A stretch of 64,000 bases of DNA, from NCBI GenBank assembly GCA_002269645.1, contig NIVC01000269.1, forward strand, positions 372,001 to 436,000. Reading direction: 5' to 3'. This stretch comes from Macrostomum lignano (taxonomy: Eukaryota). This document shows positions 1 through 64,000 of the stretch, in pieces. Under the pieces are notes generated by a model. The model was given only the letters and a program-made list of their open reading frames with translations. It had not been told where the DNA came from and did no database searches. How positions within the stretch are numbered: position 1 is the stretch's first letter; each line of letters opens with the position of its first letter. Made by a program: the position numbers and the translations under genes.

Positions 1-3000
1 GTCCTAAAAGACAGGGGGAACTATTTGATTCGCTGTCCATGTCACATAATCGAGAACTCGATAACGTATCTGAGAGAGTCGCGGATGAAGGCCTTCCTAG
101 TCCTCTTTGAAGCTGGATTGCTGGCTGCATTCTTCTAATAAATACTCTAATAGACGTCTCTTTTAACGCTTTACTTGGCTTTCAGAAGCCATTACAAAAA
201 AGGCTGAAAATCGTATACTTAAAATCTTTAATAACTATTACCATTTTTAATAACAGAAGTTCAAATTGATAATAAATCTTATCGTACAATGATAAATTCA
301 AGACAAATCTTACTAGCTAAAGAAAACAAGAACAAGTCAAATCAAATCTTACAATCTAAGCCCCAATGTCATATGACAAGCATATATGTAACCATAGTTA
401 AGAACAAAAATTTACAGTCTAAGATGGTTTTCCAAATTTTATTTTATTTCAACAAGCAAACGGCAGGCTTTGGAATTTCTTGTCTTAGCTAGAGCCTTAG
501 TTCAAGTTATGGATTCAGGAAGTTCAGTCAACACAGCACGAACGGGTTTTTGTTTTATTTGCTGTAGTAACCATTTTACTAAATATATATATTTATTATA
601 TATATATATATATATAATTAATTATATATTAATTAATAGATACCAGGTATGTAATTACCTAGTTCATAAAATAACAATAGGAAGTAGCTTTTTAAAGAAA
701 CAATAATTCGGCAAAGCCACATTTTTTACCATTTTCGTCAATGTCAAACAATTCCGGAAAGAATAAACACCACATAGCTGGTGTCCAATTGCTAGTGGAA
801 CAACAACTAAGAATGAACGAACATGTAGAGTTTTATTTAGAAACAATATAAAACGATTTACGCTGTCGTAAAAGTCGGCTGAGAGAAAGAAAGTGAGTTG
901 AAAGTAGTAAACCGAGGCGAGGGCCAGGCTATATATTTAAAAGTAATAAACTGGACCTCTTCGTGCGCCACGGGCACTGAATGGCCTAAAATATCGATCG
1001 TGCAAATATTATACGAAGCGCTCTAAAAAGATCGTACACACAGCACGCACAAACCTAAAACGGCCCAATTGGGGGTCAACACACGCAAAAATACAGGGAA
1101 AACAGAAAATATTACGGTTATTGTCAGCTTTATGTGGATAAATTTGACAGATAGATAGCTGATGCACATTTTATATTAATTTATACAATTTCGAAACATT
1201 ATGAGCATCACTAAATCAGAAGTGAAAATTTAAAGACTTTGACTCATAATTTAATGCAGGTGCGAGGCAAAAAATGTGTCCCTGCTTCAGTTGGCTAATT
1301 TATATAAACTGCAAAACTTGAAGCAAAAAGAAAGTTAATTGAACCAGTCTAAAATAGTACTTATATGCATTAGTATAACAAAAATAGTACTTTCCAAATG
1401 CTAGAATTTTCTGTACACATTTATAGCAAAAAGTTCACACAAATGATTGCATCTAGCGGCAAATCAGCGGCATTAATTCATGAGGGAGCCATCATAGCGG
1501 CATGCCGATAGAGACCATCAGTTATATTTCTACGTTTAACTGGAACAAAACAGTTTATTAGAACACAAGAAAGTATCATTTATTACAATAATCTACTCTA
1601 AGTCTCTAAAACTGTGACTTTCTTTATCTTGCTAGCCCAGCGGCATTCGCTAACGGGCCGCCAGTGGCCTACTGTTGCTTTTCCCACCGAGGAAGGCCAA
1701 TCGGTGAGGAAGCGAGCATACTCCTCCAGTGAACTCAGAAGTTGAAACTTCCCGCTGATCCAGACGGGCCTGAATTCCAAATAGTATGTGAATGATCTGG
1801 TGCTGGCTTCCCTCCAGTTTCATTGTCCTCTGGACTAGCTCTCGCAGATGAGACACATGAAAGAATACGAGGCCGTCAGCAGAATTTGGGCGCAATAGAC
1901 TGATCTGCGAGCATCGTCTGTGCCAGCATCAGCAGTTTTTTAAAACGGTTGACGCCTCTGCAGCTGCCTTTGCCTCTTCCGCTTTTGCCGCTGTCGCTCT
2001 TCGCTGCTTCCGCCTGTGCTGCTTCCGCCGCTGCCATTCTCTGCCATTTCTGCCGCTAAAGCCTCCGCAGCTGCGACTGCTGGCGTCTCCGCCACTGCGG
2101 CCGTCTTCGTTGTTGGCGCCTCTTTCGTCGCCACCACTCCTGCAGTTGTTGTGGAGGCTGCGCTTTTGAAGACTACGGTCTTGTCGCTGCCGCCTTGGCC
2201 GCTGGGGTCTCTGCGCTTGCCTTTCTAGCAGCAGCGAGTGCCGGTGGAAGTGGCGGCAATGCAGAAAGCCTTTCGAACTCGCCGAACTCTAATTCATCGT
2301 AGCAGCAAATTCAACATCAGACTCCGAATCGCTTTGAAAGAATTCATCAGTGTTTGAAGCTGATCCAGTCGCCTCATTCTAAATAGGAAGATGTGGAAGA
2401 CTAACTTACTCACTGAAACACGCATTCACTGATTCACCCACTAATTGACTGAACTAACAGCTTACCCTTATTTGATAACGGCTGCTGGCCCTTCTCCAAT
2501 CTTCGCGGGTGAAAACACGCGGCTGCACACTTTCTTAGTACATCTACTAGCCGCTTCTTTTTCCTAATTAATTCCCTTGCGTAGCTGATGCTGCTGGCCT
2601 CCAGACTACTGTCTTCCATGATAATCTATAATAATTGTGATTTCTAAAAAATGAAATTGATGTCCAAGAGCGTCTGAAAATCAAGAAAATATTGCTGAAT
2701 GTTTACCGGAACAATATTAAAACCATCGTAATACTTTCCGTTGTTGAACGCTTCACATTTCCACTTTAATGTGCACTGAGCTATATATTTAACGACTGCC
2801 CTCACAGGCGGTCGCGAGGGCGCACCGCCCACGGTACGCCCCACTTTGTTGTCTCACTGGGTGGCTTAATGGTGACCTCATCGTCCACTGACAGTCGGCT
2901 CGGTGTCTACGCATTTGTCTGCGTAGATGCCAAGCTGACCGCCGTCTTCCGGCGCGTATTCGAATACAGCGTTGACCGGAGAGGGATGATTGCGAGAAAA

Positions 3001-3916
3001 GCCGGGGCCGGCATAAAAAGAGTGTGACAGACAGACGGGCCCGGGGACTCGCAGCCAATCAGAGAGCGAGCCAACTGACTGAGCTAGCGCCGGGGGGGGG
3101 GGGGTACATCGCAAAGGGCCGGGGAAGGGTTAAGAGCACAACAAGACAAAAAGGGAGGACACACTGATCGAGCCTCCTCCAATCAGGCACCAGGAGGCTT
3201 ACGCGAGCACCAGAGGGGTGGGGGTTACAACGATAGGCGGAGCCAACGCAGTGGTGAGGTGTTGTGGTGTCTCAAAAGACTAACACAGAAAAAGCCGTGA
3301 GTAATTAGGCAAGTAAGAATTCGGCTTGAAGGTACGTTCCACTTAGGACGGCGATCCAGCGCTTATATTTCGCATCCAAGCATGAGTTATTGCGCGATCG
3401 ATAAATTTGGCAACAATAAAAAGTATATAGTTTGCGTAGCATTTACATTGACGCCTACTTATAGTAGAGTAGTAAGAAAAATACCTTTTTTAAACTAAGC
3501 TTGTTATTTAGCAAAACGGCCCTTTCAAGAGCTTCCTTGTCACGACACATCAGAGTGTAGAGCAACGCAAGGGTGACCGTGACTCACAGACAAAGGGGGG
3601 AGAAATTTTATTAACACGAAGGTCTTGACTTAGCTGCAGGGCTGTCCCGGGGGAACAACACGAAGGTCACTCGGCATGGCCTGCCGAATAAGTTGCTTAA
3701 AAATCAGTTGTTTACAGATAATATAAATTTCAATGAAGCACAGATGCAAAGAAAATAAACAGATGATAAACAAATAACAAATCAGGGATATTCAATGCGA
3801 GTCTAGCAATCCAAAAAAATTAGGAAACAATGTACAATTCGGCTTTACATGATTCAACGGCTTACATTCATTTACACTACGATCGTACAGCAACTTTCAG
3901 ACATGAGAAAATACCC

Positions 3917-4586
3917 CTACACAGCGAAAGAAAACTTTTCATGCACAAAAAAACTGAAAACGCCACATGAGAGTCCGACACGGCGCAAACCTTGACGATT
4001 GTGACAACAGGGTCCAAATCGAAAATTGTAGTTTGACATCTTGTCAAATGCGTTTTCCAGCTGAGCAATGAGCAACGTCTTGTCACTGTCATCGTCATCG
4101 GTCTCGTAACCAGAAAGATGAGCCACCTGATGATGGTCGGTGTGCGTGCCTGCTTCAGTCTTGACGTCCTCCAGCTCCAGTTCGTACTCTCTATCCGCTG
4201 ACTGATTTTTTATTTAACTCGCGGTTGAGCCAGTCCGCCTTGCTCCGTAGCGCTCGTCACAGACAGGGTATCAGTGCGATTTGAGTTTCGCCTTAGAAAA
4301 TCCTCTGTGCAGTCCTCCGGGAGCCGCTTCAGCCAGACTGTTTCCCGCTTAACTTCCACACGAGCTTGTCGAAGCCAAGTTTGGCGGTGACGCTGTGCCG
4401 GTTGAGTGCCGAGTGCGCAGGTTGGCGCCTCAGTTGTTTCAGTTTCTTCCACTGGAAAGAGTTCAAATTGAAGCCTGCAATGCCCGGCTTCAGCTCTCCT
4501 TCAGCAGTGTAAAAGCGCCGAATTGCGATAAATCGGTTGCCTTCATACTCTCGTACTTGCACTTTGAATCCGTCGCAAAGATCCAT
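3917..4586 (-). pseudogene. PC4/Sub1-type ssDNA-binding domain ORF with frameshifted acidic continuation, nested antisense in a kinesin intron
   Basis: ATG at 4586: MDLCDGFKVQVREYEGNRFIAIRRFYTAEGELKPGIAGFNLNSFQWKKLK follows the PC4 core pattern (V.VR.F.G...I.IR.Y....GE.KPG..G..L...QW..LK). Downstream pieces lie in other frames (ORFs 4210-4452 and 3917-4126, the latter with YETDDDDSDK). Confidence 0.65.
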
Positions 4587-4809
4587 TGTGGAGATTCGGG
4601 CTTCGGGGATGATCCTATTTTTTATTGTCCTCTCTCAGTGAACAATGGTGGAGGGACAAAGGTGTGTAGGCCTGCACCATTGCTTAACCAACCTCAAACC
4701 CATACACGCCTCACCCTCCTCCTCTCGGATTGCCCCACCCACCCCCACTTCCAAACCATAATTAATATTAAGAATCGCCGTCTATCCCCTCCCTAATCTG
4801 CCGCCACAG

Positions 4810-7800
4810 CCACCGGACTCGGCCCGATCCGACCAGACCGACATTGTGTCGAACTGCGTGTCGGCCAAATTCAATTTCGTCGATTTAGCCGGTTCAGAGC
4901 GGGCTCACAAGACTGGCAATGTTGGCGCCAGGCTCAAAGAGTCCATTCACATCAACACGGGCCTGCTAGCCCTTGGCAACGTTATTAGCGCCCTGGCCGA
5001 CCCAGCCAAACGGCGAGGTCACGTGCCGTATCGTGAGGCTAAGATTACTCGATTATTGAAAGACGCGCTAGGCGGCTCGTCTCGCACTCTGATGGTTTGC
5101 TGCGTCAGTCCCGCTCTGTCTAGCTACGATGAGAGTCTGAATTCTTTGAAGTACGCTAATAGGGCCAAGCATATTCGGAATAAGCCGGTGAGTGCCAGTT
5201 TTGATTGCGGGATTTGGGATTGAGGATTTCAATTCTGGGATTTGGGATGGAGGATTTTAGTTGTGGGATTTGGGATAGGGGATTTCAATTGTGGAATTTG
5301 GGATAAGAAATTTCAATTATGGGATTTGGGATAGTTTACTTTAATTGTGGGATTTGGATAGGGGATTTCAATTGTGTGATTTTGGGATAGGGGATTTCAA
5401 TTGTGGGATTGCGAATTTCAATTATGGGATTTGGAATATGGGATTTCAATTATGGGATTTCGAATAGTTGATTTTAATTGTGGGATTTGGAATAGGGGAT
5501 TTCAATTATGGGATTTGGGATAAGGGATTTCAATTGTGGGATATTGGATATTGATTAAGTATTGGGTATTTTCATATCAATTAACGAAGAGATTAAGGGG
5601 ATTCCAGCTACCTTCGCCGTACCAAAACCGTGCTCAGATAGTGCACCGGGACAAGCTATCCGCCCATCTGCACGAGATGCAATCGGAGATTTTGGCTCTC
5701 CGAGAACAGCTTGGCCGCGCGGGCACATCCGCAGGCGGCCCGGACTCGGCCTGGGCCAGCGCCGGTGGAGACGAGGCTCGACTGAGATTCGAACTCGATC
5801 ATCTGCGCTGTCTGGCCGACCGAGCTCGGGCCCTGCTCAGCGGCGATCCTCGGGCAGCTGATTGGATGGAGATGTACGACGAGTTGGGCAATAAAGTGCC
5901 GTCGCTTCCGGACGATTCAACGCGGTTGCAGATGGGAGAGCAGAAGCAGGTTGACACTGAGCAGCACAAGAAACTGCAGCAGGACTTGGAGAAGGCGAGG
6001 TTTGTGTACTAATGTTTTTTTTGAAACATTAGATTCGCTGTTTAATCACATTCTTTGACTTTTCTCTGATACATCATTGTTAAAATCGCTCACAAATCAT
6101 TCTTTAAATCGCTCATAAACTATTCTTAGAATCGCTCATAATCCATTCTTAGAATCGGTCATAATCCGTTCTTAGAATCGATCATAATCCACTCTTAGAA
6201 TCGGTCATAATCCATTCATAAAATCGGTCATTATCCGTTCTTAGAATCGATCGTAATCCACTCTTAGAATCGGTCATAATCCATTCATAAAATCGGTCAT
6301 AAGTCATTCTTAGAATCGGTCATAAGCCATTCATAAAATCGGTTATAAGCCATTCTTAGAATCGGTCATAAGCCATTCTTAGAATCGGTTATAAGCCATT
6401 CTTAGCGTCGCTCATAAATCATCCTAGAATCGCTCATAAACCTTTCTTATAATCGCTCATAAATCATCCTTAAAATCGGTCATAAATTATTCTTTGTATC
6501 CATCATAAACGATTTTCGGAATCCCTCAAACCATTCTTGTAATGGCTCAGAAAATATTCTTATAACCGCTTATAGTGATGTGTTCCTTACTACCAAGACT
6601 TTCTTAGTAATCAAGGAACAATCACTTCTAGCTACTGCTAGGCAACCCAGTAATCAAATGAAGGTATTTATTACCTTGAGTCCTGATTATTCGTGCTCTT
6701 CCTGTGAGTTGATCTCGTAATAGGATTCGATTAGATCAGTTGATCTGGCGCCTTACTTCTTGTCTCTGGTCCAAGTCTCTTTTGTGCTCCTTGACTTCTT
6801 CCCGGCCGGTGTGGTATCTGTAGTTCGGACCAATAGGAAGCTTCGAATTAACAATGGGATCCCTGCGCCGTAATGCGGTTTCAATTAAGCCTTCTCCTTC
6901 TAGCAGTGTCTTAATACATGCTAGGTATAGCTCCGGTAATCGCTGATAGACTTCTAATATCTATCAGGGTAGTCCTTTTGGAGACTACAACAATGGAGTC
7001 TCAATAGACTCAACCATTTGAGTAAGGCTTACCGCAAAAACTCGGCCGAGTCTCGGTTGATTTGGTCTGAAGGAAGTCCTTCTATGGCTTCCTCTTCGGA
7101 GTTCTTCTCTCTGTGGAGATTCTGTTGAGGCTCCTGTCCGCTCCGGACCACTTGTATTTATAGAGAAACGGACCCCTCGTGAGGGCTTCGATCACATTTC
7201 CGTAAATGTCAAAGGATCACGCCTTGGTTGCTGTCAAGCATGACAGGGTAGAAAGTTGAGCAACTAGTCTACTGCAAACGCGCATGATTGGTTACTGTAG
7301 CTGAGTTATTTTTGATTGGTTCATCCAGTGCAGGGGGCCGAATGACGAATCGCTGTTGGGGTTTGAACTGACAATTGTAGGCCACACGTGAGTGGTGGAT
7401 TGCAAAAATAGCTTTTATGACTAGTGCCTTTTTCCTATTGGACAAAATTACGCATGTGATTCAGTACTTTATTTTTATTGCTGATACCTAGTATGCTACT
7501 GAATAAAATATATAAGTAGTATGTTAACAATTTTATGACTTTTGCGGGAGGCAGAATACTCTACAATAAATCATTCTTAGAAACACTCATACACCATTCG
7601 TTGAGTCGGTCATAAATTATTCTTTGTATCCCTCATAAATGATTCTTGGAGTCGGTCATCATAAAAATCGCTCTATATCCTTTAGCATTGCATCCATCAG
7701 CCATCTGTAGAAAAGCGATTTTCGATACATATCGTCCGTACACTAATTATCCCATCTAACTCGGGCAGGCAAGACCTAGCCAACGACGAGGAGATCTTTG

Positions 7801-10800
7801 CTGAGAAAAGCCGCGAAGCCTGGGCCCTCGGCGACCGTTGCCGAGCTCTCGAAGCCGAGCTCGCCGCAGCCAACTCGAAAGCCGCCTATCTGGAGTCTAA
7901 ACTCATCGAGAAGCAGCAGCAACAACTGGAAGACTTAAATGAAGCCAACGGAGGTGCTGATGTCGGTGGAGATGCTTCCGCTAGCGGCGCGGGTCCTGCC
8001 AGGGCGCAGTCTGTGCCGGCCAGACATCGCACTGAGCAGAGTCTCCTGCAACAGTCGCTGCTTATGCTGCCAGGTTTGGAGATTTTCTGCTTTTCTCTGT
8101 TCCCTTTTGTCTTCCCCTCTGATCCCCTGTCTTCCCCTCTGGTCCCCTGTCTTCCCCTTTGATCCCATGTCTTCCCCTCTGATTCCCTGTCTTCCCCTTT
8201 GATCCCCTGTCTTCCCCTCTGATTCCCTGTCTTCCCCTCTGATCTTCTGTAATCCCCTCTGATTCCCTGTCTTTCCCTCTGATCCCCTGTCTTCCCCTCT
8301 GATTCCCTGTCTTCTCCTCTGATCCCTTGTCTTCTCCTCTGATCTTCTGTAATCCCCTCTGATTCCCTGTCTTTCCCTCTGATCCCCTGTCTTCCCCTCT
8401 GATTCCCTGTCTTCTCCTCTGATCCCTTGTCTTCTCCTCTGATCTTCTGTAATCCCCTCTGATTCCCTGTCTTTCCCTCTGATCCCTTGTCTTCCCCTCT
8501 GATTCCCTGTCTTCTCCTCTGATCCCTTGTCTTCCCCTCTGATCTTCTGTAATCCCCTCTGATTCCCTGTCTTTCCCTCTGATCCCTTGTCTTCCCCTCT
8601 GATTCCCTGTCTTCTCCTCTGATCCCTTGTCTTCCCCTCTGATCTTCTGTAATCCCCTCTGATTCCCTGTCTTCTCCTCTGATCCCTTGTCTTCCCCTCT
8701 GATCTTCTGTAATCCCCTCTGATCCCCTGTCTTACCCTTTCTGTGATCCCCTGTCTTCCCCTCTGATTCCCTGTCTTCTCCTCTGATCCCTTGTCTTCCC
8801 CTCTGATCTTCTGTAATCCCCTCTGATTCCCTGTCTTTCCCTCTGATCCCCTGTCTTCCCCTCTGATTCCCTGTCTTCTCCTCTGATCCCTTGTCTTCCC
8901 CTCTGATCTTCTGTAATCCCCTCTGATTCCCTGTCTTCTCCTCTGATCCTTTGTCTTCCCCTCTGATCTTCTGTAATCCCCTCTGATTCCCTGTCTTCTC
9001 CTCTGATCCCTTGTCTTCCCCTCTGATCTTCTGTAATCCCCTCTGATCCCCTGTCTTCCCCTTTCTGTGTTCCCCTGTCTTCCCCTCTGATTCCCTGTCT
9101 TCTTTTCTGATCCCTTGTCTTCCCCTCTGATCCCCTGTCTTCCCCTCTGATCTTCTGTAATCCCCTCTGATTCCCTGTCTTCCCCTTTGATCCCCTGTCT
9201 TCCCCTCTGATTCCCTGTCTTCCCCTCTGATCTTCTGTAATCCCCTCTGATTCCCTGTCTTTCCCTCTGATCCCCTGTCTTCCCCTCTGATTCCCTGTCT
9301 TCTCCTCTGATCCCTTGTCTTCCCCTCTGATCTTCTGTAATCCCCTCTGATTCCCTGTCTTTCCCTCTGATCCCCTGTCTTCCCCTCTGATTCCCTGTCT
9401 TCTCCTCTGATCCCTTGTCTTCTCCTCTGATCTTCTGTAATCCCCTCTGATTCCCTGTCTTTCCCTCTGATCCCCTGTCTTCCCCTCTGATTCCCTGTCT
9501 TCTCCTCTGATCCCTTGTCTTCCCCTCTGATCTTCTGTAATCCCCTCTGATTCCCTGTCTTTCCCTCTGATCCCTTGTCTTCCCCTCTGATTCCCTGTCT
9601 TCTCCTCTGATCCCTTGTCTTCCCCTCTGATCTTCTGTAATCCCCTCTGATTCCCTGTCTTCTCCTCTGATCCCTTGTCTTCCCCTCTGATCTTCTGTAA
9701 TCCCCTCTGATCCCCTGTCTTCCCCTTTCTGTGATCCCCTGTCTTCCCCTCTGATTCCCTGTCTTCTCCTCTGATCTTCTGTAATCCCCTCTGATTCCCT
9801 GTCTTTCCCTCTGATCCCCTGTCTTCCCCTCTGATTCCCTGTCTTCTCCTCTGATCCCTTGTCTTCCCCTCTGATCTTCTGTAATCCCCTCTGATTCCCT
9901 GTCTTTCCCTCTGATCCCCTGTCTTCCCCTCTGATTCCCTGTCTTCTCCTCTGATCCCTTGTCTTCTCCTCTGATCTTCTGTAATCCCCTCTGATTCCCT
10001 GTCTTTCCCTCTGATCCCCTGTCTTCCCCTCTGATTCCCTGTCTTCTCCTCTGATCCCTTGTCTTCCCCTCTGATCTTCTGTAATCCCCTCTGATTCCCT
10101 GTCTTTCCCTCTGATCCCCTGTCTTCCCCTCTGATTCCCTGTCTTCTCCTCTGATCCCTTGTCTTCCCCTCTGATCTTCTGTAATCCCCTCTGATTCCCT
10201 GTCTTCTCCTCTGATCCTTTGTCTTCCCCTCTGATCTTCTGTAATCCCCTCTGATTCCCTGTCTTCTCCTCTGATCCCTTGTCTTCCCCTCTGATCTTCT
10301 GTAATCCCCTCTGATCCCCTGTCTTCCCCTTTCTGTGTTCCCCTGTCTTCCCCTCTGATTCCCTGTCTTCTTTTCTGATCCCTTGTCTTTCCCTCTGATC
10401 CCCTGTCTTCCCCTTTCTGTGATCCCCTGTCACCACTTTCACTCTGATCCCCTCTGCTTTCTCTTTTCTCCCTGCCTCCCCTCCGATCCCCTTTCTTCCC
10501 CTCTTTTTTTGATCCCGTCTTCCCCACTCCCATATGAATTGAATCTTGCACCCCAAAATTCGAACCCCTATCTACCCTGCGTCTATGGCAGCCGATCGAG
10601 CGGTTCGCACCTCGCCGGGCCTGTTCGATCTCGACCGAGTGCTGCGCAGTTGCCGGGCCCGAAGCGAGCTGCTGTTCGCTCAGCTGGACGACAGCGACTC
10701 GGCGCTCTGCCACCGGTTCGAGGATGTGGAGAACGCCAAGCCGGATAATGGCGAGCAGAAGCAGCAGCAACAGCAGCAGCAGCAGCAATCTTCGCCATTC

Positions 10801-13800
10801 GTTCGCAAAGGTACATTTCGCTTACACCAGCAGAAGAATGGCGACAAAGCGTCTTCTGCTTCTTCGGCTTCAGTTGCTGCGGCCGGCTCGGCCAACTCTG
10901 GCGCTAATGACGAAGCGAAGCGTCAATTGAAGGCCAGCCAAATGAAATTAGCGGAAGCTAATCAGAAAGTTCGCGATCTGCAGCTCAACATCAATATGAA
11001 AGAGCAGCTGATTAGAGATTTGGTCAAGTCTAGCAAGCAGACTGCTCAGGTTAATCATAAGTGAGTAGTTTAATTTAATTGCTCGGACTGAATTAGGAAC
11101 TAGGGTAATACCTTAATGTAACACCCAGTTAAAATGATAGAAATCCTTGTAACACCTCACTGAAACTACTCTAACAACTCAAATTAAATTCCTTTTGCAC
11201 CTACCTAAAACAGTGTAACACTCATCTAAATCTCTGTAACACCCCACCCAAACTACTGTAACACCCAACCCAAACTACTGTAACACCCCACCCAAACTAC
11301 TGTAACACCCAACTCAAACTACTGTAACACCCAACCCAAACTACTGTAACACCCCACCCAAACTACTGTAACACCCAACCCAAACCACTGTAACACCCCA
11401 CCCAAACTACTGTAACACCCCACCCAAACTACTGTAACACCCAACCCAAACCACTGTAACACCCATCCCATCCTCTAACACCCACTCAAACCTGTGTAAC
11501 ACCCCTATGATCTTCAGTAAAACCCCAACAAAACCACTGTAACACCCAACCTAAACTACTGTAACACCCCATCTAAAACCACTGCAACACCCCAATAAAG
11601 CTACTCTAACAATCCGACTCAAGCCCCTGTAACACCCATTTCCCCCCAGATACGAAGAGCAGGCCCGCCAGCTGGCCCTGGAGCAGCAGGCCTGCGAGCG
11701 CGAACAACGCGAAGCCCAAGCTCGCCTAGACGAACTGGCCAGCGCTCGCCGGTCCAACGCTTCGGTTGGCAGTTTATCCCGGCTCAAAGCTGAGCACGAA
11801 GCTAAGCTAGCCGAATGCGCCGAACGAATGCGTGACATTCGAGCCAGACTGGAAGAGGCCCAACGATTGGCCGGTATCACCGGGAGCGGTCGGGAACGCC
11901 GCGTTGCTGAGCTGGAATCCGCTCTGGATCGAATGCGAGCGGAGCTGAGCGAAGCTCGCGGCCAACTGGCTGCCGAGGCCGACGCTAAGAAACGATTAGA
12001 GGCCGAGTCGCAACGGAGAGGAACTGGCGGCGCTGCTTCGGCCGGTTCAGCGTCTAAACGGACCAGCGAAGAGCCGGTTGACGAACGGACCGCTTGGCTG
12101 GATGCCGAGGTGAGGCTGATTTATTAGGATTTAATTAGGAAGCTATTAGAGGGACATTAGGGTTCAATTAGGAAGCTATTAGAGGGATATTAGGGTTCAA
12201 TTAGGGAGCTATTAAAGGGACATTAGGGTTCAATTAGGGAGCTATTAGAGGGACATTAGGGTTCAATTAGGGAGCTATTAGAGGGATATTAGGGTTCAAT
12301 TAGGAAGCTATTAGAGGGACATTAGGGTTCAATTAGGAAGCTATTAGAGGGACATTAGGGTTCAATTAGGAAGCTATTAGAGGGATATTAGGATTCTATA
12401 TTAAGGAGCTAGTAGAGGGATATTAGGATTCTATATTAAGGAGCTAGTAGAGGGATATTAGGATTTTATATTAAGGAGCTAGTAAAGGGATATTAGGGTT
12501 CTATACTAGGGAGCTATTAGAGGAATATTAGGATTCTCCTAAGGAGCTATTAGAGGAATATTAGAATTCTATTAGGAAGCTATTAGAGGGATATTAGGAT
12601 TCTATATTAGGGAGCTATTATACGGAATATTAAGATTCTCCAAAGGAGCTATATTAGATGGATTTTAGGATTCTATATTAGGGAGCTATTATACGGAATA
12701 TTAAGATTCTCCTAGGAAGCTATTAGCGGAATGTTATGATTCTATTAGGAAGCTATTAGAGGGATATTTAGGATTCTATCAGGAATTTATTAGAGGGACT
12801 TTAGAATTCAGTTAAAGAGCCTTGAGACGAATATAGGAATTCTATATTTAGTATATTGTGATTAGGGGGTTATTAGAGGGACATTCGGATTCTATTAGGG
12901 AGCTATGAGCGGGATATTAAGATTATATTAGAAGGCTATTAGAGGGACATTAGAATTCAATTTAAAGCTGAGTTCAATTGAAACCGTTTTCAATTAGGGA
13001 GTTCTTAGAATTCCATCAGAATGCTATTCGGATTCCATTAGAATGATATTAGAGAGTGCTATTAGGATTGTATTTAAGTGCCGAATAGATTTTCATTGGG
13101 TTTCGAATAGATTGAGCTGCTCTGAATAAACTTTAGGTCTGCTTGGAACTTTTAAATGATTCAATAAGCCACACGATCTAATTTTAGAGCAGCTAAACAG
13201 TATCGACTGCTAATTTGGACTCTTTCACATCGAGCAGAGAGTCTGATTGTTTTTTCTCTGACTCGAGTTGGCCGAGTCCTACATTTTTAAGAGCTTCTTT
13301 GTTCGATAAAATATCCAAATTAAACTACTGATAGTAGGATTTTTAAAGCTTTATTAATTAGCATTATTGGAATAAATGATTGTAAAATTTGATCTTGGCT
13401 ATTATCAATAGAAATGAAAGCTTTTTTACATTTTATTCTTCAATTTAACTGTAGATTTCTCAAAATATATTGAAAACAACTACTTTTAGAGCTAGCTGCT
13501 CTGTTATTAGTTAGTCTATACTTCGTGTATAAACACAAGATTATAAGTTAAGACTACAAACATAGAGCAGCTAAACAGTATATCTGGAGGGACTCTTTCA
13601 CATCGAGCAGAGAAATTGGCGCATTTTCTGTCTCGAGTTGGCCGAGTTTGACATTGTTTATTTGTTACGTAATCTTTAGCCTTTTAAATAGAAAATATTT
13701 ATCAAATGTGCTAATTTAGCTACTGTAAGTAAAAATAAAAGCTTTTGTATTTAAAGCTTTTGCTACTAATACTAAAAATATGAACATTTTATTTTACTTC

Positions 13801-15200
13801 TATGTAAAATATATCGTTTAATTTTTCTTTCAGGTAGAGAAAGCCGTCAAGCAGAGGCAGGAGTTGCGCCAACTCGAAGACGAATTACGCAGTCGCGAAG
13901 CGATATTATCGAAGCGCGAAGCTTTGTTAGCTGAACGCGCGGAATGCGAGATGACCAGCATGCGGGCTGGGGGCGCCGAGTCTGGCGGCTCCGATCGGCT
14001 GCAGGAACTCGACGAAGCTTTGGCCGCCCTTGACGAAGCCTTGGGTCTGCGCAATGAAGCTATTAGCGCCAGGTTAGTGACGCATGAGCTGCGGATCTCG
14101 GATTCTTAAAGACTAAAACAGGGCATTCTCCTAGATTTTCCTTGCGTTGAGCTGCTTATCTCCCATATCTTCAGGTTTGAAAAGACAACCTCCCAGATTC
14201 TCAAGCTAGAACAGACACTCTTCCCAGATCCCTCTGACACCCTTCCAAGACCCTCAGGCACCCTTCCCAGATCCCTCTGACACCTTTCCCAGATCCCTCA
14301 GACACCCTTCCCAGATCCTCAGACACCCTTCCCAGATCCTCAGGCACCCTTCCCAGATCCTCAGGCACCCTTCCCAGATCCTTCAGGCACCCTTCCCAGA
14401 TCCTTCAGGCACCCTTCCAAGATCCTCAGGCACCCTTCCAAGATCCTCAGGCACCCTTCCCAGATCCTCAGGCACCCTTTTCAGATCCCTCTGACACCTT
14501 TCCCAGATCCCTCAGACACCCTTCCCAGATCCCTCAGACACCCTTCCCAGATCCCTCAGACACCCTGCCCAGATCCTCAGGCACCCTTCCCAGATCCTCA
14601 GGCACCCTTCCCAGATCCCTCTGACACCTTTCCCAGATCCCTCAGACACCCTTCCCAGATCCCTCAGACACCCTGCCCAGATCCTCAGGCACCCTTCCCA
14701 GATCCTCAGACACCCTTCCCAGATCCTCAGGCACCCTTCCCAGATCCTCAGACACCCTGCCCAGATCCTCGGGCACCCTTCCCAGATCCTCAGGCACCCT
14801 TCTCAGGTATCAGTAACTGCAATTACTTTTCTATACATATCGGCATGCACAGTCATAGTACACAGCATCCTCAATAAAAATATTTGCTCAAACAGAGAGG
14901 GCGGCCTGCGACAGTCGCAGCTCAGCCTGTCCACCAGCCAGGACGCCCTGTTCACCCGGCTGGGCGCCCTCAGCGCTTCCGAAGCCAAGCGACTGGTGGC
15001 CGCCAACTTTCGTCGACTCGTGCAGCTGCGCTCCGCCCTGGCAGAAGAGGAGTCGCGCAGGGCCGAGGCTCGACTCCGGCTAGACGAGCTGGCCAAGGAC
15101 AAGGAGCGGCTGGAGCGGAGCCTGCAGAGGGCCAACGGCGAGACTGAAAGGCGGATAACCCGGCTGCAGAGCGAGTACGAGGCTCAGGTGAGTGTGCGGC

Positions 15201-15253
<53 letters not shown>

Positions 15254-15258
15254 GCCTG

Positions 15259-15291
<33 letters not shown>

Positions 15292-15326
15292 GCCTATGTC
15301 TGTCTGTCTGTCTGTCTGTCTGCCTG

Positions 15327-15359
<33 letters not shown>

Positions 15360-15372
15360 GTCTGTCTGTCTC

Positions 15373-15423
<51 letters not shown>

Positions 15424-15492
15424 GCCTGTGTCTGTCTGTCTGTCTGTCTGCCTGTGTCTGTCTGTCTGTCTTTCTGTCTGTCTGTCTGCCTG

Positions 15493-15539
<47 letters not shown>

Positions 15540-16034
15540 AATGTCCACAGTACATTTCCAGTTCCCTATGTGCAAAGCAGCTCACTCCACACCCGGCAGA
15601 TCCAGCTGCTAGTAGACCGCCTATCGACAGCCGAAGCGGAAGCCGCCCGCCTGCCCCAGACGGAACGCGAGCTGGCGGTCTACAAGAAAACCAGCCGAGA
15701 GTTGAAACGCAAAATACGCGACTGGGTGAGCAGCGGCAGGCTGCTGAACGCGGCGCCCGCGGATCTGGACGAGGTGGCAGCCAGCAGCAGTCACCGTCAG
15801 TCGGTTCAACAACCGCCTCAGACGCCGCAGACTCCTCAGACGCCTCATCAACAACAGCAGCAACAATCGAGTTCTTCTCGCCCGACAAGTGTTCGAGTAT
15901 CTCGCAAAGAGGTTCGCGAACTGTCTGCAGAACAGCTGTCAGCCAGGGGCAGTCAGCACCGACAGTCTGCTGGGTCCGGAGCTGCCGCTGCTGCCGCCGC
16001 TTCAATAGTGCACGATTCGTTGGATGACGATTGA
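4810..16034 (+). CDS. KIF27: Kinesin-4 family motor, KIF27/KIF7 (Costal2)-like; 3' part only, with the 5' motor exons upstream of the window
   Basis: Eight phase-compatible GT-AG exons: 4810-5187, 5638-5999, 7769-8073, 10592-11060, 11650-12109, 13834-14072, 14896-15187, 15600-16034 (TGA). Motor motifs [31 protein letters not shown] and [12 protein letters not shown]. Tail motifs typical of KIF27/KIF7: [54 protein letters not shown] and [11 protein letters not shown]. Confidence 0.9.
5210..5545. repeat. Intronic minisatellite, ~27 bp (GGGATTTCAATTGTGGGATTTGGGATA-like)
   Basis: Degenerate tandem copies visible directly after the donor at 5188. Confidence 0.8.
6080..7680. repeat. Intronic minisatellite, ~23-24 bp (TTCTTAGAATCGGTCATAATCCA-like), split by a solo LTR
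   Basis: The same unit occurs at 6080-6575 and 7566-7680. Confidence 0.75.
6576..7565 (-). mobile_element. Solo LTR (~990 bp) of an LTR retrotransposon
   Basis: Unique block interrupting the minisatellite, with TG...CA termini (minus strand TGTAG...CATCA). Minus-strand TATAAATA at 7155-7162 and AATAAA at 6667-6672 are in U3-R-U5 order. Flanks ATAG/ATAA resemble a 4-bp TSD with one mismatch. Confidence 0.65.
8108..10440. repeat. Intronic 20-bp minisatellite (CTGATCCCCTGTCTTCCCCT) with higher-order variant structure
   Basis: Roughly 115 copies; variant units recur in ordered ~100-bp groups. Confidence 0.95.
11225..11640. repeat. Intronic ~21-bp minisatellite (CAAACTACTGTAACACCCAAC)
   Basis: Tandem copies run up to the acceptor at 11649. 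Confidence 0.9.
12125..12960. repeat. Intronic ~33-bp minisatellite (ATTAGAGGGACATTAGGGTTCAATTAGGAAGCT), degenerating 3'
   Basis: Tandem copies directly after the donor at 12110. Confidence 0.85.
14200..14805. repeat. Intronic ~21-22-bp minisatellite (CCCTTCCCAGATCCTCAGGCA)
   Basis: Tandem copies visible in the sequence. Confidence 0.9.
15200..15537. repeat. (TCTG)n microsatellite filling the last kinesin intron
   Basis: Direct reading of the sequence. Confidence 0.95.
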
Positions 16035-16038
16035 TTGG

Positions 16039-18258
16039 GAATCGCCCCTGAGCCAATTTTATAGGAATCGCCCCTGAGCCAATTTTATAGGAATCGCCCC
16101 TGAGCCAATTTTATAGGAATCGCCCCTGAGCCAATTTTATAGGAATCGCCCCTGAGCCAATTTTATAGGAATCGCCCCTGAGCCAATTTTATAAGAATCG
16201 CCCCTGAGCCAATTTTATAAGAATCGCCCCTGAGCCAATTTTATTAGAATCGCCCCTGAGCCAATTTTATAAGAATCGCCCCTGAGCCAATTTTATAGGA
16301 ATCGCCCCTGAGCCAATTTTATAGGAATCGCCCCTGAGCCAATTTTATAGGAATCGCCCCTGAGCCAATTTTATAAGAATCGCCCCTGAGCCAATTTTAT
16401 AAGAATCGCCCCTGAGCCAATTTTATAAGAATCGCCCCTGAGCCAATTTTATAAGAATCGCCCCTGAGCCAATTTTATAGGAATCGCCCCTGAGCCAATT
16501 TTATAGAAATCGCCCCTGAGCCAATTTTATAAGAATCGCCCCTGAGCTAATTTTATAAGAATCGCCCCTGAGCCAATTTTATAAGAACCGCCCCTGAGCC
16601 AATTTTATAAGAATCGCCCCTGAGCCAATTTTATAAGAATCGCCCCTGAGCCAATTTTATAAGAATCGCCCCTGAGCCAATTTTATAAGAATCGCCCCTG
16701 AGCCAATTTTATAAGAATCGCCCCTGAGCCAATTTTATAAGAATCGCCCCTGAGCCAATTTTATAGGAATCGCCCCTGAGCTAATTTTATAAGAATCGCC
16801 CCTGAGCTAATTTTATAAGAATCGCCCCTGAGCCAATTTTATAAGAATCGCCCCTGAGCCAATTTTATAAGAATCGCCCCTGAGCCAATTTTATAAGAAT
16901 CGCCCCTGAGCCAATTTTATAGGAATCGCCCCTGAGCCAATTTTATAAGAATCGCCCCTGAGCCAATTTTATAAGAATCGCCCCTGAGCTAATTTTATAA
17001 GAATCGCCCCTGAGCCAATTTTATAAGAATCGCCCCTGAGCCAATTTTATAAGAATCGCCCCTGAGCCAATTTTATAAGAATCGCCCCTGAGCTATTTTT
17101 ATAAGAATCGCCCCTGAGCCAATTTTATAAGAATCGCCCCTGAGCCAATTTTATAGGAATCGCCCTTGAGCCAGTTTTATAAGAATCGCCCCTGAGCCAA
17201 TTTTATAAGAACCGCCCCTGAGCCAATTTTATAAGAATCGCCCCTGAGCCAATTTTATAGGAATCGCCCCTGAGCCAATTTTATAAGAATCGCCCCTGAG
17301 CCAATTTTATAGGAATCGCCCCTGAGCCAATTTTATAGAAATCGCCCCTGAGCCAATTTTATAAGAATCGCCCCTGAGCTAATTTTATAAGAATCGCCCC
17401 TGAGCCAATTTTATAAGAATCGCCCCTGAGCCTATTTTATAAGAATCGCCCCTGAGCCAATTTTATAAGAATCGCCCCTGAGCCAATTTTATAAGAATCG
17501 CCCCTGAGCCAATTTTATAGGAATCGCCCCTGAGCCAATTTTATAAGAATCGCCCCTGAGCCAATTTTATAAGAATCGCCCTTGAGCCAATTTTATAAGA
17601 ATCGCCCCTGAGCCAATTTTATAGGAATCGCCCCTGAGCTAATTTTATAAGAATCGCCCCTGAGCCAATTTTATAAGAATCGCCCCTGAGCCAATTTTAT
17701 AAGAATCGCCCCTGAGCCAATTTTATAAGAATCGCCCCTGAGCCAATTTTATAGGAATCGCCCCTGAGCTAATTTTATAAGAATCGCCCCTGAGCTAATT
17801 TTATAAGAATCGCCCCTGAACCAATTTTATAAGAATCGCCCCTGAGCCAATTTTATAAGAATCGCCCTTGAGCCAATTTTATAAGAATCGCCCCTGAGCT
17901 AATTTTATAAGAATCGCCCCTGAGCCAATTTTATAAGAATCGCCCCTGAGCCAATTTTATAAGAATCGCCCCTGAGCCAATTTTATAAGAATCGCCCCTG
18001 AGCTAATTTTATAAGAATCGCCCCTGAGCCAATTTTATAAGAATCGCCCCTGAGCCAATTTTATAGGAATCGCCCTTGAGCCAATTTTATAAGAATCGCC
18101 CCTGAGCCAATTTTATAAGAATCGCCTCTGAGCCAATTTTATAAGAATCGCCCCTGAGCCAATTTTATAAGAATCGCCCCTGAGCCAATTTTATAAGAAT
18201 CGCCCCTGAGCCAATATTATAAGAATCGCAAGAATCGCCCCTGAACCAATTTTTATAA
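16039..18258. repeat. 26-bp tandem satellite (GAATCGCCCCTGAGCCAATTTTATAA/G), ~85 copies
   Basis: Starts 4 nt after the kinesin stop codon; homogeneous with point variants. Confidence 0.97.
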
Positions 18259-18934
18259 AGTTGTTTCCAAATTTTTTCGCGATTACTTTTTTTAGTTTCA
18301 GTGATACCGCCTACTATAAGTAGTTTCTAGGATTTCAGACTATATAATAACTTATTCATTGCCTACAGCTGTATCCAATCCAGGCTGTGTCACTCTTTTC
18401 ACTTATTCTTGTCACTTTGTCTTTGTAGAATTCCTGTTTCAAACAAAAAAAGTAGCTGACTTGTATAGCAAATACTAAAATTATTGCAATTTAGTAGAGA
18501 TATATTGTAATATGATAATTGAGCTGGCATCTCAGTTATTAATTATCTGTGTCGATAATACATAATTTAAGATTTTTGTGCATTGCAATTTCGATTATGA
18601 TGCACTGTAAAAAGTTCTATACTACTTACTATCGCAATTTGTTTCAAGTAGTATACATGTACAAGCAAAACTGTTTTATTTGGCTTTGTCTTTTTTCTAG
18701 CCTTTTCGATTCAGTAGGAGCATCATATTGTAGAGTACTACAAACACAGTTTCCGTCCGAGGTTTACACATGATACGCAGTTCTCATCGTAATTACTTTT
18801 TTATATGATAAATTTTTAATGAATATTTATTTCCTTGAAATTATAATTGTCAGTTGTCACTGTGTTGAACAGATAAATATTGATTTGGCTTTTGGCTTTT
18901 CGTCTTTTTATTCATCCTGGGAAAGTGACTGGGT

Positions 18935-18940
18935 GAGAGA

Positions 18941-19003
<63 letters not shown>
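18935..19003. repeat. (GA)n microsatellite followed by GA-rich low-complexity sequence
   Basis: Direct reading of the sequence. Confidence 0.9.
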
Positions 19004-19007
<4 letters not shown>

Positions 19008-21588
19008 GCGAGAGAGTGAGTGGGAAGGTGAGACCGTGAGATAAAGAGTGAAGTGAGAGGGTGATTGGGAGGGTGAGAGGGTGAGCGAGAGGGTGAGTGG
19101 AAGAGTGACACCGTGAGATAGATAGGGAAGTGAGAGGGTGAAGTGAGATGGTGAGGTTGGGAGGGTGAGAGGGTGAGTAGGAGGGCGAGCGAGAGGGTGA
19201 CTGGGAGGGGGAGGGTGAGGGAGGTCGACTAGCAGGAAGTTGAGAGGTTGAGTGAGTTGCTGAGCACATACGAAGGGCTCTCTTTGTTAGGGATGATATT
19301 TTGAATAAAGATTTTCTCAAATCTGTCACCATAATCTATAGTCTTAAATATTGAATAAAACTGTTCCACAGGTGAGTGATTGACTGATTGATTGAAGCGA
19401 GGAAAGTCAATATAAAAATATGTCTAATTCATTTTTGCTGGATGACAGACAGACACTTATTTAAACTCAAACACATTGACACTAGTATAATACAAGTGCC
19501 GATTGCGCTTCTCTTATTCTAAATGGGATTTATAGAATAATCAGTTGGGAATATGAGCTGTGAGAAATAACTAAACTCCATGTGCGGGGGCAAGCCTTTC
19601 TATTGGTGGGGTCGTGAGAATGGGACCATATGGCATGTCGGAGCTGGATTGTTAGATATTTTGCAGTAAGGTGTTCGCCTCTTCCCCTCCCCCTCCTCGG
19701 TTTTTGTTCCCCATTTCTTTCTATGCTTCTGCATTGCTTGCCCCTGTAGTACACGTACACTGTGTGCATATGTACAACTACAGTGCAGTATGTATGCAGA
19801 TTTTTTAGTTGGATTCGAAGTCAAAATTGAGGTTGCTCTCAGATAAGGTTGTGCACTGCTTTCAAATGTATTAAATAATAATAATATACATTAAAAGCGT
19901 TTTGGTCCTAACCCCGTCTTACACGTTGCAATTGAATACTTTAATTTTATTGGGTCTAGTTACATATAACTGCAATATTTTAATAGAATCAAATTGTTAC
20001 GCAATATAATCTACTAAATAATTGGCTAATTGCCTTCGTTTGTGGGTGCGGCGGAAAACAATTAATTGTCTGTTCGTTCGTTATCGTTTTATATGGCCCT
20101 CGGCGATTTGTAAATATTACAAAGGTCAGAGAGACTCCAGCGCGCGTCTATGCCCCCCCCCCCTAGTTCTCTAACTTCGATTATTTTTAGTTACTGTTAC
20201 TATTAATTGCCAATAATAGAATGCCAGATTAACACTAAAACGCTATTATCGATCCCAAAAATCATATTCTCAGAGAGATTATAACTCTCTGACTTCGCTA
20301 GCTTGTCGTGTATTCCCTTGAGTTATCGTCTTATTCATTCATTCTTTTTACAAGTGAGCGAGTCAGGAGTCAGGAGTCATTCATTTAAATCATATGAGCC
20401 GTTCTTGTTCTACTCAAACCCACGAACACAATCGTGTACGTACGAATGCAGCTCAGCCCTTGAATGAATGGGAAGTTAAAGTGTTTGAGAGGTTGTTGAG
20501 GCTTATCCCCATTTCATTCCTCACACACCGCAGTCAATGCAGTCACATTATTTGCCTGCTAAGGTCCAAACTTTTACAACCGCCTTCTCCCCGCCGTCCG
20601 TTTAAACCCACCAACCCCAATCAGGCCACACCCACCCACACCCCAATTCGACTAAAATGGCTGGGTGGAGTGAGGGTTGTTAACAGTTAAACGACTGTAA
20701 ATAAAGTAAGTAAAGTGGCGAAGTAAAGTAAGAGCCGCTCTGCGGGGGGGGGGGGTAGGCTGAGGGCCCCTCCGGGTGCGGGGTTGTCTTACTGCTGCTG
20801 AGAAGCCATATTGGAGCCTTCACTCACCCCCGAAATCACCCACCACCCCACTTACTAACCAATCAAATCCGGCCGCCAGAGCCCCCCGGCACAACACTAA
20901 CTTTAAAGCGTTTGCAGGCCGGGGCAATGACACGACAGTATTATTGGGGGGCCTTGAGAATAATATAAAAAAGAAGAGTGAGGGCCGGGGGGAGCGTTAT
21001 TGGGCAGAGGGCCGGGCTGGGCAAGGATAGACGAGAAAACGAGAGAGAAAAGAAGAAATATAAGTAGGGGGAAGGGGGATAAAACTCCACACACACACAG
21101 AAGGAGAAAAGGAGCGGCACCTACACACTCAAAATCCTGAGCGCCAGAAACTCCCCATTCCGTCAGATCTGTCTTTTTTCTGTTCTCCTGTTTCTCTCCC
21201 TCCCGGCCTTACCCTCTCTCCAAACTTCTGTTCTTACTGCTAAGCACCCCCCATTCACTCGCCCCTGAACTCGTGTGGCTTTTAGAGGCAAAACGCAAAG
21301 AGGAAGAAGAGAGCTAAAAACTTTGGGCCAAGCAAAAGCAGATATCTTAGTAGGAGCGAAATATTTGGCTGCTTGGAGCGGCTAAAGCGCTATAGTAAGT
21401 AAAGCAGTAAGCTTCTCCGTCTTGTCCTTGGCGAACTTACTTTGTTTCAATTTGATACATATGAAAATTGTTGATTTTCTTTTCAACAGATTCTTTTGAT
21501 GCTTTTTAGCATCCGGCATCGACTATAGGCCCTCGCTCAGCAGAAGCAGCAAAAGCAACAACCAATCCTATAATAAATCATTGTTGCC

Positions 21589-24500
21589 ATGGAAACGGCA
21601 GCTCCGGGTCTGTACAGCGCGGATTTAGCGGCCGCTGCGGCCGCGGCTCAGTTCGGTCAATTCCCGGATTCGAATAATCCACTGGATTATTTTCAGATCA
21701 CCACGGCGTCAAGTTTGCCGCAGGTGAGAAATTGAGAACGGCTGCTGATGATGGGTGTTTCGTGCCTATTCCTCCTCCCCCAATCTGAGAAGATCCGCCC
21801 CCAATCTGAAAAAAATCCGCCCCCCAATCTGAGAAGATCCGCCCCCAATCTGAGAAGATCCGCCCCAAATCTGAGAAGATCCGTCCCCAATCTAAGAAAA
21901 TCCGCCCCCAATCTGAGAAGATCCGCCCCCAATCTGAGAAGATCCGCCCCAAATCTGAGAAGATCCGCCCCAAATCTGAGAAGATCCGCCCCAAATCTGA
22001 GAAGATCCGCCCCCAATCTGAGAAGATCCGCCCCAAATCTGAGAAGATCCGCCCCAAATCTTAGAAGATCCACCCCAAATCTGAGAAGATCCACCCCCTA
22101 TCTGAGAAGATCCGCCCCCCTATCTGAGAAGATCCGCCCCTCCCCCTATCTGCGAAGATCCACCCCCTATCTGAGAAGATCCACCCCCCTATCTGAGAAG
22201 ATCCACCCCCCCCCCCTATCTGCGAAGATCCACCCCCTATCTGAGAAGATCCGCCCCCCCTATCTGAGAAGATCCACCCCCCTATCTGAGAAGATCCGCC
22301 CCTTATCTGAGAAGATCCGTCCCCCTATCTGAGAAGATCCACCCCCCTATCTGAGAAGATCCGCCCCCCTATCTGAGAAGATCCGCCCCCTATCTGAGAA
22401 GATCCACCCCCCCTATCTGAGAAGATCCGCCCCCCTATCTGAGAAGATCCGCCCCCCTATCTGAGAAGATCCGCCCCCCTATCTGAGAAGATTCGCCCCC
22501 CATCTCAGAAGATCCGCTCCCCAATCTGAGAAGATCCGCCCCAATCTGGAAAATCCGCCCCCAACCTGACAAATTCCGCCGAATAACCTGGGAAAATCTG
22601 TCATTTATCTTAAGGATTCCGACTAAATCGCTTAATACGCTGAATCCCCATCATCTCATCATCAGTAGGAATCAGAGTCTACCTGACCAATTCCCTTTAG
22701 CCTCAAGTTTAATATATCAGAGGCTTAACTTAGAAAATTCGAACCCTGACACGTTGAAATCGTAATATATCAGGTTGGAAAATTTCAGCATATCGACACT
22801 AGCGGCCATCTACAGTTTGCACGTGGCTCTCTTTTAGACCCCTTTCTAGAATATAATTACTTCTTCTTCGCGAAGATTGCACGTTGTGTGTGTGTCTTTC
22901 AATAATAGAGCTATCGAAATCATTTATTATAAACACCTGAGTGCAGGTGCGCAGCAAGGAGCAGGGAGGCGAGGGGGGGCGCCCCCCCCCCACAATAGGC
23001 TGGTTAAAAGTTAGGACGCCTCTTGTTGCTGGCGTCCCTTGGTGCTGGCGCCCCTTGGTGCTGGCGCCCCTTGTGCTGGCGCCTCTTGGTGCTGGCGCCC
23101 CTTGGTGCTCTGGCACCCCTTAGTGCTGGCGCCCCTTGGTGCTCTGGCGCCCCTTGGTGCTCTGGCGCCCCTTGGTACTCTGGCGCCCCTTGGTGCTCTG
23201 GCGCCCCTTGGTGCTCTGGCGCCCCTTGGTGCTCTGGCGCCCCTTGGTGCTGGCGCCCCTTGGTGCTCTGGCGCCCCTTAGTGCTAGCGCCCCTTGGTGC
23301 TCTGGCGCCCCTTGGTGCTCTGGCGCCCCTTGGTGTTCTGGCGCCCCTTGGTGCTCTGGCGCCCCTTGGTGTTCTGGCGCCCCTTGGTGCTGGTGCCCCT
23401 TGGTGCTGGCGCCCCTTGGTTCTGGCGCCCCTTGGTGCTCTGGCGTCCCTTGGTGCTCTGGCGCCCCTTGGTGCTCTGGTGCCCCTTGGTGCTCTGGCAC
23501 CCCTTGGTGTTCTGGCGCCCCTTGGTGTGCTGGCACCCCTTGGTGCTCTGGCGCCCCTTGGTGCTCTGGCGCCCCTTGGTGCTCTGACGCCTCAACGATT
23601 CTTCCCAATCGAAAAACCTGCCTATGGCCCAATGCAATCACACTTGCAGCCTTTGTTATGCATACTTAAATCGATGTAATTATTGTACACTCAACTATCA
23701 AAGCAACAAATTGCATCTTGGCTACACATTCATTAGAGATTGGTTATCTTAATCAATGTCAGTCAAAAATGAAGCTATAGCAGTTTCCGATGGCTTGTAG
23801 GGTTCAGAATGATTCAAGAATGTTGGGAAGGAGATTGCAATGAAAGATGATGGCGCATCGACGATGGTACCTGGCATATATAGGCAGATATGAAAATATG
23901 CAGCTTTGACAGTTGAAAAACAGACTGCAGTTGGGTTAATATCAGTATGTATCACTAGTAATTAAACAGGTACATCATTTTGGAAAGTCTGTGATAATAA
24001 AGTAGATACAGTCATAATAGAGTAGATACAGTGAGAATAGAGGAGAGACAATGAGAATAGAGAAGAGACAATGAGAATAGAGAAGATCAACAAGTGAGAA
24101 TAAAGAAGATGCAGTAAGAATAGAGTAGAGACAGTGAGAATAGAGAAGATCAACAGTAAGAATAGAGAAGAGACAGTAAGAATAGAGAAGAGACAGTGAG
24201 AATAGAGAAGAGACAATGAGAATAGAGAAGATCAACAAATGAGAATAGAGGAGACAGTGAGAATAGAGAAGATGCAGTAAGAATAGAGTAGAGACAGTGA
24301 GAATAGAGAAGATCAACAGTTAGAATAGAGAAGAGACAGTAAGAATAGAGAAGAGACATTGAGAATAGAGGAGACAGTGAGAATAGAGAAGATGCAGTAA
24401 GAATAGAGTAGAGACAGTGAGAATAGAGAAGAGACAATGAGAATAGAGAAGATCAACAAATGAGAATAGAGGAGACAGTGAGAATAGAGAAGATGCAGTA

Positions 24501-27500
24501 AGAATAGAGTAGAGACAGTGAGAATAGAGAAGATCAACAGTTAGAATAGAGAAGAGACAGTAAGAATAGAGAAGAGACATTGAGAATAGAGGAGACAGTG
24601 AGAATAGAGACGAGACAGTGAGAATAGAGAAGAGACAATGAGCATAGAGAAGATCAACAGTTAGAATAGAGAAGAGACAGTAAGAATAGAGAAGAGACAG
24701 TGAGAAGAGAGAAGAGACAATGAGAATAGAGAAGATGCAGTAAGAATACAGTAGAGACAGTGAGAATAGAGAAGAGACAATGAGAATAGAGAAGATCAAC
24801 AAGTGAGAATAGAGGAGACAGTGAGAATAGAGAAGATGCAATAAGAATAGAGTAGAGACAGTGAGAATAGAGTAGAGACAGTGAGAATAGAGAAGATCAA
24901 CAGTTAGAATAGAGAAGAGACAGTAAGAATAGAGAAGAGACATTGAGAATAGAGGAGACAGTGAGAATAGAGACGAGACAGTGAGAATAGAGAAGAGACA
25001 ATGAGAATAGAGAAGATGCAGTAAGAATAGAGAAGAGACAGTGAGAATAGTGAAGAGACAGTGAGAATAGTGAAGAGAAAACATAAGAAAATACTCAATG
25101 AGTCAGTCTAACTCCAAAACAAACTCTCAACCACACTAAACACAGATTTTCAACGGACAAACGGACTCAGAAGACGCCATGCCACCAATCTATTCTAGCC
25201 AATCTATGAATGGCAGCTCAAAGTCTTTGACGAATAACCATCAACAGCTCAGTGACCGTGCTCACTTGATGCAGCCGCCACCACCGCCACCGCCGCTGTA
25301 CCCCATGGAGCATCATGAGCATCAGCTGTTGCAACCAGACTTACTCGCATGCCATCAGCTGCACGAACAGCCTCATCAAAGCGGCTACTTCTGTCCAGAG
25401 CCGTCTACAGCTGCCGCGTCTATGGAGCAACCATTCTACTACCAGAATCAGCCTCAGAATGAGTTACATCCTGCTGGCTTTTATCAGGATGCACCATTCG
25501 AGTATCACGGTCTGTACGATTCCTCTGTTGTGTCGGGCTCTTGTCAGCAGCAGCAGCAGCATCATCAAGGATTAAATTATTTTGATCCAACATCCGTCGC
25601 CTTTTCTGTAAGTTTCTTTCCGGGAAGGAAGGAGTGAATATTTACTGTTTACAGTGACTGTTTACAGTTTAGAGCGACTGTTTACACTTCAGAGTGACTA
25701 TTTACTGTTTACAGTGACTGTTTACAGTTTAGAGCGACTGTTAACACTTCAGAGTGACTATTTACTGCTTAGAGCGACTGTTTACTGTTTAGAGTGACTA
25801 TTTACACTTTAGAGTGACTGTTTACTGTTTAGAGTGACTATTTACACTTTAGAGTGACTATTTACTGCTTAGAGCGACTGTTTACTGTTTAGAGTGACTA
25901 TTTACACTTTAGAGTGACTATTTACTGTTTAGAGTGACTATTTACACTTTAGAGTGACTATTTACTGATTAGAGCGACTATTTACACTTTAGAGTGACTA
26001 TTTACACTTTAGAGTGACTGTTTACTGTTCAGAGTGACTATTTACTGTTTCGAGTGACATTTGAAAGTTTTGAGTGACGTTGAGTACATATTGCACTTTT
26101 TCTTAATCCAGGATCCAGCTAGGTCGGATTTCTATGCTTATCAGCAGCACTACTATCAGCAGGTGAGATCTCCCCTCTTAAGTTGCATTCGTTCACCTTA
26201 TATGAACTTTTAGGTCTAAAAATCTCCCTCATTCCAAATCTCCCTCATTCCAAATCTCCTTCATTCCAAATCTCTCATTCCAAATCCCCCTCATTCCAAA
26301 TCTCCCTCATTCCAAATCTCCCTCATTCCAAATCTCCCTCATTCCAAATCTCCCTCATTCCAAATCTCCCTCATTCCAAATCTCTCATTCCAAATCTCTC
26401 ATTCCAAATCTCCTTCATTCCAAATCTCTCATTCCAAATCCCCCTCATTCCAAATCTCCCTCATTCCAAATCTCCCTCATTCCAAATCTCTCATTCCAAA
26501 TCTCCCTCATTCCAAGTCATCCTCATTCCAAATCTTCCTCATTCCAAATCTCCCTCATTCCAAATCATCCTCATTCCAAATCTCCCTCATTCCAAATCTC
26601 CCTCATTCCAAATCTCCCTCATTCCAAATCCCCCTCATTCCAAATCATCCTCATTCCAAATCTCCCTCATTCCAAATCCCCCTCATTCCAAATCCCCCTC
26701 ATTCCAAGTCATCCTCATTCCAAATCTCTCATTCCAAATCTTCCTCATTCCAAATCATCCTCATTCCAAATCTCCCTCATTCCAAATCATCCTCATTCCA
26801 AATCTCCCTCATTCCAAATCATCCTCATTCCAAATCTCCCTCATTCCAAATCTCCCTCATTCCAAATCTTCCTCATTCCAAATCTCCCTCATTCCAAATC
26901 TCCCTCATTCCAAATCTCTCATTCCAAATCATCCTCATTCCAAATCTCCTTCATTCCAAATCTCTCATTCCAAATCCCCCTCATTCCAAATCTCCCTCAT
27001 TCCAAATCTCCCTCATTCCAAATCTCTCATTCCAAATCTCTCATTCCAAATCTCCCTCATTCCAAATCTCCCTCATTCCAAATCTCCCTCATTCCAAATC
27101 TCCCTCATTCCAAATCTCCCTCATTCCAAATCTCTCATTCAAAATCTCCCTCATTCCAAATCTCCCTCATTCCAAATCTCTCATTCCAAATCTCCTTCAT
27201 TCCAAATCTCCCTCATTCCAAGTCATCCTCATTCCAAATCTTCCTCATTCCAAATCCCCCTCATTCCAAATCCCCCTCATTCCAAATCTCCCTCATTCCA
27301 AATCTCCCTCATTCCAAATCTCCCTCATTCCAAATCCCCCTCATTCCAAATCTCCCTCATTCCAAATCTCTCATTCTAAATCTCCCTCATTCCAAATCTC
27401 TCATTCCAAATCTCCCTCATTCCAAATCTCCCTCATTCCAAATCTCTCATTCCAAATCTCCCTCATTCCAAATCTCTCATTCCAAATCTCCTTCATTCCA

Positions 27501-30500
27501 AATCTCCCTCATTCCAAGTCATCCTCATTCCAAATCTTCCTCATTCCAAATCTTCCTCATTCCAAATCTTCCTCATTCCAAATCTCCTTCATTCCAAATC
27601 TCCCTCATTCCAAATCTCCCTCATTCCAAATCTCTCATTCCAAATCTCCCTCATTCCAAATCTCTCATTCCAAATCTCCTTCATTCCAAATCTCCCTCAT
27701 TCCAAGTCATCCTCATTCCAAATCTTCCTCATTCCAAATCTTCCTCATTCCAAATCTCTCATTCCAAATCTCCTTCATTCCAAATCTCCCTCATTCCAAG
27801 TCATCCTCATTCCAAATCTTCCTCATTCCAAATCTTCCTCATTCCAAATCATCCTCATTCCAAATCTCCCTCATTCCAAATCTCCCTCATTCCAAATCTC
27901 CCTCATTCCAAATCCCCCTCATTCCAAATCCCCCTCATTCCAAATCTCCCTCATTCCAAGTCATCCTCATTCCAAATCGCCTCACCCTACTTCCCCAGCA
28001 ACAGCACCATTTGCCGCCGGCACCTCCGCTGCCGCCACAGCCACCGCAGCTGGTGGACTCGCAAGTCGCTCAGCCTCCTCCGCCATCTCTACCGCCGCAG
28101 CCGCAGCCGCAGCCTCAACCGCGGCAGTCAGCGAAGCGACCTTCGAACCCCGCCACTGACGCGGCTCCTCCGATCGCCAAACCGACAGCCAGCCGGCCAA
28201 AATCGGCCAAGCCATCGCAGTCGAACAAACAGCAGCAAGCTGTCCAAGCGTCCAGCCTCGATCCCTCGACATCGTCCACGAAGTCTTCGAAAAACTCGAC
28301 GCCCCAGGCGGTTCCGCTGCCCAAGCCGAAGCCGTTGCCTAGCAACGGTTACGAGCGTCGACGCCGGCTACTTGCCGATATTAGTCGAACGACAACTGGT
28401 GCGGCTACGGAAACTTTTGCCGGCTGCAACAAGGCGCAGCAGCAGAAGAGAGCCGGCAAGAAGAGGCCGAGCCAAGCTGGCGACTCCACAAGCGACAACT
28501 TCAGCGACAGCAACGACGCTGACCGACTTGGTAGCGACATGGACGACGACATGGCCGACGAGGATGCTGAGGACGATGAAGAGGAGGAGGACGATGCGAA
28601 TTTGACTCCGGAGGAGAAGCTGATGCGAGAAAAGGCGCGTCGGCACGCCAACAATGCTAGAGAGAGGTGAGGCGGCTCAATCAGTTGGAAAGATTCCACT
28701 CAATCAGATGGAAAGATTCCCTTCAATCAGTTGGGAAGTTTCCCCTCAATCAGTTGGAAAGATTCCCTTCAATCAACTAGAAAGATTCTCCTCAATCAGA
28801 TGGAAAGATTCCCCTGAATCAGATTAAAAGATTCCCCTGGATCAGTTGGAAAGATACCACTCAAGCAGATCGAAGCAAGATTCCCTTTAATCAGTTAAGA
28901 AGATTTCCCCCGCAAAAGGAACGAGTCTTTAACAATAGGAAAATACCCCCTAATCAAACGGAGATTATCGCCGCAGATTTGTTACAGATTTTGTGCCATA
29001 AAAATCGATAAATATAAAACGGCTCGGCCCAACAGGCTGCGAGTGAAAGACATCAATGACGCATTCAGAGAGCTTGGCAAGGTGGTTGACTTGCACTCGG
29101 AATTGGATAGCGGAAGCCAGCAGCCGCCGTTGACAAAACTTGCTGTCCTGCAGCAGGCGGTCAGCATCATTGCTTCTCTGGAGCAGCAGGTTCTAGGTTG
29201 TACTTTTAAACTATTCGAAAGAACAAGATGAACTCAATTGTTGCTGTGCTGTTTTGTGCCGGCTTTTGATTTTGTTCTGGTTTATTGATGTGTTGTTTCA
29301 TGCAACGATTTCAAAACATCTGATAGCCAGCCTCGCAAATGAAGCATTACAATAGGTTGCTAATCTATAGCCAACCTCACAGATAAAGCATTACAATAGG
29401 TTGCTAATCTATAGCCAACCTCACAGATAAAGGATTAGAATGGATTGCTAATCTATAGCCAACCTCACAGATAAAACATTAGAATAAATTGCTAATCTAT
29501 AGCAAACGTCAGATAAAGAATTTAAAAGGATTGCTAATCTGCTCAGACACATGTAAGGCTACATATATCGAGAGATCGTATCCAGCCTGAATGATTAATT
29601 ACCAGTTTTGGAAACATTTATTCCTTGCGTTTTCATGGTGACAGACGTTTGATGTAAATCAATCAGCTGCATTACAGCCAAATAAATCAGAAATCGTTTA
29701 ACAAAATATCGCGTTCTACAGGATTCGAGTTCGGGACATCAACGGCGCCTTCAAAGAGCTGGGCCGCATGACCATGATGCATTTGAAGTGCGAGAAGCCC
29801 CAGACTAAGCTCTGTGTATTGCAACAGGCTGTTACAGTCATCACAGCGCTGGAACAGCAAGTCAGAGGTTTGCCTGCGCGCGATTCTTTATGACTTAATT
29901 GATTTTATCAGATAATTTCTCGAGGTGTACAACATTTTGTTTTGCCGCGGTATTCGGTTTTTTATCTTCTTATCTGCAGCGTACATTCAGTGTACCGAGA
30001 CCGATTCTAGGGTCTAAAAATCGCCAGTGTACATTCTGTGTAGCCATAAGTTATGGCCCATAACCCTAGTTTCTAAAAATAGCTAGAGTGTACATTCAAT
30101 GCAGCCTTAACCCTAGTTTCTAAAAATAGCCAGAGTGTACATGCGGTGAAGCATCAATCTTAGTGTCCAAAAATAGATCAGAAAATTTATTTAATTAAGC
30201 GTCAATCCTAGTGTCTGATATAGGCGTAATGTACATTCTGTTTAGCATCAAAGTTACCAAGTTATCACGACAACTATCAACCCATCTGTTCCACACAGAG
30301 CGCAATCTGAACCCCAAAGCAGCCTGTCTGAAGCGCAGGGAGGAGGAAAAATCCAGCGATCACGAGTTTCCAGGGCCATCGGGAGAGAGTAAGGTAAGAC
30401 AGCCGGGTCATTAAACGCAATTCAATGGAATGTATTGGGGACAATATTTTCTACTATGTGCCCGATATCATACTAACATCAATTATGCTTTGTTCATTTC

Positions 30501-31797
30501 AGAATCCATTTCGAATTTTTCTGATTTGATTGCAAAAATTTGATTTATTTCAACTCGTAATTTTTCTGAAGTTATTAGTTTTGAAAAACTGGATATTGTG
30601 TTTCTTTATTAGTAGATTTTGAATGCGGTGAAAGGTTTTTGTTTTGGAAATTTTATCATTTGTATTAGTATGATATAATATTAATAATTGTAAATAGTAA
30701 ACGGTCAAATACTTACTATAAAAGCCCGAACTTTTGATTTATCTATTGAATCCATCCGAAAGTAGTTTAAATAACCCCACCCCTCTCAAAAAGTACATTG
30801 AGCGCCCCAACCCCTTTCTCCGAAAAGTACATTGGATGCCCCAACCCTTTTCTCCTAAAAATACAATAAACACCCCAATCCGTCTCTCTAAAAGTACATT
30901 GACTACACAACCCTTTTATCCAAAATATTAAACGCATCAGACCCTTTCTTTCAAAAGTACATTGAGTACCCAACTCCATTTCTTCTAAAAGTACATAGAG
31001 TACCTGAAACCTTTTCTCAAAAACTACATTTAGCATTCCGACCCCCTTTCTCTTAAAAGTACATTAGTCAAGCAACAGCTAATATCACTAGTGCAACACT
31101 CTAGATGTTCTTCATTTGCCCTTAATTGATTACCCAACCACTGTATTCCCAAAGTACCGTGAGTACCCTAATCCCTTTTTACCAATTTCAAATTGTTATT
31201 TATAATCCAGCTTGATTTAAATTATGAAAATTTCAGTTTTGATTTATAAAACCGGTGATTCGTGATTAGAATTTCTATTAAAAGCCACGAGCTAGTTATA
31301 CTGAGATTTATTTTATTAATTATTCTTCAATTGCAAAACACCTTCCAGACTACTCACTAACTGGCTGTACTCAGCCTCAAGCTCAGCAACAGCTGGATAG
31401 TCAACCAATTTCCGCATTCTACAATCCAACTGAACAGCCGCCGTCACTTCGCCAGCAGCCGCATTTCCAGGAAAGCCACAACAGCGCGGTGGCTGCTCAG
31501 CAGTACCTAATGTACTTTACTACTAACAGTAGCAATCAGCATTGCCAGCAACCAGATGAACAGCAGCCGCAAACAATGCCAACTAGAAATAGAATCGACG
31601 CCACAATATCCGAAGCTATTGGCGAGCCATTCGATAATGCCCCAACCGATCAAGTGGCAGCAGTAGCAGCAGAAGCAGAAGATTCCACAGCAGCAGCTCT
31701 TGGCTTCAGTGCCGATGAGTTTTTGATGCCGCATCCGGAGCCGTTGAGACCGGATGTTGAGAATGCTGGCGGCATTGCTGGCCGCCATGATTCCTAG
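21589..31797 (+). CDS. TCF4: Class I bHLH E-protein (daughterless/TCF3/TCF4/TCF12-like) transcription factor
   Basis: Phase-compatible exons: 21589-21723 (ATG in GCCATGG context), 25146-25607, 26112-26162, 27999-28666, then either 29036-29196 or 29722-29867, then 30299-30388 and 31349-31797 (TAG). Diagnostic sequence: [70 protein letters not shown]. The symbol marks the family; one-to-one orthology to a vertebrate paralog is not claimed. Confidence 0.9.
21775..22560. repeat. Intronic ~21-bp minisatellite (CCCCAATCTGAGAAGATCCGC)
   Basis: Tandem copies after the donor at 21724. Confidence 0.92.
23030..23585. repeat. GC-rich 18-bp minisatellite (GGCGCCCCTTGGTGCTCT)
   Basis: Tandem copies containing the GGCGCC palindrome. 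Confidence 0.92.
23990..25080. repeat. Purine-rich ~20-bp minisatellite (GAGAATAGAGAAGAGACAGT)
   Basis: Tandem variant copies. Confidence 0.92.
25640..26060. repeat. ~20-bp minisatellite (TTTACTGTTTAGAGTGACTA)
   Basis: Tandem copies filling the intron 25608-26111. Confidence 0.9.
26220..27975. repeat. 16-bp minisatellite with 14-bp variants (CCCTCATTCCAAATCT)
   Basis: Fills almost the whole intron 26163-27998. Confidence 0.95.
28678..28900. repeat. Degenerate ~23-bp minisatellite (AATCAGTTGGAAAGATTCCCCTC)
   Basis: Tandem copies after the donor at 28667. Confidence 0.75.
29036..29196 (+). CDS. Alternative HLH exon A of the E-protein gene
   Basis: CAACAG acceptor and GT donor, phase 2 to phase 1. 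Encodes [54 protein letters not shown] with no stop. Confidence 0.7.
29325..29535. repeat. 43-bp tandem repeat between the two HLH exons
   Basis: TTGCTAATCTATAGCCAACCTCACAGATAAA recurs at 29358, 29401, 29444 and about 29488. Confidence 0.8.
29722..29867 (+). CDS. Alternative HLH exon B (canonical) of the E-protein gene
   Basis: TCTACAG acceptor and GT donor, phase 2 to phase 1. Encodes [49 protein letters not shown]. Confidence 0.88.
30760..31070. repeat. Degenerate ~40-bp intronic repeat (AAAAGTACATTG...ACCCCTTTCT)
   Basis: The AAAAGTACAT core recurs about 7 times. Confidence 0.6.
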
Positions 31798-32754
31798 ACG
31801 CACTAGCTATATAAAACATACTAAATTCATACTATGACAGCGGGGAGGCCCTGGCGCAGTCGTCTATGGTTTGTTTATTAAGATTAGAAAGTCCTGGGTT
31901 CGATTACTAATCCATCCTGAATTAAAGGAAATTAATTTATGGGATTATCATATAGCATATTCTAAAAGTATATTGCACCTCGACTGAAAATTACTGCAAA
32001 AAATCCTGCAGATTATTACAATCTGCCGATATGTATCGATGCATAATAAAACAATGTTGTGTATCATAGTAACTCCTAAATTCAAAAAAGTGAAGTGGCT
32101 GCTTTTGGCAATACTCCAACAGGAATGTAAATAAACTCGTATTAATAAAAAATCTCTCAAAAATGGCCCTCTGATTCTTGAGGCTCATTGTTTGATCCAA
32201 TGTTAGTTTCGCGAGCATTCAGAGCTGCGACCATAAGGGATTTGCGTTCGCAGCCGATATGTATCGAAAAATAAGTTTCTCGTGCTTTACCGTGATCCAA
32301 CCCTACAGTACGTCATTTACTTAACAAGATTTTATTCATTGAGCTGATTAATATTAACTGTTTATGCTATAAACCTATTTCATATTTAGTAATTCCCATT
32401 TCAAACCCATTTATAATCGTACTGTTAAAAATTAATGATTTGATAAAACTGCATAAAATTAATCCTGCTCTGCATGCAATGTACTACTCATTCATTAAGA
32501 GCCAATTTCTCTTGAAAAACTGCAAAACTCTGACACTGCGTGTTTGACAGCACCAAATTTATGCTTGCACAGAATCTGTAAACAGGTTGTGCTCGTCAGA
32601 TTGATTTTTCTGTCACATGGAGCTATCGTCATTCTGATAACATGTTGCTGACCTTTTCACTAATAAATCATTTTCACTGGCAAAAATCTTTTAAGTTTCT
32701 TACTGCCTTCTGACTAACTCAAATACAGCACTCACGACGGATTACGAGTAACTC

Positions 32755-33640
32755 CTGTGCCTCTCCCTGTGCCTCCCCCTGTGTCTCTCCCTGTGCCTCC
32801 CCCTGTGTCTCTCCCTGCATCTCTCCCTGTGCCTCCCCCTGTGTCTCTCCCTGCGCTCTCCCTGTGCCTCCCCCTGTGTCTCTCCCTGTGCCTCCCCCTG
32901 TGTCTCTCCCTGCGTCTCTCCCTGTGCCTCCCCCTGTGTCTCTCCCTGTGCCTCCCCCTGTGTCTCTCCCTGCGTCTCTCCCTGTGCCTCCCCTGTGTCT
33001 CTCCCTGTGTCTCTCCCTGTGCCTCCCCTGTGTCTCTCCCTGTGCCTCCCCCCTGTGTCTCTCCCTGCGTCTCTCCCTGTGTCTCCCTGTGTCTCTCTCT
33101 CCCCTCCATGTATCTCTCGATCCCAGCCTCCCTGTGTTTCTCCATGTGTCTTTACCACCTCCCTTGTGTCTCTCCCACCTCCCTTGTGTCTCTCCCACCT
33201 CCCTTGTGTCTCTCCCACCTCCCTTGTGTCTCTCCCACCTCCCTTGTGTCTCTCCCACCTCCCTTGTGTCTCTCCCACCTCCCTGGTGTCTCTCCTACCT
33301 CCCTTGTGTCTCTCCCACCTCCCTTGTGTCTCTCCCACCTCCCTTGTGTCTCGGCCACCTCCCTTGTGTCTTTCCCACCTCCCTGGTGTCTCTCTCGCCT
33401 CCCTGGTGTGGGAGGGGGGTTTCACAAACTCGAAATTTCACAACGTCGAAAGCACCTTTCACAAGGTCGAAACTTCACAAGGTCGAAATTTCACAACACC
33501 GAAAACTCTAGTAAGAGACTTCACAAGGTCTAAATTTCACAACGTAGAAAACTACTGCATAGTTCTTGTTATATTAAGTTTTCGACGTTGTGAAATTTCG
33601 ACCTTGTGAAAGCACCCCCCTGGTGTCTCTCCCACCTCCG
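32755..33640. repeat. C/T-rich compound minisatellite (CCTGTGCCTCCCCCTGTGTCTCTC; CCCACCTCCCTTGTGTCTCT)
   Basis: Tandem copies, interrupted by a MITE at 33410-33617. Confidence 0.9.
33410..33617. mobile_element. MITE with internally repetitive TIRs and a 9-bp TSD (Mutator/foldback-like)
   Basis: TTTCACAA..TCGAAATTTCACAACGTCGAAA at the left is the reverse complement of TTTCGACGTTGTGAAATTTCGA..TTGTGAAA at the right. Both termini read GGG from the outside in. CCCTGGTGT is duplicated at 33401-33409 and 33618-33626. Confidence 0.7.
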
Positions 33641-35375
33641 TGTTTTCCGTTGAGGTCCAGACGTTAAGATTTTTTCAACTTGGCACAGCGCTTGCAGCAG
33701 CTCTTCGGATGACCAACGATGACGGGATGGAAGTTGCCACGGACTTTCGGGTCGATAAGTGCACTGAGTGCCTTGATGACTGATAGCAGCTTTATGAATT
33801 TTAAAATTCTGTGCTTTTTCTGCTTTAACATCAAAAGCTTATTATATTAGATGATGGGAGAGCAAATTGATGCACATTAAATTCGGGTTTTTTATGTACA
33901 GCCATCAATTCCAACTTTCCAAAGCACTTACATGTGTATATTTTAAGAATAATTGCCCTGTTAAAAGTACCTGTGTCATGCATAAAAACACAAAGCAATG
34001 GTAGATTGTATGGATATTTTGCATAAAAATTACATAAAGAGAACTCAAATAAAAACCGGTATTAGGATTTCTGTTCTCCGGCCAGGAGATCCAGCACGAA
34101 AAATTTCACGATTTTACGATCGCCCGCACGGACATCAGAAACCATGACATAAGATAAGGTTAGAGATCGCCGCCATGCTAGACTCTCCGGAGTACTAGAT
34201 CTTATTATCCTTAGAAAATAAGAGCTAAATTAAATTTCTCTGACTGTAGAAAGCCCAGCACGTGAACAGCCTAACTTGCGCAAATTTCTTCGATAAGTTT
34301 ATCTATCTAGTACTCGATGCCCTGTGTGAGCTAAATTTAGGGTTGGTCAGACTTTTGCATCATTATTCGTCTCATTGTGCGTATATGCAGTGAAAGCATA
34401 TTATACATGTATGATGAGCGATTGTCAGTTTGCGATTTTCTTACTTTCTATTGATACTTGTCAAATGGCAACTTTGAATCAAGTATTCTTCTACTACCCA
34501 CAAATCCCTGTCGATTTGAACGCCAGAGAGGCAGGGGTCGTACTATAAAGCTGTCGTAGCGTAAGTTCGATCGTAGGTCGAAACTTTTACACTGCGGAGA
34601 TAGGAGCTAAGAACGATCTTATCTCACGCTGGCTTTATAGAACGGGCCCAAAATCAATTTGAAGAGGCGTATCAGGGAAAAAAGCATACATTTTAGCAAC
34701 CAAAATGCCTAAGATACCAGCATTTCGAGCATCCCAGGTGATCTAAAGGGTCGCAATTAAGATGCGATAAACCTGGAGTAAGCAGGTCTACATTGTGACC
34801 AGATGCCTCGGTCGCAACGTTTATCGATTAGAAGGTCTCACTAAACGTCTCAACGGCAAACATCTCAAGAAATGCTTTCTACAAGTACATTTTTACTACC
34901 ATTTACCATTCATGCATCGATGAAAATTGTTAAATAGGTAGAGAAGTAACTATACAAAATTATCGTAATAAGATTAAAATTTCCGACTTAATAAAAACGC
35001 GGAGATCGGTAACCGGAGATCCTAAACCAAACCTTAGTTTTTGCACACGTATCGGAGATCGGCAAACGGTGCAGAATCTCCGGGGGACAACATAATCTGG
35101 TTTAGGATCTCCGGTTGGGGAGACCCTACCATGCCCCGGAGATCCCACAATAGTTATGGATCTCCTATCGCGGAGACCCATAACCGTTTGTAGTTTCCGA
35201 AGGCGATCCTAAACCCTTTAAGGTCTCCGGTCGGAGATCCCAGCCCGTTTGCAGTCTCCGGATCGGCGACCCAAAGCTGGCCGGAGCCCCGGAGATTCTA
35301 AACCGTAACACCGGGCCTCCAATAAATCAGTCCAGAAACCCCACAGTTCGATCATTATTCGGCCCGTGAATAAAA

Positions 35376-36454
35376 TTAGGATTCACAGCTGAACACCTGC
35401 AGTCTCCTGTTGCCATGGTCAGATACAATCAGCTGCTCGCGCGGACCTCCCGTCACCACCGCCAGACCCCATGGACCCCTGAATCTTCCGTCTCTGCTGC
35501 CGCTCTCGCCCGGAGTCCCCAGAGTCCACAGCAGCGACCCGTCGTCTGCAGCCACCGCTCGAACTGAGGGACCAACGAATTCACTCACGAACAGGCGGCC
35601 TCTGCTGTCGACGGCCACATCAATTGGACCAGCAAACTGTTGGAGGCCGGAACGCTGAGTCGGGAAGGAGGCGACCAGCTGCTGGGTGTCGATGCGCACT
35701 CTGTGCACCTGATTGGACTGACAGTCTGTCACCAGAATGCAGTTGTCGTGAGTCGCTAAGTTACGCAGATCAGCACGAGGAAGCTGAGACAGCGTGATGA
35801 CCGTCTCCATCTGCCAAGTCGCTTTGCTGAATGCAGCAATTTTGTTTCCACTGGACACAAACACGGAGGCTGCGTTGCCGCCGATTCCCTTGATGTCACC
35901 GAAGTCCTCGATGTGTGGGCGGACTCGACGCACCGCGCGACCGCTCAGGTCCGTCACTGTCACTGCGTCATCCTGAGCAATGAACAGCAGCTGACGGTCG
36001 CAGTGAAGGCCAAAAAAGGTCATCCTTCCAGTCGATGTCGCAGTGGCACCGCAGCTTCTGTGAGCCGTACACAGACAGCACCAGTACATGAAGGTGGTAC
36101 ATGTACTTATTACTAAAGCAATAGAATGATGCAAGGATCATTCATTCAAGGAACAACACCGCCCGAGCAGTCACCAACGAATCCGCTGGTGTCGCTGCAC
36201 ACAGCCAGCCATGAGACAAGGCCATCCGGCTTCACCTCGTGACTGAAGACCATCGGATCGAACAGCAGTCTGTGAGCAGCGTCTCTCGACCAGTCGCCCT
36301 CTTCACTGCGTCCCGCACAAATGCCGACAAGCCGCTCGAGCTGGCCCAGAAGCCGCAGCTGCAGCTCCTCATTGTCGCTCTGGTCTCTGAGCAGGCGCTC
36401 TGACCTCTCAAAGTCGGCCTCAAAGTCTCCAAGCGATTCGTGCATGGACTGGAC
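35376..36454 (-). pseudogene. NHL-repeat gene paralog 1; 5'-truncated, with in-frame stop, deletions and frameshift
   Basis: Highly similar to the gene at 58493-60193 (MHESLGD.EADFERSERLLRDQSDNEELQ; FAGPIDVAVDSRG; NRRLQVFS). Homology ends abruptly at about 36454. It has a stop after VVP, lacks the VTATSEEIDAA segment, and carries an extra base in the A6 run at 36012-36017. Confidence 0.8.
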
Positions 36455-37037
36455 TTGTTGTGTTGTCCTTGTGTTCCCAAGTTCTCAAGTTCTTGTGTTG
36501 ATTTCATCAAACATTATTTCCAGAGACGCTGAAGCAAACCTCAGCTAATGAAATGAATATCACTGCTCAAAACAGGCCGGAGACTGCAGCCCAGCTCAGA
36601 CACCCTGCGGAGATCTCAGGAGGAAGAGAGTTGAAAGCGACTGGGGGATCGCAAAACATCTTGGAATCTCAGGGAGAGAGGAGAGAATACTACTGGGACC
36701 GACTCTGAGAATTGCGACAGCCCCCGCCGTGATCCTCAGCGACGGCTCCCGCTGGCATGTCGACACCTTGAACTGTGACTAATGACTAATGCACTGTAGC
36801 TAATGAGATGACTAAAGTTACTGATTACTGAACTGTGATTATTGTTCTTGCGTAATAAACTGTGCCTGATAATCTCCAGGATGTGCAGATAGCAGCAATG
36901 TCGAATTGCTGCATTTGAATAGAATTTATCTGTCAGTCAGGCATCTTTAAGTTGTTTTATCTTGCAGTTTCAGTTCTCCATTCTGCATCACTCAAAAAAG
37001 ACACGAATTTGCCTTTTGCTTGTTTGGCAGAATGAGA

Positions 37038-40000
37038 CTGTGAGCTCTCTGGTCACTGAGAGCAGCAGGCATGAATTCTGTGAGCTCTCTGGTCACTGAG
37101 AGCAGCAGGCATGAATTCTGTGAGCTCTCTGGTCACTGAGAGCAGCAGGCATGAATTCTGTGAGCTCTCTGGTCACTGAGAGCAGCAGGCATGAATTCTG
37201 TGAGCTCTCTGGTCACTGAGAGCAGCAGGCATGAATTCTGTGAGCTCTCTGGTCACTGAGAGCAGCAGGCATGAATTCTGTGAGCTCTCTGGTCACTGAG
37301 AGCAGCAGGCATGAATTCTGTGAGCTCTCTGGTCACTGAGAGCAGCAGGCATGAATTCTGTGAGCTCTCTGGTCACTGAGAGCAGCAGGCATGAATTCTG
37401 TGAGCTCTCTGGTCACTGAGAGCAGCAGGCATGAATTCTGTGAGCTCTCTGGTCACTGAGAGCAGCAGGCATGAATTCTGTGAGCTCTCTGGTCACTGAG
37501 AGCAGCAGGCATGAATTCTGTGAGCTCTCTGGTCACTGAGAGCAGCAGGCATGAATTCTGTGAGCTCTCTGGTCACTGAGAGCAGCAGGCATGAATTCTG
37601 TGAGCTCTCTGGTCACTGAGAGCAGCAGGCATGAATTCTGTGAGCTCTCTGGTCACTGAGAGCAGCAGGCATGAATTCTGTGAGCTCTCTGGTCACTGAG
37701 AGCAGCAGGCATGAATTCTGTGAGCTCTCTGGTCACTGAGAGCAGCAGGCATGAATTCTGTGAGCTCTCTGGTCACTGAGAGCAGCAGGCATGAATTCTG
37801 TGAGCTCTCTGGTCACTGAGAGCAGCAGGCATGAATTCTGTGAGCTCTCTGGTCACTGAGAGCAGCAGGCATGAATTCTGTGAGCTCTCTGGTCACTGAG
37901 AGCAGCAGGCATGAATTCTGTGAGCTCTCTGGTCACTGAGAGCAGCAGGCATGAATTCTGTGAGCTCTCTGGTCACTGAGAGCAGCAGGCATGAATTCTG
38001 TGAGCTCTCTGGTCACTGAGAGCAGCAGGCATGAATTCTGTGAGCTCTCTGGTCACTGAGAGCAGCAGGCATGAATTCTGTGAGCTCTCTGGTCACTGAG
38101 AGCAGCAGGCATGAATTCTGTGAGCTCTCTGGTCACTGAGAGCAGCAGGCATGAATTCTGTGAGCTCTCTGGTCACTGAGAGCAGCAGGCATGAATTCTG
38201 TGAGCTCTCTGGTCACTGAGAGCAGCAGGCATGAATTCTGTGAGCTCTCTGGTCACTGAGAGCAGCAGGCATGAATTCTGTGAGCTCTCTGGTCACTGAG
38301 AGCAGCAGGCATGAATTCTGTGAGCTCTCTGGTCACTGAGAGCAGCAGGCATGAATTCTGTGAGCTCTCTGGTCACTGAGAGCAGCAGGCATGAATTCTG
38401 TGAGCTCTCTGGTCACTGAGAGCAGCAGGCATGAATTCTGTGAGCTCTCTGGTCACTGAGAGCAGCAGGCATGAATTCTGTGAGCTCTCTGGTCACTGAG
38501 AGCAGCAGGCATGAATTCTGTGAGCTCTCTGGTCACTGAGAGCAGCAGGCATGAATTCTGTGAGCTCTCTGGTCACTGAGAGCAGCAGGCATGAATTCTG
38601 TGAGCTTCTGGTCACTGAGAGCAGCAGGCATGAATTCTGTGAGCTTCTGGTCACTGAGAGCAGCAGGCATGAATTCTGTGAGCTCTCTGGTCACTGAGAG
38701 CAGCAGGCATGAATTCTGTGAGCTTCTGGTCACTGAGAGCAGCAGGCATGAATTCTGTGAGCTTCTGGTCACTGAGAGCAGCAGGCATGAATTCTGTGAG
38801 CTCTCTGGTCACTGAGAGCAGCAGGCATGAATTCTGTGAGCTCTCTGGTCACTGAGAGCAGCAGGCATGAATTCTGTGAGCTCTCTGGTCACTGAGAGCA
38901 GCAGGCATGAATTCTGTGAGCTCTCTGGTCACTGAGAGCAGCAGGCATGAATTCTGTGAGCTCTCTGGTCACTGAGAGCAGCAGGCATGAATTCTGTGAG
39001 CTCTCTGGTCACTGAGAGCAGCAGGCATGAATTCTGTGAGCTCTCTGGTCACTGAGAGCAGCAGGCATGAATTCTGTGAGCTCTCTGGTCACTGAGAGCA
39101 GCAGGCATGAATTCTGTGAGCTCTCTGGTCACTGAGAGCAGCAGGCATGAATTCTGTGAGCTCTCTGGTCACTGAGAGCAGCAGGCATGAATTCTGTGAG
39201 CTCTCTGGTCACTGAGAGCAGCAGGCATGAATTCTGTGAGCTCTCTGGTCACTGAGAGCAGCAGGCATGAATTCTGTGAGCTCTCTGGTCACTGAGAGCA
39301 GCAGGCATGAATTCTGTGAGCTCTCTGGTCACTGAGAGCAGCAGGCATGAATTCTGTGAGCTCTCTGGTCACTGAGAGCAGCAGGCATGAATTCTGTGAG
39401 CTCTCTGGTCACTGAGAGCAGCAGGCATGAATTCTGTGAGCTCTCTGGTCACTGAGAGCAGCAGGCATGAATTCTGTGAGCTCTCTGGTCACTGAGAGCA
39501 GCAGGCATGAATTCTGTGAGCTCTCTGGTCACTGAGAGCAGCAGGCATGAATTCTGTGAGCTCTCTGGTCACTGAGAGCAGCAGGCATGAATTCTGTGAG
39601 CTCTCTGGTCACTGAGAGCAGCAGGCATGAATTCTGTGAGCTCTCTGGTCACTGAGAGCAGCAGGCATGAATTCTGTGAGCTCTCTGGTCACTGAGAGCA
39701 GCAGGCATGAATTCTGTGAGCTCTCTGGTCACTGAGAGCAGCAGGCATGAATTCTGTGAGCTCTCTGGTCACTGAGAGCAGCAGGCATGAATTCTGTGAG
39801 CTCTCTGGTCACTGAGAGCAGCAGGCATGAATTCTGTGAGCTCTCTGGTCACTGAGAGCAGCAGGCATGAATTCTGTGAGCTCTCTGGTCACTGAGAGCA
39901 GCAGGCATGAATTCTGTGAGCTCTCTGGTCACTGAGAGCAGCAGGCATGAATTCTGTGAGCTCTCTGGTCACTGAGAGCAGCAGGCATGAATTCTGTGAG

Positions 40001-43000
40001 CTCTCTGGTCACTGAGAGCAGCAGGCATGAATTCTGTGAGCTCTCTGGTCACTGAGAGCAGCAGGCATGAATTCTGTGAGCTCTCTGGTCACTGAGAGCA
40101 GCAGGCATGAATTCTGTGAGCTCTCTGGTCACTGAGAGCAGCAGGCATGAATTCTGTGAGCTCTCTGGTCACTGAGAGCAGCAGGCATGAATTCTGTGAG
40201 CTCTCTGGTCACTGAGAGCAGCAGGCATGAATTCTGTGAGCTCTCTGGTCACTGAGAGCAGCAGGCATGAATTCTGTGAGCTCTCTGGTCACTGAGAGCA
40301 GCAGGCATGAATTCTGTGAGCTCTCTGGTCACTGAGAGCAGCAGGCATGAATTCTGTGAGCTCTCTGGTCACTGAGAGCAGCAGGCATGAATTCTGTGAG
40401 CTCTCTGGTCACTGAGAGCAGCAGGCATGAATTCTGTGAGCTCTCTGGTCACTGAGAGCAGCAGGCATGAATTCTGTGAGCTCTCTGGTCACTGAGAGCA
40501 GCAGGCATGAATTCTGTGAGCTCTCTGGTCACTGAGAGCAGCAGGCATGAATTCTGTGAGCTCTCTGGTCACTGAGAGCAGCAGGCATGAATTCTGTGAG
40601 CTCTCTGGTCACTGAGAGCAGCAGGCATGAATTCTGTGAGCTCTCTGGTCACTGAGAGCAGCAGGCATGAATTCTGTGAGCTCTCTGGTCACTGAGAGCA
40701 GCAGGCATGAATTCTGTGAGCTCTCTGGTCACTGAGAGCAGCAGGCATGAATTCTGTGAGCTCTCTGGTCACTGAGAGCAGCAGGCATGAATTCTGTGAG
40801 CTCTCTGGTCACTGAGAGCAGCAGGCATGAATTCTGTGAGCTCTCTGGTCACTGAGAGCAGCAGGCATGAATTCTGTGAGCTCTCTGGTCACTGAGAGCA
40901 GCAGGCATGAATTCTGTGAGCTCTCTGGTCACTGAGAGCAGCAGGCATGAATTCTGTGAGCTCTCTGGTCACTGAGAGCAGCAGGCATGAATTCTGTGAG
41001 CTCTCTGGTCACTGAGAGCAGCAGGCATGAATTCTGTGAGCTCTCTGGTCACTGAGAGCAGCAGGCATGAATTCTGTGAGCTCTCTGGTCACTGAGAGCA
41101 GCAGGCATGAATTCTGTGAGCTCTCTGGTCACTGAGAGCAGCAGGCATGAATTCTGTGAGCTCTCTGGTCACTGAGAGCAGCAGGCATGAATTCTGTGAG
41201 CTCTCTGGTCACTGAGAGCAGCAGGCATGAATTCTGTGAGCTCTCTGGTCACTGAGAGCAGCAGGCATGAATTCTGTGAGCTCTCTGGTCACTGAGAGCA
41301 GCAGGCATGAATTCTGTGAGCTCTCTGGTCACTGAGAGCAGCAGGCATGAATTCTGTGAGCTCTCTGGTCACTGAGAGCAGCAGGCATGAATTCTGTGAG
41401 CTCTCTGGTCACTGAGAGCAGCAGGCATGAATTCTGTGAGCTCTCTGGTCACTGAGAGCAGCAGGCATGAATTCTGTGAGCTCTCTGGTCACTGAGAGCA
41501 GCAGGCATGAATTCTGTGAGCTCTCTGGTCACTGAGAGCAGCAGGCATGAATTCTGTGAGCTCTCTGGTCACTGAGAGCAGCAGGCATGAATTCTGTGAG
41601 CTCTCTGGTCACTGAGAGCAGCAGGCATGAATTCTGTGAGCTCTCTGGTCACTGAGAGCAGCAGGCATGAATTCTGTGAGCTCTCTGGTCACTGAGAGCA
41701 GCAGGCATGAATTCTGTGAGCTCTCTGGTCACTGAGAGCAGCAGGCATGAATTCTGTGAGCTCTCTGGTCACTGAGAGCAGCAGGCATGAATTCTGTGAG
41801 CTCTCTGGTCACTGAGAGCAGCAGGCATGAATTCTGTGAGCTCTCTGGTCACTGAGAGCAGCAGGCATGAATTCTGTGAGCTCTCTGGTCACTGAGAGCA
41901 GCAGGCATGAATTCTGTGAGCTCTCTGGTCACTGAGAGCAGCAGGCATGAATTCTGTGAGCTCTCTGGTCACTGAGAGCAGCAGGCATGAATTCTGTGAG
42001 CTCTCTGGTCACTGAGAGCAGCAGGCATGAATTCTGTGAGCTCTCTGGTCACTGAGAGCAGCAGGCATGAATTCTGTGAGCTCTCTGGTCACTGAGAGCA
42101 GCAGGCATGAATTCTGTGAGCTCTCTGGTCACTGAGAGCAGCAGGCATGAATTCTGTGAGCTCTCTGGTCACTGAGAGCAGCAGGCATGAATTCTGTGAG
42201 CTCTCTGGTCACTGAGAGCAGCAGGCATGAATTCTGTGAGCTCTCTGGTCACTGAGAGCAGCAGGCATGAATTCTGTGAGCTCTCTGGTCACTGAGAGCA
42301 GCAGGCATGAATTCTGTGAGCTCTCTGGTCACTGAGAGCAGCAGGCATGAATTCTGTGAGCTCTCTGGTCACTGAGAGCAGCAGGCATGAATTCTGTGAG
42401 CTCTCTGGTCACTGAGAGCAGCAGGCATGAATTCTGTGAGCTCTCTGGTCACTGAGAGCAGCAGGCATGAATTCTGTGAGCTCTCTGGTCACTGAGAGCA
42501 GCAGGCATGAATTCTGTGAGCTCTCTGGTCACTGAGAGCAGCAGGCATGAATTCTGTGAGCTCTCTGGTCACTGAGAGCAGCAGGCATGAATTCTGTGAG
42601 CTCTCTGGTCACTGAGAGCAGCAGGCATGAATTCTGTGAGCTCTCTGGTCACTGAGAGCAGCAGGCATGAATTCTGTGAGCTCTCTGGTCACTGAGAGCA
42701 GCAGGCATGAATTCTGTGAGCTCTCTGGTCACTGAGAGCAGCAGGCATGAATTCTGTGAGCTCTCTGGTCACTGAGAGCAGCAGGCATGAATTCTGTGAG
42801 CTCTCTGGTCACTGAGAGCAGCAGGCATGAATTCTGTGAGCTCTCTGGTCACTGAGAGCAGCAGGCATGAATTCTGTGAGCTCTCTGGTCACTGAGAGCA
42901 GCAGGCATGAATTCTGTGAGCTCTCTGGTCACTGAGAGCAGCAGGCATGAATTCTGTGAGCTCTCTGGTCACTGAGAGCAGCAGGCATGAATTCTGTGAG

Positions 43001-46000
43001 CTCTCTGGTCACTGAGAGCAGCAGGCATGAATTCTGTGAGCTCTCTGGTCACTGAGAGCAGCAGGCATGAATTCTGTGAGCTCTCTGGTCACTGAGAGCA
43101 GCAGGCATGAATTCTGTGAGCTCTCTGGTCACTGAGAGCAGCAGGCATGAATTCTGTGAGCTCTCTGGTCACTGAGAGCAGCAGGCATGAATTCTGTGAG
43201 CTCTCTGGTCACTGAGAGCAGCAGGCATGAATTCTGTGAGCTCTCTGGTCACTGAGAGCAGCAGGCATGAATTCTGTGAGCTCTCTGGTCACTGAGAGCA
43301 GCAGGCATGAATTCTGTGAGCTCTCTGGTCACTGAGAGCAGCAGGCATGAATTCTGTGAGCTCTCTGGTCACTGAGAGCAGCAGGCATGAATTCTGTGAG
43401 CTCTCTGGTCACTGAGAGCAGCAGGCATGAATTCTGTGAGCTCTCTGGTCACTGAGAGCAGCAGGCATGAATTCTGTGAGCTCTCTGGTCACTGAGAGCA
43501 GCAGGCATGAATTCTGTGAGCTCTCTGGTCACTGAGAGCAGCAGGCATGAATTCTGTGAGCTCTCTGGTCACTGAGAGCAGCAGGCATGAATTCTGTGAG
43601 CTCTCTGGTCACTGAGAGCAGCAGGCATGAATTCTGTGAGCTCTCTGGTCACTGAGAGCAGCAGGCATGAATTCTGTGAGCTCTCTGGTCACTGAGAGCA
43701 GCAGGCATGAATTCTGTGAGCTCTCTGGTCACTGAGAGCAGCAGGCATGAATTCTGTGAGCTCTCTGGTCACTGAGAGCAGCAGGCATGAATTCTGTGAG
43801 CTCTCTGGTCACTGAGAGCAGCAGGCATGAATTCTGTGAGCTCTCTGGTCACTGAGAGCAGCAGGCATGAATTCTGTGAGCTCTCTGGTCACTGAGAGCA
43901 GCAGGCATGAATTCTGTGAGCTCTCTGGTCACTGAGAGCAGCAGGCATGAATTCTGTGAGCTCTCTGGTCACTGAGAGCAGCAGGCATGAATTCTGTGAG
44001 CTCTCTGGTCACTGAGAGCAGCAGGCATGAATTCTGTGAGCTCTCTGGTCACTGAGAGCAGCAGGCATGAATTCTGTGAGCTCTCTGGTCACTGAGAGCA
44101 GCAGGCATGAATTCTGTGAGCTCTCTGGTCACTGAGAGCAGCAGGCATGAATTCTGTGAGCTCTCTGGTCACTGAGAGCAGCAGGCATGAATTCTGTGAG
44201 CTCTCTGGTCACTGAGAGCAGCAGGCATGAATTCTGTGAGCTCTCTGGTCACTGAGAGCAGCAGGCATGAATTCTGTGAGCTCTCTGGTCACTGAGAGCA
44301 GCAGGCATGAATTCTGTGAGCTCTCTGGTCACTGAGAGCAGCAGGCATGAATTCTGTGAGCTCTCTGGTCACTGAGAGCAGCAGGCATGAATTCTGTGAG
44401 CTCTCTGGTCACTGAGAGCAGCAGGCATGAATTCTGTGAGCTCTCTGGTCACTGAGAGCAGCAGGCATGAATTCTGTGAGCTCTCTGGTCACTGAGAGCA
44501 GCAGGCATGAATTCTGTGAGCTCTCTGGTCACTGAGAGCAGCAGGCATGAATTCTGTGAGCTCTCTGGTCACTGAGAGCAGCAGGCATGAATTCTGTGAG
44601 CTCTCTGGTCACTGAGAGCAGCAGGCATGAATTCTGTGAGCTCTCTGGTCACTGAGAGCAGCAGGCATGAATTCTGTGAGCTCTCTGGTCACTGAGAGCA
44701 GCAGGCATGAATTCTGTGAGCTCTCTGGTCACTGAGAGCAGCAGGCATGAATTCTGTGAGCTCTCTGGTCACTGAGAGCAGCAGGCATGAATTCTGTGAG
44801 CTCTCTGGTCACTGAGAGCAGCAGGCATGAATTCTGTGAGCTCTCTGGTCACTGAGAGCAGCAGGCATGAATTCTGTGAGCTCTCTGGTCACTGAGAGCA
44901 GCAGGCATGAATTCTGTGAGCTCTCTGGTCACTGAGAGCAGCAGGCATGAATTCTGTGAGCTTCTGGTCACTGAGAGCAGCAGGCATGAATTCTGTGAGC
45001 TTCTGGTCACTGAGAGCAGCAGGCATGAATTCTGTGAGCTTCTGGTCACTGAGAGCAGCAGGCATGAATTCTGTGAGCTCTCTGGTCACTGAGAGCAGCA
45101 GGCATGAATTCTGTGAGCTCTCTGGTCACTGAGAGCAGCAGGCATGAATTCTGTGAGCTCTCTGGTCACTGAGAGCAGCAGGCATGAATTCTGTGAGCTC
45201 TCTGGTCACTGAGAGCAGCAGGCATGAATTCTGTGAGCTCTCTGGTCACTGAGAGCAGCAGGCATGAATTCTGTGAGCTCTCTGGTCACTGAGAGCAGCA
45301 GGCATGAATTCTGTGAGCTCTCTGGTCACTGAGAGCAGCAGGCATGAATTCTGTGAGCTCTCTGGTCACTGAGAGCAGCAGGCATGAATTCTGTGAGCTC
45401 TCTGGTCACTGAGAGCAGCAGGCATGAATTCTGTGAGCTCTCTGGTCACTGAGAGCAGCAGGCATGAATTCTGTGAGCTCTCTGGTCACTGAGAGCAGCA
45501 GGCATGAATTCTGTGAGCTCTCTGGTCACTGAGAGCAGCAGGCATGAATTCTGTGAGCTCTCTGGTCACTGAGAGCAGCAGGCATGAATTCTGTGAGCTC
45601 TCTGGTCACTGAGAGCAGCAGGCATGAATTCTGTGAGCTCTCTGGTCACTGAGAGCAGCAGGCATGAATTCTGTGAGCTCTCTGGTCACTGAGAGCAGCA
45701 GGCATGAATTCTGTGAGCTTCTGGTCACTGAGAGCAGCAGGCATGAATTCTGTGAGCTCTCTGGTCACTGAGAGCAGCAGGCATGAATTCTGTGAGCTTC
45801 TGGTCACTGAGAGCAGCAGGCATGAATTCTGTGAGCTCTCTGGTCACTGAGAGCAGCAGGCATGAATTCTGTGAGCTCTCTGGTCACTGAGAGCAGCAGG
45901 CATGAATTCTGTGAGCTCTCTGGTCACTGAGAGCAGCAGGCATGAATTCTGTGAGCTCTCTGGTCACTGAGAGCAGCAGGCATGAATTCTGTGAGCTCTC

Positions 46001-48099
46001 TGGTCACTGAGAGCAGCAGGCATGAATTCTGTGAGCTTCTGGTCACTGAGAGCAGCAGGCATGAATTCTGTGAGCTCTCTGGTCACTGAGAGCAGCAGGC
46101 ATGAATTCTGTGAGCTCTCTGGTCACTGAGAGCAGCAGGCATGAATTCTGTGAGCTCTCTGGTCACTGAGAGCAGCAGGCATGAATTCTGTGAGCTCTCT
46201 GGTCACTGAGAGCAGCAGGCATGAATTCTGTGAGCTCTCTGGTCACTGAGAGCAGCAGGCATGAATTCTGTGAGCTCTCTGGTCACTGAGAGCAGCAGGC
46301 ATGAATTCTGTGAGCTCTCTGGTCACTGAGAGCAGCAGGCATGAATTCTGTGAGCTTCTGGTCACTGAGAGCAGCAGGCATGAATTCTGTGAGCTCTCTG
46401 GTCACTGAGAGCAGCAGGCATGAATTCTGTGAGCTTCTGGTCACTGAGAGCAGCAGGCATGAATTCTGTGAGCTCTCTGGTCACTGAGAGCAGCAGGCAT
46501 GAATTCTGTGAGCTCTCTGGTCACTGAGAGCAGCAGGCATGAATTCTGTGAGCTCTCTGGTCACTGAGAGCAGCAGGCATGAATTCTGTGAGCTCTCTGG
46601 TCACTGAGAGCAGCAGGCATGAATTCTGTGAGCTCTCTGGTCACTGAGAGCAGCAGGCATGAATTCTGTGAGCTCTCTGGTCACTGAGAGCAGCAGGCAT
46701 GAATTCTGTGAGCTCTCTGGTCACTGAGAGCAGCAGGCATGAATTCTGTGAGCTCTCTGGTCACTGAGAGCAGCAGGCATGAATTCTGTGAGCTTCTGGT
46801 CACTGAGAGCAGCAGGCATGAATTCTGTGAGCTTCTGGTCACTGAGAGCAGCAGGCATGAATTCTGTGAGCTTCTGGTCACTGAGAGCAGCAGGCATGAA
46901 TTCTGTGAGCTCTCTGGTCACTGAGAGCAGCAGGCATGAATTCTGTGAGCTCTCTGGTCACTGAGAGCAGCAGGCATGAATTCTGTGAGCTCTCTGGTCA
47001 CTGAGAGCAGCAGGCATGAATTCTGTGAGCTCTCTGGTCACTGAGAGCAGCAGGCATGAATTCTGTGAGCTCTCTGGTCACTGAGAGCAGCAGGCATGAA
47101 TTCTGTGAGCTCTCTGGTCACTGAGAGCAGCAGGCATGAATTCTGTGAGCTCTCTGGTCACTGAGAGCAGCAGGCATGAATTCTGTGAGCTCTCTGGTCA
47201 CTGAGAGCAGCAGGCATGAATTCTGTGAGCTCTCTGGTCACTGAGAGCAGCAGGCATGAATTCTGTGAGCTCTCTGGTCACTGAGAGCAGCAGGCATGAA
47301 TTCTGTGAGCTCTCTGGTCACTGAGAGCAGCAGGCATGAATTCTGTGAGCTCTCTGGTCACTGAGAGCAGCAGGCATGAATTCTGTGAGCTCTCTGGTCA
47401 CTGAGAGCAGCAGGCATGAATTCTGTGAGCTCTCTGGTCACTGAGAGCAGCAGGCATGAATTCTGTGAGCTCTCTGGTCACTGAGAGCAGCAGGCATGAA
47501 TTCTGTGAGCTCTCTGGTCACTGAGAGCAGCAGGCATGAATTCTGTGAGCTCTCTGGTCACTGAGAGCAGCAGGCATGAATTCTGTGAGCTCTCTGGTCA
47601 CTGAGAGCAGCAGGCATGAATTCTGTGAGCTCTCTGGTCACTGAGAGCAGCAGGCATGAATTCTGTGAGCTCTCTGGTCACTGAGAGCAGCAGGCATGAA
47701 TTCTGTGAGCTCTCTGGTCACTGAGAGCAGCAGGCATGAATTCTGTGAGCTCTCTGGTCACTGAGAGCAGCAGGCATGAATTCTGTGAGCTCTCTGGTCA
47801 CTGAGAGCAGCAGGCATGAATTCTGTGAGCTCTCTGGTCACTGAGAGCAGCAGGCATGAATTCTGTGAGCTCTCTGGTCACTGAGAGCAGCAGGCATGAA
47901 TTCTGTGAGCTCTCTGGTCACTGAGAGCAGCAGGCATGAATTCTGTGAGCTCTCTGGTCACTGAGAGCAGCAGGCATGAATTCTGTGAGCTCTCTGGTCA
48001 CTGAGATCAGCAGACATGAATTCTGTGAGCTCTCTGGTCACTGAGAGCAGCAGGCATGAATTCTGTGAGCTCTCTGGTCACTGAGAGCAGCAGGCATGA
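37038..48099. repeat. 11-kb satellite of a 40-bp unit (CTGTGAGCTCTCTGGTCACTGAGAGCAGCAGGCATGAATT), ~276 copies
   Basis: Near-identical head-to-tail copies with sporadic 38-bp variants. Each unit contains an EcoRI site, and each 40-bp unit a SacI site. Confidence 0.99.
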
Positions 48100-48299
48100 G
48101 ACACGGCACCGAAGCAGCGCCTGCTCTCTACTCGTTTAAACCGTAAAATGAGTTGCTTTGAGCTGTCTTTGAGCACTTTTCTCTTAATCTGCACCGGTTT
48201 GATCACTCGTTCGAAGGGGGTTTCGCCAGAGAAAAAAGTCGGCGGAGAAAATCCTCGAATGCGAACTAAATGCACTGGCGACACGACAAGTAGCTCGTA

Positions 48300-48490
48300 C
48301 TACAATCCTTACCGGCCTGCAGCTCATTTCTAAGAAAAATCCTGCTTCCTACAAAGAAAATTCTCAATCAGCATTTTTACCCGATCTCCGTAAGCTTGTT
48401 CCCATTAGTTGTCACTTGACCTTTTGCGCCACCCTTCCACGTTTTTCTAGCCAATCACAGCGCTGCTAGGCAGGTGACGTCATTTGATGG
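48300..48490 (-). promoter_or_regulatory. Putative promoter and non-coding first exon of NHL paralog 1
   Basis: Minus-strand donor G|GTAAGG at 48313/48312 lies in a block homologous to 61216-61385. CCAAT at 48451 and TGACGTCA at about 48474. Confidence 0.4.
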
Positions 48491-48870
48491 CTTGGCGGTC
48501 AAGGTCAGGTCAAGGCCGCCCGTTCGCGTGTCACTCCGTAGCCGATTTCCCCATTTTTCCTAAGCTGGCTCCGTGTTTGCCACTCACCCTTGACCTCCGT
48601 GCCAGGGCCACAGCCGACATCTTGCTTAGGCGTCCATCCCAATCATCATTATTACTGCTCAGATCTCCATGAAACTCATTCACTGTGAAACTTTTTCATG
48701 TAAAAGCCAGTCACTGTGAAAGCCAGTCACTTTGAAACCCTGTGACGTTCCCCCATACGGCGAATGCAAGAATCCAGCAATCCAGTTTTGTACCATGACC
48801 TTTGTGCCCGCTGGGCACTTATTCTTGCCTTTTAATGATATATTCTTCTCGCGCTCGCGCGCGTGGTAAT

Positions 48871-50300
48871 GACATTAACACTCAAAAATAGTGCAGTAGA
48901 AACATTGCTATGCGCTTTCGTCTATGGCATTAGTTGGCGCCGGAAGGAGTCGAGGAGGGGGGAGAGTGAGAATGGGGGTGTGGGGGCGAAGGCCCCACTT
49001 TCTACAATGAAATTTAAATTTGATTGCTTGCATCTTTCATTTACGCAAACGAAATCGCCATGGCTGACGCAGAGCCAACTACAGTGGCAGAAGTTCTGCC
49101 TCCTCTATTTAACTACGGAGCTATGCCGAATGGTGAGATTTCAGGAGTAACATCCGGCAAGTTCGACTTGATTTGCACGTCATTCATGCCCAAGGTCATT
49201 AGACAGTCGAGATGCAGCGAACCGCTATAGATTCTCCGAGAAAAGCTGCTAGATAGAGGCTTTCGCTATCTTCATGAGTTTATTAAGAACGTCAGTTAGA
49301 AAGCAGGTCTTACTAAGGTGTACACCGACCGCTGCATATGGTAGGTAGTTTGACCTGTACTTTTGCCCACCATATTCGTGTCTCTGTGAACACATTTGAA
49401 TCTAGACAAATCATTTGCCAATTTTTCTTAAACTGCAGAGTAACTAGAGCGTGCCACCTGGATGCCTGTGGCCAGACTATCCAGGAGATCTTGCTCATCA
49501 CTGGGCAAAAGTGTGAGCAAACTGTTAAGCGCTACTTATCGAGGCGACGTGATCGCAGTTTGTATAGGGCATCTCTGGCTGTGGATCAGGCGCTGAATCA
49601 TACAGTTTCCGAAACTAATGTCAATAAGATCGTTAAGCTAGCTCGTCCAAAATCCAATCACAATAAGCGAGGCTACGATGGAGGAATGTGCGGATGTTTA
49701 TCAAGAGCCTGTCCAGACCATGGAGGAAGTGCTAATCTGAGTAAAAGGAGTGCTAATCTGAGCCAGTTATTTTTATCTCGCTCGATTTTCGCTTTTAACA
49801 TCCCTTTCCCCCCCGTTCCTTCCTATTGGCTGAAAGCATATTTTGATGCGAGCTCGTACTCTGCTGGGACAGACCTTTTAGAGGGGAACGAAAGCGAAAA
49901 CGAGACGAAAAATACTTTGTCTATGACAGTCACGAGCCAATAGGAAAGAACGGGGGGGGGAAAGGGATGTTAAAAGTGAAGATCGAGCGAGATAAAAATA
50001 ACTGGCTCAGATTAGCACTCCATTCTATTCTTTCCTCCATGGTCCAGACCGACGGCGCACAACGTGTGCAGGCTGCTCCGTCAAAGAAGATGAAAGTGAC
50101 CATTGGCGGCAGTCGCAATCTGATCGATATTCTTTTTGAGTGACGTTTCTGTGTAGTCCTGCATGGTATTACTGATAAACATACGATTTCTTTGTTGTAC
50201 ATTTTTTGGTGTTTTTCTAAAATCAAAAAAATCAAAATCAAAAATCAAAAAGAAAATTTTCCCTTTGTTATTGTTTAAATTGCCGTTGCGTGTTAATGTC
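48871..50300 (+). mobile_element. Internally deleted Crypton-like (tyrosine recombinase) DNA transposon relic
   Basis: Splicing 49340 to 49439 (GTAGGT...CTGCAG) gives FIKNVS*KAGLTKVYTDRCI*VTRACHLDACGQTIQEILLITGQKCEQTVKRYL. This matches the Crypton/DUF3504 C-terminal pattern KAGL...YTNH.LRAT...L...G.....I...TGH.S...V..Y. The block is bounded by inverted arms GACATTAACAC (48871) and GTGTTAATGTC (50290-50300). Confidence 0.62.
49747..50021. mobile_element. 275-bp MITE with ~85-bp TIRs nested in the Crypton-like relic
   Basis: GGAGTGCTAATCTGAGCCAGTTATTTTTATCTCGCTCGAT...CCTATTGGCT at the left is inverted at 49935-50021. No clear TSD. Confidence 0.8.
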
Positions 50301-50444
50301 CAAAATGACATTAACACGCATCCCATGCGCGTGTTATTGTCACCAAAAGTGCATAGCAATGCCATAGACTACATTTAAGCCCGCTTGCAGGAGTCAAACT
50401 TACTTTAATGCAAATTAGCGGGCAGTTAATGATGTATAGCATTT

Positions 50445-50957
50445 TGCAGTCAAGTTTGAACTGCGGGAATTCAAATTAGACAAGAAGGGAAGAGCCAAAT
50501 TTCAGAATCCGTCCCCAAGTCAAGCAGAACTTTATGTCTGTGGCACAAACTGAAACACACTGACGGGCACTCAATTTAGACAACGGGCATTCAAATTAGA
50601 CAAGCAGCGGAAAGTCTATGTGTGCCAGAGAGAAAGACCATGGACAATCCGATTCGTCGCTATGCAAGAATTTCCAGAGAGAAGCGTGACCTCATTATTG
50701 GGGCATGCCAACGTGGTGACTCTGTGGCTGAAATTGCCAACATGTTGGATGTCAAGAGATCATCAGTGTACAACAGACGCAACACGATCTTGAATTGCCC
50801 AGCCAATGCGCCTGAGAACTTGTCTAATTTGAATGCCCCTTGTCTAAATTGAGTGCCCACCAGTGTGATTTTGTCTAGGCCATAGATAGCATTTGTGCCA
50901 GCAGTGAGATCTGGTCAAGCGTCTAATTTGAATGCCCGCAGTTCAAACTTGACTGCA
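50445..50957 (+). mobile_element. Deleted Tc1/IS630-mariner-like element retaining the N-terminal HTH
   Basis: TIRs of about 38 bp (TGCAGTCAAGTTTGAACTGCGGG.ATTCAAATTAGAC, one mismatch) and subterminal CAAATTAGACAA repeats. ORF 50622-50852 (ISREKRDLIIGACQRGDSVAEIANMLDVKRSSVYN) resembles a Tc1 transposase HTH. No DDE domain. Confidence 0.7.
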
Positions 50958-51648
50958 TGAAAAATAAACGAAACATCACACCTCCACCACACAACAGAAG
51001 CCAGGAAACCAGGATAAACAGCGAATGAGAAGAGCCAGCAAACTTACGAAGCAGAAATCTGTTCCAAAAACCGAAGTCAAAGTCTGTTTAGTTCAGAGTT
51101 AAGCAGTCACTTTGTTACTCATGGACTCCAGATCCGACTCAGTCCATCAGCCACGGCATTCTCGAGAGCACATCTCGCAGTCGGAGGCAGACGGGCAGAA
51201 CGGTTGAAAGCCAGTCAAATTTCCCAGCAATAAACACCTGTGCCCATGCATATAAACACAAAGCAATGGACCATTGAGGAAAATGCAAAAAAGAAGCGAG
51301 TGCTGAGTGAGGAGAATTTAAGCAAACTGCATGCCACTTTTGATGAAATTCAATTCACAAGTCAAGTCCCAATTTCTTGTGCTGAAACTTCTAGAAAAAG
51401 AAACATAATGAGAGAAGCGTTGAGGGCCAACGTAAAATTAATTTAATTACTTAATACAATGTCTAATGTGCATCTATTCAATGCATATTAATTCAGAATG
51501 TACTGGAAATGATAAACAATCATCAGACAAAGAAGGTCATCACTTGTTAAAAATTCCATAATAAAAAAGCGACCGATACCCGGCCTTCAACAAACCAATC
51601 ACTCCAAAAACACAGTTTGATTAATTATTATTCGGCCTGTGAATAAAA

Positions 51649-52724
51649 CTAGGGTGCACTGAACACCTGCAGTATGTTGTTGTAACAGTCAGCCACCACC
51701 AGCTGCTCGCGCGGACCTCCGGTCACCACTGCCAGACCCCATGGATTGTTAAATCTGACGACGTATCCTCTGCTCCACCCGCCCAGAGTCCACAGCAGCG
51801 ACCCGTCGTCTGCAGCCACCGCTCGCACCGACCGACCACTCACTCACGAACAGGCGGCCTCTGCTGTCGACGGCCACATCCTCTGGCCAAGCAAACTGTT
51901 GGAGGCCGGAACGCTGAGTCGGGAAGGAGGCGACCAGCTGCTGGGTGTCGATGCGCACTCTGTGCACCTGCTTGTGATGAAAGTCTGTCACCAGAATGCA
52001 GTTGTCGTGAGTCGCCAGGTTACCTAGTCGAGCATCGGGAAGCTGAGACAGCGTGATGACCGTCTCCATCTGCCAAGTCGCTTTGCTGAATGCAGCAATT
52101 TTGTTTCCACTGGACACAAACACGGAGGCTGCGTTGCCGCTGATTCCACTGATGCCACCGAAGCCCTCGATGTGTGTGCGGACTCGATGCACCGCGCAAC
52201 CGCTCAGGTCCGTCACTGTCACTGCGTCATCCTGAGCAATGAACAGCAGCTGACGGTCGCAGTGAAGGCCACGGATGATAATCTCCCAGTCGATGTCGCA
52301 GTGGCACTGCAGCTTCTGTGAGCCGTCCACAGACAACACCAGTAGGTAGTCCTTTCTATTAAAAATCGATAATGATGCTGTAACGATAATGTCTTGGTCG
52401 CAGCAGCGCTGCACATCTAGCTGCAGCTTCTGTGCCTTGTGAGTCTTGTGAGTCTTGTGAGTCTTGTGACTCTTGTGACTCTTGTGACTCTTGTGACTCT
52501 TGTGACTCTTGTGAGTCTTGTGAGTAGGCACGCAGCAGCTCTTCGACCTCCTCCTTGAGCTTGAATAGATTGGCCACATCGACACTGAGGTGTTGACTGC
52601 ACATGTGGCAGCGGGAGAACGGAGCCACACCGACTGCAGCTTGGTCGCAGATGATGCAGAGAGGAGTTGGGGAAGCGGGAGGCGCGTCCGAACTCGAGCT
52701 GTCGCTGGAGTCTCTGAGGCTCAT
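51649..52724 (-). pseudogene. NHL-repeat gene paralog 2; coiled-coil region deleted and frameshifted
   Basis: ATG at 52724 (MSLRDSSDSSSSDAPPASPTPLCIICDQ) matches the intact copy. After AALLRPR the sequence jumps about 0.6 kb, out of frame, to the LLVLSVDGSQKL region. A second frameshift lies near 51840. Confidence 0.75.
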
Positions 52725-52749
52725 CTTGTGGGCGATCTGAATAACTGAG

Positions 52750-53110
52750 AGGGTGGGAAACTCAGGTCAGGTGGGAGACTCAGGTCAGGTGGGAGACTCA
52801 GGTCAGGTGGGAGACTCAGGTCAGGTGGGAGACTCAGGTCAGGTGGGAGACTCAGGTCAGGTGGGAGACTCAGGTCAGGTGGGAGACTCAGGTCAGGTGG
52901 GAGACTCAGGTCAGGTGGGAGACTCAGGTCAGGTGGGAGACTCAGGTCAGGTGGGAGACTCAGGTCAGGTGGGAGACTCAGGTCAGGTGGGAGACTCAGG
53001 TCAGGTGGGAGACTCAGGTCAGGTGGGAGACTCAGGTCAGGTGGGAGACTCAGGTCAGGTGGGAGACTCAGGTCAGGTGGGAGACTCAGGTCAGGTGGGG
53101 CAGTCAGGTC
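52750..53110. repeat. 18-bp perfect minisatellite (CAGGTGGGAGACTCAGGT), ~19 copies
   Basis: Direct reading; lies just upstream of the paralog 2 coding exon. Confidence 0.97.
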
Positions 53111-53729
53111 AGTTGGGAACAAGCAATCAGTAATGTCCTGCAGTCACATCACTCGCAGAGAAATGAAGAGATTCGGATTAAAACGAACAGAACTCAGATA
53201 TTATTAACCAGCTCACCTTCTAAAAAAATTGCGCAAAAGTCAGGGTGAAGCGTTGGGCTGTTCCAGTCTCTAGATTGGGGTTTTAGCCCAGCCACAGCTG
53301 CTAGTATAACTCAAGTCTGAGCCCAGCAGCGGCGCTATCAGCAGTTGCCATGGTTACCAAACTGCGGGACAGTCAGACAGCCAGCAAAGCCGCACTGCAC
53401 ACAGATAAAGGTGATTCGACCGCACAGACTCAAAGCTCTGAGTGCAGCTACTTATCTTAAATTTGAGCTCAATTTCGCAGTTGTGGCTCTGTGCAACCTG
53501 ATCACACTCTGTGAGCTGAGTTGGATCGAACTCCGGACCTTCTAATCACTTCACTGCTCAACCTACCCAACCTGGGTCTCTGGTATTTCTCCCATCCCTG
53601 ACCCCAACTGAGCACAGGTGTGCTTCTCCAAGTAGGGAAACTTTTACTCCCACAGGGGGGAGACAGGTGGCGATGCCATCACCCACCGCGGTCCCTGGCA
53701 CTTCCCATCAGCAGCGGCAGCCGGAGGAC

Positions 53730-54687
53730 GGGTCTATGAAATTTGCTTGCCGAACTTTGCTTGCAGGAATTTTGCTTGCCGCAGTCTGCTTGCCGAGCTT
53801 TGCTTGCCGAACTTTGCCTGCCGAACTTTGCTTGCCGAACTTTGCTTGCCGAACTTTGCTTGCAGGAATTTTGCTTGCCGCAGTCTGCTTGCCGAGCTTT
53901 GCTTGCCGAACTTTGCCTGCCGAACTTTGCTTGCCGAACTTTGCTTGCCGAACTTTGCTTGCCGAACTTTGCCTGCCGAACTTTGCTTGCCGAACTTTGC
54001 TTGCCGAACTTTGCTTGCAGGAATTTTGCTAGCGAGGTTTGCCAGCCAAAGTTTTGCGGAACCTTAAAGAACCTATTTTTGAGCTCTTGTATTTTTAATT
54101 TTCATTTTCTAAGATTCGTGGAAGTCGCCTATAGTGTTATGATTTTGTATGAGGATATGGCGGATTATTAATTACATTTTATATACTAAAATATTATTAG
54201 TATATGCATTATTATACATTAGCATCACTGCAATTATCATAACTGCTCAATCGTGCTGAAATCAGGAACTACAAAGATTTATACCGTTACCGATCCTATC
54301 TACCTATACTAAATCTCTAAGCATTCTATATACTAAATTCTTAGAATGAAACTCTATAAGCCTAGTTTGAAAGCTTTTATAGTGTCAAGTCAGTTTACGT
54401 CGACCCTGATAAGAATCCACTTGCAAAGCATCTGTAGTAAGTAATAATTGACTGACCAACTTTACAAGCAATCAAAACAAGCAAGCAAACTAGAAAATAA
54501 TTCTGCAAGTTAAAACCTTGCGATTGTGCGATTGCAAATTTCTAGAAAGCAGACATCAAAATTTCGTAAGCAAAGCTCGGCAAGCAAAATTCCTGCAAGC
54601 AAAGCTCGGCAAGCAAAGTTCGGCAAGCAAAATTCCTGCAAGCAAAGTTCGGCAAGCAAACTTCCCGCAAGCAAACGTCGTACTCCC
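53730..54687. mobile_element. Foldback-like element with arms built from a 14-bp repeat (GCCGAACTTTGCTT)
   Basis: Repeat arm 53730-54060 is inverted relative to arm 54555-54687, and the arms flank an AT-rich core. Confidence 0.7.
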
Positions 54688-55579
54688 CTGAGTGCCTGCA
54701 CAAAATCTGTGTCCACGTGGACGGGACACTGAACGACACCCGGGTAGAAGTCGCAGTTGCTCATAGTGACGACTTCCTCTGAGTCAGCTCGGCATTGAAG
54801 TCTGCGGTTTGCCGATGGTTTCAGAGCGAGACTTGAGCAGTTGTTGGCCAACCGCACTCAGATCTTCTATGATGAGGCGTGACTGTCTGAGGGCCAACCT
54901 TACCGCTGGTTCCAGTTATGATGGTGCCACACACTCGCGAATGATGGTATCACATAACCTGCTCCACGGTTTTGGCCTTATCAACACCCAATGGTGGCAA
55001 TGGTATGGTCATATACTAGCTCGTAGTTCATTAATCAGCTGCCGAAACACTATCAAAAATGCTCTCCCACTTTAAATGCGAAACTCCAGAGCCATTGCCT
55101 TACTGCAGTATCGTGCGATCTTGCAAGCCACGATTCTGCCAAAGTCCGCCCCCTTCCTGCAGGGCCTTGCCGACTTTTTGCACTATAAAAAGCAAGAATC
55201 TCATTACGCCAGTGCTTATTACACAGCAATTTCACGACTTCACCAACACAAGTAGACAATTACCACAGCGGACCAGACCGCCAAACTTTGTTTGGGGCGG
55301 ACTGGACCGGCTTCAGAAGGGACCTCCGAGTCTCTGATCAACAGCGAACCGACTGCACAACCACCGAGCATTGAGGCCCGGTGCAACAAACTTTTTTAAG
55401 TACGAGGCTACTTAATACCCCCATCCAAAAAGTCAACACACCGCCAACTGCTAGCAGAAAAATAGCTACTCACCTTGGTGGAACAAAGGAACTCATTTGA
55501 AGAAAAACTCTCTTTGCTTGCAGCGGATTGCAAGCCAGAAAACATCTCAGGGGACTGAAAGACATAAATCGGCTGCTAG

Positions 55580-55920
55580 AAGGCCAAAAAGAGACAACTG
55601 AAAGGCCGAAAATAGACACCTGGAAGGCCAAAAAGAGACATCAGGAAGGCCAAAAAGAGACATCAGGAAGGCCAAAAAGAGACATCAGGAAGGCCAAAAA
55701 GAGACACCTGGAAGGCCAAAAAAGAGACACCAGGAAGGCCAAAAAGCGACATCAGGAAGGCCAAAAAGAGAGACACCTGGAAGGCCAAAAAAGAGACACC
55801 AGGAAGGCCAAAGAAAGAGACATCAGGAAGGCCAAAAAGTGACATTTGGAAGGCCAAAAAGAGACACCAGGAAGGCCAAAAAAGAGACATCAGGAAGGCC
55901 AAAAAGAGACAGCAGGAAGG
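55580..55920. repeat. ~22-bp minisatellite (CAGGAAGGCCAAAAAGAGACAT)
   Basis: Tandem variant copies. Confidence 0.88.
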
Positions 55921-56059
55921 CACCAGCACATGACATGACAACCTGGTCCAGTGCAACTCGCTCCCACACAAGAATGATAACTATTCCAGAATCACTGAAG
56001 ACTCATTCAAGCTGATCTTCTCTTCATGCTTCCCAATTGGCCCCGAGAAAATCGCATGG

Positions 56060-56440
56060 ATAAATGTCGCTCACTGTGTTTTGCAGGAAGCAGTCAAGAT
56101 GCAGAGTTTCTCAGACCTCATCATTAACTGCTTCACCACAGGCTACATCCTCACTAATTGGAGGACTTACCAGGTCGGTCTTCATCCAAAGCCCGCCTAA
56201 GGCTACTAACTATTACTAGGGTGACATCCTTCCGCTCCATCAGCCCAACATTCTTCTGCATTAAGTTGATGGAGCGAGTCATCTTGTGTAGGCTCAGCAC
56301 CAATTCGCCTTTCAACCATGTAAAACAGCCAAGCAAGCACTGCGTGTTGTAACCTCAGCCATTGAGAAGGCTATTGTCAGCAAGCAGATAGCCTGTGGGC
56401 CTTCTGTGATATCAAAGGGGCCTTTGACAATTTGTAAACA
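56060..56440 (+). mobile_element. Degenerate non-LTR retrotransposon RT fragment (R1/LOA/I-group-like)
   Basis: Across frameshifts: NCFTTGYILTNWRT...PKP, TSFRSISPTFFCIKLMERVIL, VTSAIEKAIVSKQIA, AFCDIKGAFDN. Confidence 0.75.
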
Positions 56441-57189
56441 GTGGCTCCTTCACAGACTCCCTTTACATAAAAGGTCATAAGAACAAAAACTAGCAATGTA
56501 CGATGGATCGAATACATGATTCGCCATTGGCACCCATGCGGTGATGATCGAAGGGCGAAGCTCGAGGCGGGGTGCTCACCACAACTGCTCTCGAACCTCG
56601 TGATGGACAACTCCTGACAGCTGACGTCCCTGTAGCAGCGTCATCAGAGCCTGCAACGCAGAAGACATCAAAAAGCCATGGACCTGACAGCACATCAGCT
56701 CCCAAGACGGTACGGTGGATCTGTGCGGGCATCATCCGCCCCAGAATCTCTTGCGCGTCCTTCATCTGGTCCAGCTCGCTAGAGCTGAAGATTCATTCTC
56801 TCGACATCTCCCCAACATTTCGTCACTTCACCGACATCTCGCCGACGCATCCTTGACGTTTCCCCCATCAATTCCTTCTCTCGTTTCCTCTGCCACAGCT
56901 CCAGGCCAGGGTCGCAGCGGTGCCCAGTCTGTCAGCGAGACAGTCGGTGCAGTGACAGCTCGGCACCAGCTCTGCACTTTTGCGCTGCCCCCGGGTGGCA
57001 ACGGTTGAGTTGATGAGGGAATTCACCAAGTCTAGCCGTCTGTGAGAGCCTGGAATGCTCTGCATCAGGGGGGGTTTTGTAGGCTCAGTTAATTCAACAA
57101 CCATCCAAATATACTAAATCTTGCGATACTAAATGCATTAGTGGCTCATGCAGTCTTCAGTTGCTGGAGTCACAACCCAAATCATCATC

Positions 57190-57327
57190 CCATATCTCTA
57201 TCCCAGATCCCCATCCCAGATCCTCATCCCAGATCCCTATCCCAGATCCCCATCCCAGATCCTCATCCCAGATCCCCATCCCAGATCCTCATCCCAGATC
57301 CCCATCCCAGATCCCCATCCCAGATCA
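57190..57327. repeat. 13-bp minisatellite (CCCAGATCCCCAT)
   Basis: Direct reading of the sequence. Confidence 0.9.
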
Positions 57328-58492
57328 CCATGCTCAGATCGCCTACTCCAGTTAAAGTCATTTTGCAGGCAGCCAGCTTCCAATCTGCATCAAAGCCCTG
57401 TAATATTTGCACTTTTTGTCCGTCATCTCTGCGTAGATTTGCCTTGACTTTTTCACACGCAGCTTAGAAGTGCATCCGGAGTTCCTGACAGCACTTTGAT
57501 GTAGCTACATGAAAATTGAGTTTGTATTAGACACTCAGTTGTGACATCAGTTTCTACTTTCCAAAGAACTCATATTTTAACAATTTCCCAGCTAAAAACA
57601 CCAGTTCCCATGCATATAAAACACAAAGCAGCGATCCACTGAGGAAAATGCAACACAGAAGCGAGCGCTGAGTCTGCAGCGAGTGAAATATTTCAATATC
57701 TTGGCGTCAGGGACTCTCACTGCAGTGGCTGTCTGCCATTTCTTTTCCGAGTGTCAGAGCCAAAATAACTGAGGCGGCAACTCAACTGACTTTTCCTGAT
57801 GATGCAGTCACACGGGTGACTCACAGTCCGATGTATTTGATGTCAATTTAGTGTCAATTACAGTGATGCTGGCTTACAACAGAGAGTGCATGGGCAGCCA
57901 CTCCAAATCAGGAGTTCCGAATATTTGGTGCTCGCTCTGAGGTTCTGCTGAGGAGAGGGAGTCCTTTGCTAGGATCAGCTGGGCTAATCTGCTCACTCCA
58001 AGTAGTTCGGCTGAGACTGTCTGCTCAGGTCGGAGAAAGTTTAGTGAAGGTGCGAGGGAGAGAGGGCGGAGCTTCTTGATTGTTTAACATGGGGTTTAAC
58101 AGCATTTTCAGTCATTTACAGATTTCGATTGTACATTGCTGCTTGCTATTGTCTGAGGCTGGGGTCTCTGCATCAGCTTCTGCTTGTTTGAGCAGTTTCA
58201 TTGGTTGGCAGTGCACTCACAGCTGAATAGCATTTTAAGGTCCGATTATAGTTTAGGAGAAAAATATAATTATGAATTCAGGAGAGCCGGTTAAAAGAGA
58301 AATGACATCATATTTGACATCGGCTCTGACAGAAAAGGTTAAGCGTAGAGGCTGCATATAATACGAGCTATCAAGGAAACATTGATGCAATATCTAGAAA
58401 AAGATAAATAATGAGAGTTGTGTTAAGGCCCAAAAAAGATTAATTTAATTCCTTATTACATTCATAAAGTTTAATGTGCTTAATTAATAGAA

Positions 58493-60193
58493 TTAGGAAG
58501 CACTGAACACCTGCAGTCTCCTGTTGCCACAGTCAGCCACCACCAGCTGCTCGCGCGGACCTCCCGTCACCACCGCCAGACCCGATGGACGCCTGAATCG
58601 GCTGTCTCGGCTGTCTCCGCTGCCGCTCTTGCCCGGAGTCCCCAGAGTCCACAGCAGCGACCCGTTGTCTGCAGCCACCGCTCGCACTGAGTGGCCATCA
58701 TTTTCACTCACGAACAGGCCGCCTCTGCTGTCGACGGCCACATCAATTGGACCAGCAAACTGTTGGAGACCGGAACGCTGAGTCGGGAAGGAGGCGACCA
58801 GCTGCTGTGTGTCGATGCGCACTTTGTGCACCTGATTGGGCTGACAGTCTATCACAAGAATGCAGTTGTCGTGAGTCGCTAAGTTACGCAGATCAGCACG
58901 AGGCAGCTGAGACAGCGTGATGACCGTCTCCATCTGCCAAGTCGCTTTGCTGAATGCAGCAATTTTGTTTCCACTGGACACAAACACGGAGGCTGCGTTG
59001 CCGCCAATTCCACTGATGTCCCCGAAGCCCTCGATGTGTGGGCGGACTCGATGCACCTTGCGACCGCTCAGGTCCGTCACTGTCACTGCGTCAGACTGAG
59101 CAATGAACAGCAGCTGACGGTCGCAGTGAAGGCCACAGATGTACTTCTTCCAGTTGATGTTGCAGTGGCACCGCAGCTTTTGTGAGCCGTCCACAGACAG
59201 CACCAGTAGGTGGGCCTTGTTAAAAAGGAATGATGCCACAATGCAGGGCTGAGGCAGAGCCTCGCTACCGTCTTCCGCTGAGTCGGCGGGAACCACCAGG
59301 CCCGAGCAGTCACCAACGAATCCGCTAGTGTCGCTGCACACAGCCAGCCATGTAACAAGGCCATACAGCTCCACCTCGTAACTGAAGACCATCGGATCGA
59401 ACAGCAGTCTGTGAGCCGCGTCTATCTCCTCGGATGTCGCGGTCACTGCAGCGTCTCTCGACCAGTCGCCCTCTTCACTGCGTCCCGCACAAATGCCGAC
59501 CAGCCGCTCGAGCTGGCCAAGAAGCCGCACCTGCAGCTCCTCATTGTCGCTCTGGTCTCTGAGCAGGCGCTCTGACCTCTCAAAGTCGGCCTCCAAGTCT
59601 CCAAGCGATTCGTGCATGGACTGGACCAGGCGAAGCAGCTCCGCCATGTCGCCTGCAGCCTCTGCCGTGGCCACCTCCTGCTTGTAGCTGGAGACGTCCT
59701 CGAGGTCCCGCTCGCACACACGCACTGCCTCAAGCACACCTGAGAGCTGGCCCGTCACCCTGCTACGAAACGAGTCGATGTGTTGCTGTACCAAATCGAA
59801 TTTGTGATTGACCTCTTGCAGCTGCTGTTGGATGTCGAGAGCGAGACGACGCAGCGACTCAGCGTCTTGTCTTGGTCGCATCAGCGCTGCACGGCCAGCT
59901 GAACCTGGTGCTCCTTGTGAGTCTTGTGACTCTTGTGAGTCTTGTGACTCTTGTGACTCTTGTGACTCTTGTGACTCTTGTGACTCTTGTGAGTAGGCAC
60001 GCAGCAGCTCATCGACCTCCTCCTTGAGCTTGAATAGATTGGCCACATCGACAATGAGGTGCTGACTGCACATGTGGCAGCGGGAGAACGGAGCCACACC
60101 GACTGCAGCTTGGTCGCATATAATGCAGAGAGGAATTGGGGAAGCGGGAAGCGCGTCCGAAGTCGAGCTGTCGCTGGAGTCTCCAAGGCTCAT
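58493..60193 (-). CDS. Intact single-coding-exon protein: Cys/His cluster, SQ[E/D] repeats, coiled coil, C-terminal NHL-type beta-propeller (TRIM-NHL-like, no clear RING)
   Basis: Open frame of 566 aa from the ATG at 60193, which aligns with the ATG of paralog 2. CIICDQ...SRCHMCSQHL; NHL motifs FAGPIDVAVDSRGGLFVSE and FRRPSGLAVV...QLVVADCGNRRLQVF. Confidence 0.82.
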   Translation of the reverse strand: MSLGDSSDSSTSDALPASPIPLCIICDQAAVGVAPFSRCHMCSQHLIVDVANLFKLKEEVDELLRAYSQESQESQESQESQESQDSQESQDSQGAPGSAGRAALMRPRQDAESLRRLALDIQQQLQEVNHKFDLVQQHIDSFRSRVTGQLSGVLEAVRVCERDLEDVSSYKQEVATAEAAGDMAELLRLVQSMHESLGDLEADFERSERLLRDQSDNEELQVRLLGQLERLVGICAGRSEEGDWSRDAAVTATSEEIDAAHRLLFDPMVFSYEVELYGLVTWLAVCSDTSGFVGDCSGLVVPADSAEDGSEALPQPCIVASFLFNKAHLLVLSVDGSQKLRCHCNINWKKYICGLHCDRQLLFIAQSDAVTVTDLSGRKVHRVRPHIEGFGDISGIGGNAASVFVSSGNKIAAFSKATWQMETVITLSQLPRADLRNLATHDNCILVIDCQPNQVHKVRIDTQQLVASFPTQRSGLQQFAGPIDVAVDSRGGLFVSENDGHSVRAVAADNGSLLWTLGTPGKSGSGDSRDSRFRRPSGLAVVTGGPREQLVVADCGNRRLQVFSAS

Positions 60194-60689
60194 TGCTGCA
60201 CGGCAGGTCTTTAATTTTATTTTGCTTAAAAGCGAAAACTGAATTTTCGCACTGGACTGCCTTTTAAGTATGCGAGTGGCAGCTGCGCATTGGTGGGGAC
60301 GCACAGTTTACATTGGCACAGGGTAGGTGACTGTTCGCAGCCCAGAGTCCGCATCTGCGTGCGTGTTTGGATCTGTGCGAAGCAGAGCGAATTTGTTTAT
60401 TTCTTTGCTGTGTATGTGGACTGGAAGATTGGCCCAGCGATTTACTCATGGATGCTTTTTCATTGACATATTCATGGTCTTTCTAGATACCGTTTAGTAT
60501 TGAGTAACAATGCTTTTGCGGCTCATTGTTTAATTGTCTGCAAGGAGCTGAAATGCAGATGAAGTTTAAAAAAATTGCATTAAGAGGTGCCATGTACTCG
60601 TAAGTTGAAAATCATTCAAAAGAATTGAGGAGAGGAAGAAGAAAGATAGAGGAGCAGATAAAGAGGGAGTAGAGAGGGAGTGCTGGGAG

Positions 60690-61065
60690 ATGTACTCACA
60701 AGAGATGTGCTCAGGAGAGATGTGCTCAGGAGAGATGTGCTCAGGAGAGATGTGCTCAGGAGAGATGTGCTCAGGAGAGATGTGCTCAGGAGAGATGTGC
60801 TCAGGAGAGGTGTGCTCAGGAGAGATGTGCTCAGGAGAGATGTGCTCAGGAGAGGTGTGCTCAGGAGAGATGTGCTCAGGAGAGGTGTGCTCAGGAGAGA
60901 TGTGCTCAGGAGAGGTGTGCTCAGGAGAGATGTGCTCAGGAGAGATGTGCTCAGGAGAGGTGTGCTCAGGAGAGATGTGCTCAGGAGAGATGTGCTCAGG
61001 AGAGATGTGCTCAGGAGAGATGTGCTCAGGAGAGATGTGCTCAATAGAGATGTGCTCAGGAGAGA
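60690..61065. repeat. 15-bp minisatellite (GAGATGTGCTCAGGA), ~25 copies
   Basis: Direct reading; lies in the putative first intron of the intact NHL gene. Confidence 0.96.
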
Positions 61066-61215
61066 GAAGGCTGTCAGTGGGCAGTCATTTTGTATTTACA
61101 ACGTCCATATTCGAATGCAAGAAAGTGTAAAGTTTAAATGTGCGATGTCACAGATCTGTCGGCGCTGGTTGAGTCCGCGTGCGCCGCGGCGACTGCGGCG
61201 GCGCCTGTCATCGTG

Positions 61216-61470
61216 GCGTCTTTGAGCACTTTCAACTGCTCTTCTCGAATAAATAGGGCCATAGACAAATTCGGTGGAGAAAATTCCTCAAAAGAGAACT
61301 GAATTTGCACTGCGATGCGAAAAGCACAGTTCCTTACCTGCCTGCAGCAGGTTGTTTCTAAGAAAGATCCAGCTTCCTACAAATAAATGAAAAACCAAAG
61401 AAAAATTGTCTTCGTCACCGCTCTGGCGATTCGATCAACCAGCTGCTGTCATGTCTGATTGGCAATCATG
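61216..61470 (-). promoter_or_regulatory. Putative promoter and non-coding first exon of the intact NHL gene
   Basis: Minus-strand donor CAG|GTAAGG at 61338/61337; block homologous to 48160-48358; CCAAT on the minus strand at 61458-61462. Confidence 0.45.
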
Positions 61471-61574
61471 CTGCAGTCGCTACGCAGCATGAAGTCAGTT
61501 AAAGTCCCTAAGCTGGTGATGCAGCAGCGGTTAGTCACTTATTTTCAATGTTAAAGAGTCCCCAATTCCCAGGG

Positions 61575-62100
61575 CCTGGGCCAGGGCCCTGCTTGGACTC
61601 AACAGCAGGGACATCAGGGCGGTGACCATGGCCCTCTGGGGTCATGGCTGTTTTGCCAGCATCGTCACCTCCAGGTAAAAATGCGCAGTGAGGAATGCCC
61701 ATTCTGCCTCTCCGGTGTCGAGAACGCGGAGCACTTCATCTGTGAATGCCCCGCCTTTACTCAGGTCAGGCTCACCTACCTCGGCCCAAACCCGGACCTC
61801 TCCGACGTTTTCAGGCCCGAGAATCTCTGCCAGCTCGTCCGCTACCTAAGGGCTACCGGGCGAGCGACAATCCACCTCCTGGACTCTCCGGAGGGGGATC
61901 CGCGCTGCGGACACCGGCGCCACCGGAACTCCCTGCGCGACACCGCAGCACCAGCTGCCCGTGGTCGCCAGGGGTTAGCGAAATGGGCGGCAACGCCTCC
62001 TCGCTGCTTCCGGACGCACGGAGCCCCCTGCAGCTAAGTCAAAGTCCCCTATTGTACGCGCGATCTTGCATGGTCCCGACTCTGGGATCCTAAGCCCTTT
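61575..62100 (+). mobile_element. 5'-truncated LINE 3' end (ORF2 C-terminus with CCHC zinc knuckle)
   Basis: [21 protein letters not shown] followed by [22 protein letters not shown]...[10 protein letters not shown], typical of R1/LOA/I-group ORF2 termini. Confidence 0.78.
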
Positions 62101-62339
62101 TCTCCGATGAATTACTAATGACTCACCACCTACATGTACACCCAACCCATTCCTTTTTCACCCACCCTAATCTCCGTTCTTAATTTGTTCTGAATCCGCA
62201 TTTTTTACCATGATCTCCGTTAGCATTTTCCATGGTGTGATGACCTCAGTTAGTTCAATTTGTGTTGTTTCGTCGTTGTGATCAAGGAACCAGCTTTTCC
62301 TTCTTTGCTCGGCCAGGTTCAAGCCTTCTCGTCTCGTTG

Positions 62340-63560
62340 TACGCGATGGAGAGTTCTCCCGCAAATCTGTGCATTTTTTTGCAAACACTGAGTAAAGACA
62401 CAGTGCCGTGCTATCGGTGCCTGTCACACCGGCAACCAGCAGCCACATCGCTGCAGCTTGCAAGTCAGCTGCGAAGCGTGAGGATCGGGCGCTGCTTGCT
62501 CGAGCGCGCCAACATGCTGCTTGCTGCGGACGTACTCCGGTGAGGCGGTGCCTGTGCTCGGCCGGATTCGGGTCCGCGTGCAGACCGAGGCCGCAAGTAA
62601 AGTGCTGCAGCAGCTCCTAGTCGACGGCGCCGGCTCGGATCTGACTGGTTGGCCGAGCTGCCTCTGGACTGGCGCGGCATCAAGCAGGTGCGGCAGCACT
62701 CGCAACCAGAACTCCAGGCCCTGCTAGACAAGTACACGCCGAAGTTTTCGAGCCGGGTCTCGGTAAATACACAGGTCCAGCTGTTCGCCTGCAGCTGAAG
62801 GCGGATGCGCGCCCGAGATTCTTCATGGGCCCGAACGTCCCACTCGCACTGAAGGAGAAAGTGGACGCTCAGCTCGAGAAGGAGATTGAGCAGGGAGTGC
62901 TCAAGCCAGTGAGCAACTCCGATGAAGCGTCGCTCATCGACCCCCGTGCTGAAGACCGACGGCTTCGTCCGCATCTGCGCCGACTTCAAGCAGACGGTAA
63001 ACCTGGACGTGCAGCCCGACACTTAACCGTTGCCGAGGATCGAGGAACTTTTCGCGAAGCTGGTTGGAGGTCAGAAATTCACAAAGCTGGACCTTTCGCA
63101 AGCCTACCCACAGCTACTGCTGGACGAAACATTGCAGGAGCTGTGCACAATTAACACGTCGAAGGGCCTACTGCGCTACACCAGGCTGTCGTTTGCGGTG
63201 GCTCCAGCGGTCGGCATTTTCCAACGCCAGATGGACTGCCTCCTGCAGGGAATTCCTCACGTCACCTGTTTGTTGACGACCTGCTGGTCACTGGCGTGAA
63301 CGACCTCAGCCACCTAAATACGCTGAAACAGATGCTTCAGCGGATCCAGCAGAGCGGCCTGCTCTACGGTCTGAATAAATTTTGCTTCAGGCAGCAAAGC
63401 ATTGCTACCATGACCACCGGATCGACGCTGAAGGTCTTCACCCACTGCAAGACAAGGTGTGAGTGATCCTTGGCATTTAATGGCCACCCAGGTCGCCGCG
63501 TTCTGCCGGTGGAAGTCGCTGTTCAGTCAGGCGCCGGTACTGGCTCATTTCGACCGGCAG
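62340..63560 (+). mobile_element. Degenerate Ty3/Gypsy gag-pol relic (Mag-like)
   Basis: CYRC knuckle remnant; protease-region LRTYSGEAVPVLG; RT motifs VRICADFK.TVN, PLPRIEELFAKL.GGQKFTKLDLSQAY.Q, TINTSKGLLRYTRL.F, IFQRQMD.LLQGIP. Multiple stops and frameshifts. Confidence 0.9.
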
Positions 63561-63804
63561 TGAATTAGTGCATTAGTGAATTTGTGCTTTAGTGAATAAG
63601 AGAATAAGTTATTTTTTGCATTAGAGAATAACTACGAGTATATTAGTGAATTAGCGAACTAGTAAGTTAGTGCATTGGTGAATTAGTGAATAAGTGAAAT
63701 AGCAGCGAATTGGTGGAATAGTGAATTCATGAATTAGGTAAATAGTGCATTACTTTGAAAAACTAATAACAAAAGAATAACAGAACTTGCTGAGTTTGTT
63801 TGAA

Positions 63805-63935
63805 GACAGATCCCCAGCTTGAAGGCAGAGATTCCCAGCTTGAAGGCAGAGATCCCCAGCTTGAAGGCAGAGATCCCCAGCTTGAAGGCACAGATCCCCA
63901 GCTTGAAGGCAGCAGAGACTGCCAGCTTGAAGGCA
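63805..63935. repeat. 21-bp tandem repeat (AGATCCCCAGCTTGAAGGCAG)
   Basis: About 6 copies, read directly. Confidence 0.85.
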
Positions 63936-64000
63936 GCAGCCTCAGACAGACAGAGCCTGTGGAAGGTGCCTCAGATGGGGCACCCGACGGCGGACTGCAG

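What the first reader, a model, noticed from the sequence alone, without database searches (positions are those of the whole stretch)
29036..29867. Tandem duplicated, apparently mutually exclusive HLH exons in an invertebrate E-protein gene (E12/E47-like switch)
Seen: two exons with identical phases (2 to 1) lie between the basic-region exon (ending ...ANNARE) and the [10 protein letters not shown] exon. Both are open and both encode the whole helix-loop-helix. Exon B is canonical, with G at the usual RDINEAF glutamate. Exon A is divergent, with a loop 5 residues longer ([16 protein letters not shown]) and altered helix residues. Including both (161+146 nt) or neither shifts the frame. Known: vertebrate TCF3 makes E12 and E47 from mutually exclusive bHLH exons that include the basic region. 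Inference: here the duplicated unit starts after the basic region, so this would be an independent origin. The two isoforms would share most DNA-contacting residues but differ in dimerisation surface and partner choice.
Basis: partly seen in the sequence, partly recalled or inferred. Interest (0 to 1): 0.82.

Follow-up and report, generated by a model that had tools for sequence, protein, structure and literature searches.

The report
Ancient alternative dimerisation exons in E-protein gene
A flatworm (Macrostomum) E-protein transcription-factor gene carries two interchangeable exons for its helix-loop-helix dimerisation domain, and the same exon pair is conserved across flatworms and annelids (with a similar pair in crustaceans), so it is an old, apparently undescribed counterpart of the vertebrate E12/E47 switch.

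Summary
Exon A (29036-29196, 161 nt) and exon B (29722-29867, 146 nt) both have AG/GT splice sites and the same phases. Each encodes a complete helix-loop-helix between the basic-region exon (ends 28666) and the [10 protein letters not shown] exon (starts 30299). Including both or neither shifts the frame.

The window is from Macrostomum lignano or a very close relative.

The pair is not a local curiosity. A second, anciently diverged M. lignano E-protein gene has the same A/B layout. Both exons are under purifying selection, while the introns no longer align. The same A-then-B pair sits at the same intron position in a schistosome, in two annelids (Capitella and Helobdella each have a third copy), and in cestode and monogenean gene models. 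Five crustaceans have an analogous pair. Lottia, Limulus, a wasp and Trichoplax have one exon.

In a neighbour-joining tree, window exon A falls in a spiralian "A-type" clade (QPLTKL signature).

The vertebrate E12/E47 unit differs because it also includes the basic region, and vertebrate copies group separately.

No Macrostomum RNA data were reachable, so mutually exclusive use is inferred, not shown. I found no paper describing this cluster.

Verdict: a real, conserved mutually exclusive exon cluster and a new variant of a known kind.

The parts
21649..21714 (+). Upstream coding segment of the same gene ([16 protein letters not shown]). It shows the gene extends at least 6 kb upstream of the bHLH exons.
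   Evidence: tblastn of the M. lignano paralogue P0172 (residues 86-107) against the window, 64% identity, E 2e-4. Exon borders were not determined.
27999..28666 (+). Constitutive exon encoding a proline/serine-rich region, an acidic stretch and the basic (DNA-contacting) region. It ends ...[12 protein letters not shown] plus 2 nt of the next Arg codon.
   Evidence: Open frame with donor GAG|gtgagg at 28666. The acceptor at 27999 (cttccccag|CAA) is predicted. UniProt model P0121 also starts there.
28676..28896 (.). 23-nt minisatellite filling most of the intron between the basic exon and exon A.
   Evidence: Tandem Repeats Finder, 9.5 copies.
29036..29196 (+). Alternative HLH exon A (161 nt, phase 2 to 1). 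It is the spiralian A-type, here with a 5-residue longer loop and a terminal Leu instead of Arg.
   Evidence: AG/GT sites and open frame. Pfam HLH 47.6 bits. Falls in the spiralian A-type clade, bootstrap 67. pN 0.144 against pS 0.76 versus the paralogue's exon A.
29318..29540 (.). 44-nt minisatellite inside the 525-nt intron between exons A and B.
   Evidence: Tandem Repeats Finder, 5.1 copies.
29722..29867 (+). Alternative HLH exon B (146 nt, phase 2 to 1). It is the canonical KPQTKL type, with Gly in RDINGAF.
   Evidence: AG/GT sites and open frame. Pfam HLH 42.9 bits. 83% nt and 94% aa identity to the paralogue's exon B, pN 0.05 against pS 0.60.
30299..30396 (+). Constitutive exon (E)[29 protein letters not shown].., the E-protein-specific extension of helix 2. 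It has two tandem candidate donors, after 30388 (A|gtaagg) and after 30396 (AAG|gtaaga).
   Evidence: Acceptor cacacag|AG at 30299. 84% nt identity to the paralogue. The donor choice is unresolved.
31349..31797 (+). Probable last coding exon (predicted). It is in frame with the 30388 donor, and the stop is TAG at 31795-31797.
   Evidence: Open frame and acceptor ccttccag|AC. There is no homology support, so this is a prediction only.

Best explanation
The window holds a class I bHLH (E-protein) gene of Macrostomum lignano or a very close relative. Its helix-loop-helix is encoded by a cluster of two mutually exclusive exons.

How it most likely works: the splicing machinery joins the constitutive basic-region exon to either exon A or exon B, and then to the constitutive [10 protein letters not shown] exon. 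Each HLH exon is 3n+2 nt long, so only single inclusion gives a full protein. Double inclusion creates an early stop that is a candidate for nonsense-mediated decay. Double skipping destroys the HLH.

The two proteins share the basic region, up to and including the RxRV[KR]DIN start of helix 1. They differ in the rest of helix 1, the loop and helix 2, which form the dimer interface. They are therefore expected to differ in partner preference or dimer stability rather than in E-box contact.

The pair is the local copy of an old spiralian A-type/B-type exon pair. It predates the split of flatworms, annelids and molluscs, and both M. lignano E-protein paralogues have kept it.

Shown: exon anatomy, frame logic, conservation, purifying selection and orthology of exon types.
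Inferred: actual alternative use in this animal, regulation, and functional difference.
For: Species: the top hit is M. lignano A0A1I8FSE8 (P0121), 97-98% identical, including stretches translated from intron.

The M. lignano paralogue locus L001 has the same layout: basic exon, A-type exon, B-type exon, [10 protein letters not shown] exon. All have AG/GT sites and both HLH exons are 146 nt.

Between the two genes only exons align and the introns do not. Synonymous sites are saturated, yet pN/pS is about 0.19 for A and 0.08 for B.

The same cluster at the same intron position:
- Lamellibrachia has A+B.
- Capitella has A, a third type, and B.
- Helobdella has A, B and a divergent third copy.
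- Heterobilharzia has A+B.
- Gene models of Schistocephalus and Cichlidogyrus contain both A-type and B-type sequence.

Analogous pairs occur in Homarus (genomic) and in models of Hyalella, Amphibalanus, Darwinula and Cyprideis.

The neighbour-joining tree gives a spiralian A-type clade that includes window exon A (bootstrap 67) and a pancrustacean type-2 clade (bootstrap 97).

The A-type is spliced to both flanking exons in an intron-free Logan contig (L009). It is also the form in annotated mollusc proteins.

The two alternative exons have weaker polypyrimidine tracts (0.45 and 0.50) and weaker donors than the flanking constitutive exons (0.85 and 0.70).

Both isoforms are good HLH domains.
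Against: - There is no transcript evidence from Macrostomum. Three protein-database searches returned only genome-derived M. lignano models: P0172, which uses exon B only; P0275, which joins the basic exon to exon A of the paralogue; and several others that are mis-spliced, frameshifted or concatenate both exons.
- Window exon A is the longest branch of its clade. It has a 5-residue loop insertion, Leu in place of the otherwise invariant final Arg, and about 3 times the amino-acid divergence of exon B. This would also fit relaxed constraint.
- No conserved intronic docking/selector structure or silencer was found that would explain the regulation.
- Exon A of Heterobilharzia is 1 nt short in a T-run in the assembly.
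Confidence: 0.75

Rival explanations
1. In this particular paralogue exon A is a relic. The ancestral A/B cluster is real, but here only exon B is spliced in and exon A is drifting toward a pseudo-exon.
For: Exon A is the most divergent member of the A-type clade: loop +5 residues, KLM changed to KLA, final Arg changed to Leu. Its pN is about 3 times that of exon B. It has a weak acceptor tract and a weak donor. No transcript containing it was found.
Against: The reading frame, both splice sites and the phase are intact. The hydrophobic core positions of both helices are kept. Nonsynonymous change is only about a fifth of synonymous change, while the surrounding introns have diverged beyond alignment. 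The near-identical second copy or allele behind P0121 also has an intact exon A with a single conservative R/K change. Exon B has equally weak splice signals.
Confidence: 0.17
2. The pair is a recent duplication specific to Macrostomum, unrelated to anything in other phyla.
For: Only the tandem arrangement itself supports this.
Against: A and B are only 67% identical at the nucleotide level, with saturated synonymous sites. The A-type and B-type each have closer relatives in annelids, molluscs and parasitic flatworms than they have in each other.
Confidence: 0.02
3. The exons are not alternatives within one mRNA. One of them belongs to a separate transcript, for example one started by a spliced leader or an internal promoter, giving a product that lacks the basic region.
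For: Spliced-leader trans-splicing exists in M. lignano (my own knowledge, not tested here). No RNA data were available to exclude this.
Against: Neither exon starts with a usable in-frame ATG upstream of helix 1. Phases and lengths are conserved at 3n+2 in every species examined, as expected for internal cassette alternatives. Intron-free contigs and annotated proteins join the A-type directly to the basic region and to [10 protein letters not shown].
Confidence: 0.04

Closest known systems
Vertebrate TCF3/E2A exons 18a/18b (E12 and E47), mutually exclusive splicing
   Same: It is the same gene family (class I bHLH). Tandem homologous exons encode the HLH. The 3' boundary is identical (…QQVR | [10 protein letters not shown], phase 1). 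Exactly one copy is used, giving isoforms with different dimerisation and DNA-binding behaviour (PMC6795145, PMC6120717).
   Different: The vertebrate unit also contains the acidic stretch and the whole basic region, so the two isoforms differ in DNA-contacting residues. Here the unit begins one residue after ANNARE, at an intron that is also present in Trichoplax, Limulus and a wasp. Vertebrate copies group with each other and with TCF4, not with the spiralian A or B types. The vertebrate regulators (hnRNP H1/F exonic silencers and a PTBP1-bound intronic region) have no recognisable counterpart here.
Spiralian E-protein genes (Capitella, Lamellibrachia, Helobdella, Heterobilharzia, Schistocephalus, Cichlidogyrus; molluscs with the A-type only)
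   Same: The order is the same (A-type, then B-type) between the same two constitutive exons. The phases are the same and the length is 146 nt. The A-type signature …QP[LM]TKLM… is shared.
   Different: Window exon A has 15 extra nucleotides in the loop and several substitutions at otherwise conserved positions. Capitella, and possibly Helobdella, have a third exon. Lottia has only the A-type within the locus examined.
Crustacean daughterless/E-protein genes (Homarus, Hyalella, Amphibalanus, Darwinula, Cyprideis)
   Same: There are two tandem 146-nt HLH exons after the same intron, and they are concatenated by gene predictors in the same way.
   Different: The exon types differ. The first is a chelicerate-like EAF…KAQTKL type. 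The second is the EAL…KPQTKLGILNMAV type, which is the only one found in the insects examined. Orthology with the spiralian pair is not supported by the tree, so this may be a separate duplication.
Drosophila daughterless and C. elegans HLH-2
   Same: They are orthologous E-protein genes with one bHLH and the [10 protein letters not shown] extension.
   Different: They have a single HLH exon type. This rests on my own knowledge for fly and worm. It was tested here only for a wasp (Microctonus), which has one HLH exon. The lack of the cluster in the classical invertebrate models may explain why it has been overlooked.

Membership tests
Class I bHLH / E-protein (E12/E47, TCF4, TCF12, daughterless, HLH-2) | bHLH domain recognised by the Pfam HLH model | tested here: met
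   PF00010 scores 47.6 bits (isoform A) and 42.9 bits (isoform B) against a cutoff of 20.7.
Class I bHLH / E-protein (E12/E47, TCF4, TCF12, daughterless, HLH-2) | E-protein-specific basic region (RRxANNARER) and helix-2 extension [18 protein letters not shown] | tested here: met
   Read directly from the exons. The region aligns end to end with solved E2-alpha and TCF4 chains, best E 4e-31.
Class I bHLH / E-protein (E12/E47, TCF4, TCF12, daughterless, HLH-2) | Closest relatives in large databases are E proteins | tested here: met
   All top hits are TCF4, TCF12, E2-alpha or daughterless, plus M. lignano bHLH proteins.
Class I bHLH / E-protein (E12/E47, TCF4, TCF12, daughterless, HLH-2) | N-terminal activation domains AD1 (LDFS motif) and AD2 (LDEAIHVLRNH) | tested here: inconclusive
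   A regex scan of the + strand frames found no AD1 or AD2 motif. One upstream exon (21649-21714, …NPLDYFQ…) is shared with the M. lignano paralogue and could be an AD1-like element. The 5' part of the gene was not reconstructed.
Mutually exclusive exon (MXE) cluster | Adjacent exons that are homologous to each other | tested here: met
   A and B are 525 nt apart, 67% identical in nucleotides and about 52% in amino acids.
Mutually exclusive exon (MXE) cluster | Same splice phases, canonical splice sites on every copy, and a frame kept only by single inclusion | tested here: met
   The exons are 161 and 146 nt (both 3n+2), each with AG acceptor and GT donor. A+B and skipping both give premature stops.
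Mutually exclusive exon (MXE) cluster | Each copy separately conserved in paralogues and orthologues | tested here: met
   The paralogue L001 and the flatworm and annelid loci keep both types. pN is well below pS, and the introns cannot be aligned.
Mutually exclusive exon (MXE) cluster | Mature transcripts contain exactly one of the copies | not testable with these tools
   No Macrostomum RNA-derived sequence was found in three database searches. There is only indirect support from another lophotrochozoan, an intron-free contig with the A-type alone.
Vertebrate TCF3 E12/E47 exon pair (same evolutionary event) | Duplicated unit spans the acidic stretch, basic region and HLH | tested here: not met
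   Vertebrate models that hold both copies repeat …EEKDLRDRERRMANNARER…. In the window the basic region is single and constitutive.
Vertebrate TCF3 E12/E47 exon pair (same evolutionary event) | Exon copies orthologous to E12 or E47 | tested here: not met
   In the neighbour-joining tree E12, E47 and TCF4 group together, away from spiralian A and B. Support is weak because the alignment has only about 50 columns.
Spiralian A-type/B-type HLH exon pair (defined in this report) | The A-type exon (loop …QP[LM]TKLM…) comes before the B-type exon (…KPQTKL…) between the ANNARE exon and the [10 protein letters not shown] exon | tested here: met
   The window order is A then B. Exon A reads …QQPPLTKLA…, a modified form of the signature. 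It lies in the A-type clade with bootstrap 67.

The most novel reading that the evidence does not exclude
E-protein genes have repeatedly, or very anciently, turned their dimerisation domain into a mutually exclusive exon cluster. The evidence suggests one origin in vertebrate TCF3, one at or before the base of Spiralia (A-type/B-type, with third copies in annelids), and one in pancrustaceans. The spiralian A-type would be a distinct dimerisation class kept for more than 500 million years. The whole phenomenon would have gone unnoticed because fly and nematode lack it, and because gene predictors either pick one exon or fuse both. Some published bHLH censuses may have counted alternative exons as extra E12/E47 genes.
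Probability: 0.55. Interest if true: 0.75.

Novelty: new variant of a known kind. Interest (0 to 1): 0.66.

Why it matters
E proteins are the obligate partners of the tissue-specific class II bHLH factors (proneural, myogenic and others) and the targets of Id/Emc inhibitors. An isoform switch confined to the dimer interface would give an animal two versions of the common partner with the same DNA reading head. That is a simple way to re-wire which bHLH pairs form in which cells.

Three consequences follow from finding this switch conserved across flatworms and annelids, mirrored in crustaceans, and distinct from the vertebrate E12/E47 unit:
- It points to recurrent selection for the same solution in one gene family.
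- It offers tractable systems to test what an HLH-only isoform switch does. Macrostomum supports RNAi and transgenesis, and Capitella and Parhyale-like crustaceans are also workable.
- It flags systematic annotation errors (fused or single-exon models) and possible miscounts in bHLH gene censuses.

Tried and rejected
- **Macrostomum transcripts.** I looked for transcript-derived proteins that would show A or B junctions. The three allowed homology searches returned only genome-derived M. lignano models. P0121 and P0142 concatenate both exons using intronic or shifted borders, so they are not RNA evidence.
- **RNA structures that could enforce exclusivity (docking/selector type).** The inverted repeats in 28600-30400 are short (12-17 nt, 81-92% complementary). 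The best one is not conserved in the paralogue. No intronic sequence at all is conserved between the two M. lignano genes.
- **Steric exclusion.** This is ruled out by the 525-nt intron between A and B.
- **Literature.** Nine full-text searches and six papers read found no description of HLH exon alternatives in invertebrate E proteins.
  - The butterfly daughterless mutually exclusive exons (PMC9218548) are newly found exons of unstated coding content, not shown to be HLH exons.
  - bHLH censuses (PMC1828162, PMC5882748, PMC5381572) do not mention splicing.
- **Popillia model P0144.** It repeats the basic region and an identical HLH. I set it aside as a likely assembly or annotation artefact, not the same phenomenon.
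- **Hypsibius model P0335.** It holds two complete, distant bHLH domains and is probably two fused genes.
- **Other HLH copies.** I checked whether the window or the paralogue has a third HLH exon. Neither does.
- **Gryllus look-up.** It failed because the protein is not on record.
Full report
**1. What is in the sequence**

- A long exon ends at 28666 with ...[18 protein letters not shown] plus AG, followed by gtgagg.
- Exon A (29036-29196, 161 nt) and exon B (29722-29867, 146 nt) each follow an AG and precede a GT. Each starts with the third base of an Arg codon and ends with the first base of a Glu codon.
- That Glu codon is completed by the next exon (30299..., [18 protein letters not shown]).
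- Either exon alone gives an open bHLH protein. Both together give a stop inside exon B, 186 nt upstream of the last junction. Neither gives a frameshifted tail.
- With either exon the protein matches Pfam HLH well above threshold.
- Against solved E47, E12 and TCF4 structures, the five extra residues of exon A fall in the loop. A single-sequence AlphaFold model (mean pLDDT 73.5) agrees: helix 1 is at residues 29-49, a 10-residue loop follows, and helix 2 is at 60-83.
- The two alternative exons have poorer polypyrimidine tracts (0.45 and 0.50) and weaker donors than the flanking constitutive exons (0.85 and 0.70).

**2. Whose gene it is**

- A profile of the two predicted isoforms finds as its best hit a Macrostomum lignano UniProt entry (P0121, A0A1I8FSE8). 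It is 97-98% identical to the window, even across stretches that are translated intron. The window is therefore M. lignano or a very close relative. P0121 is an allele or a recent duplicate of this locus.
- P0121 is an ab initio model that strings exon A and exon B together using intronic extensions. It shows that a second copy has both exons intact, but it is not RNA evidence.
- The gene extends upstream at least to 21649-21714, where a short motif is shared with the other M. lignano E-protein.
- A kinesin gene occupies about 4.7-16 kb upstream.

**3. The paralogue test**

M. lignano has a second, strongly diverged E-protein gene (P0172, with models P0142 and P0275).

- Its genomic locus (L001) has the same four-exon layout: a basic exon, an A-type exon ([49 protein letters not shown]), a B-type exon, and the [10 protein letters not shown] exon. 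All have AG/GT sites and both HLH exons are 146 nt.
- Between the two genes blastn aligns only the exons, and no intronic sequence is recognisable.
- Nei-Gojobori counts give pS 0.76 (saturated) against pN 0.144 for exon A. For exon B they give pS 0.60 against pN 0.05.
- Both exons have therefore been kept by selection in both genes since an old duplication. Exon A of the window gene evolves about three times faster than exon B.

**4. Other phyla**

Mis-annotated proteins holding two HLH copies gave the lead. Genomic loci were then fetched and scanned by tblastn, and the exon borders were read.

| Species (group) | HLH exons found between the ANNARE exon and the [10 protein letters not shown] exon |
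|---|---|
| Lamellibrachia (annelid) | A-type, then B-type |
| Capitella (annelid) | A-type, a third type (152 nt), then B-type |
| Helobdella (leech) | A-type, B-type, and a divergent third copy without a proper acceptor |
| Heterobilharzia (schistosome) | A-type, then B-type; the A exon is 1 nt short in a T-run (sequencing error or recent lesion) |
| Schistocephalus (cestode), Cichlidogyrus (monogenean) | gene models contain both A-type and B-type |
| Homarus (genomic); Hyalella, Amphibalanus, Darwinula, Cyprideis (models) | two tandem HLH exons of other types: first EAF…KAQTKL, then the daughterless-like EAL…KPQTKLGILNMAV |
| Lottia (mollusc) | A-type only |
| Limulus | first arthropod type only |
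| Microctonus (wasp) | second arthropod type only |
| Trichoplax | one HLH, itself split by an extra intron |

- All of these species have the intron right after ANNARE. That intron is therefore ancestral, and the duplicated unit is simply a pre-existing exon.
- Every intact copy is 146 nt, or 152 or 161 nt with loop insertions. All are 3n+2.

**5. Exon phylogeny**

I built a neighbour-joining tree of 35 HLH exon peptides with 200 bootstraps.

- Window exon A groups with the A-type exons of flatworms and annelids and with the mollusc sequences (bootstrap 67). It is the longest and earliest branch of that clade.
- The two Macrostomum B exons group together (bootstrap 82).
- The pancrustacean second type forms a tight clade (bootstrap 97).
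- Vertebrate E47, E12 and TCF4 group together.
- With only about 50 columns, deep nodes are not resolved. The QP[LM]TKLM signature independently marks the A-type.

The A/B duplication therefore predates the divergence of flatworms, annelids and molluscs. Whether the crustacean pair is the same event cannot be decided. The single type-1 exon in Limulus and the clustering of Homarus exon 1 with chelicerate sequences favour a separate, later duplication.

**6. Relation to E12/E47**

- Vertebrate models that contain both TCF3 copies show that the vertebrate unit repeats the acidic stretch and the basic region as well as the HLH. In the window the basic region is single.
- The 3' boundary (QQVR|ERNLNPK) is shared.
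- Together with the tree, this makes a separate origin the better reading.
- The vertebrate regulatory logic involves hnRNP H1/F silencers in one exon and a PTBP1-bound conserved intronic region (PMC6795145). It has no detectable counterpart here, and I found no conserved intronic element or convincing inverted repeat.

**7. Is the A-type used?**

- Direct evidence for Macrostomum is missing.
- Indirect evidence:
  - An intron-free Logan contig (L009, run SRR28369049) joins a basic region, an annelid-like A-type HLH and [10 protein letters not shown] in one open frame.
  - Annotated mollusc E proteins all use the A-type.
  - The M. lignano model P0275 joins ANNARE directly to the paralogue's A exon.
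  - The NCBI model P0172 uses B.

**8. Mechanism proposed**

- Shown: two competing cassette exons, frame-enforced exclusivity, a shared DNA-reading head, and different dimer-interface sequences.
- Inferred: regulated choice between them yields E-protein isoforms with different partner preference or dimer stability, and double-inclusion transcripts are removed by nonsense-mediated decay.
- One concrete difference concerns the helix-1 cysteine (GRMC…) that forms the E47 homodimer disulphide in mammals (my own knowledge). It is present in the B-type exons of the annelids Capitella and Lamellibrachia and of the parasitic flatworms. It is absent from the B-type of Helobdella (GKMV), from all spiralian A-type exons, and from both Macrostomum exon types (alignment).

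**9. Known or new?**

- Nine full-text searches and six papers read turned up only the vertebrate TCF3 case. A butterfly daughterless case involves unannotated exons of unstated content.
- A lophotrochozoan bHLH census lists two E12/E47 genes for Helobdella and Lingula, and one for Capitella and the molluscs, without mentioning alternative exons (PMC5381572). Some of those counts may reflect this cluster, but I could not check that.
- I therefore rate the finding as a new variant of a known kind. The caveat is that subscription-only literature and RefSeq isoform records were not searchable.

**10. Limits**

- No RNA data were reachable.
- No deuterostome invertebrate, cnidarian, brachiopod, bivalve or cephalopod genome could be reached.
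- The tree rests on about 50 residues.
- The 5' end and the last exon of the window gene are predictions, and two tandem donors at 30388 and 30396 give different C-termini.

Noticed in passing
window 37038-48099: An 11-kb satellite of a 40-nt unit (CTGTGAGCTCTCTGGTCACTGAGAGCAGCAGGCATGAATT), about 277 copies at 99% identity. It explains the flat composition profile between 38 and 48 kb.
   Followed up: partly
window 16039-18229, 21773-22580, 23029-23591, 23991-25078, 25632-26078, 26220-27978, 28676-28896, 29318-29540, 30062-30176: Almost every intron or intergenic stretch of the E-protein gene holds its own minisatellite, with periods of 16-47 nt and up to 112 copies. Each of the three introns around the alternative exons has one. 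None is shared with the paralogue's introns.
   Followed up: partly
window 4762-5220 (+), with coiled-coil-like open frames up to about 16 kb: There is a kinesin motor-domain exon upstream (Pfam Kinesin, 143.6 bits). The Trichoplax E-protein locus also has a kinesin gene next to it (L006 8982-12810, minus strand), probably of a different kinesin family. This is likely coincidence.
   Followed up: no
window 35379-36137 (-); similar open frames near 51643-52318 and 58597-59182: An NHL-repeat open frame lies on the minus strand (Pfam NHL, 30.9 bits). Closely similar translated segments occur at two further places, which suggests three copies of one gene or repeat family.
   Followed up: no
window 30381-30399: Two candidate donors lie 8 nt apart at the end of the [10 protein letters not shown] exon (A|gtaagg after 30388, AAG|gtaaga after 30396). 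With the acceptor at 31349, the first gives a 150-residue C-terminal extension. The second gives a stop after three codons.
   Followed up: partly
L004 11139-11291 (Capitella); L007 14800-14952 (Helobdella): Both annelids have a third HLH exon with a 2-residue longer loop. The Capitella copy has proper splice sites and a 3n+2 length. The Helobdella copy is very divergent and lacks an AG acceptor in the right phase, so it may be a pseudo-exon.
   Followed up: partly
L008 10776-10921 (Heterobilharzia americana): The A-type exon is 145 nt because a T-run is one base short (GCTTTAAAG where GCTTTTAAAG is expected). The rest of the exon is perfectly conserved, so this is an assembly error or a very recent frameshift.
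   Followed up: partly
Proteins P0121, P0142 (M. lignano); P0146-P0149, P0152, P0330, P0331, P0339 (other invertebrates); P0122-P0143 (vertebrate TCF3): Public gene models often fuse the alternative HLH exons into one protein with two HLH domains. A search for E-protein models with two HLH matches is an efficient way to find such clusters.
   Followed up: yes
PMC5381572, Table 1: A lophotrochozoan bHLH census counts two E12/E47 genes in Helobdella and Lingula and treats the leech excess as gene duplication. The extra members might be alternative HLH exons of one gene.
   Followed up: no
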